From assembly GCA_020429395.1 (NCBI GenBank), contig JAGQLL010000006.1, positions 30,549-75,288 of the forward strand: 44,740 nucleotides of DNA. The letters are read 5' to 3'. This stretch comes from Candidatus Dojkabacteria bacterium (GTDB lineage Bacteria; Patescibacteriota; Dojkabacteria; B142; OLB20). A program made the translations under genes and the position numbers. The notes under the pieces are model-generated. The model worked only from the letters and a program-made list of their open reading frames with translations, searched no databases and was not told the origin of the DNA. Below are positions 1-44,740 of the stretch, piece after piece. Positions within the stretch are counted from its first letter, which is position 1. Each line of letters starts with the position of its first letter.

Positions 1-1
1 A

Positions 2-1435
2 TCATAATTGATGTTCTTTAATAGATATCAATGCTTCTTTTATCCAAGGAATAGTGTTCCCTTGAGAGTCGATGGCATTTTGGTTTAGTTGAAGTCGTAC
101 AATTTCGTCTCCTTGATTTAATATTCTATCTTTAATAGGTGTCAATACCAATACTCCTTGACGATCCATACTTGCTACATTTGTAGCATATTTTTGATAA
201 AGAAGAGCCTTATCTCTATCTTCATCTAGAAATACAGTTGTTGGAGCAATTTCATCAGTAAATCGATTTTGGGCAGCGTTATCACCTTGTAATCTATAAA
301 TTCCCATTTTCATACAATGTTTAATGGTAATTTGTTTATCCGCTCTATTAGAAATTTGTGAAAAGTTCTCGGTCTGAAGGTTTTGTAGATTGTATTCTTT
401 GTAATTAAGATCAATTTTTAATCCCATAAATTCATAAAGATGTAGTAAAGACAAAGGAACTTCATCTCTAAGCAATTGCATTTTTGTATACATAGGTACA
501 GATGCGGTCTGCCTCGCGTTAATTTCAATTACGAATGTTTCCCCATTTTCTTTTACAATAAAATCGACACCAAACATCCCTCGAAATCCCTTTTTATACA
601 TATTTGACCCAATTATCTCAGTTTCTTTCATAATCTGATCTGTATTGTCTAGGTTGATTCTTTTTGACCAGTCATTTCCAATTGTTGTCCCCCATAATGC
701 ACCCAGATCTTGATCTCCAGTAATTTGCAGGCTTAGTCCACCCATAAAAACACCTGTATTAGTAACACATGCATTAATAGTATAGGCAATCCCCGAAACA
801 TAAGCGCTAAACTTAGCAAATCTTTGATCGTTTTCAGCTTGAATTGAGTTAAACTCCTCTTCTGTATCAATAACATATGTACCTGAACCAGTATGTCCTC
901 GAGCAAATTGGATTACAAATGTTTGTCCTAATTGATGAACCAATTGCAGGTATGAAAGATTTCCAAATTTATCAAGAATTGTTTTCGGAAATTTTACTAG
1001 TTGAGATAGATTTTGATATTGAGTAATTTTCTCTTCAAATTCGCGATTTAATAGAGAGGTAGTATTAAGTGTGTTAAACCCTAGTTCTTGGACTTTCTTT
1101 TCATAAGCAGGATTTACTTTAAATGTTTGTGCGTAATTTAATTTCTTCTTGTTTTTATCTAGAAAGTTTAAAACTTTTTGATCACTGAGAAGAATTCTGG
1201 TACCACCCTGCGGGTTTATTTCTATCTCAGAATCACATTCAAGACAATAATTCTTAATACCTCCATCATTAAAATATTCAGAATATTGTGAACTTTGAAT
1301 GTAAATTAAATAGTAATTATTTATAAGTGTTTCGAGACCTAGTCCCCGTTCTGGATTACGAACGAAATAATATAAGTTTTTATCAGATAAGTGAGAATTT
1401 AAATTGTTTGTATAGTCTTGTAATCTATTTCTCAT
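2..1435 (-). CDS. ATP-grasp fold ligase, substrate unknown (477 aa)
   Basis: Complete ORF (ATG at 1435, TGA at 2-4). The C-terminal half has ATP-grasp-type blocks: FARGHTGSGTYVI and FRGMFGVDFIVKENGETFVIEINARQTAS (E-x-N metal/ATP-binding block). An 11-nt overlap with the upstream methyltransferase ORF suggests one operon. Confidence 0.6.
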   Translation of the reverse strand: MRNRLQDYTNNLNSHLSDKNLYYFVRNPERGLGLETLINNYYLIYIQSSQYSEYFNDGGIKNYCLECDSEIEINPQGGTRILLSDQKVLNFLDKNKKKLNYAQTFKVNPAYEKKVQELGFNTLNTTSLLNREFEEKITQYQNLSQLVKFPKTILDKFGNLSYLQLVHQLGQTFVIQFARGHTGSGTYVIDTEEEFNSIQAENDQRFAKFSAYVSGIAYTINACVTNTGVFMGGLSLQITGDQDLGALWGTTIGNDWSKRINLDNTDQIMKETEIIGSNMYKKGFRGMFGVDFIVKENGETFVIEINARQTASVPMYTKMQLLRDEVPLSLLHLYEFMGLKIDLNYKEYNLQNLQTENFSQISNRADKQITIKHCMKMGIYRLQGDNAAQNRFTDEIAPTTVFLDEDRDKALLYQKYATNVASMDRQGVLVLTPIKDRILNQGDEIVRLQLNQNAIDSQGNTIPWIKEALISIKEHQL

Positions 1436-1940
1436 TTATGTATACGTAAATTTTGTTTTCAGAAGTAGAAACGGGTTTTTTATCGTGGAACATAAAGGTG
1501 TTTGATATGAAAACGGCATTTTTAGGCATTTCTTGAGTTAATTTTTTTGCAAGTTTGTCCATCACTTTTGGGTAGAGATAAATGAATGCTGCATCGTATT
1601 TTTCATAGTTCAATTTTAAGAAGTCTTCTCTGATTATGTGAACTTTTTTGTAATTTCCAATTAGCTTCCTGAATTTCATGATTAAAACTAATATAGGATT
1701 GAATTCTATTGCGCTCACCTCATAACCTTCTCTTGCAAGAGCAAAAGCTACTCGACCATCGCCCGCCCCAAGTTCTGCTATATGCTTAACTTTATGATTT
1801 TTCAATTCTTTAATTGCTGTTTTTATAGTCTTTTTTGATGTAGGGAAATATGGAGCACTAATACGGAACGCCTTAATCCAATAATAGAAATAAACTATAT
1901 ATATTACTGAAAGTACAAGAAGGGCAATTAATTCGATCAT
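1425..1940 (-). CDS. class I SAM-dependent methyltransferase with N-terminal membrane helix
   Basis: IAELGAGDGRVAFALAREGYEVSAIEFNP matches motif I (GxGxG) plus the acidic residue after beta-2. N-terminal hydrophobic helix MIELIALLVLSVIYIVYFYYWI. 4-nt ATGA overlap with the PLP-enzyme ORF. Confidence 0.65.
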   Translation of the reverse strand: MIELIALLVLSVIYIVYFYYWIKAFRISAPYFPTSKKTIKTAIKELKNHKVKHIAELGAGDGRVAFALAREGYEVSAIEFNPILVLIMKFRKLIGNYKKVHIIREDFLKLNYEKYDAAFIYLYPKVMDKLAKKLTQEMPKNAVFISNTFMFHDKKPVSTSENKIYVYINEK

Positions 1941-2893
1941 AATCCGCTAAAGAGTAAAACTGGATATTTATAATTATAACCCTTTTTTACGGCTTTTCTC
2001 CAACCAGAAAAAGCCAAAAGAGAATTAAAACTATAATCCTTATGAAGTAAATTATTAACTATTTCTTTATCTTCCATGAGTTGTGTATCAGAAATTACCC
2101 ATCCAAAGCCATTTGATTTTTTTATTATTTCAACCACACTATTTTTCCTATGAGCAACTCTATCTGTAATTGCATCCGCAAGACTAGTGTCTTTTCGCTC
2201 AAAATCCACATCAAAATATTTTGATATTGAGTTAATCTTCTCAGTTTGGCATATGTGGATCGGTACATGAATATTTAACTCTTGAAACCCCTGGTTAATC
2301 CCAATACTACTTGTACCGCTACTGCATGGTATAAAAATTGCATCAATTTCCGGAACCTGTTCAAATAGTTCGTACGAAATAGTTTTAAAGCCTACGGGAG
2401 CATAAACATCAGTGGACCCACGTAAATTAATAAAATCAGGATTATTATTCAGAAATTTAATTAATTCGGATCGAGGTTTATTTGATAAGTTAATGTTGAT
2501 TTTTGAATTTGAAAGTTCTTTTATATTATTTAACTTCGAACTGTTAATTTGTTCACTTAAAAATAATTGCAATTCAACATTATATTGTCTAGAAATATAA
2601 CAAGCGCTGACCGCAGAATTTCCAGATGAAGATAATGCGAATCTTGTTTCTCCTTGTTGTATATGTCGAGCCATTTGATAGCCGATACTACGATCTTTGA
2701 ATGATCCGTTTAAATTATCGTTCTCATCTTTAATTATTAGATTTTCATCTTCGTATTTCAGCTCGATAATAGGTGTATTCACCTTTAAATCGAGTATTTT
2801 AAACTTGATTTCAATATCATCAAAATAATCCCAATAGCTTCTCATAGTAATTTTGTTATAGAATACTTGTAATAACGTTATAATCCATATCAT
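1937..2893 (-). CDS. fold-type II PLP-dependent enzyme (threonine synthase / cysteine synthase-like)
   Basis: NLNGSFKDRS (PLP-lysine motif), SSSGNSAVSA and IPCSSGTSS (phosphate-binding loop). The start is uncertain: ATG at 2893 or Met17 at 2845. Confidence 0.65.
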   Translation of the reverse strand: MIWIITLLQVFYNKITMRSYWDYFDDIEIKFKILDLKVNTPIIELKYEDENLIIKDENDNLNGSFKDRSIGYQMARHIQQGETRFALSSSGNSAVSACYISRQYNVELQLFLSEQINSSKLNNIKELSNSKININLSNKPRSELIKFLNNNPDFINLRGSTDVYAPVGFKTISYELFEQVPEIDAIFIPCSSGTSSIGINQGFQELNIHVPIHICQTEKINSISKYFDVDFERKDTSLADAITDRVAHRKNSVVEIIKKSNGFGWVISDTQLMEDKEIVNNLLHKDYSFNSLLAFSGWRKAVKKGYNYKYPVLLFSGL

Positions 2894-2930
2894 AATACAC
2901 TAGACTAATTTTAGTTTTTAGACAACCACT

Positions 2931-3119
2931 ATGGATATTAAAATCACATCACAAGGTAAAGAATATACCTGTGCAGAATGTAAAAATGAAGCATCTGTCG
3001 AGCAAGGTAATGGTGTTGGAGATGTTGTAGAGTGCCCTTTTTGCGGAATTGAGTATGAAATCCTTTCCAAAGATGATGAAGGAAACTATGAATTATGCAT
3101 CATAGAAGAAGAAAAATAA
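2931..3119 (+). CDS. LysW-like zinc-ribbon miniprotein (candidate amino-group carrier protein), 62 aa
   Basis: CAEC-x17-CPFCG. GDVVECPFCGIEYEIL resembles the LysW core GELVVCEDCGAELEVV as I recall it, followed by an acidic tail (DDEGNYELCIIEEEK). It lies divergent to, and less than 90 bp from, the ATP-grasp operon. Confidence 0.5.
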   Translation: MDIKITSQGKEYTCAECKNEASVEQGNGVGDVVECPFCGIEYEILSKDDEGNYELCIIEEEK

Positions 3120-3219
3120 TTGCAATACCTCATTCAATTTATGTATCATATTTGTATCACCATTATACTTAAATGATGTTATTTCATTTTTAGAAATAAT
3201 TTTGTTGATGTATTGGTCT

Positions 3220-3292
3220 GCTGGAGTAGCTCAGGTGGTAGAGCAACTGTTTCGTAAATAGTAGGTCGAGAGTTCGAATCTCTCCTCCAGCT
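3220..3292 (+). tRNA. tRNA-Thr (anticodon CGT)
   Basis: Cloverleaf folded by hand: acceptor GCTGGAG/CTCCAGC, D arm GCTC..GAGC, anticodon stem ACTGT/ATAGT with loop TTCGTAA, T arm GAGAG-TTCGAAT-CTCTC. No encoded CCA. Confidence 0.9.
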
Positions 3293-3316
3293 TATTATTA
3301 GTTTTAAAAAACAAAT

Positions 3317-4363
3317 ATGTTTAACCCCGAATTATTAATAACAAATAAAATCCTTACTAATATAGTAAATATTGAAAAAGAGGTATTACTTTTAAATGCT
3401 TCCGACATTACAACTCAGCAAAAAATCAAATTGAAAGCCACTTCGAAAGCACTATACCTCTTTCACGCTTCGCATATGATCGGCTATAACATCGGTTTGA
3501 AGGATGCTGAAAAGATCAGTGAAGGTAGGGTTTTTGATCAAGAAAATCAGAATATAGTTGTATTAAACAATATAAGAAATCTTCACGAATTTATTCGCTC
3601 AAGCCTTCAAGATGAATACATAGACATTGATTCGAGTATTCTCTTGCATATGAATAAAATCTTGCTTTCGAATTGGAAAGAAGTTTGGGAGGTAAAATTC
3701 AGAAACCCACAATTAATTGAAGATACAGATTGGAACGATTGGTTGCACCTTACTGATAAAACTATTGAGCCATTAACTCTTCAAGATGAACTTAGGTCAG
3801 CTTTTGACTGGTATAAAATTACTACACAAAAGCTTTATCCACTTATCAGAATTTCAATTTTAATATATCGACTTATTCAAATTGCACCATTTTCTCATCT
3901 AAATAAATTTACGATAATTGGTGCTTCAGATTTCTTATTAAGAAAGAATGGATATATAAGTGACGATTATTTGTCTACTTTTCGACTTTTTGATTCAAAT
4001 AATTCTCTATTTAAAGACGTCATTGCTAAAACCAATGTTGAAAATCCAAATGATCTCACTCTTTGGGTTGAACATTTTACAGACTCTCTAGCCCGAGAAC
4101 TAAAATCAGTTTCGATGGATATTCAAGAATTCGCTAAAGCAAATCCTAAGCAGAAGAAAACATTTCTTGATCTAAATAAAAGACAGTTAAAAATCCTAAA
4201 ATATCTACAAACTATTCCAACTATCAAACGTGAAGATTATGTACAAATTATGGAGGTCTCAACTATGACAGCATTTAGAGATTTAAATGATTTAGTCACA
4301 AAAAAATTGCTTAAAGTAGATGGACGTGGTCGAGCTACTAGGTATCATTTGGCTAATCGTTAA
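3317..4363 (+). CDS. Fic-family-like protein with degenerate active-site motif and C-terminal winged-helix domain
   Basis: IAPFSHLNKFTIIGASDFLL sits where the Fic motif HPFxDGNGRxxR is expected, but His, Asp, Gly and Arg are all replaced. The C-terminus LNKRQLKILKYLQ...YVQIMEVSTMTAFRDLNDLVTKKLLKVDGRGRATRYHL looks like a wHTH. Confidence 0.45.
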   Translation: MFNPELLITNKILTNIVNIEKEVLLLNASDITTQQKIKLKATSKALYLFHASHMIGYNIGLKDAEKISEGRVFDQENQNIVVLNNIRNLHEFIRSSLQDEYIDIDSSILLHMNKILLSNWKEVWEVKFRNPQLIEDTDWNDWLHLTDKTIEPLTLQDELRSAFDWYKITTQKLYPLIRISILIYRLIQIAPFSHLNKFTIIGASDFLLRKNGYISDDYLSTFRLFDSNNSLFKDVIAKTNVENPNDLTLWVEHFTDSLARELKSVSMDIQEFAKANPKQKKTFLDLNKRQLKILKYLQTIPTIKREDYVQIMEVSTMTAFRDLNDLVTKKLLKVDGRGRATRYHLANR

Positions 4364-5903
4364 TCTGTAGAACTTTTCGAATATTTTCTATTGTATTTTT
4401 GTTTTTAATAATAGTCTGTAGGTCGGTATCTTTTGCCTTTTTTATGCCCTCTACCGATCCAAATGCCCTCAAGAGTTTCTTCTTAGTTATATTACCTATA
4501 CCAGGAATATCGTCTAAAACAGATGCGGTCTGGCCTAGCGAGCGAAGTTTTCTATGGTAATTAATTGCAAATCTGTGTGACTCGTCTCTGATTCGTTGTA
4601 GTAGAAAATATCCGTCAGAATTAAAATTAAGTCTTCTTTGAACAAATTCGAGTTCCCCTTCTTTGTCTTTTATATAGAAGATATCTTCATTTTGTTTAGC
4701 TAGACCAACAATAGGAATATCCACATTTAGACTAGATAGCACCTTGTAAACTGAACTTAGTTGTCCTTTTCCGCCATCAATTATTATAAGATTCGGATTA
4801 ATTGAAAAACTGGCATCAGGTTTATTGGATTTATGCTTAAAACGTCTAGATAACATTTCAGACATCATCGCAAAGTCGTCGGGAGTAGTTTTTGTTTTTA
4901 TTTTGAATTTTCTATATAAATTTTTGGCAGGATTTCCATCTACAAATACAATCATAGAACCTACTGCATTTTTTCCTTGGATATTTGAAATATCATAACA
5001 TTCGATTTTGAAGTTTTCTTGTACTTTTAAATCAAAATGATCTAGTTTGTTCACCAATTCATTTAATGCTTTCAATTTATGTTTCTTTTTTTCTTCATGA
5101 AATGCTGTCTCATCAGTGAATGTGTCTTCTATAGTAACTCTTTGTTTGATATATTCAAGATCTTGTATTTTATTCCTTAGATCAGCAGATTTCTCAAATT
5201 CATATCTTTTAGAAAACTTCTCTAGATCAGTTTTAAGTGCTTTTACAAGTTCATTATGACCCTTAGTAAAGAAAGTGTTTATACCTTTGAGATTTTGATT
5301 ATATTTTTTCTTAGAGACATATCCAGCACATGGTGCTTGGCAAAGACCCAAGTGAAAATATAGACAAGGTATTGGGTCTGAAGATTTTATAATTTTTTTA
5401 TTTGTATTAGGATCAACAATTTCATTTATAACTCTGTTACAGGTTCTGTAGGGATAGATTTTCCTCAAACGTGACAATATACGTCTAACAGGCATTGTAT
5501 AGTGGTAAGGTCCTAAATATACAGCATTCTTTCTTGTTTTTGAACGAACAATTTGTAATCTAGGGAAATCCTCGTTTTTATCAATCATTATCCAGATGTA
5601 GTTCTTGTCATCTTTCAGGTCTCGATTATAATATGGCTTATACTTTTTAATAAGATTGGTCTCAAGTATAAATGCCTCTAACTCAGAATCTGTTGAGATG
5701 TGTTCAATACTAACAATATTAGCAACAAGATTGTTAATATGAGGATCGGAGTGGATTTTTGAAAAATAACTAGATACCCTTTTTTTGATATTTTTAGCCT
5801 TACCTACATATATAACAGATTGGTTTATATCCCTATAAATATAACATCCCGGTGTATCCGGCAAATCTGGTAACTGGAGTTTTATGATTTCTTCGCTAGA
5901 CAC
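4353..5903 (-). CDS. uvrC: excinuclease ABC subunit C
   Basis: GIY-YIG N-terminus (GCYIYRD..VIYVGKAKNIKKRVSSYF), a UVR-like helix (ADLRNKIQDLEYIKQ), and a C-terminal endonuclease plus HhH region (IPGIGNITKKKLLRAFGSVEGI). GTG start. At 516 aa it is short for UvrC. Confidence 0.9.
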   Translation of the reverse strand: MSSEEIIKLQLPDLPDTPGCYIYRDINQSVIYVGKAKNIKKRVSSYFSKIHSDPHINNLVANIVSIEHISTDSELEAFILETNLIKKYKPYYNRDLKDDKNYIWIMIDKNEDFPRLQIVRSKTRKNAVYLGPYHYTMPVRRILSRLRKIYPYRTCNRVINEIVDPNTNKKIIKSSDPIPCLYFHLGLCQAPCAGYVSKKKYNQNLKGINTFFTKGHNELVKALKTDLEKFSKRYEFEKSADLRNKIQDLEYIKQRVTIEDTFTDETAFHEEKKKHKLKALNELVNKLDHFDLKVQENFKIECYDISNIQGKNAVGSMIVFVDGNPAKNLYRKFKIKTKTTPDDFAMMSEMLSRRFKHKSNKPDASFSINPNLIIIDGGKGQLSSVYKVLSSLNVDIPIVGLAKQNEDIFYIKDKEGELEFVQRRLNFNSDGYFLLQRIRDESHRFAINYHRKLRSLGQTASVLDDIPGIGNITKKKLLRAFGSVEGIKKAKDTDLQTIIKNKNTIENIRKVLQIND

Positions 5904-5905
5904 GG

Positions 5906-6109
5906 TTATAGTTCTTCGTTTAATGCCCTTCTGTAGGTATCAAGTTTCCTGTCATGAACAAAAACCCTTGAGCATTGACATTCAAGGATTTCGGTACCAT
6001 CTGCTTTTTTATCAATAACTTTTGCTTTTTTTAAACCTTGGGTACAGCCTGGACACATTTTCTTTTGTAATAGAATGCCCTGTAAAGGCGTTATTAGTTT
6101 TTTTAACAT
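5906..6109 (-). CDS. small Cys-rich (zinc-ribbon-like) hypothetical protein
   Basis: 67-aa ORF with CPGC...CQC. Its stop lies 2 nt upstream of the uvrC start on the same strand. Confidence 0.4.
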   Translation of the reverse strand: MLKKLITPLQGILLQKKMCPGCTQGLKKAKVIDKKADGTEILECQCSRVFVHDRKLDTYRRALNEEL

Positions 6110-6165
6110 AGCTCTGAATATTTAAATCTGATAACATTATACTTATTAAACCATAAAAGACCAAA

Positions 6166-7266
6166 ATGAATTTGGAAATTGTAATCACATTAATTATCCT
6201 GGCTGTTTTGCTTTCGTTTATTCTCGCATTTCCGATTATTAGCTTTTTGTACAAATTTAAAATACAAAGAAATCTAGATGTTGATTTCTCTGTTTTAATT
6301 GAGTCTCGCAAACACAAGGTAGGGACACCTATTATGGGAGGTTTGATAATTATTCTAACAGTTGTGATTTTAAATTTAATTTTAAATTTTAACGAAACTA
6401 CAGCGGTTCCAATAATAATATTTATCAGTTTGGCACTAATAGGTGGTCTTGATGATGTTTTGAACTTATTTGGACAAAAACGAAAAGTCAGGACTTTAAA
6501 TAGAGTCATAACATTAATAAAAGTACATCGTAATAATCTTTATAGACTAAAATTGTTTCTAGGTCTCCCATGGATAACCTTCCACAGAGTTATGAGAATT
6601 TTCGAGTCTAACCCAGGGAAAGGTTTATTTGCTCACGAAAGATTACTATTACAACTTGCTAATGCTCTGGCTTTCTGTGTCTGGTTTATGACCTCCCAAG
6701 AAAGCCCAGAACAAATTGTACTGCCTTTTATTGGAATGGTCTCAATAGGTATTTTAATAATCCCTTTAATTATCGGAATAATTCTGGGAATGATAAATGC
6801 TGTAAATTTCTCTGATGGACTTGATGGATTGTCAGCCGGAATGTTGGTGAATGCATTTGTCGGATTTCTTATAATTGCTTTCTTTGATAATAACGTTCCA
6901 CTTGCATTGTTGACTTCCACAATTATTGGAGGTTTGGTGACATATTTGTACTTTAATATTCCTCCTGCTAGAGTTCAAATGGGTGATGTGGGTACTTATT
7001 CCTTAGGCGGACTATTAGCTATCATCGGCATAATGTTACAAAACCCGGTGGTACTTTTTATTATTTGTTTTCCATTCGTAGTCGAAGTTTCAAGTACTGT
7101 TATTCAAAGTGCTGTGAGAAAGCTTTTTGGAAGAAGATTGTTTAAGATGGCTCCCTTACATCATCATTTTGAAATGATGGGTTGGAGTGAAGAAAAAGTA
7201 GTTATGAGATTTTGGCTCTTCTCTAGTCTATTTACACTATTGGGGATTTGGGTGTATTTTTGGTAA
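6166..7266 (+). CDS. mraY: phospho-N-acetylmuramoyl-pentapeptide transferase
   Basis: GTPIMGGL, NAVNFSDGLDGLSAG, MGDVGTYSLGG and APLHHHFE. Polytopic membrane protein. Confidence 0.9.
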   Translation: MNLEIVITLIILAVLLSFILAFPIISFLYKFKIQRNLDVDFSVLIESRKHKVGTPIMGGLIIILTVVILNLILNFNETTAVPIIIFISLALIGGLDDVLNLFGQKRKVRTLNRVITLIKVHRNNLYRLKLFLGLPWITFHRVMRIFESNPGKGLFAHERLLLQLANALAFCVWFMTSQESPEQIVLPFIGMVSIGILIIPLIIGIILGMINAVNFSDGLDGLSAGMLVNAFVGFLIIAFFDNNVPLALLTSTIIGGLVTYLYFNIPPARVQMGDVGTYSLGGLLAIIGIMLQNPVVLFIICFPFVVEVSSTVIQSAVRKLFGRRLFKMAPLHHHFEMMGWSEEKVVMRFWLFSSLFTLLGIWVYFW

Positions 7267-7271
7267 AGCTT

Positions 7272-7280
7272 TGCTATAAT
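7272..7280 (+). promoter_or_regulatory. extended -10 promoter element (TGcTATAAT) for the leader and tRNA-Phe transcript
   Basis: Exact TGnTATAAT 6 nt after the mraY stop, about 35 nt upstream of the conserved leader. Confidence 0.45.
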
Positions 7281-7313
7281 TACACTTCGTTCTTTGATGT
7301 TACTCTTTCTAGT

Positions 7314-7419
7314 AAGTTTCAATGACCAAAGGGAATTGAAACTTAAGAGGAGGAACAAGCGGAAGCAGGAACTAAGTCGCGTTGCGATCTTAGTGGATGC
7401 TGAAGCTTTGTTTCGACGA
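7314..7419 (+). ncRNA. conserved structured 5' leader, copy A, directly abutting tRNA-Phe
   Basis: About 105 nt that align without large gaps to 29702-29806. 9-bp hairpin AGTTTCAAT/ATTGAAACT (7315-7323/7335-7343) with loop ..AAAGGGA; second hairpin at 7371-7394. Non-coding: the same frame in copy B hits a stop. Confidence 0.5.
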
Positions 7420-7492
7420 GCCGAGGTAGCTCAGCTGGTAGAGCACCCGCCTGAAGAGCGGGGTGTCGTCAGTTCAAGTCTGACCCTCGGCA
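7420..7492 (+). tRNA. tRNA-Phe (anticodon GAA)
   Basis: Acceptor GCCGAGG/CCTCGGC, anticodon stem CCCGC/GCGGG with loop CTGAAGA, T arm GTCAG-TTCAAGT-CTGAC. No encoded CCA. Confidence 0.92.
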
Positions 7493-7565
7493 TATATAAA
7501 GTTAATAATATGGGCACTTATCCTCTGATCAAGTTAGAGGAGTTCGGTCATTTAAAATAGACTTA

Positions 7566-7650
7566 GGGCGCTTAGCTCAGCTTCCGCCAGAGGCGGATCA
7601 GCCTTTGGCTGAGGTTAGAGTCCCGCTAAGCGGGATTTACACCGAGTAAG
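7566..7650 (+). other. tRNA-Val-derived 5' fragment carrying hairpin insertions (no T arm or 3' acceptor strand)
   Basis: 7566-7581 is identical to the first 16 nt of the intact tRNA-Val. 7582-7635 contains three 6-bp/3-nt-loop hairpins. TTTACACCGAGTA (anticodon loop plus 3' strand) then resumes, after which the homology ends. Confidence 0.6.
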
Positions 7651-7681
7651 TTATAGTTCATTAAAAATATATGATTTAGCT

Positions 7682-7755
7682 GGGCGCTTAGCTCAGCTGG
7701 TTAGAGCGACTCGTTTACACCGAGTAGGTCGGGGGTTCGACTCCCTCAGCGCCCA
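7682..7755 (+). tRNA. tRNA-Val (anticodon TAC)
   Basis: Acceptor GGGCGCT/AGCGCCC, D arm GCTC..GAGC, anticodon stem ACTCG/CGAGT with loop TTTACAC, T arm GGGGG-TTCGACT-CCCTC. No encoded CCA. Confidence 0.92.
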
Positions 7756-7824
7756 GCTAGGTCATAATATTCATGAATAAATCCCCATTAAAATACTTCG
7801 TTTACATTCTTTTATAATGAATCC

Positions 7825-7996
7825 GGGTGCTTAAATCAGCTTCCGCCAGAGGCGGATCAGCCTTTGGCTGAGGTTAGAGTCCCGCGAAGCGGGATTTACA
7901 CCAAGTAGGTCGGATTTATTGATGTAATAAATTGGAAGGGAGATTTCTCTCAAAGAGAGATATCTGTCTTGGAGACGACTTCCTCAGCGCCCACCA
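7825..7996 (+). other. ornate tRNA-Val-like element: acceptor-type closing stem, five inserted hairpins, genomically encoded CCA
   Basis: 5' GGGTGCT can pair with 3' AGCGCCC, followed by A-CCA. It carries the same 54-nt hairpin block as 7582-7635 (at 7841-7894, with 1 loop difference) plus a second ~60-nt hairpin-rich insertion (7914-~7973) in the T-arm region. TATAAT at 7813-7818 lies 6 nt upstream of the 5' end. Confidence 0.6.
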
Positions 7997-8358
7997 ATAA
8001 AATTGATATCATTAATAATCTGTATCCTCAATTCTTCCATAGAGTTAAATTTTATGGTTTCGCGAATAAATTCACCCAAAATCACCTTTACTGTTCGTTC
8101 GTATATGTCCCTGCTAAAGTCCAGTATGTGCACTTCAAATTGAGGTTTAGTTTCGCCGAACACAGCCCTTGGCCCATAATGAGCAACACCTTTATAAGGT
8201 TTCTTTTCAATGTAAATATCACAGGCATAAACGCCATACTTTAAACCTGAAATATCAATATTGGGTAAAATATTTGCAGTTGGAAAACCGATTTTTGTTC
8301 CATCCCCGGAACCTCTAGTCACTTTCCCTGAGAAGTTGGTTATCTGTTTCTTTCGCAT
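7984..8358 (-). CDS. riboflavin kinase (stand-alone RibF C-terminal-type domain)
   Basis: GTKIGFPTANI, GVYACDI, HYGPRAVFGE, FEVHILDFSRDIYERTVKV and FIRETIKFNSMEELRIQI match the bacterial riboflavin kinase domain. No FAD synthetase domain is attached. Confidence 0.8.
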   Translation of the reverse strand: MRKKQITNFSGKVTRGSGDGTKIGFPTANILPNIDISGLKYGVYACDIYIEKKPYKGVAHYGPRAVFGETKPQFEVHILDFSRDIYERTVKVILGEFIRETIKFNSMEELRIQIINDINFIGGR

Positions 8359-9286
8359 TATTTTCTAAACTAATTGCAATTATACTTAGTAATAATATCG
8401 CAATTCCAAATGCTTTTGCCATGGATAACTTATCTGGTTCTCCATAAGGATTAAGTGCTGTTATTGCTATAAGTACACTAACAATAGGGAATGTTAATTC
8501 TGCAAAGGTTGCAACCTTAGCCTCTGTACGTTTCAGTCCGTGATAATAAATCAAAATCGCACCTGCTCCTGTAGTTAAACCAATAACAATAAATCTCCAC
8601 ATCTCATCAATAGTTACATTCCAAGGATAATACTCTTGATTAATAGCAATCATAACAATAAGACTAATTGGGATTGCTAAGAAAAATCTGAGACTAGTTG
8701 CTTCAGAGAAAGAAAGCTTTCTAAGTAGGTACTTAGATAATATGGTTCCAAATCCCCAACAAAATGCTGCACCAACTGACAAAATGTAGATTAATTCTTT
8801 TCCTTTTAGTTGTAACTCTACCCCATCTGTACCAAAACTAATCATATAACTCCCAATTAATGCTAAAGGAACTAATGAAAGCAATTTCAAGCCAATTTTT
8901 TCTTTAAGAATAAGACGTGAAAAGACTATTACAAATAATGGTTGTAGTTTTTGAAGTAGCACAGGTGTCGAAAAATCATAAATTGCAAAACTATTTTGAA
9001 GTGCTTGCGTAAACATCAAAGTGGCACCTACGCTACTAACTAGTGTTAGTAAAATTGCAATGAACCATTCTTTGTTATTCAGCGTTCTAATCTTTTTAAT
9101 AGAACGGAAAAATAATGGGCTTATTATTACAAATCCAACTAGGTGTTCAATGAAAACTATGCCCGCTGGGGTAATAGTGTTTGAAAGTTCTGATCTTAAT
9201 ACTGCGTCTAAAGCCCAAAGTCCTCCAGCCAACATTATGAATAATGGAGCTATTTTTATTGAATTTAATTTTGCAAAAATTTTCAT
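8315..9286 (-). CDS. EamA/DMT-family transporter
   Basis: About 10 predicted TM helices in two similar halves, the typical drug/metabolite transporter layout. Confidence 0.65.
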   Translation of the reverse strand: MKIFAKLNSIKIAPLFIMLAGGLWALDAVLRSELSNTITPAGIVFIEHLVGFVIISPLFFRSIKKIRTLNNKEWFIAILLTLVSSVGATLMFTQALQNSFAIYDFSTPVLLQKLQPLFVIVFSRLILKEKIGLKLLSLVPLALIGSYMISFGTDGVELQLKGKELIYILSVGAAFCWGFGTILSKYLLRKLSFSEATSLRFFLAIPISLIVMIAINQEYYPWNVTIDEMWRFIVIGLTTGAGAILIYYHGLKRTEAKVATFAELTFPIVSVLIAITALNPYGEPDKLSMAKAFGIAILLLSIIAISLENNAKETDNQLLRESD

Positions 9287-9401
9287 CTTATATATTAATA
9301 ATATTTATGACAATTTCGAAGTAGGTTGATTGTATTAGTTTTCGCTTTTATAAACAAGTTTTCAGTACTCTATTTCATGTAGCTTATTATTTTTAAACAA
9401 A

Positions 9402-9428
9402 TTAGCACTTGACCACAACGTCTGCTAA
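9402..9428 (+). promoter_or_regulatory. CIRCE operator (HrcA binding site)
   Basis: TTAGCACTT-N9-GTCTGCTAA versus the consensus TTAGCACTC-N9-GAGTGCTAA. It lies 33 nt upstream of hrcA. Confidence 0.75.
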
Positions 9429-9438
9429 ATGATATATT
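9409..9438 (+). promoter_or_regulatory. candidate sigma-70-type promoter overlapping CIRCE
   Basis: TTGACC (9409-9414), 18-nt spacer, TATATT (9433-9438). Confidence 0.4.
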
Positions 9439-9460
9439 TTAACCTCACTTTATAAATAAT

Positions 9461-10183
9461 ATGACACCAAGACAAGTAAAACTTTTACATGCAATAATTG
9501 ATGACTTTATTAACAATGCCACAGCAGTTGGTTCTTTGAGTCTAACACATCGATACAATCTAGGTGTAAGCCCCGCAACTATCAGAAATGAAATGTCTGA
9601 TTTAGTTGAACAAGGTTATCTGGAGAAACCACATAGTTCATCAGGCAGGATACCAACAAATATGGCTTACAGATATTTTATTAGAGAGATTTTAGATGAA
9701 TTAGATGACTTAGAGCATACATTAACAGCAAATATTTATGAAGAACTATTCCAACATAGATTTGATTTTGACGATTTAATCTACCAAGCACTTGACCATC
9801 TATCTACTCAGACAAAAAATACAGCTATAGTGTTACTAGAAAACAGAATTTACTATTCTGGATTGTCATATTTAGTTGATAACCCAGAATTTTCAGATAG
9901 TAGAAGCTTAAGCTTATTGTTAACAATTCTTGAAAACAAACCTTTACTTAATAAAATATTTAACAGAGCAAAATCCAAAAACAGTGTAAAAATAATGATC
10001 GGAGAAGATTCAGGAATAGACGGACTTGATGATATCGCTTTTGTTTTCTCAGATATTAATCTTCACGGTAATAAAAAAGGATATTTAGCCGTATTAGGCC
10101 CCACTCGTCTGAATTATCCAAAAGTAATCCCCCTAGTGGATTTCTTTTCACATAGTTTAAATCAAGTTATATCAGGTTGGTAA
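9461..10183 (+). CDS. hrcA: heat-inducible transcription repressor HrcA (short, 240 aa)
   Basis: The N-terminal wHTH LGVSPATIRNEMSDLVEQGYLEKPHSSSGRIPT is diagnostic. A CIRCE site lies upstream and grpE-dnaK downstream. Confidence 0.85.
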   Translation: MTPRQVKLLHAIIDDFINNATAVGSLSLTHRYNLGVSPATIRNEMSDLVEQGYLEKPHSSSGRIPTNMAYRYFIREILDELDDLEHTLTANIYEELFQHRFDFDDLIYQALDHLSTQTKNTAIVLLENRIYYSGLSYLVDNPEFSDSRSLSLLLTILENKPLLNKIFNRAKSKNSVKIMIGEDSGIDGLDDIAFVFSDINLHGNKKGYLAVLGPTRLNYPKVIPLVDFFSHSLNQVISGW

Positions 10184-10185
10184 AT

Positions 10186-11079
10186 ATGGAAAATTTTAAT
10201 AAACTCACAAAACAAATTGTCGATACAACCAAGATGCTTCTAATACGACTAGATGAATTAGAGGTTCCCTCAGAATTAATCCGAATAGATTACGTCAAGG
10301 TGAATATCGATCAAAACACTTTCAATATTATCCGTTCAGAAGTATCTAATTCAGCAATTATTATCGCTGAAAATGACCAAGAAAAGATCCTTCTACTAAA
10401 TCACGGATTTGAAATAGTAAAAGATCAAATTTTAGAGAAAATAATTTTTAATATATCAGAAGTAGAGAATCCTGAAATTGATACTATTGTTTTCCATGTC
10501 GATAATATTACTGAACTAAACATAAACCTTCAGAAGAAAGGACTTCATGTGTCTAAAATTGAAAAAGATGGTAATACAGCAAAATTTTCTTTAAATAAAG
10601 AAGCTACAAATATAATTTTTACAAATTCACAATTGGCTCAGAATGAAGAATTAATGGCTCTTAAAACACGTCTTGTTCAAGAAAATGAAGCTAAGTTAAG
10701 AGTAATGGCTGATTTTCAAAATTACAAAAAAAGAATTGCACAAATTCAGAGAGAATCGCTTGATATGGCAAATAAAAACCTAATTGATCAGATAATAGAG
10801 GTTGTCGATGACTGTAAAAGAGCAATTAACAATGAAAATCATGACGGACTGGACCTGCTACTTGAGAAACTTACGATAGTATTAAAAAACCAAGGCCTAG
10901 AACAAATTAACATACAAAAAGGAGATAAATTCAATCCTGAAACCATGGAAGCAATTTCATCAACTCCTAAATCCGACGATCAAGTTGCAAATACTGTAGT
11001 TCATATTGATCAATTTGGATACAAATATACATCTACAAACAAAACATATCGATCTGCAAAGGTCATAGTAACCAAATAA
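10186..11079 (+). CDS. grpE: nucleotide exchange factor GrpE with a ~150-aa N-terminal extension
   Basis: The C-terminal half (LKTRLVQENEAKLRVMADFQNYKKRIAQ ... GYKYTSTNKTYRSAKVIV) is GrpE-like. I prefer the ATG at 10186 over the TTG at 10177. Confidence 0.85.
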   Translation: MENFNKLTKQIVDTTKMLLIRLDELEVPSELIRIDYVKVNIDQNTFNIIRSEVSNSAIIIAENDQEKILLLNHGFEIVKDQILEKIIFNISEVENPEIDTIVFHVDNITELNINLQKKGLHVSKIEKDGNTAKFSLNKEATNIIFTNSQLAQNEELMALKTRLVQENEAKLRVMADFQNYKKRIAQIQRESLDMANKNLIDQIIEVVDDCKRAINNENHDGLDLLLEKLTIVLKNQGLEQINIQKGDKFNPETMEAISSTPKSDDQVANTVVHIDQFGYKYTSTNKTYRSAKVIVTK

Positions 11080-11101
11080 TATTAATTTTTAAATATTTAC
11101 A

Positions 11102-13036
11102 ATGAGTAAAATTATCGGAATTGATCTTGGAACAACAAACTCATGCGTAGCATTTGCTAGCGGGGGTGATCCTGAGGTCATTACAAATAAAGAAGGTGCT
11201 AGAACTACTCCTTCTGTTATCGCAATGAACAGCGATAATCAAGACGTTCTTGTCGGTATTACTGCCAAAAATCAAATGGTAACTAATCCAGAACAAACTT
11301 TTTATTCAATAAAACGTCTAATCGGACGAAAATGGGATGATCCAGAAGTACAAAGAGATGTAAAACTTCTACCATTTAAATTGAGAAAAAGCTCTAAAGG
11401 TGGAGTTGAAATCCAATTTGGAGACAAATGGTTGCCAGCTGAGGCAATTAGTGCAAAAGTACTAGCTAAGATAAAAGCTGATGCAGAAGCATACCTGGGT
11501 GAAGAAATTAAAGAAGCTGTTATAACAGTTCCAGCCTACTTTGATGATTCACAAAGACAGGCCACAAAAAATGCTGGAAAAATTGCTGGTCTAGATGTTA
11601 AAAGGATAATCAACGAACCTACAGCTGCTGCTCTAGCGTATGGATTAGACAAAAAGGGTGAGAAAACTATAGCTGTATACGATTTAGGAGGTGGAACATT
11701 TGACATCTCTGTTCTGGAAATTGGAGATGGAGTCTTTGAAGTTAAATCCACAAATGGAGACACCCATTTAGGAGGTGATGACTTTGATCAAAAAATTATT
11801 GACTGGCTAGTTGATACATTTAAAAAGGAGCAGGGAATTGATTTGAAAGAAGACCCCGCAGCATTGCAACGACTTAAAGAGGCTGCAGAAAAAGCAAAAA
11901 TCACTCTATCATCTGCTGAAAAAACCGAAATTAATCTTCCTTATATAACTGCAGATTCAAAAGGTCCTAAACATTTAAGGATTGATATGACCAGAGCTGA
12001 CTTAGAAAAGCTTATCGGGGATCTAGTAGATAAAACACTAGAACCTGTAAAGAAAGCACTCAAAGATGCAGGTGTAACAAAAGAGGAGATCGGTGACGTA
12101 GTTATGGTTGGAGGAATGACTAGAATGCCATTGGTGGTGAAGAAAGTGAAAGAATTTTTCGGTAAAGACCCACACCAAGGTGTTAACCCCGATGAAGTTG
12201 TAGCAGTAGGTGCCGCAATTCAAGGTGCAGTACTTGCAGGAGACTCTAGTGTAAGTGATATAACCTTACTAGATGTAACTCCTTTAACACTTGGTCTAGA
12301 AACATTGGGAGGTATTAGAACTCCATTAATTGAGAGAAATACTACTATTCCTACAGAAAAGTCTCAGATATTCTCAACCGCTGCAGATAACCAAACCAGT
12401 GTAGAAATTCATGTTCTTCAGGGTGAAAGAGAAATGGCAAAAGATAACAAAACGTTAGGTAGATTTATATTAGACAACTTACCTCCTGCTCCTAGAGGAC
12501 TTCCCCAAATAGAAGTGGTTTTCAAACTAGATGCAAATGGAATACTACATGTTACTGCTAAAGACAAAGCAACTGGAAAAGAACAATCAATCACAATTAC
12601 AGCTTCTACTCAATTAGATGATAGTGAAGTGGACACCCTTGTCAAAGAAGCCGCAAAACATGCAGAGGAAGATAAGAAGTTTAAAGAGAATGCGGAGACA
12701 AAGATTGAAGCTGAAAGCTTGATATTCCAGGTGGAGAAATTTATTGAAGAAATGAAAGACAAATTTAGTGATGAGGAGAAAGAAGAATTAAAGAAAAAGT
12801 CAGAAGAACTAAAAGAATTAATTTCTAAAGAAGGATTTGATATTACTGAAGTGAAAGATAAAACAAAAGAATTATCAACCAAACTTCAGGAAAAAGGTGC
12901 AGAAATGTATAAGAAAGCTTCCGAAGAAGAAAAGAAATCATCAGATGAAGATAAGGATAAAAAAGATGATGACCACAAAGATGATGAAGATAAGGAAGAC
13001 AAACCAGAAGAAGGAGAAGTTATAGACAAAGATTAA
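11102..13036 (+). CDS. dnaK: molecular chaperone DnaK (Hsp70)
   Basis: [39 protein letters not shown] and the full Hsp70 architecture. Confidence 0.97.
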
Positions 13037-13054
13037 CAATCTTCTGAAAACACT

Positions 13055-13086
13055 AAAAGTCCCTGCTTTGCCAGGGACTTTTATTT
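13055..13086 (+). terminator. rho-independent terminator after dnaK
   Basis: AAGTCCCTG-cttgc-type loop-CAGGGACTT followed by TTATTT. Confidence 0.7.
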
Positions 13087-13120
13087 ATGGTTTTAAAGGT
13101 TTAATTTGATATCATTAAAT

Positions 13121-14386
13121 ATGGAAATTTTATTTGTATTAACAATCTGGTTCGTTAAATCTTTAACTTTAATTCTCAGGATTACTAGAAGAGGACGAGG
13201 GACTGCATTGCCGGGATTAATAATTGAAAAGTATTTTCCCAAATTGATTCCGTATATCTTACAAAAATCTCCCTACACTATACTTATCACAGGCACGAAT
13301 GGAAAAACAACAACTAGAACTTTTCTAAACAACATACTCCAGTCCAATCACAAAGTATTACAAAATAGAAGTGGTTCGAATTTAATTCGTGGAATCGTTT
13401 CGGAAATTATTTCACAAACCAATATTTATGGTCGTCTAGACTACCAATTTGCTGTTTTCGAAGTTGAAGAAGCAAGCATGCCCAAGATAACCAAGTATAT
13501 AAAACCTGAACAAATAATTGTGACGAATTTATTTCGTGACCAGTTAGATGCTTATGGAGAAGTTGACAGAACACAAAGATTTATACAAGAAGCAATTGAT
13601 TTATCTCCAAATTCACTAATAATTCTAAATAATGATGATCCAAGAGTTAACTCTATAAAAGTTGTCAATGCAAAAAATGTTCTCTATTTCGGTATAAATG
13701 ACGAACTAGTGAACAAATTTGGTTATGAGGGGATCAAATCTAAAAACAAAAATGATGGTGAATATGCCTCAAACCTTAGAATTCTAGAGAATCTAGGGAC
13801 TTCTTTTGACTACGATAATCAGCAATTTCAAATAAATATTCCAGGATATTTCAATGTATACAACGCAATGGCTTCTATCTTAAGCGCTTTTAGCATCGGA
13901 ATTCAGATAGAAGATATTAATCACGCACTGAAAGCAACAAAACCTGCATTTGGAAGAGGAGAAATTATCAACTTGAACGGAAAAAAACTTCATATTTTTC
14001 TAGTAAAAAATCCAGCAGGTTTTAATCTGAACTTAGATTTGCTTAAGAATCTTAATAATTTGAATCTATGTCTAGTTTTAAACGATAATACGGCTGATGG
14101 CAAAGATGTCTCATGGATCTGGGATAGTAATTTAGAATTACTAAATGACTTTGACCTCAATACAATATTTTGTTGTGGTTCAAGATCCGAAGATATGTTA
14201 CTACGATGTAAATACGCACTAAATGACGAAAATATGGAATCTATTAATTTAATCGAAATTAAAGAGATTCACAAACTCATAGAAAAAATCAAAGTCTCTG
14301 AAGAAAAATCTTACTATCTTCTTCTTACCTATACAGCTATGCTTGAATTAAGAAAAATTATTACTGGGAACTCACTAAATGTATAA
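13121..14386 (+). CDS. murT: lipid II isoglutaminyl synthase subunit MurT (Mur ligase family)
   Basis: LPGLIIEK, ITGTNGKTTT, VTNLFRDQLDAYGE, NPAGFN and LNDNTADGKDVSWIWDS closely follow the MurT pattern. It is paired with gatD. The ATG at 13121 is preferred over the TTG at 13106. Confidence 0.88.
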   Translation: MEILFVLTIWFVKSLTLILRITRRGRGTALPGLIIEKYFPKLIPYILQKSPYTILITGTNGKTTTRTFLNNILQSNHKVLQNRSGSNLIRGIVSEIISQTNIYGRLDYQFAVFEVEEASMPKITKYIKPEQIIVTNLFRDQLDAYGEVDRTQRFIQEAIDLSPNSLIILNNDDPRVNSIKVVNAKNVLYFGINDELVNKFGYEGIKSKNKNDGEYASNLRILENLGTSFDYDNQQFQINIPGYFNVYNAMASILSAFSIGIQIEDINHALKATKPAFGRGEIINLNGKKLHIFLVKNPAGFNLNLDLLKNLNNLNLCLVLNDNTADGKDVSWIWDSNLELLNDFDLNTIFCCGSRSEDMLLRCKYALNDENMESINLIEIKEIHKLIEKIKVSEEKSYYLLLTYTAMLELRKIITGNSLNV

Positions 14387-15185
14387 CGACAAACATAAAT
14401 TAAAATTTGTTCACTTATATCCCGAAGAGATGAATATATATGGGGACATGGGTAATGTTTTAACCTTGAAGAAACGATGTGAATGGAGGGGTATTGAATT
14501 CGAAATAACAAATATAAATCTTAATAGCAATAAATTTGAACAAGGCGATATATATTTTATGGGTGGTGGTCAAGATAATGATATGTATAAAGTCTTTGAA
14601 GATCTCCAGAAATATAAAAATACATTTTTAAATGATGAAATTGCCAACAATAAGCAATTTTTGTTAATTTGCGGTGGCTTTCAACTATTTGGTAAATATT
14701 TTATCGATTTTCAAGGAAGGCAAATTAGTGGATTAGGAATTCTGCCTCTAGAAACTAAAGCTCCTAGCGACAACCTACACGATCGATGTTTAGGAAACCT
14801 AGTAACAGAAATAAATCCCAACCTTATAGAAGAAGTTAATAAATACTACGGAAAGAAATCCTCTAATTATCTAGTCGGATTTGAAAATCATGGTGGACAA
14901 ACATATTTTACCGATGATTCAGTATCTCCACTTGGAAAAGTAATAATAGGTTCTGGAAACAACTCAAAAGAAATGATTGAAGGAGTTTTTTATAAAAATA
15001 TTATTGGTTCGTATATGCACGGTTCTTTATTACCAAAAAATCCTCATCTTGCAGATTTCATAATTGGTCGTGCATTGTTCCGCAAATATGGTGAAAGTTT
15101 CCAATTAACAACCCTTAATGATTCTGTTGAGTGGAATTCTCATAAAGCAATTTTAAACAAAATGGGTGTTACCTATAATTTTTAA
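14379..15185 (+). CDS. gatD: glutamine amidotransferase GatD (CobQ-type, MurT partner)
   Basis: NIYGDMGNV, YFMGGGQD, LLICGGFQLFG (nucleophile Cys), VGFENHGGQTY and YMHGSLLPKNP. 8-nt overlap with murT. Confidence 0.88.
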   Translation: MYNDKHKLKFVHLYPEEMNIYGDMGNVLTLKKRCEWRGIEFEITNINLNSNKFEQGDIYFMGGGQDNDMYKVFEDLQKYKNTFLNDEIANNKQFLLICGGFQLFGKYFIDFQGRQISGLGILPLETKAPSDNLHDRCLGNLVTEINPNLIEEVNKYYGKKSSNYLVGFENHGGQTYFTDDSVSPLGKVIIGSGNNSKEMIEGVFYKNIIGSYMHGSLLPKNPHLADFIIGRALFRKYGESFQLTTLNDSVEWNSHKAILNKMGVTYNF

Positions 15186-15976
15186 TCAATTCCAAGAAAT
15201 ATTTTTTGTATCTTCTCTGGAAACTCCGCTACATCTTCTGGAAAGTTTTTCGTAATATCAGTGATAATTTCCTCTGGCGAGGTGATGATTTTACTTTTTA
15301 TTAATTTCTCTTTGTATGCATCTTTTCCGATAAGAGCAAAATCTCTAACCTCTTCATCGACACGTGATGATATCTCGTATAGATCAAATGATGTTTTGAA
15401 ATGTGGTATTTTTCTCAATTCCTCAATTACCATCTTTACTTCGGATTCAATACTCACATGAGTGTTGTCTATAACAAAATTGAACTTGCGATCAATGAGC
15501 TCTTCATCAAATATATCAATATTATGTAATTCCTTGAAAAATTTTTGATTGATTTCATCCCTATGTTTTAGAACTTCCATTGCACCCTCACGTTCGTCTT
15601 TAACAACTTTTTTGACTCTTTCTTCGAAATCACTTTTTAGAAAAATTGAGAATATTTTTGGATGTTTGCCAATCAAAAATGTTCCAATATCCGAATCAAC
15701 AATAATCCTTTCTCCTTCAATTAATTTATAATCTCTGTATCTATCAGCGGTTGGGCCAATAATAGGTTCAATCAAATCGTCAGATTTTGGACGATTGAAA
15801 CCTTCTTCACTGTAACCGAGTTTAGAGCCTATGTAACGGAAAACACTTCCAAGATATAAATTTTGATAATTAAAAAGTTTTGAAAGAATTAATGCCAATG
15901 ATGTAGCTCCACTTCCACTCCATCCACTCACTGAGAAGTTCATGGTATTAATATCTGCGTTATATTCTGATGACAT
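15182..15976 (-). CDS. cytidylate-kinase-like family protein (P-loop without Lys)
   Basis: NFSVSGWSGSGATSLALIL resembles the GSGG/GSGA-type loop of cytidylate-kinase-like proteins. Last gene of the long minus-strand operon. Confidence 0.4.
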   Translation of the reverse strand: MSSEYNADINTMNFSVSGWSGSGATSLALILSKLFNYQNLYLGSVFRYIGSKLGYSEEGFNRPKSDDLIEPIIGPTADRYRDYKLIEGERIIVDSDIGTFLIGKHPKIFSIFLKSDFEERVKKVVKDEREGAMEVLKHRDEINQKFFKELHNIDIFDEELIDRKFNFVIDNTHVSIESEVKMVIEELRKIPHFKTSFDLYEISSRVDEEVRDFALIGKDAYKEKLIKSKIITSPEEIITDITKNFPEDVAEFPEKIQKIFLGID

Positions 15977-15978
15977 AT

Positions 15979-16713
15979 CTAGTTAATTAATGTTGATGAT
16001 TTTAACCTTTTTTCAATGGTGTTTTCAATCCAATAACGATTAATGTAGCTAATCATCTTGTGTGTTTCACCATCTACTTTAAGTCTTAGACAATCTGATA
16101 AACTATTTTCTAGATAATATTTTTGTATTTTTAATACTCTGTCGCTAATTACCTTCCCTGTTTTGTCTGACTTTGTAAGATTATATCCCAACTCATTACC
16201 GAAGGATAGAATTCTAGTTTGTTTCTCCAATATTGGCTCTCCAGATTTCACATAGTCAACAATGTTTGGTGTAAACCCAGCTAGATCGAGTAATTTAAGT
16301 TCGAAAGAAGTTAATAATTGAGGAAATTTGCTTTTATTTAATGAGGTGAGTTCAAGTAAGTCATACATCAACGTATACGCTTTAATCTCATCATCGTTAG
16401 TTGAATTTAATTTCTCTATAATCTCTAGAATATATAGTAAGTGATTTACTATATTTTTATCTTGTTTAATATCTTGATAATCATTTAATACCTGTACTTC
16501 TTTTAGTAGATCTATACTTTTCGTCTCGTAATAAGTAAATCTTGTGTGGTTTAGTAAATCAATTGATGAGACACGTTTTGAGCTTGATTTTCCGACACCC
16601 TTTGCTACAGTTTCAACATTTCCATGTTTTTTGGTAAGGAAAACAACTAACTTATCTGCCTCAGGAAACTGTTTGATTTTTATAATAAAACCATACTCGG
16701 ACTTTGTTTTCAT
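15979..16713 (-). CDS. recO: DNA repair protein RecO
   Basis: N-terminal OB-fold pattern GFIIKIKQFPEADKLVVFLTKKHGNVETVAKGVGKSSSKR, with length and layout typical of RecO. Confidence 0.8.
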   Translation of the reverse strand: MKTKSEYGFIIKIKQFPEADKLVVFLTKKHGNVETVAKGVGKSSSKRVSSIDLLNHTRFTYYETKSIDLLKEVQVLNDYQDIKQDKNIVNHLLYILEIIEKLNSTNDDEIKAYTLMYDLLELTSLNKSKFPQLLTSFELKLLDLAGFTPNIVDYVKSGEPILEKQTRILSFGNELGYNLTKSDKTGKVISDRVLKIQKYYLENSLSDCLRLKVDGETHKMISYINRYWIENTIEKRLKSSTLIN

Positions 16714-17183
16714 AGTCCTAATTTTTGAATAATACCACTTGAAGAAAAATCATCAGTTTTTTTCACGATAATCAACTTCCCTCCAATACTTTCAATTACT
16801 TCTTTTTTATTAACAATGCCTGGATCTCCTTCTACTACTGCTAAATATTCTGGTTGCATCTCCACTACGAACTTTCTTAGGTCTTCCCAAGATGATTGCC
16901 ATTTATGAATATAGTCAATTGTTTCTAAATGTGAGAGTGCTTCTGCTCTCTCATCTTGGTTAAAAATCGGTCTATTTGTGCCTTTCCTACGTTGAATTTC
17001 ATTATCACTAAGTATCACTAGTAGTACTTTTACATCATTAGAAATTTGGGTTTTAACTGAAGAAAAAAATCGAAGATGTCCCAGATGGAGAACATCGAAG
17101 CTGCCCGTGATTAGGACAACTTCGTGTTCTTTAAATATCTTAATAACATCTTTGTCGTTAATAATTTTTGACATTAGCCACAT
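16710..17183 (-). CDS. cytidylyltransferase-family nucleotidyltransferase (RfaE domain II / RibL-like)
   Basis: VLITGSFDVLHLGHLRFF (HxGH motif), RKGTNRPIFNQDERAEALSHLETIDYI, and C-terminal FSSSGIIQKL. Confidence 0.6.
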   Translation of the reverse strand: MWLMSKIINDKDVIKIFKEHEVVLITGSFDVLHLGHLRFFSSVKTQISNDVKVLLVILSDNEIQRRKGTNRPIFNQDERAEALSHLETIDYIHKWQSSWEDLRKFVVEMQPEYLAVVEGDPGIVNKKEVIESIGGKLIIVKKTDDFSSSGIIQKLGL

Positions 17184-20100
17184 TTTGAATATCCGCAGGA
17201 TCTACATAGTATACATCCTTCTGCATATTCTAAATCAGATCCACATTCGGGGCAATCTAACATGTCACCAAAATTATTATCTTTCGAATAGCCAGATTTT
17301 GTATCTTCTTGAATAACAACCGTTTGAGTGGTGACTGTAGTTTCTGCAACATATTCAATGTCAGCAGGATTTTGCTCTTCAGAACTTAAAGTAGGCTCAA
17401 TTGGAGTATTTGACATCCCATCATCAATTAGTTCTTCCTCCACTTCAGGGACTTCTTGCTCAGAAAACATTTTTATTTGCTCTCGTTGTTCTTCAATGTG
17501 CTTTTTCAAGATTTTCGCAACTGCATCAGGCACTGAGTAGATAAACATTCCTCGATTCAATGTAGGTGTGGATGTACGAATTCCTTGAAGTTGTTTCACT
17601 ATCGACTCAGGCTTGATTCCCGAGCGAAGTGCCATAGAGATCATCCTACCCAGTGCCTCAGTGTAACCTTGTGTGAAACTCCCACTTTTACCAATATTTA
17701 GGAATACTTCGACTATTCCTTGGTCGTCTTCATTTATTGTAATATACAGATCTCCTTGCTCGGTTTTCACTTCATAAGTTTTTCCTCTGGTTACTAGATC
17801 TCTTTTTCTAGGTTCTAAAACATTACGAGGCATTTGTATAGAAACAATTTCTTCTTTAGTTGAAGTGTTTGTGTCCTTTTTGGAGGTTCCTACTTGAAGC
17901 GCAGGGTCTTTGCTTCCATCTCTAAAAATAGTGATACCTTTACATTCCAGATCAAATGCTAGCTCGTATACTTTAGCAACATCTTGCCAAGTAGCATGAT
18001 TTGGTAAATTGATAGTTTTCGAAACTGCACTATCTACATATTTTTGGAAAACTGCTTGAATTTGAACGTGAGATTCTGGTGTAATTTCATGAGTTGTTAC
18101 AAAAACATCTACAATATTTGCGGGAATATTGTATTTTTCTGCAATATCCTTTAGATGCACTCCATTGGCAATTTCCGCCATTAATTCAGAAGAGTAAAAT
18201 CCACTCTTTTTGGCAAATGAGAGAAATTGTTTATCTATAACCTCTTGATCTACTCCTCCCATTGAATTCTTCCTTCTATAACCAAGAGAGAATATTGGTT
18301 CAATTCCTGGATTACAATCAGCGATAATTGAAATTGTTCCTGTAGGAGCAATAGTTGTGGTGCGAACGTTACGCATATATTTCTTTTCTGATTTCCAATT
18401 TGAATCATTAAATGCAGGGAAATTACCTTTTTCCTTCCCTAATTCTTCAGACGCAATGTGAGATTTGTCTTGTATAAATTTCATAATCTCACCAGCTAAC
18501 TTGATTGACTCCTCACTTCCATATGTAATGCCTAATTCTATTAATATATCCGCGAATCCCATAATCCCAACTCCAATATTTCGTGTTTTTCGAGTCATCT
18601 CCTCGATTTCTTTGATTGGATAGTTATTAACGTCAATTATGTTATCTAGAAACCTAACTGCAGTTGAAGTAACTTTTTCCAGATGAGTCCAGTTCACCAT
18701 CTTTAATTTTTCTTTAAGATCAAGTTTTACAAGATCAACGTAAGAGATGTTCTGTGGTACAGTTATGAACTTTGCTAAATTAATATGTCCCATATTACAA
18801 GTCTCGAATGGAATTAGTGGTTGTTCGCCACACGGATTTGTAGCATCCATAGTTCCGAGTTTTGGGGTGTTGTTCTTGGCCTCAGCACGATCTAGGAAAT
18901 ACATTCCCGGATCACCACTTTGCCATGCATGTTTTGCAATTCTTTCAAACATCTCACGAGCCTTGATTACTTTGTAGACTTTTTTATCACTTGGATCGAT
19001 TAATTCCCAGTCAAGATCTTCTTTAACAGCTTTCATAAAATCATTACTCGCTCCAACTGAAATATTGTAGTGAGTGATTGAGGTTAAATCGTCTTTACAA
19101 GATATAAAATCCTCTATGTCTGGATGACTTGCATTCAGAATAGCCATAGAACCTAATCCACGACCACCTCTACCTCTGATGGTGTCCTGAGCTCGATTAA
19201 ACATACGAATATATTCAACTGGACCGGCTGCGTTCTCTCCAGTAGTTTTCACCTTTGCATATGATGAGCGTATTTTTGAAAAATTGAAACCAGTCCCCAC
19301 ACCTCTTCGCAGACATTGAATATTCATATTTAATGTTTGGAAAATCGAGTCGATGGAATCGTCAATAGGCAAAACAAGACATTTCGACATAATAGTTTCT
19401 TCCCCCATACCAGCCCATAATAATGTACCTCCACAGTAAAACTTCCCGTCGTTCATTACATCAAAAAATTCTTTTGCAATCTTTTTCTTCTTTGATGATG
19501 CTTCCTTGCTTGCTACAAAGTCAGCAATTCTTTGCCAAAGTTGTTCGGGTGATTCATTTATTTCATCGTTGTCATTCTTTTTCAATGCTCTTTTTTCAAG
19601 AACTTGAAGTGCATTTTCAGTCAATGAATGTAAAATTTTGCTATCACTCTTTGGATTCTCTTCTTGTTTACTGCTCGATAAAACTTGGAAATTCTTAGAA
19701 CCATCTCTATAAATTGTTATTCCCTTACAACCCGATTCCCATGCAAGTATGTACGCTTTTCTGACTTCATCAATTGAAGCGTCATTTGCAAGATTTATGG
19801 TTTTTGATACAGCAGCATCTACAGAATTTTGAGCAGCAGCTTGCATCTTCACATGCCACACAGGTTCAATATCATGTGTAGTGACAAATATCTTTTTCGC
19901 TTCTGCTGGAACTTCAGGAAAACTATCCAAATGACCACCATTATCGGCGATTTTTTTCATTAATTTTTCGGAATAGAAATCATGTTCTCTGGCATAGGCT
20001 TCGAATTCTTCATTTACATAGAATAGTGATTTTCTATCTTCTTGACCTTCGTCTTGATAGAAACTTTTCCTTTCATAAACCAATGAAAAGATTGGTTCGA

Positions 20101-21478
20101 TTCCGCTTGATGTATTTGAGACTAAACTCAATGTTCCTGTTGGAGCAATCGAGGTCATGGTAGCGTTTCTGACCTTTCTACCCATCTCATCCCATTTACT
20201 ACCTTCAAAACCAGGGAATACTCCTCTTTCTGTAGCCAATCTTTCTGATTCTTTTGTAGAAGCTTCTTGAATAAAGGCAATAATCTTCTTAGCGAGATTT
20301 ACTGCTTTGTCACTGTTATAAGCGATACCCATTTTATAGAACATGCTTCCCAACCCAACAACACCCAAACCTAGTTTTCTTGTTTTCTCAACCTCATCGG
20401 CGATTTTCTTAAGTGGGAAATCACTCAAATCGATCATATTATCTAAAAAGTGTGTTGCAGAATATGCCGACTTTTCTAGTAAGTCCCAATCAATATCCAT
20501 ACCTTCTTTTGTTTCTACAAGATGTGTTGGAAGAACTATTGAGCCAAGATTACATGATTCGTAGGATCGCAGTGGTTCTTCTCCACATGGGTTTGTGGCT
20601 TCGATAACTCCCAAAGGTTTAGTGGGGTTTGCATTTTGTGTTGTGTCTAGAAAGAATAAACCGGGATCAGCGCATTCCCATGCTTTTTCACATATCAATT
20701 CGAAAACTTCTCTCGCTTTTAGTGACTTTACTTTTTTTTCGTTTCTGGGATTAATTAAATCATATTCCTTATCTTCACGAACGGCGTTCATAAATTCATC
20801 TGTAACTCCAACAGAAATATTAAAATTTCGGATTGTATCATCTTGACCTTTAAGATTAATAAAATCAATAATATCTGGATGATTGATGTTTAGGATAGCC
20901 ATGTTTCCACCTCCTCTTTTCTTCCCCTGTAGCACTTGATCAAAGGCTTGTGAAAAAGTTTTAATAAAGTGAATCGGTCCAGCAGCAACATTTGGTGTAC
21001 CCCCAACTTCATCTCCTTTGGGTCTTATGTGAGAAAAATTAAATCCAGTTCCTCCGTTATTCTTTTGAACCAAAGCAGCTTCTTTCATAGTATCGAAAAT
21101 CGATTCTAAATTGTCTTCAATGGGTAATACAAAGCAAGATGAAAGCTGTCCTGTTCCATCAATCTTATTTCCTGCTTCATATAGGACCCTAGAACCTGGA
21201 AGAAATCGATTCTCGGCCATTATTTGATAGAATTCCTTTGAAGTTCTCTCAACAACTCTTTGCTTTCGCGCTTCAGAACCTTTGACATATTTTGAGTCTT
21301 CAGAAGCCATAGCTGTTGCTACTCTCCAAAACATTTGTCGAGGGGTTTCTATCGCTTCACCTTTTGAATCTTTAAGCAAATGGCGTTTTTTCATCACTTC
21401 AAGTGAGTTAGGAGCGATATTTGGTTCGGAAAGACCTTTTGGTGGATCCACGAGACGTTGCTTATTGTTACTAGACAT
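17174..21478 (-). CDS. nrdJ: class II (adenosylcobalamin-type) ribonucleotide reductase, two complete catalytic cores fused in tandem plus C-terminal domain and zinc ribbon (1434 aa)
   Basis: Every core motif occurs twice: [16 protein letters not shown] / [37 protein letters not shown] / [39 protein letters not shown] / [35 protein letters not shown] / [17 protein letters not shown]. These are followed by [30 protein letters not shown] and [26 protein letters not shown]. Confidence 0.9.
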   Translation of the reverse strand: [1434 protein letters not shown]

Positions 21479-21515
21479 GATAGTTAGTACGGTTACAATT
21501 AAATATAGACATGAG

Positions 21516-22382
21516 TTATTTAGATTCTTTTGTTAACTCACGAATGAAAAAGGCAGATTTTTCAAATATTTTGTAAATTGAAGGAAGTACTTCTTCCTGT
21601 TTAATTTCTTGAAAGTTTTTCCAAACAACATCGGGATTTTCCATATTCGACTTCTCGCTATCAACTCTTGCGATAAAGAATTCTACAAGTCCAGCGAAAT
21701 CATCCCTCCCATGAAAAGATTGGTCTGTAAATGGTATTGCGCCATCTAATATTTCAATATCATAATCTCTTTTTAGATTTTGTGATAAATTCTCACTCAG
21801 CATCTCCCATGTATTTCCAGGAATGTTGACTACATCTCCGATAGGTATTGTCCATAAGTTATTATCTTTAGTAGAAGTCATGTCTTTCACAAGCATAAAT
21901 TCGTTTTTGTCATTAAGCACTATTCCAGCTACCGATATGAAATGTAACTTATTTTTAGTTTGGAGAGCGTTATAAGCTGATTCGTAAATTTCATGTACAA
22001 CTGGAAGTGTTTTAAGATCTCGTATTTCTGAGATGGTTTTCCATTCCACCTTTTCAACTTCATTAGTGGAAGCCTTTATGTCACCAGCCTCATATTTTGA
22101 TAAAAATGCTATAGCAACAACTTTGTGACCTTCATCGTCAACAAATTGATGCGAACTTAAATATTCTGGATATTTAATCTTTGCACCAGATTCCTCTTCA
22201 ACTTCAATATGGAGACTCTTCTCAAGAGCCTCATACTTTTCGTTTTCATTAAAATGCATTTCTCCTACGTGATAAGAATAAACTCCAGGCATCAACTTTT
22301 CAGATTTGCTTCTAGAAGCAATTAAAAATTTCTGTTCCTCGTTATAAACAACTCCTATGATTAAAATTTTGTACTTATCCAT
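21516..22382 (-). CDS. double NUDIX-fold-like protein (atypical Nudix box)
   Basis: The N-terminal half has GEMHFNE...IEVEEESGA, a Nudix-box-like sequence (G-x5-E ... EExG) with about 5 extra residues and no Arg. The C-terminal half (ISVAGIVLNDKNEFMLVKD...WTIPIGDV) repeats the fold pattern without a box. Confidence 0.5.
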   Translation of the reverse strand: MDKYKILIIGVVYNEEQKFLIASRSKSEKLMPGVYSYHVGEMHFNENEKYEALEKSLHIEVEEESGAKIKYPEYLSSHQFVDDEGHKVVAIAFLSKYEAGDIKASTNEVEKVEWKTISEIRDLKTLPVVHEIYESAYNALQTKNKLHFISVAGIVLNDKNEFMLVKDMTSTKDNNLWTIPIGDVVNIPGNTWEMLSENLSQNLKRDYDIEILDGAIPFTDQSFHGRDDFAGLVEFFIARVDSEKSNMENPDVVWKNFQEIKQEEVLPSIYKIFEKSAFFIRELTKESK

Positions 22383-22389
22383 AAAATTT

Positions 22390-22842
22390 CTAATAGCTTA
22401 ACCAATTAAAATAATTTTTATCATGAGCCAGTTCATCAAAAAGTTCTGCTGTAAGTGTCCTATTAAAAGATGAAACTAAAAATGCTTCGATAAATTGTTG
22501 TGCATCCGAATGTGAGATTTCTTCAATTTGTGCGAATTTTAATGCCAATTTTTGAAAAGATATTTTTGGTGTATCATCATCAATTTGAATTTTCATTCTA
22601 AGAAATAGCTTACTCTGTCCTGTTGACTGGATTTCAACCGCTTTTAAAATACTTTCGGGTTTCAATGTTGATAGACCAATAATAACGAATTGCCAGTCCT
22701 GACTATCCGTCCACACTTTTGTAATTTCTGTATGATCAACATTTGAGGTATCAATAGCCACCCCTTGCTCTAAGTCCCTTTTTACTTTATCTAGTAGCCT
22801 ATCAGGACTTATTTTTAATGAATCGAATGTTATTTTTTCCAT
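22390..22842 (-). CDS. hypothetical protein (150 aa) embedded in the RNR operon
   Basis: ORF with a 1-nt start/stop overlap with the upstream nrdJ (22842) and 7 nt from the NUDIX-like gene. I recognise no motif. Confidence 0.5.
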   Translation of the reverse strand: MEKITFDSLKISPDRLLDKVKRDLEQGVAIDTSNVDHTEITKVWTDSQDWQFVIIGLSTLKPESILKAVEIQSTGQSKLFLRMKIQIDDDTPKISFQKLALKFAQIEEISHSDAQQFIEAFLVSSFNRTLTAELFDELAHDKNYFNWLSY

Positions 22843-24620
22843 TATTTTAAATTTAAAACTTGTTTATCTCGACTTTTGTCTCGATAAATAGTAAAACCTT
22901 TTAAATTAAGACTAGAGGCAAGTTTAAATGCCTTGATGACATCTTCAACTTTGGCACTTTCAGGCATATTTATTGTTTTGGTAACTGCATTATCTGTGTA
23001 TTTTTGGAATGCAGCTTGAGTTCTTATATGCCATTCCGGAGTAATATCTCCTGCTGAAACAAATATCTTCCTCAACTTTTCAGGAACTTCCTTAATATCT
23101 TTTACACTCCCTTTTTGTGCCACTTCATGCATTATCTCATCTGAGTAAATCCATTCCTTTTTTAATGCTTTTTCAAGATATTTGTTCATGTATATTAGTT
23201 CTGAATCCCCTACTGTTTCCATATTCTTTCTGACATAAGCCATAGCAAAGAATGGTTCTATACCACCATTGCAATCCGCCACAAGACTTGTTGTTCCTGT
23301 TGGAGCAATAGTAGTAACTGTAGAGTTTCGCATATTTTTATAGCCTTTCTTATGCCATCTTGATCCTTTGAAATTTCCAAAATCACCTCTTATTTCACCT
23401 AGTTTCTTGGAAGCATCATGTCCTGTATCTTTTATGAATTTCATTACATTTTCTGCCAAATCAAGTGCTTCTTCGCTATCGTATTTAATCCCAAGTTCTA
23501 CTAGCATATCAGCCCATCCCATCACTCCGAGCCCAATCTTCCTGTTGCCATATTTCACTATTTTTTCTATTTGTGGAAGGAGATGGTTTGATACTGTGAT
23601 CGTATTATCGAGAAATCTTATTGCCGTGTTAATTACAAATTCCATTCTTTTCCAATCAATCTTTTCGTGAGTTGGAATTGAAAGATTCTTTTTTGAGTCA
23701 ATAATAAATTTATTCAAAACAATTGAGCCAAGATTACATGCTTCATATGGTAATAATGGTTGCTCACCACACTGGTTGGTTGCTGTCATCTTCCCTACGT
23801 TCGGCGTTGGATTGTACCTGTCAATCTCATCGATGAAAATAAATCCAGGCTCTCCACTTCTGTATATACTTTCTGCTATTTTTGTAAGTAATGCATGTGG
23901 GTCTAGGGTTTTGTATACTTGTTTCTTGAATTTTAGATCAAAAGTTTTGTTTTCATTCAATGCTTTTACAAATTCATCTGTAATTGAAATTGAAATATTG
24001 AAATTTGTAAGTTGTGAATAATCCTCCTTCGCAGAAATAAACTTCTCAATCTCCGGATGGTCGATTCGTAATATCCCCATATGTCCCGCATGTCTCACTG
24101 CGCCACGGTTTAAAATTACTTCTGATGAAAAATCATATAATCTCATAAAAGAAATTGGTCCACTTGCTTCACGTCCTGTTGAAGTTACTAGTTCGTGCTC
24201 AGGCCTTATGGTTGAAAAGTCATAACCAATTCCTGCGCCCCTACGATGAAGTACTACTGTATTAGCTAAAGTTGTGTAGATAGATTCAAGACTGTCTTCT
24301 ATAGGCATCACATAACATGCCGCTACTAGATCTTCCTTTCCTCGATCAAGTAATGACATACCTGATAGAAATTCTAAATTGGATTGGATTTCATAAAAAT
24401 CAGCAATTAGTTGATCAAGTTGTTTTTTTGATGGCTTTTTGTAACCTTCTTTTTTATCGGAATTATCAGTTTCAGCCCTTGAAATAAATTTTGAAACTCT
24501 TTCAAACATCTGAGATGGTGTTTCTAGTGGTTTTCCATTTTTATCGATTTTTAAATATCTTTTCTCTACGATAAACTTTGCGTTATCAGTTAATTTAGGG
24601 GTTTTATTTTTCACAGTCAT
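22842..24620 (-). CDS. nrdJ: class II ribonucleotide reductase, catalytic core only (592 aa, no C-terminal domain or zinc ribbon)
   Basis: [59 protein letters not shown] and [19 protein letters not shown]. The protein ends 10 residues after the YRD block. Confidence 0.85.
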
Positions 24621-24637
24621 AATAATTTTTATGAAAT

Positions 24638-25090
24638 TTATTTAGATTTTAATTCTTTAATTGCTTGCTCGAAATCTTCGATGGTATTAAAATCCCGATA
24701 AACTGACGCAAATAACAGATATGCTATTGTGTCGAGCTTTTTTAATCTTGTGAGTACCATCTGACCAATTTCAGTACTTTTTACAACTGTTGTTTTGCGA
24801 TTTAGAAGCTTAAGCTCAATGTCATCTAGTAAATCATCAATTTGACTTTCAGTTAAATCACGTTTTTTAACAGCTTTCATTATTCCTTTTTTCAATTTTT
24901 CTCTGTCAAATTCTTCTACTTTTCCACTTCTTTTGTGAACATTTAAACTAATAGTCTCTACTCTTTCGTATGTGGTGAATCTCTTTTTACAGTTTAAGCA
25001 CTCACGTCTACGCCTGGTAACGCCTGACTCGTTATTGTCTCTTTTATCGACAACTTTAGTTTCTATACGATGACAATAAGGACAAATCAT
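24638..25090 (-). CDS. nrdR: transcriptional repressor NrdR
   Basis: MICPYCHRIETKVVDKRDNNESGVTRRRRECLNCKKRFTTYERVE (zinc ribbon) plus an ATP-cone. ATG at 25090; the 26 codons upstream in the ORF track look like a read-through extension. Confidence 0.9.
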   Translation of the reverse strand: MICPYCHRIETKVVDKRDNNESGVTRRRRECLNCKKRFTTYERVETISLNVHKRSGKVEEFDREKLKKGIMKAVKKRDLTESQIDDLLDDIELKLLNRKTTVVKSTEIGQMVLTRLKKLDTIAYLLFASVYRDFNTIEDFEQAIKELKSK

Positions 25091-25145
25091 GTTAAAAAAC
25101 AGTGTTACGTAAGGGAAATTAGAAAGCATGCCCCTTACTTTCAAA

Positions 25146-25192
25146 ACACAACAGCTTGTGTTGTTCAACTAGACTAACAACTAGAACTTGTG
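25146..25192 (-). promoter_or_regulatory. candidate tandem NrdR boxes
   Basis: ACACAAcagcTTGTGT (25146-25161) and ACAActagaacTTGT (25177-25191). Their centres are about 31 bp apart, upstream of nrdR. Confidence 0.5.
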
Positions 25193-25261
25193 CTTGTCAA
25201 GTTATTTTATTATATTAACGAGGAAGAATTTGGAATGTTCTTTAGGCAGATGAAGTAGTCC

Positions 25262-27856
25262 TCAATTCTCAATATTGTCTTGCAATTCTTTAATCTTTAA
25301 TAAAGCATCCAGAGGAGATAAATGATCAATATTTATTTGCTTTATTTTCTTTTTAAGCTCACTTTCTTCTCTAATGTTTGAAAAGGATAGTTGTTCTTGA
25401 TAATCAATACTTCGTTCAGTAACTTTCTTGAATTGATTATTTTCTAATTCTTCGAGTATATCATCCGCACGTTCAATCACACTCTCAGGTATACCTGCTA
25501 TTTTTCCGACATAAATTCCATAACTACGATTTGTAAAGCCTGGCAGAATTTTATGCATAAAAATAATTTTTTCACCTTCTTCGTTTACCTCTACAAAATA
25601 GTTTTTTACTCCTGGTAATTTCTCTTCAAGTAAAATTAATTCGTGATAATGTGTTGCAAATAGTGTTCTAGCCTTAATATTGTTAACTATATGCTCAACA
25701 ATTGCCCATGCAATTGCCAAACCGTCATAAGTACTAGTACCTCTCCCTATTTCATCAAGAATTATCAGTGACCTTTCAGTAGCATTATTTAAGATATTAG
25801 CTGTTTCTAACATTTCTACCATGAATGTCGACTCTCCTCCAGCGAGATTGTCAGCTGAACCCACTCGAGTGAAGATTCTATCGGTTAACACAATCTTTGC
25901 GTAATCAGCTGGTACGAAACAGCCTATTTGAGCCAAAATGAATAATATTGCAACTTGTCTGATATAGGTTGATTTACCAGACATGTTTGGCCCTGTTAAT
26001 ATGATAAATTCAGTTGTATCTTTCTTAAAATAGATATCATTTGGGATAAACTGCTCTTCCATGGAAGATTCAACAACAATATGCCTAGAATTTTTGAACT
26101 CGGTGGGTTCTTCGATGTTCTCACTAATTTCTGGTCTTGTCATATTTAATTCAATTGCTAGATATGCAAAGTTAACATATACATCAATTGATGAGATTGC
26201 TCTGGAATAAGAAATTATTGAAGAAATTTTGCTTACGATCTCTTTACGAACATCTTCAAATATTTCATACTCTATCTCCGATGCTTTTGACTGTGCTTCA
26301 AGTACTATTACCTCCCATTTTTTTAATTCTTCAGTAATATATCTCTCGGCATTAACTAGAGTCTGCTTTCTGATATAGTTCTCTGGTGCTTTATCCGCAC
26401 TAGATTTACTAATTTCGATGTAATATCCAAAGACTTGATTGAAACCTACTTTCAAACTTGAAATTCCAGTTTTGGCTTTTTCGGATTCTGCTAAATTTTT
26501 TATGTATTCTCTTCCTTGTTTCGCCTCGGTATTAATTTTATCAAGAGACTTGTTATAACCCTCTTTTACAATATTTCCCTCTGTAATGGTTATAGCTGGG
26601 TCATCTTTGATTGAGTTAGCTATTAGGTCAACTATGAATTTGATATCAGTATAGATTTCAGCATTTGGAAGATTTTCTTTAAGTTTGTTTAACTTACTTG
26701 ATTTTATTACATCATAAAGAATATTAGCTTTCTCCAAACTGTTCTTTAAAAAAATCAAATCTCTAGCATTAATAGATCCGGTTGCTAATCTTGAAGTTAA
26801 TCTTTCGATATCTGTGATATCTCTTAATGCAGTTTTGAGCTTCTCCAACAGGTTTGTGTTGTTTACTAATTCACTAGTATTTTCATATCTCTGTTCTATC
26901 TGTTCTTTCTTTTTAAGTGGTCTCAACAGCCAATTTCGTAGAAGTCTCTGTCCCATAGCTGTTTGGCAATTGTTTATTGTATTAAAGAGAGAATTTTCAT
27001 CATTTCCCCTGAGCGAATAAAATAATTCCAAGCTGTTAATAGTGGTCTGATCAAGATTCAAAAAATCTTCATTTTGCTGATATGTGATTGTTCTAATATG
27101 TTGAAGTTCTGTTTTCTGTGTATTTTCAAGATATTTATATAGAACTCCCGCAGAAGTAATACCTACAGAATATTTTTCAATTCCGAATGACTTAAAGGAT
27201 TTAATCTTTAACTTTTCCATTAATACTCTAGAGCTTTTTTGGAAATCGAATTCGAAAGAATCTAGTAGTTGGATAGTGAACTTTGAAAGTAAGTGTCGAA
27301 GTGATTCATATTGCTTTCTGTTGATAATTAACTCTGCTGGTCTAAGTCTGTAAAGTTCTTGAATTAAATCGTTTGGGAGAGTATTTTCTTTTGAATTGTA
27401 TTCATTGATTTTGAATTCACCAGTACTGATATCACAATAAGCTAAACCCCACTTTCTAAATTTCCTATCATAATGAATAACAACAAGATAATTATTCTCA
27501 TATTCACGAAGTAAATTTTCATCAAGTATTGTTCCTGCCGTGATGACTTTAACAACATCTCTTTTAACAAGCTTACCAGTCACAGCTGGCTCAAGTTGAT
27601 CAGCAAGAGCCACTTTATGGCCATTTTTAATAAGTTTTGGTAGATATTGCTTTAGTGCATGATGGGGTATACCAGCCATTGGTATGCGATTCTCAGCTTT
27701 CCCTCTGCCAGTAAGAGTAATTCCTAGTACTTTAGAAATTGTTTTTGCATCATCATCAAAAGCTTCGTAGAAATCACCCAATCTAAATAACAATATGCAG
27801 TCTGGATATTTATCCTTTAAGTTCATATATTGTGAATACATTGGGGTGTCTGCCAT
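25262..27856 (-). CDS. mutS: DNA mismatch repair protein MutS
   Basis: MADTPMYSQYMNLKDKYPDCILLFRLGDFYEAF, the Walker A motif ILTGPNMSGKSTYIRQ, LIILDEIGRGTSTYDG and FATHYHEL. The ATG at 27856 is preferred over the GTG at 27877. Confidence 0.93.
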   Translation of the reverse strand: MADTPMYSQYMNLKDKYPDCILLFRLGDFYEAFDDDAKTISKVLGITLTGRGKAENRIPMAGIPHHALKQYLPKLIKNGHKVALADQLEPAVTGKLVKRDVVKVITAGTILDENLLREYENNYLVVIHYDRKFRKWGLAYCDISTGEFKINEYNSKENTLPNDLIQELYRLRPAELIINRKQYESLRHLLSKFTIQLLDSFEFDFQKSSRVLMEKLKIKSFKSFGIEKYSVGITSAGVLYKYLENTQKTELQHIRTITYQQNEDFLNLDQTTINSLELFYSLRGNDENSLFNTINNCQTAMGQRLLRNWLLRPLKKKEQIEQRYENTSELVNNTNLLEKLKTALRDITDIERLTSRLATGSINARDLIFLKNSLEKANILYDVIKSSKLNKLKENLPNAEIYTDIKFIVDLIANSIKDDPAITITEGNIVKEGYNKSLDKINTEAKQGREYIKNLAESEKAKTGISSLKVGFNQVFGYYIEISKSSADKAPENYIRKQTLVNAERYITEELKKWEVIVLEAQSKASEIEYEIFEDVRKEIVSKISSIISYSRAISSIDVYVNFAYLAIELNMTRPEISENIEEPTEFKNSRHIVVESSMEEQFIPNDIYFKKDTTEFIILTGPNMSGKSTYIRQVAILFILAQIGCFVPADYAKIVLTDRIFTRVGSADNLAGGESTFMVEMLETANILNNATERSLIILDEIGRGTSTYDGLAIAWAIVEHIVNNIKARTLFATHYHELILLEEKLPGVKNYFVEVNEEGEKIIFMHKILPGFTNRSYGIYVGKIAGIPESVIERADDILEELENNQFKKVTERSIDYQEQLSFSNIREESELKKKIKQINIDHLSPLDALLKIKELQDNIEN

Positions 27857-27904
27857 CGGAAATGATATTGAAAGCACATTTTAACATAAGTATATCTGGT
27901 TTTT

Positions 27905-27948
27905 TCATACAAAAATCCCCCCTTCTTGTTTCCTCAAAGGGGGGATTA
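27905..27948 (-). terminator. rho-independent terminator after the secreted-protein gene
   Basis: AATCCCCCCTT / AAGGGGGGATT 11-bp stem (27914-27924 / 27937-27947), followed on the minus strand by a T-run. Confidence 0.7.
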
Positions 27949-27971
27949 ACCTATTTACCAATTATCTCTTC

Positions 27972-29441
27972 TTATCCTTCTTTTGCACAGGTAACCACTT
28001 CAACTAATGAATAGTGTGATTGGTTACATTTTCTTGCACTATATTGATTTACACATGCATTATATTCTGCTTGTGTAATATCTAATTTACTCGTCACATT
28101 TATCTTGTCATATTTTCCTTCAAGGTAAATATAATCAAGATTTCGAGGAGTACCATCATTTACTTCTTTCACAATGTTTTGTCTACAGTACATAAATTTA
28201 CTGTATTCTGTTTTTGGATCATCAATATCTTTTAATTGAACTCCATCATCCCAGCTTTTTGTATTTCCAAGATCCTCGCATTTCATTGCCAAGTTCTTTG
28301 TAGATGTACTTTGGTTATCAATATATGTGAAAGTCACTGTGTGATTCTCTGCGTTTTGCACCTGAGGGTGAAAAGCATTCCCAATTTGTGGATTCTTATC
28401 AGTCGCTCCAGTCCAACCCCAAAGTGTTCTTACCTTAATAGGGTATTTCTTAGCAACGTCACTAAAAGTAACTGTACCTAAGTCATAGCTTCTCTTGTTT
28501 ACTTTTGATGCATTGAATTCTCCAGAATATAGCTTTTGGGTTGTCCACTGAGTACAAACTAATGGTTTGTTAGTTGGTGTAGGTGTAGCAGTTGCTGTTG
28601 GTCGAGGTGTGCTCGTTGGTCGAGGAGTTGAAGTTGGAACAGTTGTTGGTATTGTAGGTGGCGTTGATGTAGGTTTTATCAAATTACAGAATTCTAGGTT
28701 ATCTATTGCAGATGAACCACTAAAGTGAACTGTAATATTCTTAATGTTTTGACCGTAATCTCTAGTGCTTACCTTCCATACATATTTATCTGGTAAGTTT
28801 GAACCGTCATGTGTGTTCATACCAACTTTTTCGGTTTTACCATCTGCAGTTGTAACAGTATAGTAATTGTTGTTGATTCTTTGAACACCGTGATAGTATC
28901 CTAATTCATCTCCCATATCAACAGCATCAAATTTAACTTGTGTTACATTTGAACCATTGAAGTTTATTGAAAGATTTCCTCCGTCATGATTATCTCTTGA
29001 GAAAGAATTGTCTACATTAGTATAGACAGGGTTTGTGTTATTTACGTCGCTAACTCGGTAATGTTTACCACCGTTCATGATCAACATCTTACCTGTACCT
29101 ACTCTTAGGTCAGGTGTGTTGTCATTAGCATAAGGATCAACAACTCTTATGTCTAAAACCTTGAAAGGATTATAATAATCCCCCTGTGGTTTTATATTAT
29201 TTGTTGAAGATAGTGTTGCATAAGTTGCATTTAGACTACCTGTTGCTGGAGACCATAAATTGGTAATTACCTCATTATGATTCCTAGCGTCAAACACCCA
29301 TTTAAAACATGAAGGTGTCTGAGTTTTGCTTGATACCGCTGCCTGAGTGTTTGGTTGGTATGCAGGCAAAACCATTGCTGACAACATCGTGATAACTATG
29401 AAAGCTACCAATGTTGTATATCCAATAAGTAAATTCTTCAT
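27972..29441 (-). CDS. secreted or surface protein with Pro/Thr-rich linker
   Basis: N-terminal signal/anchor MKNLLIGYTTLVAFIVITMLSAMVLPAYQ and central linker TSTPPTIPTTVPTSTPRPTSTPRPTATATPTPTNKP. Cys-containing flanking domains of unknown family. Confidence 0.6.
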   Translation of the reverse strand: MKNLLIGYTTLVAFIVITMLSAMVLPAYQPNTQAAVSSKTQTPSCFKWVFDARNHNEVITNLWSPATGSLNATYATLSSTNNIKPQGDYYNPFKVLDIRVVDPYANDNTPDLRVGTGKMLIMNGGKHYRVSDVNNTNPVYTNVDNSFSRDNHDGGNLSINFNGSNVTQVKFDAVDMGDELGYYHGVQRINNNYYTVTTADGKTEKVGMNTHDGSNLPDKYVWKVSTRDYGQNIKNITVHFSGSSAIDNLEFCNLIKPTSTPPTIPTTVPTSTPRPTSTPRPTATATPTPTNKPLVCTQWTTQKLYSGEFNASKVNKRSYDLGTVTFSDVAKKYPIKVRTLWGWTGATDKNPQIGNAFHPQVQNAENHTVTFTYIDNQSTSTKNLAMKCEDLGNTKSWDDGVQLKDIDDPKTEYSKFMYCRQNIVKEVNDGTPRNLDYIYLEGKYDKINVTSKLDITQAEYNACVNQYSARKCNQSHYSLVEVVTCAKEG

Positions 29442-29701
29442 TGGTTATTTATATAAAATATTAAATAAAAAAATATTAATCTATATTCATTATATCAGAG
29501 TATTGCATTTCTATGTTAAAAAACAATTTCTTTAACTTCGGAAAGTGAAGTAATATTATAACCCAGGTTCTAATTCTTGTGTTGTAATTTAATCCTATTG
29601 GCTTTAACAATAAATATATTTGAGCAAATTGGTCTATTGTAGTATCATTTGTGGGTATAATAATATTGATTATTAGATTTATAAATTGGGTTTTCCTCCA
29701 A

Positions 29702-29897
29702 AAGTTTCAACTATTAAAGGGAGTTGAAACTTAAAAGGAGATGCAACCGTAAGCTGGAAGGAAGATGTTCACAATCTTAATGGAGGCTGAAGTTTTGCAT
29801 CGACGTGCTGAGGTGGTCCTTCTTCGCAATAGCTACGAAGGATAAACTACATGGTAGAAGTGCCTAAGCCAAGGCTTCTGCAGGAAGGCGCGCTCAT
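29702..29897 (+). ncRNA. conserved structured leader, copy B, fused to a tRNA-Leu-like 5' stub and extra hairpins (candidate ~230-nt sRNA)
   Basis: 29702-29806 aligns to 7314-7419. The 9-bp hairpin is AGTTTCAAC/GTTGAAACT (closing pair C-G, versus T-A in copy A). It is followed by GCTGAGGTGG (9/10 identical to the tRNA-Leu 5' end) and hairpins such as TCCTTC..GAAGGA (29817-29842). TATAAT at 29656-29661 lies upstream, and a separate TATAAT at 29915-29920 serves tRNA-Leu. Confidence 0.45.
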
Positions 29898-29931
29898 TAA
29901 AACATAAAATGCAATATAATTAGTACAACAT

Positions 29932-30012
29932 GCCGAGGTGGCGAAATGGTAGACGCGCTAGTCTTAGGAACTAGTCCCTTCGGGGGTGGAGGTTCGAGTC
30001 CTCTCCTCGGCA
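29932..30012 (+). tRNA. tRNA-Leu (anticodon TAG)
   Basis: Acceptor GCCGAGG/CCTCGGC, anticodon stem CTAGT/ACTAG with loop CTTAGGA, long variable arm, T arm GGAGG-TTCGAGT-CCTCT. No encoded CCA. Confidence 0.9.
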
Positions 30013-30276
30013 TACTAAGTAAAACATAACTTTCTCCAAGTTCAACATTCTTAGGTTCTCCCTCAGAACGAATCTTAACTCAAACAACGTCTGATTAGAT
30101 ATTCTCTGAAATTCTACAAATCTTTTTCCACTTGTTTTTGTTGCATACTTTTCCAGAATAGAAGTAATTATTTATAGACTTTATAAAAATCTCCGAAAAA
30201 TAATTTGTTACGAAATACTCAATGTCAATTTCTGATAATATAATTATTAACATTCCATAAGATACTAGTAATAATA

Positions 30277-33200
30277 ATGAATCTTGTAGCAACTCCAGAA
30301 TCACCCAATAATAATATAATAGAAGACTCGACTGAACCTCCTGTTATCTCTGACAAATCATACGCAGAAAGTAGAGGGAAACTGTTGCCTACCCAGACAA
30401 CCGAAGTGCCCAGCATGGACAAAGTTAATGTTTTTAGATTACCCAGGCTTGAATTAAAAGGATTAGAAAGACAAAAAAGAGAAATGATGGTAGGTAGAAG
30501 ACTAGAAAGACTTAAAACAGAGAAGAGAGATATGAATTCAGTGATTGGTTACGAAGATGTTACAGAATATTGTAAAGTGGAAGAAAAAATTTCTTCCAGC
30601 GATGACGAGGCTACCCTAGAAACTAATCATCTACAAAATTTTGAAGATGCTGCTGAAATTCGAAGTAGGATGACTTTTACACAAAAGTTAAGTAGGAAAA
30701 AGTTTGAACTAAAACTTAAACAAGAAGGTTTTAGCAATGCTTCGGAGTTGTTAGAAGTAATAGAAAATACAGGTTTTGCTACTGTCTCTAATAAAAATAA
30801 GGAAGATATATATATTAAGAATTTCAATTATTCTAGAATCGATTTAGATTTTATAAAACAATTACAAAAAAAAGGTATTGATCCACAGATACTGTTTACT
30901 AGGTTATCAATGCTTGATTGTCCAAGCTATCTTTTGCATGATTTTGACGAAGGCACACTTGACAGTCTTATTCAAATAGGTGTGTTAGATGAAAAAACAT
31001 TTTCTTCTAATTATCAAAAAATTAAATCATATAACTTCTTACGTATCAGTGAACAACCATCGAACCAAGATACGATCAATGCCCTTATTGGTTTGCTAAG
31101 TGAACAAACTCTTCCTATTGAAACTTCAAATAAACTTGAAATCGCTCAAAAAATTCATAAGTCAACATATCAGCGTGTCCCACTTAATGGATTATTAAAA
31201 ACATCAATTGAAGATCTTGAATTACTAGGCCAACTATCCAACCGTTCCACCTATAGTTGGAATTCAAATGCATATATTAATTCTAAAGAGCTTGTAGCAC
31301 TCTTTAAAGAAAAAGGACTGGCTGAAGACTTAGCTATTTTCCTCAAATACAAGCATAATCCCACATCATATAAGTTTGATATTTCAAATTTAACAAAAGT
31401 ATCAGAGGAAGAGAGGGAAGATACATTTCAATACATTAAGAAGTTCTCTAATTTCATGTCTGACCCCGACAAACGTTTATGGCTTAGTGTCTTTCAGAGC
31501 GTTGATACACATTCGGGCGATAACAGAATAAATGAATTTGCGATAGACAGAGCGGAGGAAACATTTAAATATAAGCATATATTAGAGACTTATTTCGCCC
31601 TTCCCGGACATGAGAGATCACTTGGAAACACGAGTTTCATGTCAGAATTAATTCGCGAACTTGATTCTTTAGTACTGTCAGATCCTGATAAAGCATCAGA
31701 ACTACTAAGCTTCAAACCGGATGAATACTATATATTATATTTGAATAGCATCTTTAAGCTGGGTGGTCTTTCTGTACAAAAATATGAGGAAATGAGAGGG
31801 AATAAACCAGAAAAGTATATTTTAGAAGATGTACAAGGAATTATTCGTAGTTATCAAGTTATTGAACAAGAATCTGAAGAAAATAAGCTTCAACTAATAC
31901 TTGACCTTGAGGATTTAGACGGAAAGTACTTAAGCCATAGTAATACAAATGCAATTCAAAGAGATGAAGATAACATCACAAACAAATTAAAACTTGCAAA
32001 GAAATTTAGTAGTGTTAGCCCGGATATAAGACAGTTCATACTTGACACTCTTCCTACTTCTTTATCAGATTTTGAAGAGAAAAGTGCTACTTATGCCAAT
32101 TTTTTTCAAAATCTAGGCTTGGGAGATTTTAATGTAATAAATTTCTTAATAAATTCTAAATCTGGGAAAGAATTAGAATCCATGGCAAGAAGTTTTCAAT
32201 TCCTATTGAAAAATGAACAGTTGTTAAATCTCAGGATTGGACTTTTGAACATAGAATATAATAGAAATATCGGATTTTACAATTCAGAGCTTGAGACACT
32301 CAGATGGGTTACAGAATTAGAGGAAAATGAGTTTTTAAATCTTAGTAAAGAATTTCAGAAATATAATTATCGAAACATTAATACCTTATCTAACTTTGCA
32401 CTATATCATCAAAACCGAGAAAACGTTGAGGTATTAATTGATAAAATTAATAAATTTGAACATGGTGAGGACTCTTCAAAATACATAGACTTTGAGGGTT
32501 TTTCTGCAGATTTATGGAAAATTAGTAGTGTGATGGAAATTATCAATAACGGAAATATTGATACAGTACTAGACATCGCCCTTGAAATTACAGATACAGA
32601 ATCAATGATTTCCATAGATCATTTAGCATACCTATCTTCTATAGCTAGTTCGGATAACTTCAATGTAGAGAAATACAAAGAAACAATTAGAAGCATTCAA
32701 GAACTATTCAATGTTACTTCAAAATCTGATTTTAGATTTCTTTCGAAAGAAGAATTTAGTTCTATTTACGAAATTTCTCTCTTAGATGATGAAGCCAAGA
32801 TAAATTGGACTAGTTTTATAAATGGTTTTAAATCGTTGGACCAAAATGATTTTGATTTAAGGGATAAATTGTCAGCGTATTGGTCTCTTTTTAATAATGA
32901 AAACCGAGAAGAAATTGAAAACTTCCTAAAATCTTATAATGAAGAGGTTATAAACTTCAATTTTAGAGATTTTTTAAGTTTCTTGAACGGCTTAGGGAAA
33001 GATGACCTAAAAAAAGTTTTACAACTTCAAGACTTAAACGGTAACATTGGGAATGGATCAATAGAACTTAAAAACTTATCACACTCCACCTTGAATGATT
33101 TATCTGTTGAAGGATTAATATTAATAAATTCCGTAATCAGCCCCCAATTACAAATGAAACTTAGCAATATCCCTGGAAACATTTACCTTGATCAAATTGC

Positions 33201-36200
33201 TCGTTTCACTACCGACCCACAAAGTTACATACAGTACTCCATTCCTTTAATTAATCGATTTGCCGAAAACGATATCGTAGTCAATTTGAATATCGATCCT
33301 AATGACCTGAAGGACATCGAGCCATCAACAATTAATAGCCTTATCGATACTATGAGCACCTTAAATAGAAGCACTCTATTCAAAAACAAAGTGTTTTCAA
33401 GAGATTATAAAGATTATTTGAAATTAAATGAATTTTTCACGAAAAACGATATCTCTTTGGAAAATTTTAATAATGTAATTAGTAGCTTACAACAAGGGGA
33501 TATTAATAGTACACAGGAACTGATGATGTATTTCCAAAACGTTTATCCAATGGATTTAGAATACTACAATCAATTCATCACCACAATAAAAGAATACTGC
33601 CCATCATATGTTCAACCTTCTAATAATCGTTATGCACTTGAAACCAAAGCAAGTTTTGTTCAAAATATTGATTTTCTAAAACGAAACAAGTCGATTCTGA
33701 ATCCTTCTATAAAATTTGACATAGCAAGCTTTGAGACATTAAACAAATTGGTAAATATGGAATTTGATGACAACCAATTAGTTAATATTATCAATAATTC
33801 CGTAATAAAGTTCCCATTGTCAACTTTTGGTGATGTAATTGATATATTACCAACTAAAGATGCTTCACAGGTTCAATTCCTAATTGAAACTATTAATAAT
33901 CGATTATTTGAGCATTATGGTGAATCCCCCACTTCGCTTTCTTCAATAATTACTGAGCTATATAAATTAAAATCTTCGAATGCTGAAGGTGAAATAACCG
34001 AACAAATAACCGGTATCGTCGACTTATTATCAGAATTCCCAATTAATTTAAACGTGCTTGGATCAAATACTTACGCAGTTATTGATTTAGTCAAATCATC
34101 TCCATCAAATTTAAGATTTATTCTGGAACAATCATCAGGGTCTTCTGGGCTTATAAATATTAACACTCTACAACAATTTGTAAAAGCTGAAGTTCTTGAT
34201 ATTAATAGTGTCGAAGACCAACAAACATACCGAAGATTTGTAAATGAGATTGGTTACTTTCCTTCAAAGAAGATTTTTGCTCTTTACCGAAATTTTGATC
34301 AAAACAAAGACTTTACAACATCACTAGAATATCTTGAAAATATTGACGATCTTGCTGGAGTTGAAACGAAAAACGACTTTACTGAGAGAATTAAAGTTTT
34401 ACGAACTAACCTATTAAAAACAGGAAATGTTGATCCTAAATCGAGTTTGCAAAAAGATATTCTAATGATTGAAGGTCGCTTTGAACTAGGAAGATTTAAA
34501 CGGAATCAAGGACCCGAAGGTCTTGAGGCTATGGTTACTCAATATTATTATGACCTTGAAGAAAACAAAATCGCAGAATTACAAAGTGTTTTTACAGAGG
34601 GTGAAATTGAAGTAGATGTAGTTAAAAACTTTAAAATTAGCGAAGACTCTATAGGTATGATTGAAAGTATGTTAGGGAATACTAAAGAATCCATGCGTAT
34701 TCTAAATATGAATGGTAATGAAATAATTGAATACACACTTAGTGAATTATCCCAATATGTTCAGCATGAAATGAAGAAATTACAGACATTAGAAGAAAAC
34801 TCCACTATTGAACATCTTGAGGAGTTATCAGTTATTGAGGAAGCATTCAAATCACTCGATTTAAATAACATTGAGGGAACAAGTAACTTATTAAAATCAA
34901 TTGGTTTTGATGATAATCAAACAAAAATTCTTCAATATTTGCTACAAACGGAGAAGCCAAGTATTGAGCAACTCCAATCAGTTGATAAAACTTTTGAAGA
35001 TAAATCAATTCTTAATCGGACTATAGCACAGCTAAAAAAGAACAATCTGATAACTTATACCGAAAACGGAGACTTAGTTACAAATATTGATTTAATCCAG
35101 AATTATGCAATTAACAAAGTTAATAATAAAAATAAAAATATTGAGAAACAATTAAATAATAAAAAAGAAATGTATCGATCATTAATTACCACGATGAATG
35201 ATTTAAATACTATACTCAAAGAAAATGGTGATTTATCGAAAATTTGTGAGATTGCTGGATTAAGTAGTGAATTTAGATCAAGTAATCCGGAGGAACAAGT
35301 AATAATGGCAATGCTTTCTCTGCTATCAAACTATAAAGAACAAGCCTCAAAAAATAAAATTAATACAAATAATTTAAACGATTTAACACAAAGACTAATT
35401 TGGGCATATGTACTGAAAAATCCTCATCTATTAAATTTAAGCCATGAATTAGGCACTGAACTAACTAGTTTAGCTAGCACTGAGATTGGCTTAAGACATC
35501 TCAATACTTTTTCCGAGCTTGTTAATGAGCATATAGGAGCACATGCCATAGAAAGTATGCCACTTTCCAAAAATCAGAAAGAACAATTAAGAAAGTCTTT
35601 TAATATAAACCCATTAATTCAAGATTTGAATAATTTTAATGCTTCTGAAGCCACAAACAAGAACACTTATAGTATCCTCCCCACAAGAGGAGTCTTAGCT
35701 GAATTATCAGGTGACATGGGTGATGCTTGCTGGGCATCCAGATCATCTAATATTATGAGGGATAATCCTAACATGACAGCATTTACAATAGTAGAGAACT
35801 ATTCTGATCCATTAAGTGCAAAGTCTGTAGGTAGTTTCCTTGTAATTAGAGAGACAATAAATGGGCAACCTGCACTTATACTTAGAGGAATAAACCCACG
35901 TCAGGATATCTTTGATCAAGGAGTAACTGGAAATAGTTTCTTGGCAGAGACTCTAAAATATTTAGAAATTATTGCAAATAATATCAAAATGCAAGAAGGA
36001 GCAAGAAACGTAATCATTGTAGCCCCACGTAGTGAAAGTGGTGCTTTCTCTAATAGAGAAGCACTTAACTCAGCACATCAAAATTATTTTAGTGGTTCAG
36101 ATTATCACTTAGATCATATAAATACTTTTAATAGTTATAATATTACCCAGAATATTTCAATCAGAAATGGAGATACGGTCTTATCTGAAGAAACAGTTGC

Positions 36201-36258
36201 GGAGGAGACTGTTATTGATGGGAGTAATTTGTACGTTCCATTACTTTCGTTGAATTAA
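30277..36258 (+). CDS. giant orphan protein (1993 aa), no recognisable catalytic motif
   Basis: Uninterrupted 5.98-kb ORF, N/I/L/E/K/S-rich. By eye I find no signal peptide, TM segment or P-loop. There is an embedded wHTH-like stretch (TKILQYLLQTEKPSIEQL...ILNRTIAQLKKNNLITYTENGDL) and a more globular C-terminal ~280 aa (LSGDMGDACWAS...ALILRGINPRQD...VIIVAPRSESGAFSNRE). The start is uncertain (ATG at 30277 or 30415). Confidence 0.8.
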   Translation: MNLVATPESPNNNIIEDSTEPPVISDKSYAESRGKLLPTQTTEVPSMDKVNVFRLPRLELKGLERQKREMMVGRRLERLKTEKRDMNSVIGYEDVTEYCKVEEKISSSDDEATLETNHLQNFEDAAEIRSRMTFTQKLSRKKFELKLKQEGFSNASELLEVIENTGFATVSNKNKEDIYIKNFNYSRIDLDFIKQLQKKGIDPQILFTRLSMLDCPSYLLHDFDEGTLDSLIQIGVLDEKTFSSNYQKIKSYNFLRISEQPSNQDTINALIGLLSEQTLPIETSNKLEIAQKIHKSTYQRVPLNGLLKTSIEDLELLGQLSNRSTYSWNSNAYINSKELVALFKEKGLAEDLAIFLKYKHNPTSYKFDISNLTKVSEEEREDTFQYIKKFSNFMSDPDKRLWLSVFQSVDTHSGDNRINEFAIDRAEETFKYKHILETYFALPGHERSLGNTSFMSELIRELDSLVLSDPDKASELLSFKPDEYYILYLNSIFKLGGLSVQKYEEMRGNKPEKYILEDVQGIIRSYQVIEQESEENKLQLILDLEDLDGKYLSHSNTNAIQRDEDNITNKLKLAKKFSSVSPDIRQFILDTLPTSLSDFEEKSATYANFFQNLGLGDFNVINFLINSKSGKELESMARSFQFLLKNEQLLNLRIGLLNIEYNRNIGFYNSELETLRWVTELEENEFLNLSKEFQKYNYRNINTLSNFALYHQNRENVEVLIDKINKFEHGEDSSKYIDFEGFSADLWKISSVMEIINNGNIDTVLDIALEITDTESMISIDHLAYLSSIASSDNFNVEKYKETIRSIQELFNVTSKSDFRFLSKEEFSSIYEISLLDDEAKINWTSFINGFKSLDQNDFDLRDKLSAYWSLFNNENREEIENFLKSYNEEVINFNFRDFLSFLNGLGKDDLKKVLQLQDLNGNIGNGSIELKNLSHSTLNDLSVEGLILINSVISPQLQMKLSNIPGNIYLDQIARFTTDPQSYIQYSIPLINRFAENDIVVNLNIDPNDLKDIEPSTINSLIDTMSTLNRSTLFKNKVFSRDYKDYLKLNEFFTKNDISLENFNNVISSLQQGDINSTQELMMYFQNVYPMDLEYYNQFITTIKEYCPSYVQPSNNRYALETKASFVQNIDFLKRNKSILNPSIKFDIASFETLNKLVNMEFDDNQLVNIINNSVIKFPLSTFGDVIDILPTKDASQVQFLIETINNRLFEHYGESPTSLSSIITELYKLKSSNAEGEITEQITGIVDLLSEFPINLNVLGSNTYAVIDLVKSSPSNLRFILEQSSGSSGLININTLQQFVKAEVLDINSVEDQQTYRRFVNEIGYFPSKKIFALYRNFDQNKDFTTSLEYLENIDDLAGVETKNDFTERIKVLRTNLLKTGNVDPKSSLQKDILMIEGRFELGRFKRNQGPEGLEAMVTQYYYDLEENKIAELQSVFTEGEIEVDVVKNFKISEDSIGMIESMLGNTKESMRILNMNGNEIIEYTLSELSQYVQHEMKKLQTLEENSTIEHLEELSVIEEAFKSLDLNNIEGTSNLLKSIGFDDNQTKILQYLLQTEKPSIEQLQSVDKTFEDKSILNRTIAQLKKNNLITYTENGDLVTNIDLIQNYAINKVNNKNKNIEKQLNNKKEMYRSLITTMNDLNTILKENGDLSKICEIAGLSSEFRSSNPEEQVIMAMLSLLSNYKEQASKNKINTNNLNDLTQRLIWAYVLKNPHLLNLSHELGTELTSLASTEIGLRHLNTFSELVNEHIGAHAIESMPLSKNQKEQLRKSFNINPLIQDLNNFNASEATNKNTYSILPTRGVLAELSGDMGDACWASRSSNIMRDNPNMTAFTIVENYSDPLSAKSVGSFLVIRETINGQPALILRGINPRQDIFDQGVTGNSFLAETLKYLEIIANNIKMQEGARNVIIVAPRSESGAFSNREALNSAHQNYFSGSDYHLDHINTFNSYNITQNISIRNGDTVLSEETVAEETVIDGSNLYVPLLSLN

Positions 36259-36278
36259 AACGTTTGCTAATATAAATT

Positions 36279-36743
36279 ATGAATAATTTGATCCCAATCA
36301 TCTACGCATCGACATCAGGCAATGTAGAAGCGACATGCCAGCATATTTCCGATCTACTTAGAGAAGCTGGTTTTGAGACATCTCTACATCGAGCCGAAAT
36401 TGTTGATTTCAAAGTTATACAAGAATCGAGTGTTATTCTTCTTGCAACTTCAACATGGGAACATGGTGAAATAAATCCTTTTTTTAATAATATTTTGGGT
36501 GAAATTGAAAAAAACGACTTAACAGGTAAAAGTGCAGGATTTATCGGTTTGGGTGATACACGCTATGAGCAAGTGTTATTTTGTAAAGGCATAGATATCT
36601 TACGAGAAGCATTTATAAAAGCAGGCGGAAAAGATTTGTCCTCACCATTGAAAATAAATGGTGAACCGTATCAGTATTTCAACACAACAGTATTAAATTG
36701 GACAAATAAGTTAATTGAACTACTAAAAAATGAATCAGCTTGA
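36279..36743 (+). CDS. flavodoxin
   Basis: IIYASTSGNVEATCQHI (FMN phosphate-binding loop region), TSTWEHGE and FIGLGDTRYEQVLFCKG. 154 aa. Confidence 0.75.
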   Translation: MNNLIPIIYASTSGNVEATCQHISDLLREAGFETSLHRAEIVDFKVIQESSVILLATSTWEHGEINPFFNNILGEIEKNDLTGKSAGFIGLGDTRYEQVLFCKGIDILREAFIKAGGKDLSSPLKINGEPYQYFNTTVLNWTNKLIELLKNESA

Positions 36744-38481
36744 TATAAAACGATTTGCAATAAAATTTGGAGGAGAATCTGGACAAGGAATAAATTCCCT
36801 TGGCGAAATTCTAGCAAAAGCATTAAAGAACACTGGTTATAAAATATTTGGTTATAGAGAATATCCATCTTTGATTAGAGGAGGTTACGCATCTTATCAA
36901 ATCGATATTGGAAATGAAGCTATCAATTCCTCCTCTCAATTCTGTGACATTCTTGTTTGTTCAAGTCGAAGATCAATTTATCAATATCTTAGAGATTTGA
37001 GATCAAATAGCATTCTTATACATACATTAACAGCTGTTATCTTCAAACCAGAGGACCAAGAATTTATAAAATCACAAAATATTCAAGTCAAATATATTGA
37101 CGCTCTTACACTTGCAAAACAACAAGGAGGCAATGCTCTAATGTCCAATATGATTCTACTAGGTGCACTAGCTGAAATTATCGGGTTAGATTTGACATCA
37201 GTAGAACATATTGTAAACGAACAATTTGCAGATAAACCAAAACTATTAGAGATTGACCTAAAATGTCTGAAAGTAGGTCATGATCTGAATATCGCTGACT
37301 ATAATTTGAATCTACAAAAATTCGATGGTTGGCAAGATTCGAAAATTATTACAGGTAACCATGCAATAGCACTAGGAGCAATATCTGCTGGTGCGAGAGC
37401 ATATTATTCTTATCCAATGACACCAGCATCTTCAATTTTGTCATATTTGGCAGAAACATCCCATGAAAGTGGAATGTTGGTGAAGCAAGCTGAGGACGAA
37501 ATAACAGCAGCTCAGATGACTGTTGGATCCATGCATATGGGAACCAGAGCTTTTACTGGTACGTCAGGAGGTGGATTTGATCTTATGACTGAAACTATCT
37601 CACTAGCTGGCATCATCGAGACTCCTTTAGTTTTAGTTTTAGCACAGCGACCTGGTCCCGCAACTGGTCTTCCCACTTGGACATCTGCTGGGGATCTCAA
37701 TCTAGCCATTCATGCTGGTCATGGTGAATATCCTCGAATCGTTATTTCTGCGAGTGATTTCGAAACAGCATACTCTCTTATTCAAAATGCATTTGATCTT
37801 GCTGAGAAATTTCAAACTCCCGTCATTCTCTTAACTGAGAAACAAATTGCTGAAGGTTTATATAATGTCAAAGATCTTCCACAAGATATCGAAATCAATA
37901 GATATTTGCTAAATGAAAATGAGTTAACTACTAAATCCACGCTCAAAAGATACCAATTTACAGAAAATGGAATTTCTCCACGATGGTTACCAGGAAGTGA
38001 TCTTCCCCAATACAATGCCAACGGAGACGAACATGATGAAGTTGGAGATGTAAACGAAGAGTCACTTAATGCAAAACTCATAGCTGAAAAGCGAATGAAG
38101 AAAACTGAATTGATCAAAATGTCCCTCCCAGATCCAGTATTGTATGGTGAAAATGAAGCTGATATAACATTTATTGGTTGGGGAAGTGTAAAACCGGTGA
38201 TTAATGATGTTAGAGATATTCTTAAACAAAATAATAGTGAAATTAAAATCAATTACCTTCATTATGACTATCTTTTCCCATTGAAAAGCGAATTGTTATT
38301 AAATGTATTAAAAAACTCAAAACGTCTAGTATTAGTTGAAAATAATTACCTTGGACAACTAGGTCAATTAATAACTTCAGAGACAGGATTCCAGTTTTCT
38401 GAAAAATTGCTTAAATATGATGGTAGACCATTCTTTATAGAAGACATATTAAATTTTATTAATTCATCTAGAAATGAGTAG
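36730..38481 (+). CDS. korA: 2-oxoacid:ferredoxin oxidoreductase, fused gamma-alpha subunit
   Basis: N-terminal gamma-type domain (FGGESGQGINSLGEILAKA..YPSLIRGG) followed by the alpha subunit (ITGNHAIALGAISAGARAYYSYPMTPASSIL, TGTSGGGFDLM). Substrate specificity cannot be inferred from the sequence. Confidence 0.85.
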   Translation: MNQLDIKRFAIKFGGESGQGINSLGEILAKALKNTGYKIFGYREYPSLIRGGYASYQIDIGNEAINSSSQFCDILVCSSRRSIYQYLRDLRSNSILIHTLTAVIFKPEDQEFIKSQNIQVKYIDALTLAKQQGGNALMSNMILLGALAEIIGLDLTSVEHIVNEQFADKPKLLEIDLKCLKVGHDLNIADYNLNLQKFDGWQDSKIITGNHAIALGAISAGARAYYSYPMTPASSILSYLAETSHESGMLVKQAEDEITAAQMTVGSMHMGTRAFTGTSGGGFDLMTETISLAGIIETPLVLVLAQRPGPATGLPTWTSAGDLNLAIHAGHGEYPRIVISASDFETAYSLIQNAFDLAEKFQTPVILLTEKQIAEGLYNVKDLPQDIEINRYLLNENELTTKSTLKRYQFTENGISPRWLPGSDLPQYNANGDEHDEVGDVNEESLNAKLIAEKRMKKTELIKMSLPDPVLYGENEADITFIGWGSVKPVINDVRDILKQNNSEIKINYLHYDYLFPLKSELLLNVLKNSKRLVLVENNYLGQLGQLITSETGFQFSEKLLKYDGRPFFIEDILNFINSSRNE

Positions 38482-39382
38482 TTTGTGTAAAACATATTTT
38501 GAAAATGAAAATGTTTCTTTGAAAGATTACTATTCAGATAATATCTATACATGGTGCACAAACTGTGGAAATTACGGAATAGCAGCAGCAACAAAAAGAG
38601 CTTTGGTTGCTGAGAATATAGAACCTAAAGATACATTTATGTGTTTCGATATTGGATGTAATGGCAATGGATCTGACAAAATAGGTGGCTATCGTTTACA
38701 TGGACTACATGGTCGTGTAATCCCTGTTGCTACTGGTGCAGCACTGGCAAATAGGAATCTTTCAGTGATCGCTTCAGGAGGTGACGGTGCAACTTTAAGC
38801 GAAGGAATTGGTCATTTGGTCCATGCTATAAGATCAAACTACAATATTACATTCCTTATGCACAACAATTGTAATTATGCACTTACCAAAGGTCAAGCTT
38901 CAGCATCGACTAGACAAGATGTACCCATGGATTCGTCACCAGATGGAACACCCTCTGATACTTTAAATTTCATGAATTTTGTTCTGAGCTTAGGAGCATC
39001 ATTTGCGGCAAGGACTTTCTCTGGAAATGTACAACAAATGACAGAAGTAATTAGAGCAGGAATTCGTCATAGAGGTTTTTCAGTCATAGAGATACTCCAG
39101 AATTGTCCAACATATAATAAAGACACTACACACGAATGGTACCAAGATAGGATTTACGATACTATTGAAATAAAGGATTATGATAATTCAAACTTTGATT
39201 CTGCGCTAAATATTTCAAAAGATATGTCTGAACGAATTGCAACAGGCGTGTTATTCGCAAATCCCAATTCCGTGCCTTTTGATCAAAGACTTGAAAATCG
39301 TCAAAATTATTCAACAGAACTAGTAGATGAAGTAAAAAGTTACAATCAAATAAGTCAGGAGCTTTTCAGTAGATTCATATAA
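38474..39382 (+). CDS. korB: 2-oxoacid:ferredoxin oxidoreductase, beta (TPP-binding) subunit
   Basis: WCTNCGNYGI and ASGGDGATLSEGIGHLVHAIRSNYNITFLMHNNCNYALTKGQ (TPP motif). 8-nt overlap with the alpha gene. Confidence 0.85.
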   Translation: MSSLCKTYFENENVSLKDYYSDNIYTWCTNCGNYGIAAATKRALVAENIEPKDTFMCFDIGCNGNGSDKIGGYRLHGLHGRVIPVATGAALANRNLSVIASGGDGATLSEGIGHLVHAIRSNYNITFLMHNNCNYALTKGQASASTRQDVPMDSSPDGTPSDTLNFMNFVLSLGASFAARTFSGNVQQMTEVIRAGIRHRGFSVIEILQNCPTYNKDTTHEWYQDRIYDTIEIKDYDNSNFDSALNISKDMSERIATGVLFANPNSVPFDQRLENRQNYSTELVDEVKSYNQISQELFSRFI

Positions 39383-39388
39383 CTCTAC

Positions 39389-39665
39389 GTCTCTCCGTGG
39401 TTTAATCACGGAGTCCCGTATACTCTCCCAATCGCACTTAAAGTAGAATCGAGATTCCGTGGGAAAGCCACGGAAAGACCTTGAGTATTTCGTTTTCCCG
39501 CTGTCTCTCCGTGCTTTAAGCACGGAGTCTCGTATACTCTCCCAATCGCACTTAAAGTAGAATCGAAATTCCGTGGTCAAGCCACGGAAAGACTTTGGGT
39601 ATTTTGTTTTCCCGCTGTCTCTCTGTGCTTTAAGCACGGAGTCTCGTATACTCTCAAATTCGTAA
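39389..39665. repeat. 114-nt tandem direct repeat, about 2.4 copies, hairpin-rich
   Basis: Units start at 39389, 39503 and 39617. Units 1 and 2 differ at 9 of 114 positions by my count. Each unit contains CTCCGTG(G/C)-TTTAA-(T/G)CACGGAG and TTCCGTGG-5 nt-CCACGGAA hairpins. Confidence 0.9.
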
Positions 39666-39671
39666 TAACCT

Positions 39672-40649
39672 TTAAAAACGAACTCTTTTCAGGTTGTAAC
39701 CTCTCCTCTTATTCTCAAACCAAGTAATCTGTCTTGAGGCATAATTCCTGTGGGCTTGTTTTATCTTTGTTTTTGCTTCTTCTAATGAAATTTTGCCATT
39801 TAGATATTCCACAACTTCTTTGTAACCCATCCCTTGCATAGATTTACAATCTTGAAATCCACGTTTTACTAAATTTTTTACCTCTTCAATTAACCCCTCT
39901 TCAAACATTTCTTCAACACGATTATTGATCTTGTCATACAAGTCTTCTCTATCAAAAATCGGGTAGTATATTTTATGGTTTAATATTTTATTGGCTCTGC
40001 ATGTCTTAGTTTTCGAATGTGCAAGTTCTATCCTTCTAATTAATCTTCTAGGGTTTTCTTTATCACTTTCATTTAAAGATAAGGCGGTTTCAGAGTGAAT
40101 TTTATATAATTCATCAAATAGCTGTTCATTAGACATCTTGATTAAACTATGTCGAAGATTCTCGTCAATTCCAACATCCTCAATTTTATAAGATTTTAGA
40201 ATCGAATCGATATAAAGCCCAGTTCCTCCAACCAATATTGCTTTTTGGCCAATTCGATTGAACTCCTCTAATAATTTCAAAACTAAATACTGATATTGTG
40301 CCAAAGTGAACTCCTCATCAGGGTTTACGATATCGAACATATATCCAACTACACCTGATTTTTCAATCTCATATGCATTTATTTCGTACTCCGATTTGTT
40401 TTCGTCTACATCTCCTTCTATCTGAATATTTTCTTTCCTCAATTTAACTCGAGGAAATATCTTAATCTCTAAACCTCTGAATCTCTTAATTTCTCCCTTG
40501 TTTGTCCCAATATTCATATCTTTATATACCTGCATAGAATCCGCATTAATTAAGACAGCATTTAATTCCTTTGCCAATTCAATAGCATAAGAAGTTTTCC
40601 CACTTGCGGTAGGTCCTGCAACAACTATTAATTCCTCAAAACTGTTCAT
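39672..40649 (-). CDS. miaA: tRNA dimethylallyltransferase
   Basis: VVAGPTASGKTSYAIELAKELNAVLINADSMQVYKDMNIGTNK, ILVGGTGLYIDS and QAHRNYASRQITWF. A ~40-aa insertion follows GTNKG relative to E. coli MiaA as I recall it. Confidence 0.88.
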   Translation of the reverse strand: MNSFEELIVVAGPTASGKTSYAIELAKELNAVLINADSMQVYKDMNIGTNKGEIKRFRGLEIKIFPRVKLRKENIQIEGDVDENKSEYEINAYEIEKSGVVGYMFDIVNPDEEFTLAQYQYLVLKLLEEFNRIGQKAILVGGTGLYIDSILKSYKIEDVGIDENLRHSLIKMSNEQLFDELYKIHSETALSLNESDKENPRRLIRRIELAHSKTKTCRANKILNHKIYYPIFDREDLYDKINNRVEEMFEEGLIEEVKNLVKRGFQDCKSMQGMGYKEVVEYLNGKISLEEAKTKIKQAHRNYASRQITWFENKRRGYNLKRVRF

Positions 40650-40691
40650 CGTATCGAATTTACGCTAAATTATATGTAAATAAAACTGTCT

Positions 40692-41804
40692 ATGAAACAT
40701 TTCACGTATTTTACCATTACGAATAGTCTTTTACTCCTATTATTTGGTTTAACTAACACCTTTGGCATTGCTTATCTTTACAAGCGCAGTGAAGGTTCTT
40801 TTCTACTCTCAATTGGATTAATAATTTTAATTAGAATTTTGTATATTATTATATTACCTACGGGAACGAAACTTGTCGGGAGAATAGGCACTCGAAGTTC
40901 GGTAATAGTCTTTATGATACTACTCCTCCTATCTAATGCTTCACTAATATTAGTAGATTCAAGTATTTTCTTTCTTTACCTATGGATAATTTTATCTGCT
41001 GTAGCTTATATATTTTTTTTTATACCCACTGCCTTATTTACAAGTAAGTACACTGAAACCAAAACGAGAGGTATTCAAATGGGTAGAATTTCATCAACAA
41101 TTTTATTTGCGACTGCTTTTGCACCTTTGATTACAGGAGAAGTTTTAGATAGATATTCAATTACTGGTTTTGTCTTGCTATTGGCCTTAATCATAATTAT
41201 TTCATTATTTTTTGTCCCTAAATTAAAAAATATACATTTTGATTATCTTGGTGGTTTAAAAAAATTTAGATTCAACAAGTCATTATTAAGAGGTTCTTGG
41301 ATTGAAGCCTGTCATTATTCAACTAGAAATTTAGGAATCTTTTGGTCGTTATATATATTTATCTTTTTTGATGAGAATTACAAAAAATTTGGATTGTTGC
41401 TCACTGCGATAACCCTATTTTCAGCATTCGTCAACATTATTGTTGGTAAGTATTTGAATCAACATAACAAAAAAGACATCATTAAAACTCAAGCAATCTT
41501 CAGTCCTTTTAGTTGGATTTTTAGAATTCTAGCCGTAAATCCACTTAGTATCTTCTTTGCGGATGCTTTTCATAGCTTAAATGGCTATATTCGAGAATCC
41601 GCAATCGAAAGTACAGCTTTTGATCTGATGAGTAGAGACGGACACAAAGAAATATTGGATGAAAAATTTGTTGTAAGGGAGATAATAATCAATATAGGAA
41701 TTATCCTAACTCTATCGGCAGGAGTTATACTTACAATGCTATTTGGAATAAAATCGAGCTTTATTCTAGGAATTATTATCTCACTGGGGTATTTACTTAT
41801 TTAG
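40692..41804 (+). CDS. polytopic membrane protein (MFS-like transporter)
   Basis: About 10-12 hydrophobic helices in two halves. No diagnostic motif recognised. Confidence 0.45.
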   Translation: MKHFTYFTITNSLLLLLFGLTNTFGIAYLYKRSEGSFLLSIGLIILIRILYIIILPTGTKLVGRIGTRSSVIVFMILLLLSNASLILVDSSIFFLYLWIILSAVAYIFFFIPTALFTSKYTETKTRGIQMGRISSTILFATAFAPLITGEVLDRYSITGFVLLLALIIIISLFFVPKLKNIHFDYLGGLKKFRFNKSLLRGSWIEACHYSTRNLGIFWSLYIFIFFDENYKKFGLLLTAITLFSAFVNIIVGKYLNQHNKKDIIKTQAIFSPFSWIFRILAVNPLSIFFADAFHSLNGYIRESAIESTAFDLMSRDGHKEILDEKFVVREIIINIGIILTLSAGVILTMLFGIKSSFILGIIISLGYLLI

Positions 41805-43157
41805 CGACTTAAGACTTTCCTTCACCACATCATGCTCACTCCAGGGATACTCAACCTGTTCAGCACCAAATGCCAAACTTTCTTCGTGTGCTTTTCCTGT
41901 TAAATATACAATATCACCTTTTTCTGCAATACCTATAGCAAGCGAAATTGCATCTTTTCTACTAGATATATCATCTGCATCAAAAGCAAAGAATGGTGTG
42001 TTTCCTGCTTCTATAGTTGTTCTCATATCTGATTTTAACTCTTCTAAATTCTTAATTTCGTAATCCTCAGAATCATTGAATTTCGCAACTAGCTGGCCTT
42101 TAGATTCTTTCGCATATTCTAGGATTTCATTATTAATATTAGAAAGTTTTTCATCTCTTGGATCTTCTGCAGTGAGAATTACTACATCGGATAGTCTAGC
42201 AGCAACTTCTCCCATTTTTCGTCTTTCTTTATCCCTCATCCCTGCACAACCAAAGACTGTTATGATTTTTGTTCCTGAATTCTTTAATTCTTTCAAACTA
42301 TTCAATGCGCTTTCAAGTGAGTTGGGTGTATGTGCAAAATCAATAATAACGCTAAAAGGTTCGGTTTTTATAACTTCCATCCTTCCTTTTGGCGCTTTAA
42401 ATGTTTTCAGATGTTTTGAGATTACATCTAATGGCATAATTTCCGAAGCTAACGCTATCACTCCTAAAGCGTTTTCAAGATTATACTTTCCAATCAAATG
42501 AAGTTCGAATTCTAGACTTTGCCATACAAATGTTAACCCATTGATTGAATGCTTGATATTTAATGTCTGTGAAGCACTCACCTCTTTCATATTGACATCT
42601 AATCTTTGACTTGAAATCTGTTCTTTAATCCATTCAAATGAATTTTTATCTTCCTTATTTAAAACAATTAAACCTTTGTTTTTAATCTGTTTTACGAGTT
42701 GAAATTTCGCCTTAGCATAATTTTCCCATGTTCCATGGTAATCAAGATGATCACTTTTGATATTAGTAATTATTCCACCATCAAACTCAATGCCCCATAG
42801 ACGATTTTGTTGAAACCCGTTTGAAGTAGACTCAAGTACTACATATTCCACCCCTTCCTTCACCATCTGGTCAAGATATTTAGGCACCATCCAAGGATCT
42901 GGTGTAGTTACATGTAGTCCCGTATCGAGATCTTGATCGCCTATTTTTGCTCCGATTGTAGAAATATATCCTACTTTCAAATTTTCTTCTTTCAAAATGT
43001 GATAGAGCATCAGTGTGGAGGTGGTTTTCCCGTCTGTTCCAGTTACACCAAGTATCTTTAATTTCTTTGATGGAAAGTCATATTTATAGTTGGCATAGAT
43101 TGCCTGACCTAGGTGTAATAGATTTTTAGCTTTTTGTATTGGATGTGATTGCTGCAT
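41793..43157 (-). CDS. murE: UDP-N-acetylmuramoyl-L-alanyl-D-glutamate--diamino acid ligase
   Basis: ILGVTGTDGKTTST, DFAHTPNSLESAL, GCAGMRDKERRKMGEVAA and TAEDPRDE follow the MurE pattern. The start may lie downstream of 43157, given a 32-nt overlap with the sigma gene. Confidence 0.8.
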   Translation of the reverse strand: MQQSHPIQKAKNLLHLGQAIYANYKYDFPSKKLKILGVTGTDGKTTSTLMLYHILKEENLKVGYISTIGAKIGDQDLDTGLHVTTPDPWMVPKYLDQMVKEGVEYVVLESTSNGFQQNRLWGIEFDGGIITNIKSDHLDYHGTWENYAKAKFQLVKQIKNKGLIVLNKEDKNSFEWIKEQISSQRLDVNMKEVSASQTLNIKHSINGLTFVWQSLEFELHLIGKYNLENALGVIALASEIMPLDVISKHLKTFKAPKGRMEVIKTEPFSVIIDFAHTPNSLESALNSLKELKNSGTKIITVFGCAGMRDKERRKMGEVAARLSDVVILTAEDPRDEKLSNINNEILEYAKESKGQLVAKFNDSEDYEIKNLEELKSDMRTTIEAGNTPFFAFDADDISSRKDAISLAIGIAEKGDIVYLTGKAHEESLAFGAEQVEYPWSEHDVVKESLKSLNK

Positions 43158-43680
43158 TTCTTATTCTTTTCTTTTGATTCTTCTGAATAATATTTTCAAG
43201 CTTTTTTCGAGCACGATGTAATTTCGTACCTACATTAGTTTCGCTCATATTTAATAAGTCTGCAATTTCTTTATTAGATAACTCTTCAAAAAATTTATAA
43301 TAAACAAGGTATTGTTCATCTTCGTCTAAGTCTCGCATAGCATTATAAAGCTCAATTTCTTCTTCATCAGCTTCTGCTTCTACATCAACGCCAGGTACAT
43401 TTGACTCGACAAAATTTACTATATCTTCAAGTGATTTTTCACCTTTGTGTTTGTCATTTTTCCTGTAAAAATCAATGATATGATTTCTCGCAATCTTGAA
43501 TATCCAGGCAGAGACAGTTATCCCCTGCCACTGAAAATCCGAAATGGAAATTAACACTTTTTCAAATATTTCTGAAGTGAGATCTTCCGCAGTCGTTACA
43601 TTTGTGACTCTTTTAGTCACGAAAGCTAACACTTTCGCATAATGTGTTTCATAAATTTTTTCGAAATCCTTTTTGCTCAA
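43126..43680 (-). CDS. sigma-70 family (ECF-like) RNA polymerase sigma factor
   Basis: Region 2 (WIFKIARNHIIDFYRK) and region 4 HTH (LSNKEIADLLNMSETNVGTKLHRARKKL). TTG start. Confidence 0.8.
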   Translation of the reverse strand: MSKKDFEKIYETHYAKVLAFVTKRVTNVTTAEDLTSEIFEKVLISISDFQWQGITVSAWIFKIARNHIIDFYRKNDKHKGEKSLEDIVNFVESNVPGVDVEAEADEEEIELYNAMRDLDEDEQYLVYYKFFEELSNKEIADLLNMSETNVGTKLHRARKKLENIIQKNQKKRIRNAAITSNTKS

Positions 43681-43771
43681 CTCCCTCTTTGCAAAGAGTT
43701 TCTTTTGTCTTTTAATCGAAATTAGCTTTTTAATAGGTTTTTTGTAAAAACTTTAATACAAAGGAAAATTA

Positions 43772-44575
43772 TTATACATTAATAGCGGAATTTGAGAGAT
43801 TTGTTTTGATTCGACTGAGCATTGATTTTGGGAAGCTATATTTCAAAAATGAATATGCTATTGACTTTAATGTGAATTTTTCTAATATCGCAACAGAAAA
43901 TAGTGCACCTGTTATATTCTCTGAAATGGAAATCCATAACTTTTTAGGTAATATCACTTTTTCTTTTTTATATTCTATTTTTAATTTACCATCACTTAGG
44001 GACTTAACCTTTAAATCGGCATTCTGTTGTCCATAGCTAAAATATTTATCATCTTCAAAGTTAATTTTATTTCTAATTTTTTCAATTAATTTTTCTCTTA
44101 TGATAATTTTCCCCTCTGTGGTATTTATCTGTGTAAGGAGCCTATTTGTCAGTAGAGAATTTTCATCATAATTTAGAACAACTAAATAGTCAGGATGTAC
44201 AAATTTTGACCAATAATCTACAGTACTTTTTTTACTTGTGTCCGCGTTTATTATTAATCCTTGTGGATTTGACTTATTTTTAATCAAAGCAACAAACGCA
44301 GAAAAAATAAGATTAATCCACTCAACACTTGATCTTTGCTTGTCTTCATAACCAAGTACGTTCAATGGAATTGATAAATCCCACCATATATCTGCAATGT
44401 TTCTTCTGATATTCATTTTCTCTCTAAGAACTGTATAAAGAATCTCCTTAACAATATCAGAGCCACCGATACCTAGAATTACAATCAGTTTGATTTTATG
44501 TTTTCTTATTGCCCAACTAGACAATAAAGATAAACTCCATTTTAGTAATTGTCGAAACATTGAATTTCCTTTCAT
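43772..44575 (-). CDS. hypothetical protein, possibly a truncated Mur-ligase (MurF)-like domain with a degenerate P-loop
   Basis: KLIVILGIGGSDIVKEILYTVL sits where Mur ligases have TGSxGKTTTKE, but no GKT is present. DLSIPLNVLG resembles the NxIGxPLTLL block. It lies between murA and sigma/murE. Confidence 0.35.
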   Translation of the reverse strand: MKGNSMFRQLLKWSLSLLSSWAIRKHKIKLIVILGIGGSDIVKEILYTVLREKMNIRRNIADIWWDLSIPLNVLGYEDKQRSSVEWINLIFSAFVALIKNKSNPQGLIINADTSKKSTVDYWSKFVHPDYLVVLNYDENSLLTNRLLTQINTTEGKIIIREKLIEKIRNKINFEDDKYFSYGQQNADLKVKSLSDGKLKIEYKKEKVILPKKLWISISENITGALFSVAILEKFTLKSIAYSFLKYSFPKSMLSRIKTNLSNSAINV

Positions 44576-44740
44576 TTATAAAGCTCTCTCAATTTTAGCA
44601 CCTAATGATGAATAAACCCCAACTAAATCAGGATATCGCCTCAATAAGGAATCACTTCTATCCTCCAAAACAGTCTCACCATCAGCACTTAACGATGCTA
44701 GAAATAAAGCCATCGTAGCTTGAATAATATTTGGAGCGAA
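44576..44740 (-). CDS. murA: UDP-N-acetylglucosamine 1-carboxyvinyltransferase, C-terminal 54 codons (partial, runs off the window)
   Basis: My translation, FAPNIIQATMALFLASLSADGETVLEDRSDSLLRRYPDLVGVYSSLGAKIERAL*, aligns with the MurA C-terminus (DLRASASLVLAG..EGTTVV.RIYHIDRGYE.IE.KL.ALGA.IERV). Confidence 0.6.
   Translation of the reverse strand, partial: FAPNIIQATMALFLASLSADGETVLEDRSDSLLRRYPDLVGVYSSLGAKIERAL

Follow-up and report, generated by a model that had tools for sequence, protein, structure and literature searches.

A structured RNA module of about 110 bases recurs in many of the ultra-small CPR/Patescibacteria, and its conservation and distribution indicate a widespread, uncatalogued RNA family. 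The copies of this element end flush against functional RNA ends: those of tRNAs, of a tmRNA and of coding sequences. Two of them, copies A and B, lie in the window analysed here, a 44,740-nt stretch of the genome of a Candidatus Dojkabacteria bacterium, where a preliminary description had noted them as a structured leader shared by two tRNA-like sequences. That observation is real and understated, as the 1.07-Mb genome holds six copies. Two covariance models, R1 and R2, were used for the genome searches, and each of the six copies is found by R1 with an E-value of 8e-18 or better. The surroundings of copy A are as follows.

7272 to 7280, forward strand: promoter −10 TGcTATAAT of the tRNA-Phe/Val unit, read from the sequence
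7288 to 7297, forward strand: CGTTCTTTGA, between promoter and element, which we take to be a boxA-like motif, read from the sequence
7310 to 7419, forward strand: element copy A, whole module (R1 122.9 bits, R2 115.6 bits)
7313 to 7345, forward strand: P1 hairpin with an 11-bp stem, tandem G.A and a 2-bp tip (fold and covariation)
7348 to 7352, forward strand: invariant AGGAG, Shine-Dalgarno-like, the 5' half of the rod's closing non-Watson-Crick helix (phylum-level alignment)
7349 to 7417, forward strand: rod, made up of closing helix, P2a, a 3x3 G-N-A loop, 4-bp P2b, a second 3x3 G-N-A loop and the P2c hairpin (fold and alignments)
7415 to 7419, forward strand: invariant GACG and one variable final base, the 3' half of the closing helix and the element's end (alignment)
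7420 to 7492, forward strand: tRNA-Phe(GAA), beginning one base past the element (ARAGORN, Rfam)

The tRNA-Phe/Val promoter is identical in two congeners in our alignment. Motifs akin to CGTTCTTTGA lie 5' of other promoter-proximal copies of the element, and the motif is retained at the element-free tRNA-Phe site of congener G002. Copy A has the position of a pre-tRNA 5' leader, lying on the strand of the tRNA and ending at 7419, with tRNA-Phe starting at 7420, and RNase P RNA is encoded in the same genome (RF00010, 145.9 bits, C19:22144-22531). In four RNA runs, which consist of contigs so that no transcript ends are visible, cover over 7150-7800 falls mainly on the tRNAs; one RNA contig of depth 3 reaches 7156-7361 and another of depth 2 covers 7394-7520, and either may stem from DNA carry-over. 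The locus of copy B is laid out as follows.

29656 to 29661, forward strand: TATAAT 5' of copy B, read from the sequence
29698 to 29806, forward strand: element copy B, more decayed, with 7 of 36 pairs non-Watson-Crick (R1 102.8 bits)
29807 to 29816, forward strand: GCTGAGGTGG, a 10-nt relic duplicate of the tRNA-Leu(UAG) 5' end, 9 of 10 identical, read from the sequence
29817 to 29930, forward strand: apparent inserted stretch with its own TATAAT (29915-29920), which now parts copy B from tRNA-Leu(UAG) (sequence)
29931 to 30013, forward strand: tRNA-Leu(UAG), the probable earlier partner of copy B (ARAGORN, Rfam)

The likeness between 7314-7419 and 29702-29806, first seen by eye, was recovered by BLAST on the own genome, in which query positions 1-105 match 29702-29805 (C109:60250-60353) with 75% identity and an E-value of 1.1e-13. 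In a MAFFT alignment of both regions and their flanks (80% mean column identity), all the conserved blocks listed earlier are present, as is the T-A to C-G exchange at the closing pair of P1. The reported TATAAT 5' of each copy is also there, at 7275-7280 for copy A, with TGc directly 5' of it, and at 29656-29661 for copy B. Both copies are structured as described: the folds predicted for copy A (−42.9 kcal/mol, z −7.2) and copy B (−30.4 kcal/mol, z −3.7) each beat all 200 shuffles. The statement that both copies precede a tRNA or tRNA-like 5' end holds for copy A; what follows copy B is the 10-nt relic that stems from an insertion. No tRNA or Rfam family was detected in 29807-29930 by ARAGORN or Rfam, and tRNA-Leu(UAG) starts at 29931, 124 nt beyond the start of GCTGAGGTGG at 29807. 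In the congener G004, a shortened version of the corresponding element lies directly on tRNA-Leu(UAG). Copy B is thus best read as a stranded former leader of tRNA-Leu(UAG), separated from it by a later insertion.

The module consists of P1 and, 3' of it, a long rod that contains four G-N-A purine loops. In the closing helix of the rod, AGGAG faces GACG, and a single G-C pair is flanked by sheared G.A pairs; conservation of AGGAG is 90% or higher in the 59 phylum-level copies, and the central pair is GC in 56 of them. Over 98 copies of the element, the final base is A 38 times, T 42 times, C 16 times and G twice. The loops are of the symmetric 3x3 type, and the core has two-fold symmetry, with G-N-A, four base pairs and G-N-A on both strands. 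All 12 pairs of P1 are variable and 11 of the 12 show compensatory changes. For the module as a whole, the own genome by itself shows compensatory changes in 21 of 36 pairs, and both larger alignments show them in 35 of 36; in the latter, 94.4% and 92.2% of cells are paired, as against 30-47% with slid partners and 59-67% in shuffles; the alignments used for these counts were fitted to the covariance model and are therefore biased toward the structure. The covariance models supplied, for what had been a pair of sequences, both further homologues, in the own genome and in many others, and covariation.

Selection on the element is also strand-specific. On the element strand, G.U pairs outnumber A.C pairs by 40 to 19 in the class-level alignment. 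At the phylum level the counts are 25 versus 5 in copies sense to a tRNA, 37 versus 7 in antisense copies (the G.U pairs of the latter being spread across 24 of 36 pair positions) and 23 versus 10 in other copies. The 11 class-level antisense and antisense-relic copies, summed by hand, show no G.U excess (4 versus 6). In 95 of 98 copies the predicted fold is more favourable on the element strand than on the complement, a comparison that left out one copy containing N.

The element is carried by 15 of 61 relatives, by 15 of the 151 genomes scanned in the same class and by 13 of 150 from elsewhere in the phylum, at 0 to 14 copies per genome. Presence is patchy at short distances, with the element in 4 of 5 other genomes of genus g1 and in 7 of 15 of family f1. 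Among named MAGs, 17 of 22 pattern matches were confirmed by the model, under labels that include Saccharibacteria, Parcubacteria, Peregrinibacteria, Dojkabacteria and Jacksonbacteria. The other five (uncultured bacterium, Alteromonadaceae, Acidobacteriota, Actinomycetes and Cyanobacteria) lacked support from the model and were taken as chance, and viral contigs gave 0 pattern matches. Leaving out 11 matches without a locus, the 50 matches among the relatives provide the 39 class-level copies classified below. As far as a full-text search of the literature reaches, there is no account of such an element, and it may stand as an unnamed entry in supplementary motif lists.

The preliminary description had recognised no known type of leader here, and the Rfam scan likewise assigns the element to no family. 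With Rfam 15 in gathering mode, tRNAs alone reach the gathering score in the window. In E-value mode, 7200-7800 and 29600-30050 gave chance-level matches only, such as CRISPR-DR models at 13-18 bits against gathering scores of 35-39, and six distant element loci returned tRNA and tmRNA only. The idea of P1 as a CRISPR repeat was rejected on these chance-level scores and on the free covariation of the stem. The rod is not SRP or 6S RNA, as neither model matches and the element is multi-copy; RF00169, RF01854 and RF00013 have no match anywhere in the own genome. SRP RNA is not detectable in the own genome and was detected in 0 of 61 relatives, and carriers of the element are not set apart from non-carriers in this respect. 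A K-turn or L7Ae-binding RNA, including C/D-box RNA, was rejected on the symmetric 3x3 loops and on the presence of PF01248 in 0 of 61 genomes. Reverse transcriptase is encoded in 7 of 15 carriers versus 5 of 46 non-carriers, a difference confounded by phylogeny, and is absent from the own genome. A retroelement was also discarded, since the reverse transcriptase locus of G025, the sole one examined for repeats, is a diversity-generating retroelement with a 131-nt TR/VR pair. No element lies near any of the four reverse transcriptase loci examined.

At its 3' end the element meets one of three kinds of partner: the 5' end of a tRNA or tmRNA, the complement of a tRNA 3' end, or a start codon. 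Among the 39 class-level copies, 22 have a tRNA 5' end at −2 to +2 nt; among the 59 phylum-level copies, 22 have one at ARAGORN offsets of 0 to +4 nt, one of these being called by eye. A tmRNA 5' end lies 2 nt past one copy. The element is also present in rRNA spacers beside tRNA-Ile and tRNA-Ala. The complement of a tRNA 3' end adjoins 8 of 39 class-level and 21 of 59 phylum-level copies (one of the 21 by eye). These antisense junctions follow the functional end of the tRNA, falling at N73 if CCA is not encoded and at A76 if it is, and with an encoded CCA the mirror-image acceptor stem begins 3 nt past the element. At tRNA-Ala(CGC), two genera have retained the antisense copy, with compensatory changes between them. 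Past each of two copies lies a free-standing stretch of 16-17 nt that is the complement of a tRNA or tmRNA 3' end.

Of the 12 copies adjacent to coding sequences, 10 have the start codon at −1 to +4 nt, and the same arrangement is seen at the L35 gene of locus L064. Because the Pfam profiles of L27 (twice), S8, MraZ, MscL and L35 align from residue 1 or 2, the start codons beside the element are taken to be true N-termini. MscL, NUDIX, PSP1 and methyltransferase genes are also among the coding partners, and the L27 arrangement is kept in two genera. Before the essential genes L27, S8 and L35, the upstream sequence is the element alone, with no other ribosome-binding site; in the modelled fold, the Shine-Dalgarno-like AGGAG and the start codon would lie across a hairpin from each other. 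At locus L117 the element runs into the start codon by one base, the A, and in G190 3-nt spacers separate element and partner. The claim of a long, conserved and structured tRNA 5' leader therefore describes copy A well and is incomplete for the element, which also lies antisense to tRNA 3' ends and at start codons.

Promoter-like sequences do not separate these classes. Hexamers resembling a −10 element occur 12-60 nt upstream in 6 of the 21 antisense copies, 8 of the 22 sense copies and 7 of the 16 others, and at least two antisense copies (L078 and L121) have no space for a promoter of their own. A peptide read from the junction GUG through the antisense tRNA was rejected, the median open length being 22 codons versus 20 and 11 in the other frames. 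The view that antisense-abutted tRNAs are retro-copied pseudogenes was also rejected: G246 has only 39 tRNA hits in all, so its antisense-abutted tRNAs are working genes. Nor do copies flanking a gene form paired leader/trailer stalks, since those at L078, L080 and L069 are, by eye, too dissimilar to pair.

Comparison between genomes shows that the element behaves as an exchangeable cassette, gained, lost and swapped among tRNA loci. At the tRNA-Phe locus, congeners G002 and G004 lack the element, and G001 retains a relic of it. Between G003 and G005 the flanks are identical and the element is about 35% different (estimated from the alignment), and the G003 element clusters with copy B in the tree. 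In this tree, which left out two partial copies, the copies cluster partly by genome and not by tRNA. Copy B and the copy upstream of tRNA-Tyr, neither of which now abuts a gene, have 7 non-Watson-Crick pairs each, as compared with 0-1 in copies A, C and D. Tandem and truncated copies occur, as do both orientations. No target-site duplication or terminal inverted repeat was found at filled versus empty or swapped sites, and the inverted repeats of the element are internal only (P1 and rod).

The reading that we favour, tentatively and with a probability of roughly 0.4, is that of an exchangeable leader module that acts on its own strand, being removed by RNase P at tRNAs and serving as a split ribosome-binding site at coding genes. 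Each copy would be transcribed as RNA on the element strand, and the closing helix would clamp the last five nucleotides of the module; with these held in a helix, the end of the module would be the exact start of the next functional RNA. Copy A would be the 5' leader of pre-tRNA-Phe, made from the TGcTATAAT promoter, and cleavage by RNase P at its junction with tRNA-Phe would yield the mature tRNA and a rod RNA, which is likely to be stable because its 3' end is tucked into a helix. Copy B would once have been a leader of the same type for tRNA-Leu(UAG), stranded by the insertion and now decaying. At protein genes, the base of the rod may set AGGAG opposite the start codon as a split Shine-Dalgarno sequence. 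The leader role does not account for the antisense copies. In addition, RNase P would be expected to act poorly on a leader whose nucleotides −1 to −5 are held in a helix, which counts against the leader reading.

An ordinary pre-tRNA 5' leader is short, has no structure close to −1 and lacks phylum-wide conservation, and small RNAs can be released beside tRNAs, as with the external transcribed spacers of tRNA operons and MALAT1/mascRNA. Like a leader removed by RNase P, copy A lies between a promoter and the tRNA +1 position on the same strand, in a genome that encodes RNase P RNA, and a by-product RNA is conceivable. Unlike ordinary leaders, the element is 105-135 nt long, with covariation in 35 of 36 pairs and with invariant loops, and it occupies antisense and start-codon sites as well. 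In split Shine-Dalgarno arrangements, such as that of phage T4 gene 38, a hairpin lies between the Shine-Dalgarno sequence and the start codon, and STAB-SD sequences are Shine-Dalgarno-like 5' stabilisers. The element shares with the former an invariant AGGAG, a stable hairpin and then GACG with 0-5 nt before the start codon. It differs in the size of the looped-out hairpin (70-100 nt) and in that the same module precedes tRNAs, where a ribosome is not needed.

The alternative that survives best, although we consider it unlikely, is a selfish, non-autonomous mobile element of MITE- or SINE-like kind that has a strand-specific folded intermediate, lands at tRNA gene ends either way and is tolerated by its hosts, with leader and ribosome-binding uses being secondary. 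The patchiness within genus and family, the filled, empty and relic states of one locus, the in-situ replacement between identical flanks, the clustering partly by genome, and the two orientations and tandem and truncated copies would all follow, and a folded intermediate of single-stranded DNA would likewise be compatible with the excess of G.U over A.C. Multiple copies and presence/absence polymorphism are what MITE- or REP-like repeats show as well. The Correia/NEMIS repeats of Neisseria, ERIC and REP/BIME are structured intergenic repeats that are co-transcribed with genes and able to alter the expression of their neighbours, and the element resembles them in being multi-copy, about 100-150 nt long, built of hairpins, variably present and found in either orientation. 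Unlike them, it lacks terminal inverted repeats and target duplication, is conserved across classes, sits flush at RNA ends and is strand-specific. Among TnpB/Cas12f-type proteins (in 0 of 15 carriers) and reverse transcriptases (in the 7 carriers mentioned, not in the own genome), no candidate mobilising enzyme was identified, and the lack of matches in viral contigs also speaks against this alternative. Junctions at N73, A76 and start codons should be hardly detectable by a DNA enzyme. The reliance of L27, S8 and L35 on the element as sole upstream sequence, and the retention in two genera of both the L27 arrangement and the antisense copy at tRNA-Ala(CGC), are likewise difficult to explain by selfish spread.

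It is rather improbable that the free rod RNA is itself the product, as an abundant trans-acting sRNA or part of an RNP that has no terminator of its own and gains its 3' end from a neighbouring tRNA, sense or mirror. This would account for both sense and mirror tRNAs after the element, for the many copies behind strong tRNA promoters and for the 3' end buried in a helix, and the invariant two-fold symmetric purine-loop core resembles the site of a dimeric protein. The start-codon copies, however, have no tRNA-like structure for cutting. At mirror tRNAs with an encoded CCA, an RNase P cut would not be flush because the mirror acceptor stem begins 3 nt past the element. No partner protein was found, L7Ae being present in 0 of 61 genomes.

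Regulation through the closing helix is a further idea to which we give little weight. A protein or ligand would stabilise or open this helix, gating RNase P and the ribosome and co-regulating the translation apparatus as an operator or riboswitch does. Ribosomal-protein operators of other bacteria occupy comparable positions before genes, the partners are mostly translation-related (tRNAs, tmRNA, L27, S8 and L35), and the Shine-Dalgarno-like AGGAG would be sequestered in the closing helix beside the start codon. Against this, MscL, NUDIX, PSP1 and methyltransferase genes also lie downstream, neither a terminator nor an alternative fold was seen, no junction resembling a ligand pocket is apparent, and the antisense copies are left unaccounted for.

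We regard as quite improbable a self-contained maker of RNA ends, that is, a new self-cleaving ribozyme or a recognition module for RNase III or a dedicated endonuclease, which would cut at its own 3' boundary and yield mature tRNA 5' ends and leaderless or nearly leaderless mRNAs. The flush junctions with unrelated downstream RNAs, the concentration of invariant nucleotides at junction and loops, and the decay of copies that have no junction are in its favour. RNase III is encoded in the own genome (PF14622, 140 bits), and the modelled rod would be equivalent to about 30 bp with internal loops, at least about two turns. RNase III hairpins are known from phage T7 intercistronic signals and the stalks of rRNA operons, and mitochondrial tRNA punctuation has a related layout. 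As in these systems, a long helix with internal loops lies between genes that would be co-transcribed, and the RNAs would start at or near a start codon. The element differs from RNase III hairpins in the strand specificity of its loop sequence and in its proposed boundary, which is at the base of the helix and not within the helix. No Rfam ribozyme family matched, the fold is rod-like with no obvious tertiary core, and RNase P is present anyway. One fixed cut suits neither the 3-nt spacers of G190 nor the range of −1 to +4 nt at coding genes, and a single fixed cleavage site cannot serve both tRNAs and the L117 mRNA because the element overlaps the start codon there. A broader version, to which we also assign a low probability, is an autonomous maker of RNA ends, akin to the engineered insulators of synthetic biology, that cuts whatever follows, as a ribozyme of a new class or as the handle of an unknown endonuclease, and spreads as a cassette. 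It would generate the mature 5' ends of tRNAs and tmRNA as well as near-leaderless mRNAs. Its antisense copies would produce RNAs whose first base faces the last base of a tRNA, and such RNAs could template, protect or gauge the tRNA 3' end.

A TnpB/Cas12 omega-RNA-type guide scaffold, with the flanking 16-20 nt as guide, has a scaffold-then-flank layout in its favour, including the two copies with 16-17-nt stretches complementary to tRNA or tmRNA 3' ends, and is nonetheless very improbable, as those stretches are duplicates left by later insertions, PF07282 (TnpB/Cas12f-type) occurs in 0 of 15 carriers and in 2 of 61 genomes, both non-carriers, and no neighbouring protein gene is conserved.

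A large part of bacterial diversity belongs to the CPR/Patescibacteria, most of which have not been cultured and whose RNA biology is hardly known. With dozens of diverged copies and compensatory changes in nearly all of its pairs, the element is among the best-supported new structured RNAs, and we know of no precedent for its genomic arrangement at RNA ends. The two covariance models can be used for its annotation, and the element accounts for odd "leaders", pseudo-tRNA fragments and absent ribosome-binding sites in CPR annotations. If it were selfish, it would be a mobile element able to locate the boundaries of functional RNAs, something equally unexplained. The flush 3' ends hint at an unrecognised marking or processing of RNA ends; if the element defines or gates these ends, reduced genomes would mature RNA or initiate translation by a new principle, and the element may also be usable as a part for insulating synthetic transcripts.

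The two stretches that the preliminary description had aligned by eye are true homologues: a BLAST search of 7314-7419 against the whole genome recovered copy B over its full length at 75% identity (E 1.1e-13), and all of the conserved blocks listed earlier are present in the alignment of both. Both copies also fold well beyond their dinucleotide shuffles (z -7.2 for copy A and -3.7 for copy B, with 0 of 200 shuffles equalling either). The window holds these features:

7288-7297, boxA-like motif
7310-7419, copy A of the element, a rod-shaped RNA module of about 110 nt
7420, start of tRNA-Phe, the base directly 3′ of copy A
7566-7645, broken tRNA-Val copy; the genuine tRNA-Val(UAC) follows closely at 7681
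29698-29806, copy B of the element
29817-29930, insert of some 114 nt that includes a TATAAT of its own at 29915-29920

The element had been said to run into a tRNA 5′ end in both places. This stands for copy A and fails for copy B, directly 3′ of which no tRNA-like sequence was found. The 10 bases after copy B duplicate the start of tRNA-Leu(UAG) (9/10 identical), the gene itself starts 124 nt downstream of copy B's end behind a TATAAT of its own, and in the congener G004 a shortened B-type copy sits directly on tRNA-Leu(UAG). From the duplicate and the G004 arrangement, we infer that copy B is the old leader of tRNA-Leu(UAG), split from its tRNA by an insertion in the window's genome. Seven of its 36 pairs are non-Watson-Crick, versus one in copy A. 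The insert at 29817-29930 interrupts the old tRNA-Leu(UAG) unit after ten bases and is accompanied by a 10-nt duplication; in genome G190 (locus L093), a comparable promoter-bearing insert of 69 nt separates an element from tRNA-Ile.

The element opens with the P1 hairpin, whose stem sequence changes freely and which carries a conserved distal insert in many lineages. A linker of about 4 bases leads to an invariant AGGAG, after which the rod runs through P2a and the 4-bp P2b, each followed by a 3x3 loop, to the P2c hairpin; an invariant GACG and a final variable base form the 3′ end. In the 59 phylum-level copies, conservation reaches 90% only at AGGAG, GACG, a T and four G-N-A(R) loop motifs. 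AGGAG lies opposite GACG beside P2a as A.G, G-C, G.A and A.G, with the central pair GC in 56/59 copies; this helix is supported by variant copies in which Watson-Crick pairs take the place of the flanking G.A or the strands have swapped sides. Compensatory changes occur at 21/36 predicted pairs in the six copies of the window's genome alone, and covariation holds in the larger alignments, at 35/36 pairs in both the class-level (40 copies) and the phylum-level (59 copies) alignment, each fitted to the model. In these model-fitted alignments, 94.4% of cells are paired at class level (slid partners 30-46%, shuffles 67%) and 92.2% at phylum level (slid partners 33-47%, shuffles 59%).

The six copies in this genome (1.07 Mb, 109 contigs, 88.5% complete; 38 tRNAs and a tmRNA by ARAGORN) comprise one each before tRNA-Phe, tRNA-Leu(UAA) and tRNA-Trp, two in tandem before tRNA-Tyr, and copy B. 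The covariance-model search that the preliminary description called for retrieved further homologues in the genome, the class and the phylum. A model made from the six copies (R1) matched 15 of 61 relatives, this genome counted in. A second model made from 40 copies (R2) matched 15/151 genomes of the class (families f1, 7/15; f2, 2/3; f6, 1/1; f7, 4/4; f9, 0/46; f13, 0/27) and 13/150 other genomes of the phylum, the highest copy counts there (14, 12 and 8) occurring in genomes of about 1 Mb. As the samples hold one genome per species, often incomplete, a genome in which the element was not found need not lack it. When one genome per species was scanned by pattern, 22 loci emerged; R2 confirmed 17 of them, in MAGs labelled Saccharibacteria, Parcubacteria, Peregrinibacteria, Dojkabacteria, Jacksonbacteria and 'Patescibacteria group', with one locus labelled Christensenellaceae and two in unclassified bacterial MAGs; viral contigs yielded 0 loci by pattern scan. 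The element, in whatever form, has no match among Rfam families, and a literature search, supplements lying outside it, found no description of one.

Flanks were available for 39 class-level copies: 22 stop no more than 2 nt from a same-strand tRNA 5′ end (sense copies), 8 abut the complement of a tRNA 3′ end (antisense copies) and 9 are tandem, partial or stranded. The 59 phylum-level copies divide into 22 sense, mostly without a spacer (one assigned by eye), 21 antisense (20 by ARAGORN plus one tmRNA-like by eye), 12 before coding genes and 4 other cases. Three sense copies in G190 have a 3-nt spacer, a tmRNA begins 2 nt downstream of one copy, and two tRNAs (L069, L080) have a sense copy 5′ and an antisense copy 3′. 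The 8 class-level antisense copies include those at both rRNA-operon spacer tRNAs (Ile, Ala) of two genomes, where the element is antisense to the operon; a third genome has it in sense in these spacers. The junction tracks the gene's functional end rather than keeping a constant spacing from the acceptor stem, since in genome G246, whose tRNA genes encode CCA, the element meets the complement of A76, whereas elsewhere it meets N73. At locus L013 (G044:C8), an antisense copy lies beside a 17-nt duplicate (one mismatch) of the tmRNA 3′ end; the displacement is due to an insertion of roughly 445 bp (1055-1500) with a GIY-YIG-like ORF (by eye), and a four-helix-bundle ORF (IVS-like, by eye) lies upstream. 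At L021 (G019:C3), an element at 1238-1345 on the reverse strand follows tRNA-Ala in one rRNA operon, and downstream is a short tRNA-like minihelix (acceptor-like stem and T-arm-like hairpin) just before a boxA-like motif and 23S rRNA.

The reading that we favor, at a probability of 0.42, takes the element to be transcribed on its own strand as an RNA module whose base helix ends where the next RNA starts and which acts as a leader or ribosome-binding site. Copy A would be the leader of pre-tRNA-Phe; RNase P, whose RNA is present in the genome, would cleave at +1 and free a rod with a helix-bound 3′ end. Copies left without a partner decay. The main fact that this leaves unexplained is the antisense copies. 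They are under selection on the element strand and flush with the last base of the tRNA, some leave too little space for a promoter, and that at tRNA-Ala(CGC) is kept at orthologous sites in two genera with compensatory change.

A selfish element that locates RNA ends is the next candidate, although an unlikely one. At the tRNA-Phe locus, G000, G005 and G003 carry the element, G002 and G004 lack it, and G001 retains a decayed relic. A three-way alignment shows hardly any change in the 85 nt upstream, which take in the gene end, promoter and boxA-like motif, or anywhere in the tRNA, and none between G003 and G005; the G003 element differs by about 35% (estimated from the alignment) and in the tree clusters with copy B, apart from the other Phe copies. 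Together, these observations show that the cassette was replaced between fixed flanks in G003. No target duplication was seen, and no candidate mobilising enzyme was found among TnpB/Cas12f-type domains and reverse transcriptases. We take the element to resemble Correia elements and, presumably, T7 RNase III sites.

A G.U wobble folds only on the strand that carries it, and an A.C mismatch is its mirror image on the other strand.

G.U and A.C pairs on the element strand
Class-level alignment, all copies: G.U 40, A.C 19
Phylum-level sense copies: G.U 25, A.C 5
Phylum-level antisense copies: G.U 37, A.C 7
Phylum-level other copies: G.U 23, A.C 10
G246, antisense copies only (8/9 of its copies are antisense): G.U 10, A.C 1
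11 class-level antisense or relic copies (summed by hand): G.U 4, A.C 6

G.U thus exceeds A.C in the class-level and phylum-level sets, the class-level antisense subfamily being the exception. In antisense copies, G.U falls at 24/36 pair positions and so does not descend from a single master copy, and the element strand folds more stably than the other in 95/98 copies. Overall, the folded own strand is under selection regardless of the neighbouring tRNA's direction. A trans-acting rod RNA that uses neighbouring tRNAs for 3′-end formation is improbable, and a regulatory operator slightly more so. An autonomous end-making ribozyme or nuclease handle is less probable again, and a guide scaffold is very unlikely.

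Other tRNA-linked sequences were noted. An insert of some 59 nt parts the first 16 bases of the broken tRNA-Val from its anticodon-loop bases. Comparable inserts, whose core resembles CCAGAGGC..CAGCCTTTGGCTG, occur upstream of tRNA-Gln (contig C71 of this genome), on several G004 contigs and near a G190 element copy, and look like a second small repeat landing in or beside tRNA genes. The stretches of about 115 nt that precede tRNA-Ser(UGA) (C10) and tRNA-Ser(GGA) (C19) begin like a tRNA-Ser 5′ end and appear related to each other; they may represent a further tRNA-linked insert or a gene that has been interrupted. In the genus's tRNA units, with and without the element, a motif (GTTCTTTGA/AA) that we take to be boxA-like follows the -10 hexamer by a few bases, as at 7288-7297, which by analogy suggests rRNA-type antitermination on tRNA operons. 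Bacteria_small_SRP matched 0 of 61 genomes (this one and 60 relatives), and Bacteria_large_SRP and 6S gave no match in this genome; the group's SRP RNA is either very divergent or unassembled. Locus L075 (G025:C3) holds a diversity-generating retroelement, with a 131-nt template/variable repeat pair (765-895 and 1220-1350, 90% identity) beside a 400-aa reverse transcriptase (1714-2916, reverse strand); reverse transcriptases of about 400 aa also occur in several relatives.

The leader or ribosome-binding-site reading extends to protein genes. A start codon lies at -1 to +4 nt in 10/12 CDS-adjacent copies and, in addition, at +3 nt before an L35 gene; in two further copies the following genes have their own Shine-Dalgarno at 11-17 nt. 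L27 follows the element in two cases from different genera (placed by eye between rplU and rpmA), S8 follows it once (by eye after the S14 gene), and MraZ, MscL, L35, NUDIX and PSP1 are also encoded directly after it. As Pfam profile alignments begin at residue 1-2 in the ribosomal proteins, MraZ and MscL, these starts are genuine N-termini, and no other ribosome-binding site precedes them. Here AGGAG would act as the Shine-Dalgarno and the 5-nt GACGN arm as the spacer, with the rod looped out, a layout that we liken to a split Shine-Dalgarno and, presumably, to STAB-SD. If the module is not removed to yield near-leaderless mRNAs, the split AGGAG/GACGN is the only route that we can conceive by which L27, S8 and L35 would be translated.

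Follow-up and report, generated by a model that had tools for sequence, protein, structure and literature searches.

Does the Phe-Val tRNA locus of this Candidatus Dojkabacteria (CPR) genome encode an unusual tRNA-like RNA, or does it hold the remains of something else? In the window (the whole ~44.7-kb stretch of DNA analyzed here), the intact tRNA-Val(TAC) gene lies between two look-alikes, element 1 (7566-7648) and element 3 (7825-7996), both of which keep parts of tRNA-Val together with GC-rich hairpins. A preliminary description of this DNA had favored reading the second as a closed, CCA-ending, ~170-nt tRNA-mimic noncoding RNA. Our study argues that both look-alikes are most likely broken, hairpin-bearing leftover copies and not working RNAs, and that the region is probably the decayed footprint of a small selfish nuclease element living in tRNA genes.

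The tRNA-Val gene and its two look-alikes

The features of the locus are collected in Table 1; all those previously described for elements 1 and 3 and for tRNA-Val were recovered in place, as was the lack of an encoded CCA in the four canonical tRNAs of the window. The segment 7400-8000 is 100% identical among three independent metagenome assemblies, which excludes an assembly artifact. tRNA-Phe(GAA) is kept at every orthologous locus examined, tRNA-Val(TAC) has the same sequence across the Dojkabacteria loci read, and 7682-7755 is the sole working Val gene at the locus. Genes nearby include GT4, flavokinase, EamA, HrcA, and UvrC, among others. The leader 5' of tRNA-Phe is a conserved structured leader; it was considered as a lone CRISPR repeat and dismissed, the Rfam CRISPR-DR matches being only at chance level.

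Table 1. Features of the Phe-Val tRNA locus (window coordinates)
Feature	Position	Strand	Remarks
tRNA-Phe(GAA)	7420..7492	+	First gene of the Phe-Val tRNA operon; ARAGORN; Rfam 70.3 bits
Element 1, tRNA-Val positions 1-17	7566..7582	+	Acceptor 5' strand, D-stem strand, AGCT; identical to 7682-7698
30-nt double hairpin, copy 1	7583..7612	+	TCCGCCAGAGGCGGA + TCAGCCTTTGGCTGA; TCCGCC-AGA-GGCGGA + TCAGCC-TTT-GGCTGA
GGTTAGAG	7613..7620	+	D loop 3' part and D stem of tRNA-Val; matches 7699-7706
Clamp hairpin TCCCGC-TAA-GCGGGA	7621..7635	+	TCCCGCTAAGCGGGA; in place of the anticodon-stem 5' strand
TTTACACCGAGTA, then 33-nt spacer	7636..7681	+	Anticodon loop and 3' stem strand; closes the "5' unit"
Intact tRNA-Val(TAC)	7682..7755	+	ARAGORN; Rfam 70.3 bits; element-type 3' flank after it
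Constant leader GCTAGGTCATAATATTC	7756..7772	+	Stands before the GIY-YIG ORF in all occupied alleles
Truncated GIY-YIG ORF	7773..7817	+	MNKSPLKYFVYILL, then stop; alignment with the full ORF of L227
Element 3, tRNA-Val positions 1-17 copy	7825..7841	+	Diverged, 3 changes versus the intact gene
30-nt double hairpin, copy 2	7842..7871	+	Same mini-element as 7583-7612
GGTTAGAG + clamp hairpin TCCCGC-GAA-GCGGGA	7872..7894	+	Element 3
TTTACACCAAGTAGGTCGG	7895..7913	+	Anticodon loop, 3' stem strand, variable loop, T-stem start
62-nt AT-rich hairpin insert	7914..7975	+	T-arm position of element 3; then CGACTTCCTCAGCGCCCACCA
CGACT-TCCTC-AGCGCCC-A-CCA	7976..7996	+	Rest of T arm, 3' acceptor strand, CCA
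Riboflavin kinase (flavokinase) gene	7984..8358	-	Pfam PF01687, E = 4.7e-32

Element 1 lies inside the Phe-Val operon and is thus almost certainly part of a precursor transcript. Its double hairpin is inserted in the D loop between AGCT and GG, and the spacer 5' of the element is orthologous to the one preceding the intact tRNA-Val in L013 and L017 (our handles for related loci). The 5' unit, spacer included, has one copy in L227 and two more plus a variant in L011; it was not found in L013, L017, L102, or L104.

Element 3 has no T loop, and the 5' strand of its anticodon stem is replaced. As had been claimed, its ends GGGTGCT and AGCGCCC can pair (6 Watson-Crick pairs and 1 G-U) and a TATAAT stands upstream at 7813-7818; with this motif in front, element 3 may be transcribed, and the motif was not called by our consensus promoter scan. 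The predicted fold is far better than that of shuffled sequences (-77.6 kcal/mol, z = -6.3), a result that perfect GC hairpins strung together would always be expected to give. Elements 1 and 3 received no ARAGORN call and no Rfam 15 family at gathering score. In a permissive Rfam scan of 7250-8050, the best match was RtT (RF00391), at 17.3 bits versus a gathering score of 45 bits (E = 1.6). The last 13 nt of element 3 (7984-7996, CCA included) fall within the terminal part of the flavokinase gene, which runs on the opposite strand: the flavokinase stop is at 7984-7986, its C terminus reads IGGR, and the final codons (GGR and stop) are the complement of the acceptor strand plus CCA.

The 54-nt hairpin block common to both elements differs at one loop base and is better kept than the tRNA-derived flanks within the window, both as first reported, and its 44-nt core has exactly two copies in the window for 0 expected in shuffles. 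This identity most likely reflects gene conversion between the two elements and not selective pressure on an RNA. Taken singly, none of the three hairpins recurs elsewhere in the 44.7 kb. Perfect GC-rich hairpins as a genome-wide trait were also considered and rejected, since the window has them only here, at 13059, and in an unrelated repeat at 39393-39588.

A polymorphic nuclease gene at orthologous loci

The three sister-strain loci L227, L228, and L229 have flanking genes 97.2 to 98.5% identical to those of the window and an identical element 1 and tRNA-Val, and they carry a full GIY-YIG ORF at the site matching window 7812-7876. In L227, this gene of ~86 to 106 aa stands in place of the 5' half of element 3. 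Of its codons, only 1 to 13 (7773-7811) remain in the window; homology with L227 ends at codon 13 and restarts at GAG-hairpin-TTTACACC, the 5' segments of element 3 (the tRNA copy, double hairpin, and clamp of 7825-7894) together with TTTACACCAAGTAGGTCGG occupying the place of the ORF body. The nuclease gene is dead in the window, so that nothing at the locus still works except the ordinary tRNA-Val. The gene is polymorphic at this locus: truncated in the window, full in the three sister strains, present in three copies in L011, and absent from L017. The L011 array has three 5' units on its upstream side and, on its downstream side, three units of an ORF plus a pseudo-tRNA; the second of these contains an in-frame TAA, and the third is decayed. 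The GCTAGGTCATAATATTC string leads into the ORF in L011, L227, and L225, and in L104 it precedes a decayed ORF remnant.

Downstream of the replaced portion, 7895-7913 is homologous to the downstream pseudo-tRNA of L227, where the clamp hairpin of element 3 has decayed to ACACGCAAGGCGGGA. The 3' part of the pseudo-tRNA is 78.7% identical between the window and L227, versus 99.3% for the following 150 nt, and the 62-nt insert (7914-7975) is present in both L227 and L013 with 21 to 22% divergence. The comparison with L227 gives a sharp cassette boundary at the tRNA 3' end and a mosaic patch at 8134-8283 (84.7%); a smooth co-conversion gradient was not seen in the flank divergence of these two loci.

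Other related loci tell how the look-alike has fared. The L013 ortholog of element 3 is 66% identical to it, versus 85 to 88% for the neighboring noncoding DNA; it has the same 3 changes in tRNA positions 1-17, a segment absent in L227. Its third (clamp) hairpin is deleted (20-nt gap), both parts of the double hairpin carry substitutions, two of which break pairs of the first, and the T-arm insert hairpins are not kept; the acceptor stem can still pair via G-U wobbles. In L017, the intact tRNA-Val ends ..TCAGCGCCCACCAAT / ..AGCGCCCACCAAT on the flavokinase stop, at the position of the element 3 3' end, and next door lies an unrelated island carrying a duplicate of the tRNA-Phe 3' end. We rejected the CCA as a sign of an RNA gene, since it occupies the flavokinase junction at which the L017 tRNA also ends and is coding on the other strand. 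The segment 7825-7996 is a pseudo-tRNA and mobile-element scar and does not merit annotation as an RNA gene.

The nuclease family and two kinds of hairpin

The L011 ORF matches Pfam PF01541 (GIY-YIG; E = 1.3e-14), and the L227 and L225 ORFs receive the same Pfam call. The 86-aa ORF belongs to the same sequence family as the UPF0213/YhbQ-type small GIY-YIG proteins: its residues 3 to 80 align to the structures 1zg2 (BH0048; E = 3.8e-9) and 1ywl (EF2693; E = 1.5e-4), both named by their depositors as hypothetical proteins only. The nuclease is an ~80-aa catalytic domain alone with no obvious DNA-binding domain; it gave no PADLOC match, no NCBIfam model, and a weak PHROG "endonuclease" match (E = 6e-4).

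Among 60 homologous loci scanned, nearly all from Bacteroidota, 49 have an intact tRNA (Ala, Met, Leu, Pro, Lys, Asp, Ser, and others) that precedes the ORF and shares its strand. The homologous loci carry copies of tRNA positions 1-27 in tandem upstream and of positions ~45-75 just after the ORF. In L019 and L011, the stop codon of the ORF itself falls within a tRNA-derived D-arm segment, and around the ORFs of L068, L070, and L071, tRNA-??? and tRNA-Stop are called.

A hairpin of the clamp type accompanies these genes. Of 80 homologous GIY-YIG loci of Bacteroidota, 67 have TCCCGA..TCGGGA, which in the examples read takes the place of the anticodon arm in partial tRNA copies on either side of an intact tRNA and the nuclease gene. 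The density of TCCCG..CGGGA reaches 1.01 per kb around the ORFs versus 0.014 elsewhere in the same loci (~70-fold), and 52 of the 80 loci have it within 80 nt after the ORF. Judging from these distributions, the third hairpin of the window, TCCCGC..GCGGGA, is the hallmark and presumable cognate hairpin of the GIY-YIG family. Moreover, hairpin type tracks the nuclease protein clade: proteins associated with the clamp hairpin, those of Dojkabacteria included, have a common C-terminal motif IKKMKSRKYIE, and those associated with the 30-nt module have a common FLKSGxGRxFL and form a separate clade.

The 30-nt double hairpin spreads differently. At least 120 metagenome contigs contain a 21-mer of this D-loop module, mostly away from tRNA genes and in unrelated contexts. 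Among the matches listed, the full 30 nt are conserved in 66 distinct contexts of 33 to 65% GC, and an intact tRNA lies within 120 nt of the module in 11 of 68. A small GIY-YIG ORF is found within about 150 nt in 5 of 80 loci among the matches listed, and in the four of these with identifiable flanks the module occupies a D or anticodon loop within a partial tRNA copy. The other 75 of these 80 listed copies have no nuclease gene nearby, so that we can only infer mobilization by the nuclease. Flanking direct repeats of at least 5 nt are present in 9 of 66 contexts (control mean 1.2, maximum 6), many contexts being locally repetitive. The module was not enriched on stems made by its immediate flanks (1 context versus a control mean of 1.08). 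Excision of the module, tried as a way to restore a tRNA, did so in 0 of 68 contexts among the matches listed, so the hosts are partial copies and not freshly struck genes. Viral contigs gave only 4 matches to the 21-mer, and the module is thus not chiefly phage-borne. By its palindromic spread, as read from these matches, the 30-nt double hairpin is a dispersed mini-element in its own right, of MITE/REP-like appearance.

Origin of the locus and comparison with known systems

The intact element, as seen in the sister strains L227, L011, and L225, is a stand-alone GIY-YIG gene of ~86 aa directly after a tRNA or tRNA-like 3' end, bracketed by partial copies of that tRNA with arms replaced or interrupted by specific GC-rich hairpins. 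We propose a model in which, in the window, 7566-7582 would be the 5' end that the chromosomal tRNA-Val had at the outset and 7976-7996, with its CCA, its original 3' end, still lying over the flavokinase stop; all between them, the now-functional tRNA-Val (7682-7755) included, would be element-derived. Element 1 would then represent a typical upstream 5' unit and element 3 a chimera, in which a 5'-unit-like segment would have overwritten the ORF from codon 14 and joined the downstream pseudo-tRNA. As for its spread, the nuclease may break a tRNA gene, which would be repaired from the element-bearing allele with the tRNA-derived segments serving as homology arms. The element would bring an intact tRNA copy, so that the host keeps the function, and the displaced or duplicated copies would hold a hairpin instead of a cleavable arm, with repeated breaks and repairs possibly leading to tandem arrays. 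Since an occupied allele retains an intact tRNA that could presumably be cleaved, this "immunity" logic is incomplete.

Other origins have to be weighed against this decayed nuclease element. Element 3, and perhaps element 1, could be a functional tRNA-like noncoding RNA made from the TATAAT at 7813 (e.g., a decoy, a primer, or an enzyme substrate), as the very stable predicted fold, the 7-bp acceptor-type stem and A-CCA end with the TATAAT 6 nt upstream, the G-U wobbles that leave the L013 acceptor stem pairable, and the 54-nt block outconserving its flanks would suggest. We find it very improbable: the elements belong to no tRNA or Rfam family (the best, RtT, scoring 17.3 bits against a 45-bit cutoff), and they are without T loop and anticodon stem. 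The CCA and 3' strand stand where the L017 tRNA-Val ends and are flavokinase coding sequence. L227, with flanks 97 to 98.5% identical, lacks the 5' half of element 3 and has the nuclease ORF there, and the 3' half is 21% diverged between these near-identical strains. In L013, the third hairpin is deleted, the first broken, and the T-arm hairpins not conserved, and the stable fold itself is explained by mobile GC hairpins present at many unrelated sites. The reading as a closed tRNA mimic put forward by the preliminary description is thus not supported, and two outcomes that it had itself named in advance as counting against a conserved RNA, the block at non-tRNA sites and decayed orthologs, were obtained.

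Its second suggestion, decaying duplicates struck by a small hairpin element, proved essentially right given a 30-nt module in at least 120 contigs. This leaves a version in which tRNA-Val underwent ordinary tandem duplication and decay, MITE-like repeats independently struck the redundant copies, and the GIY-YIG gene was a bystander placed near tRNAs by, e.g., expression or integration bias, without generating the copies. The 30-nt module lying mostly away from nuclease genes (in 75 of 80 loci among the matches listed) and at many non-tRNA sites agrees with such a bystander, as does the lack of a smooth co-conversion gradient. It is nevertheless unlikely in view of the stereotyped layout (5' copies, ORF, and hairpin-substituted 3' copy after the stop) at no fewer than nine tRNA species in distant phyla, the ~70-fold enrichment of hairpins beside the ORFs, the match between hairpin type and nuclease clade, and the L019 and L011 stop codons lying inside tRNA-derived sequence. 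Its third suggestion, scars of integration and excision, was right in spirit and wrong in mechanism, a small GIY-YIG nuclease element taking the place of an integrase island; altogether, the earlier interpretation is partly supported. An integrase island or prophage entering and leaving the tRNA-Val gene would leave attL/attR-type scars, and partial copies around an intact tRNA are its classic signature, to which the unrelated island next door in L017, with its duplicate of the tRNA-Phe 3' end, may be added. We give this origin hardly any credence, since no integrase or recombinase was found among the neighboring genes scanned or the genes called in related loci, tRNA 5' parts are duplicated too and not 3' parts alone, the inserted DNA amounts to about 0.1 to 0.4 kb per unit, and conserved hairpins in place of arms are not made by integrase recombination.

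Beyond this locus, we tentatively raise the possibility of a widespread, cross-phylum class of selfish elements, made of a minimal GIY-YIG nuclease of ~80 to 90 aa paired with a short hairpin cognate to it, which would be TCCCG..CGGGA in one protein clade and, in another, the 30-nt doublet TCCGCC..GGCGGA-TCAGCC..GGCTGA. Such elements would colonize tRNA genes, keep one copy intact, and turn the arms or loops of the duplicates into their own hairpin; the hairpins would, in addition, disperse alone as mini-elements. Recognition by the nuclease would depend on nucleic-acid structure plus a short stem sequence and not on a long DNA site, and the window would hold a dead copy. The cross-phylum module behind the relic appears undescribed: the open-access literature searched gave no description of a nuclease-hairpin-tRNA module and no link of UPF0213 to tRNA genes or hairpins.

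For the window itself, our result is deflationary, and the context outweighs the relic. It offers one explanation for the thousands of small "GIY-YIG nuclease family protein" genes beside tRNA genes in Bacteroidota and CPR, and it would explain the truncated or "undetermined" tRNA calls around such genes (as in L068, L070, and L071) and assembly breaks at such loci. If the link between nuclease and hairpin is true, this would be a minimal structure-guided homing system and a new way in which tRNA genes are duplicated and turned over.

Several known systems resemble parts of this picture. The RtT, or tyrT-linked, repeats of Escherichia coli are tandem repeats that lie 3' of a tRNA gene and include a portion of the tRNA 3' end. 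The likeness extends to a weak, subthreshold match of RtT on 7833-7996, at a score and E value by which element 3 is not a member, and RtT has neither hairpin substitution nor a nuclease gene. Viral tRNA-like 3' elements, mascRNA, and the tRNA-like domain of bacterial Y RNA resemble element 3 in the acceptor-type closing stem and CCA end; unlike them, element 3 is without a T loop or Rfam match, is not conserved in sister strains, and has as its 3' end the leftover of a real tRNA gene. Integrase islands in tRNA genes likewise restore a functional tRNA and leave a partial copy at the far end, whereas here there is no integrase, 5' and 3' parts are both duplicated, the units are tiny, and copies are hairpin substituted.

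In REP/REPIN-RAYT systems, the RAYT partner is a transposase of another kind and not a GIY-YIG nuclease. These systems of miniature palindromic repeats (PMC3116915, PMC3733652) are comparable in that short GC-rich palindromic hairpins are dispersed at many sites, variants track protein clades, and a subset adjoins a small nuclease- or transposase-like gene, a possible mobilizer in trans. The modules described here differ in residing in the loops or arms of tRNA copies, one of them substituting for a tRNA arm, and in the presence of the same 30-mer in genomes of 33 to 65% GC among the matches listed. The small dispersed repeats that Elhai et al. reportedly described in cyanobacteria in 2008 are another comparison system.

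Seg proteins are larger than the present nuclease and have a separate DNA-binding domain, whereas the protein here is the ~80-aa catalytic domain alone. The hosts here are cellular chromosomes (Dojkabacteria and Bacteroidota) and not phages, and the partial tRNA copies with a conserved hairpin for an arm have no SegB counterpart. The free-standing GIY-YIG homing endonucleases of phage T4 include SegB, in the T4 tRNA gene cluster (PMC2330249). The likeness to SegB lies in a GIY-YIG gene among or beside tRNA genes that is present or absent among close relatives, and in the tandem amplification of the adjacent tRNA-containing segment, a SegB-driven segmental amplification of a tRNA region being reported (PMC13096335).

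The relic at the tRNA-Val locus

Re-reading the region, we found the sequence features of both tRNA-Val derivatives exactly as in the preliminary description. Elements 1 and 3 have a 54-nt block in common (7582-7635 and 7841-7894), whose 44-nt core occurs twice in the window against zero expected; their three hairpins have no further copy elsewhere in the window, and none of its four canonical tRNAs encodes CCA, as had been noted. The stretch from 7400 to 8000 is identical in three independent assemblies, and many short-read contigs end ~128 nt past the flavokinase gene, i.e., at the repeat. The near-identity of the block in elements 1 and 3 is best read as copying between the two.

Features of the window and how they were recognized
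Feature	Position	Strand	Basis or content
tRNA-Thr	3220		ARAGORN + Rfam
Leader of tRNA-Phe	7285-7419		~130 nt
Called 88-aa ORF	7294-7560		probably spurious
tRNA-Phe	7420-7492		ARAGORN + Rfam
Element 1	7566-7648		tRNA-Val derivative
tRNA-Val-TAC	7682-7755		ARAGORN + Rfam
Truncated ORF	7773-7817		encodes MNKSPLKYFVYILL*
Element 3	7825-7996		tRNA-Val derivative
Divergent patch	8134-8283		150 nt, inside flavokinase gene
Ribonucleotide reductase	17174-21478	minus	1434 aa
tRNA-Leu	29931		ARAGORN + Rfam
Tandem repeat	39393-39650		about 2.3 copies of a ~114-nt unit

The truncated ORF is the cut-off start of a GIY-YIG ORF found complete in the related Dojkabacteria locus L011. There, three element-1-like 5' units precede an intact tRNA-Val, followed by three tandem units, each made of GCTAGGTCATAATA, a small ORF, GGTTAGAG, TCCCGCGAAGCGGGA, TTTACACCGAGTAGGTCG, an TCCCGCCC..GGGCGGGA hairpin standing where the T arm would be, and TCAGCGCCCA. 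Of the three ORFs, the first encodes 86 aa that form a GIY-YIG domain (Pfam E = 1.3e-14) related to the UPF0213 proteins 1zg2 and 1ywl, the second is interrupted by an in-frame TAA, and the third has decayed. We rate as decisive the comparison with three close loci (L227, L228, and L229), in which GT4 and EamA are 97.2% and 98.5% identical to those of the window, 7267-7805 (GT4 stop to ORF start) is 98% identical, and element 1 and tRNA-Val are the same. In these loci a full ORF occupies the place that element 3 takes up with its 5' half in the window; homology ends after codon 13 (window 7811) and picks up again at GAG-hairpin-TTTACACC. On these alignments, element 3 is a chimera, in which a segment resembling a 5' unit (tRNA positions 1-17, the 30-nt D-loop module, GGTTAGAG, and the hairpin) has overwritten the nuclease ORF and adjoins the old downstream pseudo-tRNA.

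The proposal that element 3 is a tRNA-like RNA was not supported. Whole-window ARAGORN and Rfam scans called the four tRNAs and neither element 1 nor element 3, and a permissive Rfam scan of 7250-8050 added only chance-level matches, the best for element 3 being RtT (17.3 bits against a 45-bit threshold). Its predicted fold is far more stable than that of shuffles (z = -6.3), as for any string of perfect GC hairpins. The terminal CCA has its own origin: in L017, whose flavokinase is 72% identical, an intact tRNA-Val with the end ..TCAGCGCCCACCAAT sits on the stop codon of flavokinase, at the same junction as element 3, whose 3' acceptor strand and CCA are therefore the chromosomal tRNA-Val 3' end, the opposite strand encoding ..GGR*. 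In L013, which has the same cut-off arrangement, element 3 is 66% identical; it lacks the third hairpin through a 20-nt deletion, and its first hairpin is broken by substitutions. Identity is 85 to 88% for the leader, the Phe-Val spacer, and the truncated ORF. Against L227, the pseudo-tRNA 3' part (7895-7983) is 78.7% identical and the following 150 nt 99.3%, which puts a sharp boundary of the variable cassette at the tRNA 3' end. Nothing in these two comparisons pointed to selection acting on an RNA. A second reading offered, that decaying duplicates were hit by a small hairpin element, was supported and extended, and the tRNA-Val locus of the window is a dead relic.

The gene order GT4, tRNA-Phe, tRNA-Val, flavokinase, EamA, HrcA-GrpE-DnaK is retained in relatives, with a GT4-flavokinase distance of about 0.6 to 1.75 kb; the flavokinase homologs are named Candidatus Dojkabacteria, and the window encodes a small UvrC (516 aa), HrcA (240 aa), and stand-alone flavokinase (124 aa), protein sizes that together with the gene content indicate a CPR bacterium. 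The divergent patch has 84.7% identity to L227, with 98 to 99% on both sides, and looks like a recombination mosaic near the element. In L017 (4445-5400, minus strand), a ~0.9-kb insert with 195-aa and 54-aa ORFs directly follows tRNA-Phe, bounded by its duplicated 3' end (..cctcggcatttaat twice); it is another tRNA-linked insertion in the Phe-Val operon, distinct from the GIY-YIG element. In L225, another decayed tRNA-Val-like remnant (3410-3490, TTAGAG-TGTCGCGAAGCGCTA-GTAAATCACCGAATAGGTCG..TCAGCGCCAA) precedes an ORF of 327 aa and a gene for a DNA methylase (3806-5288), and the tRNA-Val hotspot can hold larger cargo too.

The leader, lying between a conserved promoter-like box (TGcTATAAT) and tRNA-Phe, is an RNA with a conserved structure of two hairpin domains, with compensatory changes in 13 of 42 predicted pairs among only six Dojkabacteria loci; it had no match in the permissive Rfam scan of 7250-8050. 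The tandem repeat, between ORFs ending at 39382 and 39672, carries GC hairpins (CTCCGTG..CACGGAG and TTCCGTGG..CCACGGAA) without sequence kinship to those of tRNA-Val. In the ribonucleotide reductase, Pfam matched the large-subunit N and C domains twice, alternating, which suggests that they are split by an intein or other insertion.

The GIY-YIG element family and its hairpin

A stereotyped module, in which partial tRNA copies bearing a specific hairpin accompany a minimal GIY-YIG ORF and an intact tRNA, is found repeatedly, with many different tRNA species and across distant phyla. Near-identical strains are polymorphic for it, and it builds tandem arrays and decays to relics like that of the window. 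A GTDB genome scan with the 86-aa protein gave 215 relatives, the best 80 being nearly all from Bacteroidota. An intact tRNA lies upstream on the strand of the ORF in 49 of 60 loci scanned, mostly 40 to 130 nt away, with Ala-GGC the commonest and Met, Leu, Pro, Lys, Asp, and Ser also seen. By blastn, tandem copies of tRNA positions 1-25/27 lie upstream and copies of positions ~45-75, often with 13-27, directly past the ORF; the part absent is the anticodon arm, for which TCCCGAT-loop-ATCGGGA stands in (three loci read: L019, L028, and L050).

Among the best 80 of the 215 relatives, this hairpin type occurs in 67 loci (145 copies) and within 80 nt past the ORF in 52; there are 1.01 copies per kb around the ORFs and 0.014 per kb in the remainder of these loci. 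All copies have an invariant stem and differ in the loop, the same loop being found both ways round (14 times as GAAAAA and 3 times as TTTTTC), a pattern that fits a DNA module better than a strand-specific RNA. The third hairpin, TCCCGC-NAA-GCGGGA in its Dojkabacteria form, is the hallmark of this family. Beside the GIY-YIG ORFs of three Bacteroidota loci (L068, L070, and L071), ARAGORN called "tRNA-???" (2-nt anticodon tt) and "tRNA-Stop (tta)", each call with at least one TCCCGAT..ATCGGGA hairpin inside; ARAGORN therefore takes the hairpin for an anticodon arm, which is likely to give rise to spurious annotations of suppressor or undetermined tRNAs.

The dispersed D-loop module

The insert in the D loop is a dispersed mini-element in its own right. 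Its 21-mer TCCGCCAGAGGCGGATCAGCC has matches in at least 120 metagenome contigs, and among the matches listed all 30 nt, apart from variation in the second loop, are kept in 66 distinct contexts of 33 to 65% GC. Sites include AT-rich intergenic DNA, in some cases with flank repeats of 6 to 8 nt, and the middle of long REP-like palindromic repeats; in tRNA-like sequences the module lies in the D, anticodon, or T loop, in both orientations. Among the matches listed, an intact tRNA lies within 120 nt in 11 of 68 contexts, in silico excision restored a callable tRNA in none of the 68, and a small GIY-YIG ORF lies within about 150 nt in 5 of 80 loci. The layout is partial tRNA with module, ORF, and intact tRNA in L111 (Asn) and L145 (Ser), and ORF, intact tRNA, and module-bearing copy in L113 (Asn) and L109 (Lys). 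These module-linked ORFs form their own clade (C-terminal motif FLKSGxGRxFL), and the hairpin-associated proteins, Dojkabacteria included, have IKKMKSRKYIE in common; in this small sample, the type of hairpin follows the nuclease clade. The loop of the module's second hairpin holds extra hairpins, TGAGCC-ATA-GGCTCA and TCAGCC-TTT-GGTTGA, in L013 (4700-4745) and L104 (4860-4930, minus strand), and hairpins appear to insert repeatedly into hairpin loops.

Proposed mechanism and known systems

We propose that the nuclease would break a tRNA gene and that repair would copy the element from an occupied allele, the tRNA-derived segments serving as homology arms. The element would provide an intact tRNA, and the displaced copy would bear the hairpin where the sensitive arm was. 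Arrays may arise by repeated break and repair, as has been reported of T4 SegB (PMC2330249, PMC13096335). The 80-aa catalytic domain might find its site by structure and stem sequence. No smooth co-conversion gradient was seen around the element between the window and L227.

In open-access papers, with the hairpin sequences also sought as text, we found no description of the module; for the 86-aa protein, neither NCBIfam nor PADLOC has a model, and PHROG gave only a weak match. The element family behind the relic deserves follow-up. The closest known systems are the Seg-type free-standing GIY-YIG homing endonucleases and the REP/REPIN-RAYT-type hairpin repeats, from each of which the module differs in defining respects.

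Follow-up and report, generated by a model that had tools for sequence, protein, structure and literature searches.

Does a single gene in this locus encode two complete ribonucleotide reductase (RNR) cores, and how might such cores work together? RNR is the classic example of an enzyme in which one active site is re-tuned for four substrates by effectors bound at the homodimer interface. The window, by which we mean the whole 44,740-nucleotide stretch of a Candidatus Dojkabacteria contig analyzed here, contains a gene that a sequence-only reading had described as two full class II RNR (NrdJ) cores in one chain. The features of this gene are as follows.

17174..21478, minus strand: double-core class II RNR gene, 1434 aa, in the order core A, linker, core B, cysteine-rich domain (CRD); from the ORF call and profile matches
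19679..21478, minus strand: core A, aa 1-600, with C115, N296, C298, E300, C309, effector Asp D122 and loop-1 R152; from motif and profile alignments
19622..19678, minus strand: inter-core linker, aa 601-619; hydrophilic, unconserved, pLDDT <50
17891..19621, minus strand: core B, aa 620-1196, with C700, N881, C883, E885, C894, D707 and R737; from motif and profile alignments
17177..17890, minus strand: predicted C-terminal CRD, aa 1197-1434; from a profile match, with function taken from PMC5704485
17498..17776, minus strand: TSCPD/IscU-like domain within the CRD, aa 1235-1327; from Pfam
17177..17254, minus strand: putative six-Cys zinc-finger/redox array, C1409-x2-C-x9-C-x2-C-x2-C-x4-C1433; from the tail alignment

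A genuine double-core gene

The gene is one unbroken ORF of 1434 aa with an ATG start. Pfam models Ribonuc_red_lgN and Ribonuc_red_lgC occur as a pair twice (approximately aa 23-600 and 616-1196), with PF00317 and PF02867 each matched two times, and are followed by TSCPD (aa 1235-1327). The whole protein scored 1226.9 bits on TIGR02504 (cut-off 399.95; best stretch aa 26-600) and 1638.4 bits on NF006417 (cut-off 961; best stretch aa 616-1434), values that are sums over both cores. By fold, motifs and these NrdJ equivalog profiles, the protein is predicted to be a class II, adenosylcobalamin-dependent RNR. We recovered every motif quoted in the sequence-only reading in both halves, including a second redox Cys 11 residues after the thiyl Cys (C298 to C309 in core A, C883 to C894 in core B). 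Its placement of the C-terminal domain and Cys-rich end behind the second core only also held, as the six-Cys array follows core B.

The same continuous double-core ORF was found in >120 clusters at 90% identity, drawn from NCBI, JGI, ENA and Logan assemblies of Patescibacteria, with family members as distant as 45% identity, as well as in ~25 independently assembled metagenome contigs from various projects and assemblers. The nearest named relatives belong to Candidatus Dojkabacteria/WS6. A stop or frameshift at the junction, which would have split the gene in two, was not observed: the ORF is continuous over ~19,600-19,700, where the junction lies (aa 601-619, nt 19622..19678). Because the ORF recurs in so many clusters and independent contigs, a chimeric join or frameshift is excluded, and because cores A and B are only 41% identical, the halves are diverged, as had been proposed, and do not stem from a recent or assembly duplication. 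We conclude that 17174..21478 is a genuine, selectively maintained double-core class II RNR and not a chimera.

We therefore give virtually no weight to an artefact, whether a chimeric assembly, a hidden frameshift merging two nrdJ genes or a single NrdJ lengthened by an intein. Such an explanation might draw on related metagenome loci, which carry 2-4 unfused tandem cores with intact catalysis and the same pattern of divergent loop 2, and on the many long NrdJ proteins that carry inteins. Those intein-type proteins run through the core HMM a single time, interrupted by inserts at HMM positions ~131, 175 and 288, whereas the protein here covers it completely two times (aa 1-602 and 612-1200), which rules out an intein-bearing single NrdJ.

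The architecture appears as unusual as first suggested. The best 150 matches among 1.84 billion cluster representatives included only two full-length double-core proteins, along with three junction-spanning fragments, no PDB chain covers both halves, and we found no description of a double-core NrdJ or multi-core arrangement in the literature. Two published terms were considered and rejected as precedents: NrdJf is an RNRdb subclass name in which the f does not stand for "fused," and Burnim et al. use "tandem" to describe ATP-cones. We note that a reference-genome scan with the full two-core alignment, which carries generic RNR motifs, returned almost only canonical single-core NrdJs; these were reused as an outgroup, and synteny was taken from metagenome contigs scanned with a loop probe specific to core A.

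A third core in the same predicted operon

The third core mentioned in the sequence-only reading is indeed a separate gene of 592 aa, and it lies among several further features that bear on the function of the double-core protein.

22842..24620, minus strand: core 3, a stand-alone, tail-less NrdJ paralogue, 592 aa; from the ORF, profiles and alignment
22390..22842, minus strand: 150-aa ORF lacking Cys and any family match; from the ORF scan and profiles
21516..22382, minus strand: predicted Nudix hydrolase, 288 aa, between core 3 and the double-core gene; from a profile match
24638..25168, minus strand: predicted nrdR repressor gene, with Zn ribbon and ATP-cone, directly upstream of core 3
25146..25193, minus strand: tentative tandem NrdR boxes; from position only

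Core 3, which alone scores 584 bits on TIGR02504, is catalytically intact and always tail-less. In 26/26 loci whose upstream sequence reaches far enough to tell (the window, L001, L002 and 23 from metagenomes), it precedes the double-core gene in the same orientation. The gene order is nrdR, core 3, the 150-aa ORF and Nudix hydrolase (these two not throughout), and then the gene for core A, core B and the CRD; in loci L086 and L088, the core-3 ORF and the A-B ORF adjoin with zero gap. This conservation indicates that core 3 is probably an obligate operon partner of the double-core gene, and that the functional unit is larger than 17174-21478. The sequence-only reading thus stood as to two intact cores with a single tail, but not in confining the functional unit to the one gene, as core 3 would also belong to it.

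Across loci, the operon neighbors are nrdR plus a dNTP-sanitizing Nudix or Ham1 protein. The Nudix hydrolase, which shows a weak second Nudix-like match in its C-terminal half, keeps its position in ~10 related loci. The 150-aa ORF overlaps the final base of the core-3 stop codon and is conserved in 5 close loci only. Translation of nrdR probably begins at the in-frame ATG at 25129 or at a later start codon. A candidate NrdR box, the palindrome ACACAAGCTGTTGTGT, lies at 25146-25161, and a second, weaker palindrome is centered ~32 bp upstream of it, overlapping a TTGACA hexamer. Since a consensus search of the whole window gave no more matches than expected by chance and position is the sole basis, we regard these as tentative NrdR boxes. 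No cobalamin riboswitch or other Rfam element was found near the operon; in L001, a CobA/BtuR adenosyltransferase gene adjoins the double-core orthologue.

Catalytic residues and recognition loops of the three cores

Alignments show that all three cores keep what is predicted to be the full radical and redox machinery. Core A carries SSC115FVLP, N296-P-C298-G-E300, C309 and TSIAPTGT, and core B carries SKC700LVLP, N881-P-C883-G-E885, C894 and TTIAPTGT; the C/N/C/E/C catalytic set is invariant in 115/115 family members in each. In core 3, C102, N282, C284, E286 and C295 are likewise invariant, with N-Q-C-G-E as the thiyl motif. Across 115 sequences reaching down to ~45% identity, every core keeps the distal phosphate loop TIAPTG and the betaJ motif with at most rare exceptions. 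As read from sequence, strand betaJ in A, B and core 3 is of the class II type, Y/F-R-D, and lacks the Tyr-Tyr radical-transfer dyad whose absence sets class II apart from the alpha subunits of classes I and O. No NrdB-like gene occurred among the scanned ORFs of the window, which lie beyond position 9300.

Conservation beyond the catalytic residues was similar among the cores. Out of 214 near-invariant canonical NrdJ positions, 120 are kept in A, 119 in B and 126 in core 3, while within-group identity is 0.62 for A, 0.63 for B and 0.71 for core 3. In helices alphaA/alphaB, core 3 is canonical at several positions that have changed in both A and B. A beta-hairpin, taken as the one after strand betaH, was predicted by AlphaFold2 in both fused cores; like the CobA/BtuR gene in L001, it is indirectly in line with the predicted binding of adenosylcobalamin.

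The elements that read substrate and effector follow a different pattern. Canonical NrdJ has loop 2 as K-Q-G-G-x-R-R-G-A-N and the apical phosphate loop P-N-S-P, the latter in 77/78 of our canonical set, and neither A, B nor core 3 conforms to this combination. Core A has R152-P-K-G in loop 1, L-Q184-G-K-K-R188-G-G-G-N-M in loop 2 and a triphosphate-like apical loop, P-G-S-R. Core B has R-S-S-Y-A-K-V in loop 1 and R-G-R-G-G-R773-G-L-G-S-M in loop 2, where the canonical Gln is replaced, and core 3 has also lost this Gln. The apical loops of core B (C-G-G-T) and core 3 (S-G-M-S) fall outside both validated phosphate-specificity classes, read with PMC8365446, so normal substrate binding by these two cores is an assumption.

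Together, the alignments show the three cores as putative ancient paralogues with conserved, paralogue-specific differences at the apical phosphate loop, loop 1 and loop 2. This divergence points beyond a simply tethered dimer, to specialized cores or asymmetric hetero-oligomers. At the same time, the sequence-only reading had named loss of B12-binding or effector-loop residues in one half as a sign of a dead duplicate, and for the most part such signs are absent: the catalytic residues, effector-ribose Asp, loop-1 Arg and class II-type betaJ are kept in both halves, and the Asp and Arg in core 3 as well. Their retention suggests that allosteric regulation persists, which argues against a fully hard-wired specificity.

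How the cores may work together

Each half, compared per chain with Thermotoga maritima NrdJ (Foldseek, 1XJE/3O0Q), gave TM 0.83-0.85 normalized to the target at ~34% identity, a comparison that is silent on how the halves pack. Both halves show the RNR alpha fold, an N-terminal all-alpha domain plus a ten-stranded alpha/beta barrel. An AlphaFold2 model of aa 1-1200 had a mean pLDDT of 86.9 with both cores individually confident, and its pTM of 0.56 is roughly as expected for two independently placed domains, by an uncalibrated estimate. The placement of the two cores relative to one another is thus not confident, and pairing of A with B as a T. maritima-like pseudo-dimer is a proposal. The linker between fixed anchors ranges over the family from 20 to 72 aa, never shorter, and some relatives hold a Ham1/ITPase domain inside it, so that an insertion of ~200 aa appears to be tolerated.

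Comparison with known systems highlights what differs here. In the monomeric NrdJm of Lactobacillus leichmannii (RTPR), the need of the specificity site for a dimer interface is solved within a single polypeptide that has one active site, by a ~130-aa insertion that mimics the partner's helices. To our knowledge, NrdJm never has a CRD. The double-core protein differs in having a second complete core in place of the insertion, as well as a CRD, and NrdJm identity was ruled out (PF21995 at 20.4 bits against a cut-off of 27, CRD present). With T. maritima NrdJ (1XJE, 3O0O and others), each half aligns along the full length of the catalytic chain (E about 1e-92 to 1e-108) and shares the catalytic residues (Tm C134, N320, C322, E324 and C333); a CRD also ends the native T. 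maritima enzyme. However, each chain of T. maritima NrdJ holds a single core, the specificity sites of its homodimer are two and identical, and its apical loop is P-N-S-P (diphosphate), whereas the double-core system has two different cores in one chain, a third that is separate, and non-canonical recognition loops.

The tail offers a second comparison. About 70% of NrdJ proteins carry a C-terminal CRD that has six conserved Cys; here there is one for the two fused cores and none on core 3. The six Cys of its array (C1409, C1412, C1422, C1425, C1428 and C1433) are identically spaced in 118/119 family tails. In Stackebrandtia nassauensis NrdJd, a CRD of 150-220 aa ends in six conserved Cys (Loderer et al. 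2017, PMC5704485), at C920/923/933/936/939/945, with almost identical spacing, and the domain drives tetramer and hexamer formation and transfers electrons between subunits. A CRD-less NrdJd paralogue is reported only where the genome has a CRD-bearing NrdJd as well (PMC5704485). Unlike S. nassauensis, with one CRD per core and paralogues of a type that is scattered, the double-core system has one CRD per three cores, two of them covalently linked, and its paralogues lie in one predicted operon. In Pseudomonas aeruginosa, core and CRD are separate polypeptides that act together, NrdJa and NrdJb (PMC5704485), a fission that is the opposite of the fusion of two cores seen here.

We consider it fairly probable that the protein is a class II RNR in which A and B are tethered with one CRD as the larger subunit of a three-core system, and that specialized cores share this CRD. 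In it, two NrdJ cores that diverged long ago are joined through a flexible linker, at least 20 aa long, and the CRD comes after them. Each core would be catalytically active and have a substrate and/or effector preference of its own, and the cores would form a hetero-oligomer, most simply an intramolecular A:B dimer of the NrdJ type plus core 3. By analogy with the cross-talk in S. nassauensis NrdJd, the single CRD may re-reduce all active sites, in cis and in trans, and the fusion would set A:B stoichiometry at 1:1 and hold both cores near the sole tail. Since a separately expressed CRD did not rescue the CRD-deleted S. nassauensis enzyme (PMC5704485), reduction of tail-less core 3 in trans would need a real complex. 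A full division of labor, in which apical loop, loop 1 and loop 2 tune each core to a nucleotide subset and/or to di- versus triphosphates within one hetero-oligomer served by the single CRD, is possible though doubtful.

Other arrangements of the same parts can be weighed against this reading. There may be no A:B dimer, with A:3 and B:3 heterodimers tethered by one chain instead, or two chains pairing A:A' and B:B'. We regard this as unlikely, but several observations are in line with it: the pTM gives no support to a defined A:B interface, the linker is long, variable and open to a whole inserted domain, core 3 is the most conserved paralogue, as expected of a multi-partner subunit, and in the two-core loci L111 and L112 an A-like gene is partnered by a core-3-like one, B being absent. 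On the other hand, A:3 plus B:3 needs a 2:1 ratio, while the abutting ORFs in L086 and L088 hint at coupled, roughly equimolar synthesis, and the canonical alphaA/alphaB residues of core 3 fit a kept ancestral homodimer interface.

It is still less probable that one fused core is a decayed duplicate, a catalytically dead pseudo-subunit with a regulatory or scaffolding role. In other enzyme families, inactive paralogues are known to activate working partners, for example the Trypanosoma brucei AdoMetDC prozyme, and the missing loop-2 Gln and unclassified apical loops of B and core 3 could be read in this way. However, the near-invariance in all cores of the catalytic five, effector Asp, loop-1 Arg, TIAPTG and betaJ is not what decay would leave, and the three cores have similar canonical-position counts and evolutionary rates.

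What appears to be new here is the double-core fusion with a co-encoded third core; NrdJ cores, the CRD and multiple nrdJ paralogues per genome were known. In Schell et al. 2021 (PMC8365446), coexisting NrdJ paralogues differ at the apical phosphate loop, and the presence of several oxygen-independent NrdJs in one organism is termed a puzzle. Those paralogues were treated as independent enzymes, and fused cores and Patescibacteria are unmentioned there, whereas the cores described here are fused or in one operon, with two of three apical motifs outside both described classes. Because they are fused or in one operon, the three paralogues cannot be condition-specific alternatives, and the system makes the puzzle directly testable. 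Two fused and one co-encoded intact core, diverged at base-, phosphate- and effector-reading elements, would offer a natural experiment in partitioning regulation among paralogues, and a test of whether one CRD can service several active sites. If division of labor holds, and with up to four tandem cores in relatives, allosteric switching at one site would be partly replaced by dedicated or asymmetric modules. The three-core system also bears on how Patescibacteria, with their minimal genomes and reliance on scavenged B12, supply themselves with dNTPs.

A double-core NrdJ family

The double-core gene is one uninterrupted ORF (17174..21478 (−), 1434 aa), as the sequence-only reading had proposed, and the two full ribonucleotide reductase (RNR) cores claimed for it are borne out by Pfam, with the all-alpha domain and the barrel each matched twice, at ~aa 23–600 and 616–1196. 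We call aa 1–600 core A, aa 620–1196 core B, aa 1197–1434 the C-terminal cysteine-rich domain (CRD), and the separate tail-less NrdJ paralogue of 592 aa core 3. The A/B junction is at aa 601–619 (nt 19622..19678). A TSCPD domain follows the second core (aa 1235–1327, Pfam), and the protein scores far over the cut-offs of the NCBIfam NrdJ equivalogs TIGR02504 and NF006417. A three-way alignment of cores A, B and 3 placed every motif that the earlier reading had listed in both halves, with the claimed spacing of exactly 11 residues from the thiyl Cys to the second redox Cys in each:

Core A catalytic set: C115, N296-P-C298-G-E300, C309
Core B catalytic set: C700, N881-P-C883-G-E885, C894

The halves are diverged, as had also been noted, with cores A and B 41% identical; in the same alignment core 3 shares 38% and 42% identity with A and B, respectively. 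Each half aligned with the T. maritima NrdJ catalytic chain over its whole length.

The database survey that had been proposed for other double-core NrdJ proteins found them in more than 120 clusters and on about 25 contigs. Among 5.8 billion proteins, the same 1400–1500-aa architecture occurred in these clusters (90% identity), reaching down to 45% identity, with named members from Candidatus Dojkabacteria/WS6, Kerfeldbacteria, Parcubacteria or Patescibacteria. All of the 120 listed fused proteins traversed the single-core profile twice, and the contigs, found in a metagenome scan with a core-A-specific probe, were independently assembled. A second survey started from ~15 billion proteins clustered at 50% identity and covered the 1.84 billion representatives, one for each cluster. 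Among its best 150 matches, only the representatives P0076 and P0241 and three junction-spanning fragments were double-core, and other long matches (1300–1650 aa) traversed the profile once, broken by intein-sized inserts. From the cluster, contig and profile-traversal results, the double-core family is real, lineage-restricted and distinct from intein-bearing NrdJs. Recurrence of the same fused ORF across these clusters and contigs, with two profile traversals, excludes an assembly chimera, a frameshift and an intein artefact.

Intein-sized inserts, one to three per protein, were seen in many single-core NrdJ representatives of 1300–1650 aa (P0283, P0291, P0310, P0314, P0322, P0327, P0330, P0338, P0350 and others). 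Recurrent insert sites were core-profile positions ~131, 175 and 288, the last inside the N-P-C-G-E finger loop.

Conservation and divergence of the three cores

In the 115 complete family members, neither half varied at any of the five catalytic residues. Both halves also keep an Asp seven residues past the first redox Cys (core A D122, core B D707); its presumed role, judging from E. coli D232 and T. maritima D141, is to bind the effector ribose. The loop-1 Arg, the strand betaJ motif, the SKTIN motif and the distal phosphate loop TIAPTG are likewise kept in both. Loss of effector-loop residues from one half, which had been named as evidence against two working cores, is thus not apparent in the alignments, where the Asp and the loop-1 Arg are retained in both. 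The core 3 family, with identities reaching down to 51%, comprises at least 115 full-length proteins, in which C102, N282, C284, E286 and C295 are invariant; the x of its N-x-C-G-E is Q or L, never P, and its C-terminus always falls just past the barrel, without a tail. An unbiased check used 78 canonical single-core NrdJs, in which 214 alignment columns reach 90% conservation or more. Cores A, B and 3 retained 120, 119 and 126 of these columns, with mean within-group identities of 0.62, 0.63 and 0.71, respectively, and none of the three appears to be a decaying duplicate. In betaJ, every core shows the class II pattern [YF]-R-D, without the Tyr-Tyr dyad that serves radical transfer in class I/class O alpha subunits. 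That one half is a dead duplicate therefore seems unlikely, because the catalytic residues are invariant and the cores are equally conserved. Allosteric regulation probably persists, since the effector Asp and loop-1 Arg are kept in all cores.

A neighbour-joining tree resolved cores A, B and 3 as three monophyletic groups (bootstrap 92, 89 and 100), with 40–42% identity among the three versus 44–48% to canonical NrdJs. They are old paralogues, being as distant from one another as from canonical NrdJs. Differences among the cores cluster at loop 1, loop 2 and the apical phosphate loop, and each is conserved inside its paralogue. Loop 1 of core A has its own sequence, differing from R-S-[ST]-Y-[SA]-K-V-x-T-T-G-E-x-A-A-G-P-V-E in core B and R-P-E-G-x-x-V-x-S-T-G-[RK]-E-A-S-G-P-I-S in core 3. 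Canonical loop 2 is K-Q-G-G-T-R-R-G-A-N-M; core A retains its Gln and Arg, the counterparts of Q288/R293 in yeast and Q203/R207 in T. maritima, which read the substrate. Cores B and 3 each have their own motif, starting with [RK] in B.

The apical phosphate loop was P-N-S-P in 77 of the 78 canonical NrdJs. In experiments by Schell et al. (PMC8365446), this loop set di- versus triphosphate specificity, with P-N-S-P marking NDP reducers and P-[ASG]-G-R, P-S-M-R or P-Q-G-S-P marking NTP reducers, and with one of two main motifs in more than 97% of 1655 NrdJs. Core A carried P-G-[SGA]-R in 95 of 115 members (P-G-S-R in the window), and an analogous single variant, G68S, was still GTP-preferring according to the same text. 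About 18 of the 115 had P-N-S-P-like core A loops, including the Ham1-insert representatives P0068 and P0072. The motifs of core B ([CS]-G-G-[TA] or S-G-Q-A) and core 3 (S-G-M-[SPV]) fall outside both validated classes.

Probable operon context

The functional unit is larger than the double-core gene of the sequence-only reading. On the same strand, its neighbours in the window are:

24638..25168 (−), nrdR
22842..24620 (−), core 3
22390–22842 (−), 150-aa ORF between core 3 and the double-core gene, without Cys or a family match, kept in 5 loci
21516–22382 (−), Nudix hydrolase of 288 aa, also between those two genes, its position kept in ~10 related loci; a second Nudix-like match in it is weak
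within 25146–25193 (−), palindrome ACACAAGCTGTTGTGT, just upstream of the probable nrdR start
within 25146–25193 (−), weaker palindrome ~32 bp upstream of ACACAAGCTGTTGTGT, overlapping a TTGACA hexamer

Wherever a locus reached far enough upstream, core 3 preceded the double-core gene on the same strand: this held for the window, for the Patescibacterium loci L001 and L002 (fused protein only 47% identical) and for 23 metagenome loci. In some loci, core 3 and the fused ORF abut or are 25–40 nt apart. The gene next upstream of core 3 is nrdR, both in the window and in at least 10 other fused loci. The two palindromes resemble tandem NrdR boxes in arrangement and may be putative sites, and NrdR-box consensus matches were not above chance across the window. 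We infer an operon of the order nrdR, core 3, (150-aa ORF, Nudix), core A-core B-CRD; a cytidylyltransferase-like gene, then recO, come after the double-core gene in the window.

Immediately behind the double-core gene of L001 comes a cob(I)alamin adenosyltransferase gene of the CobA/CobO/BtuR type (12408–12944), consistent with a local supply of AdoCbl; the scanned window ORFs showed no equivalent. About 15 kb from the RNR operon, the window carries a flavodoxin gene, then a two-subunit 2-oxoacid:ferredoxin/flavodoxin oxidoreductase (36279–39382 (+)), a conceivable low-potential electron source. ORFs of 1993 aa (30277–36258 (+)) and 489 aa (27972–29441 (−)) had no Pfam match.

Single tail, core pairing and unfused arrays

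The CRD ends in C1409-x2-C-x9-C-x2-C-x2-C-x4-C1433, with identical spacing in 118 of 119 family tails and almost the same spacing as in S. nassauensis NrdJd (C920, 923, 933, 936, 939, 945). Loderer et al. (PMC5704485) showed that in that enzyme four Cys coordinate zinc and two act as the redox shuttle; its CRD also promotes assembly into tetramers and hexamers and relays electrons from one subunit to another. In their account, CRD-less NrdJd paralogues are restricted to genomes that also have a CRD-bearing one. These findings are a direct precedent for several cores sharing one CRD, with the caveat, from the same paper, that the CRD-deleted S. nassauensis enzyme was not rescued by separately expressed CRD.

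The inter-core linker spans 20–72 aa between fixed anchors across the family, never fewer than 20, and is unconserved and rich in K, E, S, T, A and P. In an AlphaFold2 model of aa 1–1200 (68-sequence alignment), mean pLDDT was 86.9 and the linker (aa 596–615) fell below 50, disordered; the pTM of 0.56, uncalibrated, is roughly what two well-modelled, independently placed domains would give. Each half matched T. maritima NrdJ with a target-normalised TM of 0.83–0.85, and no PDB chain covering more than one half was found (query-normalised TM at most 0.44). In ~20 clusters the linker contains a Ham1/ITPase domain over the Pfam threshold.

These ~1600-aa variants place a ~200-aa Ham1/ITPase (non-canonical NTP pyrophosphatase) domain between cores A and B (P0036, P0065, P0067, P0068, P0070, P0072 and others; loci L101, L102, L106, L107). 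Their core A apical motif is diphosphate-type P-N-S-P in P0068 and P0072 and P-G-A-R in P0036.

The same core-A probe recovered unfused tandem cores in other metagenome loci:

L111, L112, L113: two unfused cores
L115, L116, L120, L121, L125: divergent core with full CRD, then A-like core with zinc finger only
L123 7530–15748; L126 7502–15695: four separate tandem NrdJ cores, all catalytically intact
L123 9254–9475; L126 9277–9462: stand-alone zinc-finger ORF (62–74 aa), matching only the zinc-finger end of the CRD

Every core in these arrays has the catalytic residues, effector Asp and loop-1 Arg. The divergent core scores only 270–390 bits on the core profile, with betaJ M-R, not Y-R, and nrdR lies upstream of the two-gene array in L115, L120, L121 and L125. 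Loop 2 differs between paralogues and is conserved between orthologues; the four L123/L126 motifs read L-N-I-G-S-I-R-H-A-G-H-M, Q-G-[GA]-K-R-H-G-G-N-M, G-M-G-G-H-R-K-A-A-S-M and R-Q-E-G-R-Y-E-S-G-N-M. The A-B fusion is therefore one outcome within a wider set of multi-paralogue NrdJ arrays. In L010 (7974–13174; Patescibacteria isolate JTS-AC14), two adjacent NrdJ genes have nrdR upstream; the first has a full CRD and only fragmentary, weak core matches, the second a complete core with the zinc-finger end.

We infer four steps, in order of falling confidence. All three cores would be active. They would sit in one hetero-oligomer, where the single CRD re-reduces active sites both in cis and in trans. 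Fusion would fix a 1:1 ratio of A to B, and its simplest form would be an NrdJ-type dimer within one chain, the two specificity sites being non-equivalent; other pairings (A:3 with B:3, or A:A' with B:B') seem less likely. Last, the cores may share out the substrates according to base, phosphorylation state or both. Fully hard-wired specificity is less likely than asymmetric regulation.

Double-core sequences are already public under generic annotations. Neither fused NrdJ cores nor a three-core operon turned up in full-text literature searches or in targeted reading of two RNR-wide surveys of insertions/extensions, PMC5704485 and PMC8365446. For Schell et al. (PMC8365446), several NrdJs per genome are a "puzzle". 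The comparisons reveal a conserved class II RNR system of three cores and one tail under nrdR, with each core, judged by its residues, catalytically intact and bearing its own conserved loops for substrate and effector recognition. The Nudix gene alongside, or in other lineages the Ham1 domain within the fused protein, suggests a module for both dNTP production and sanitation.
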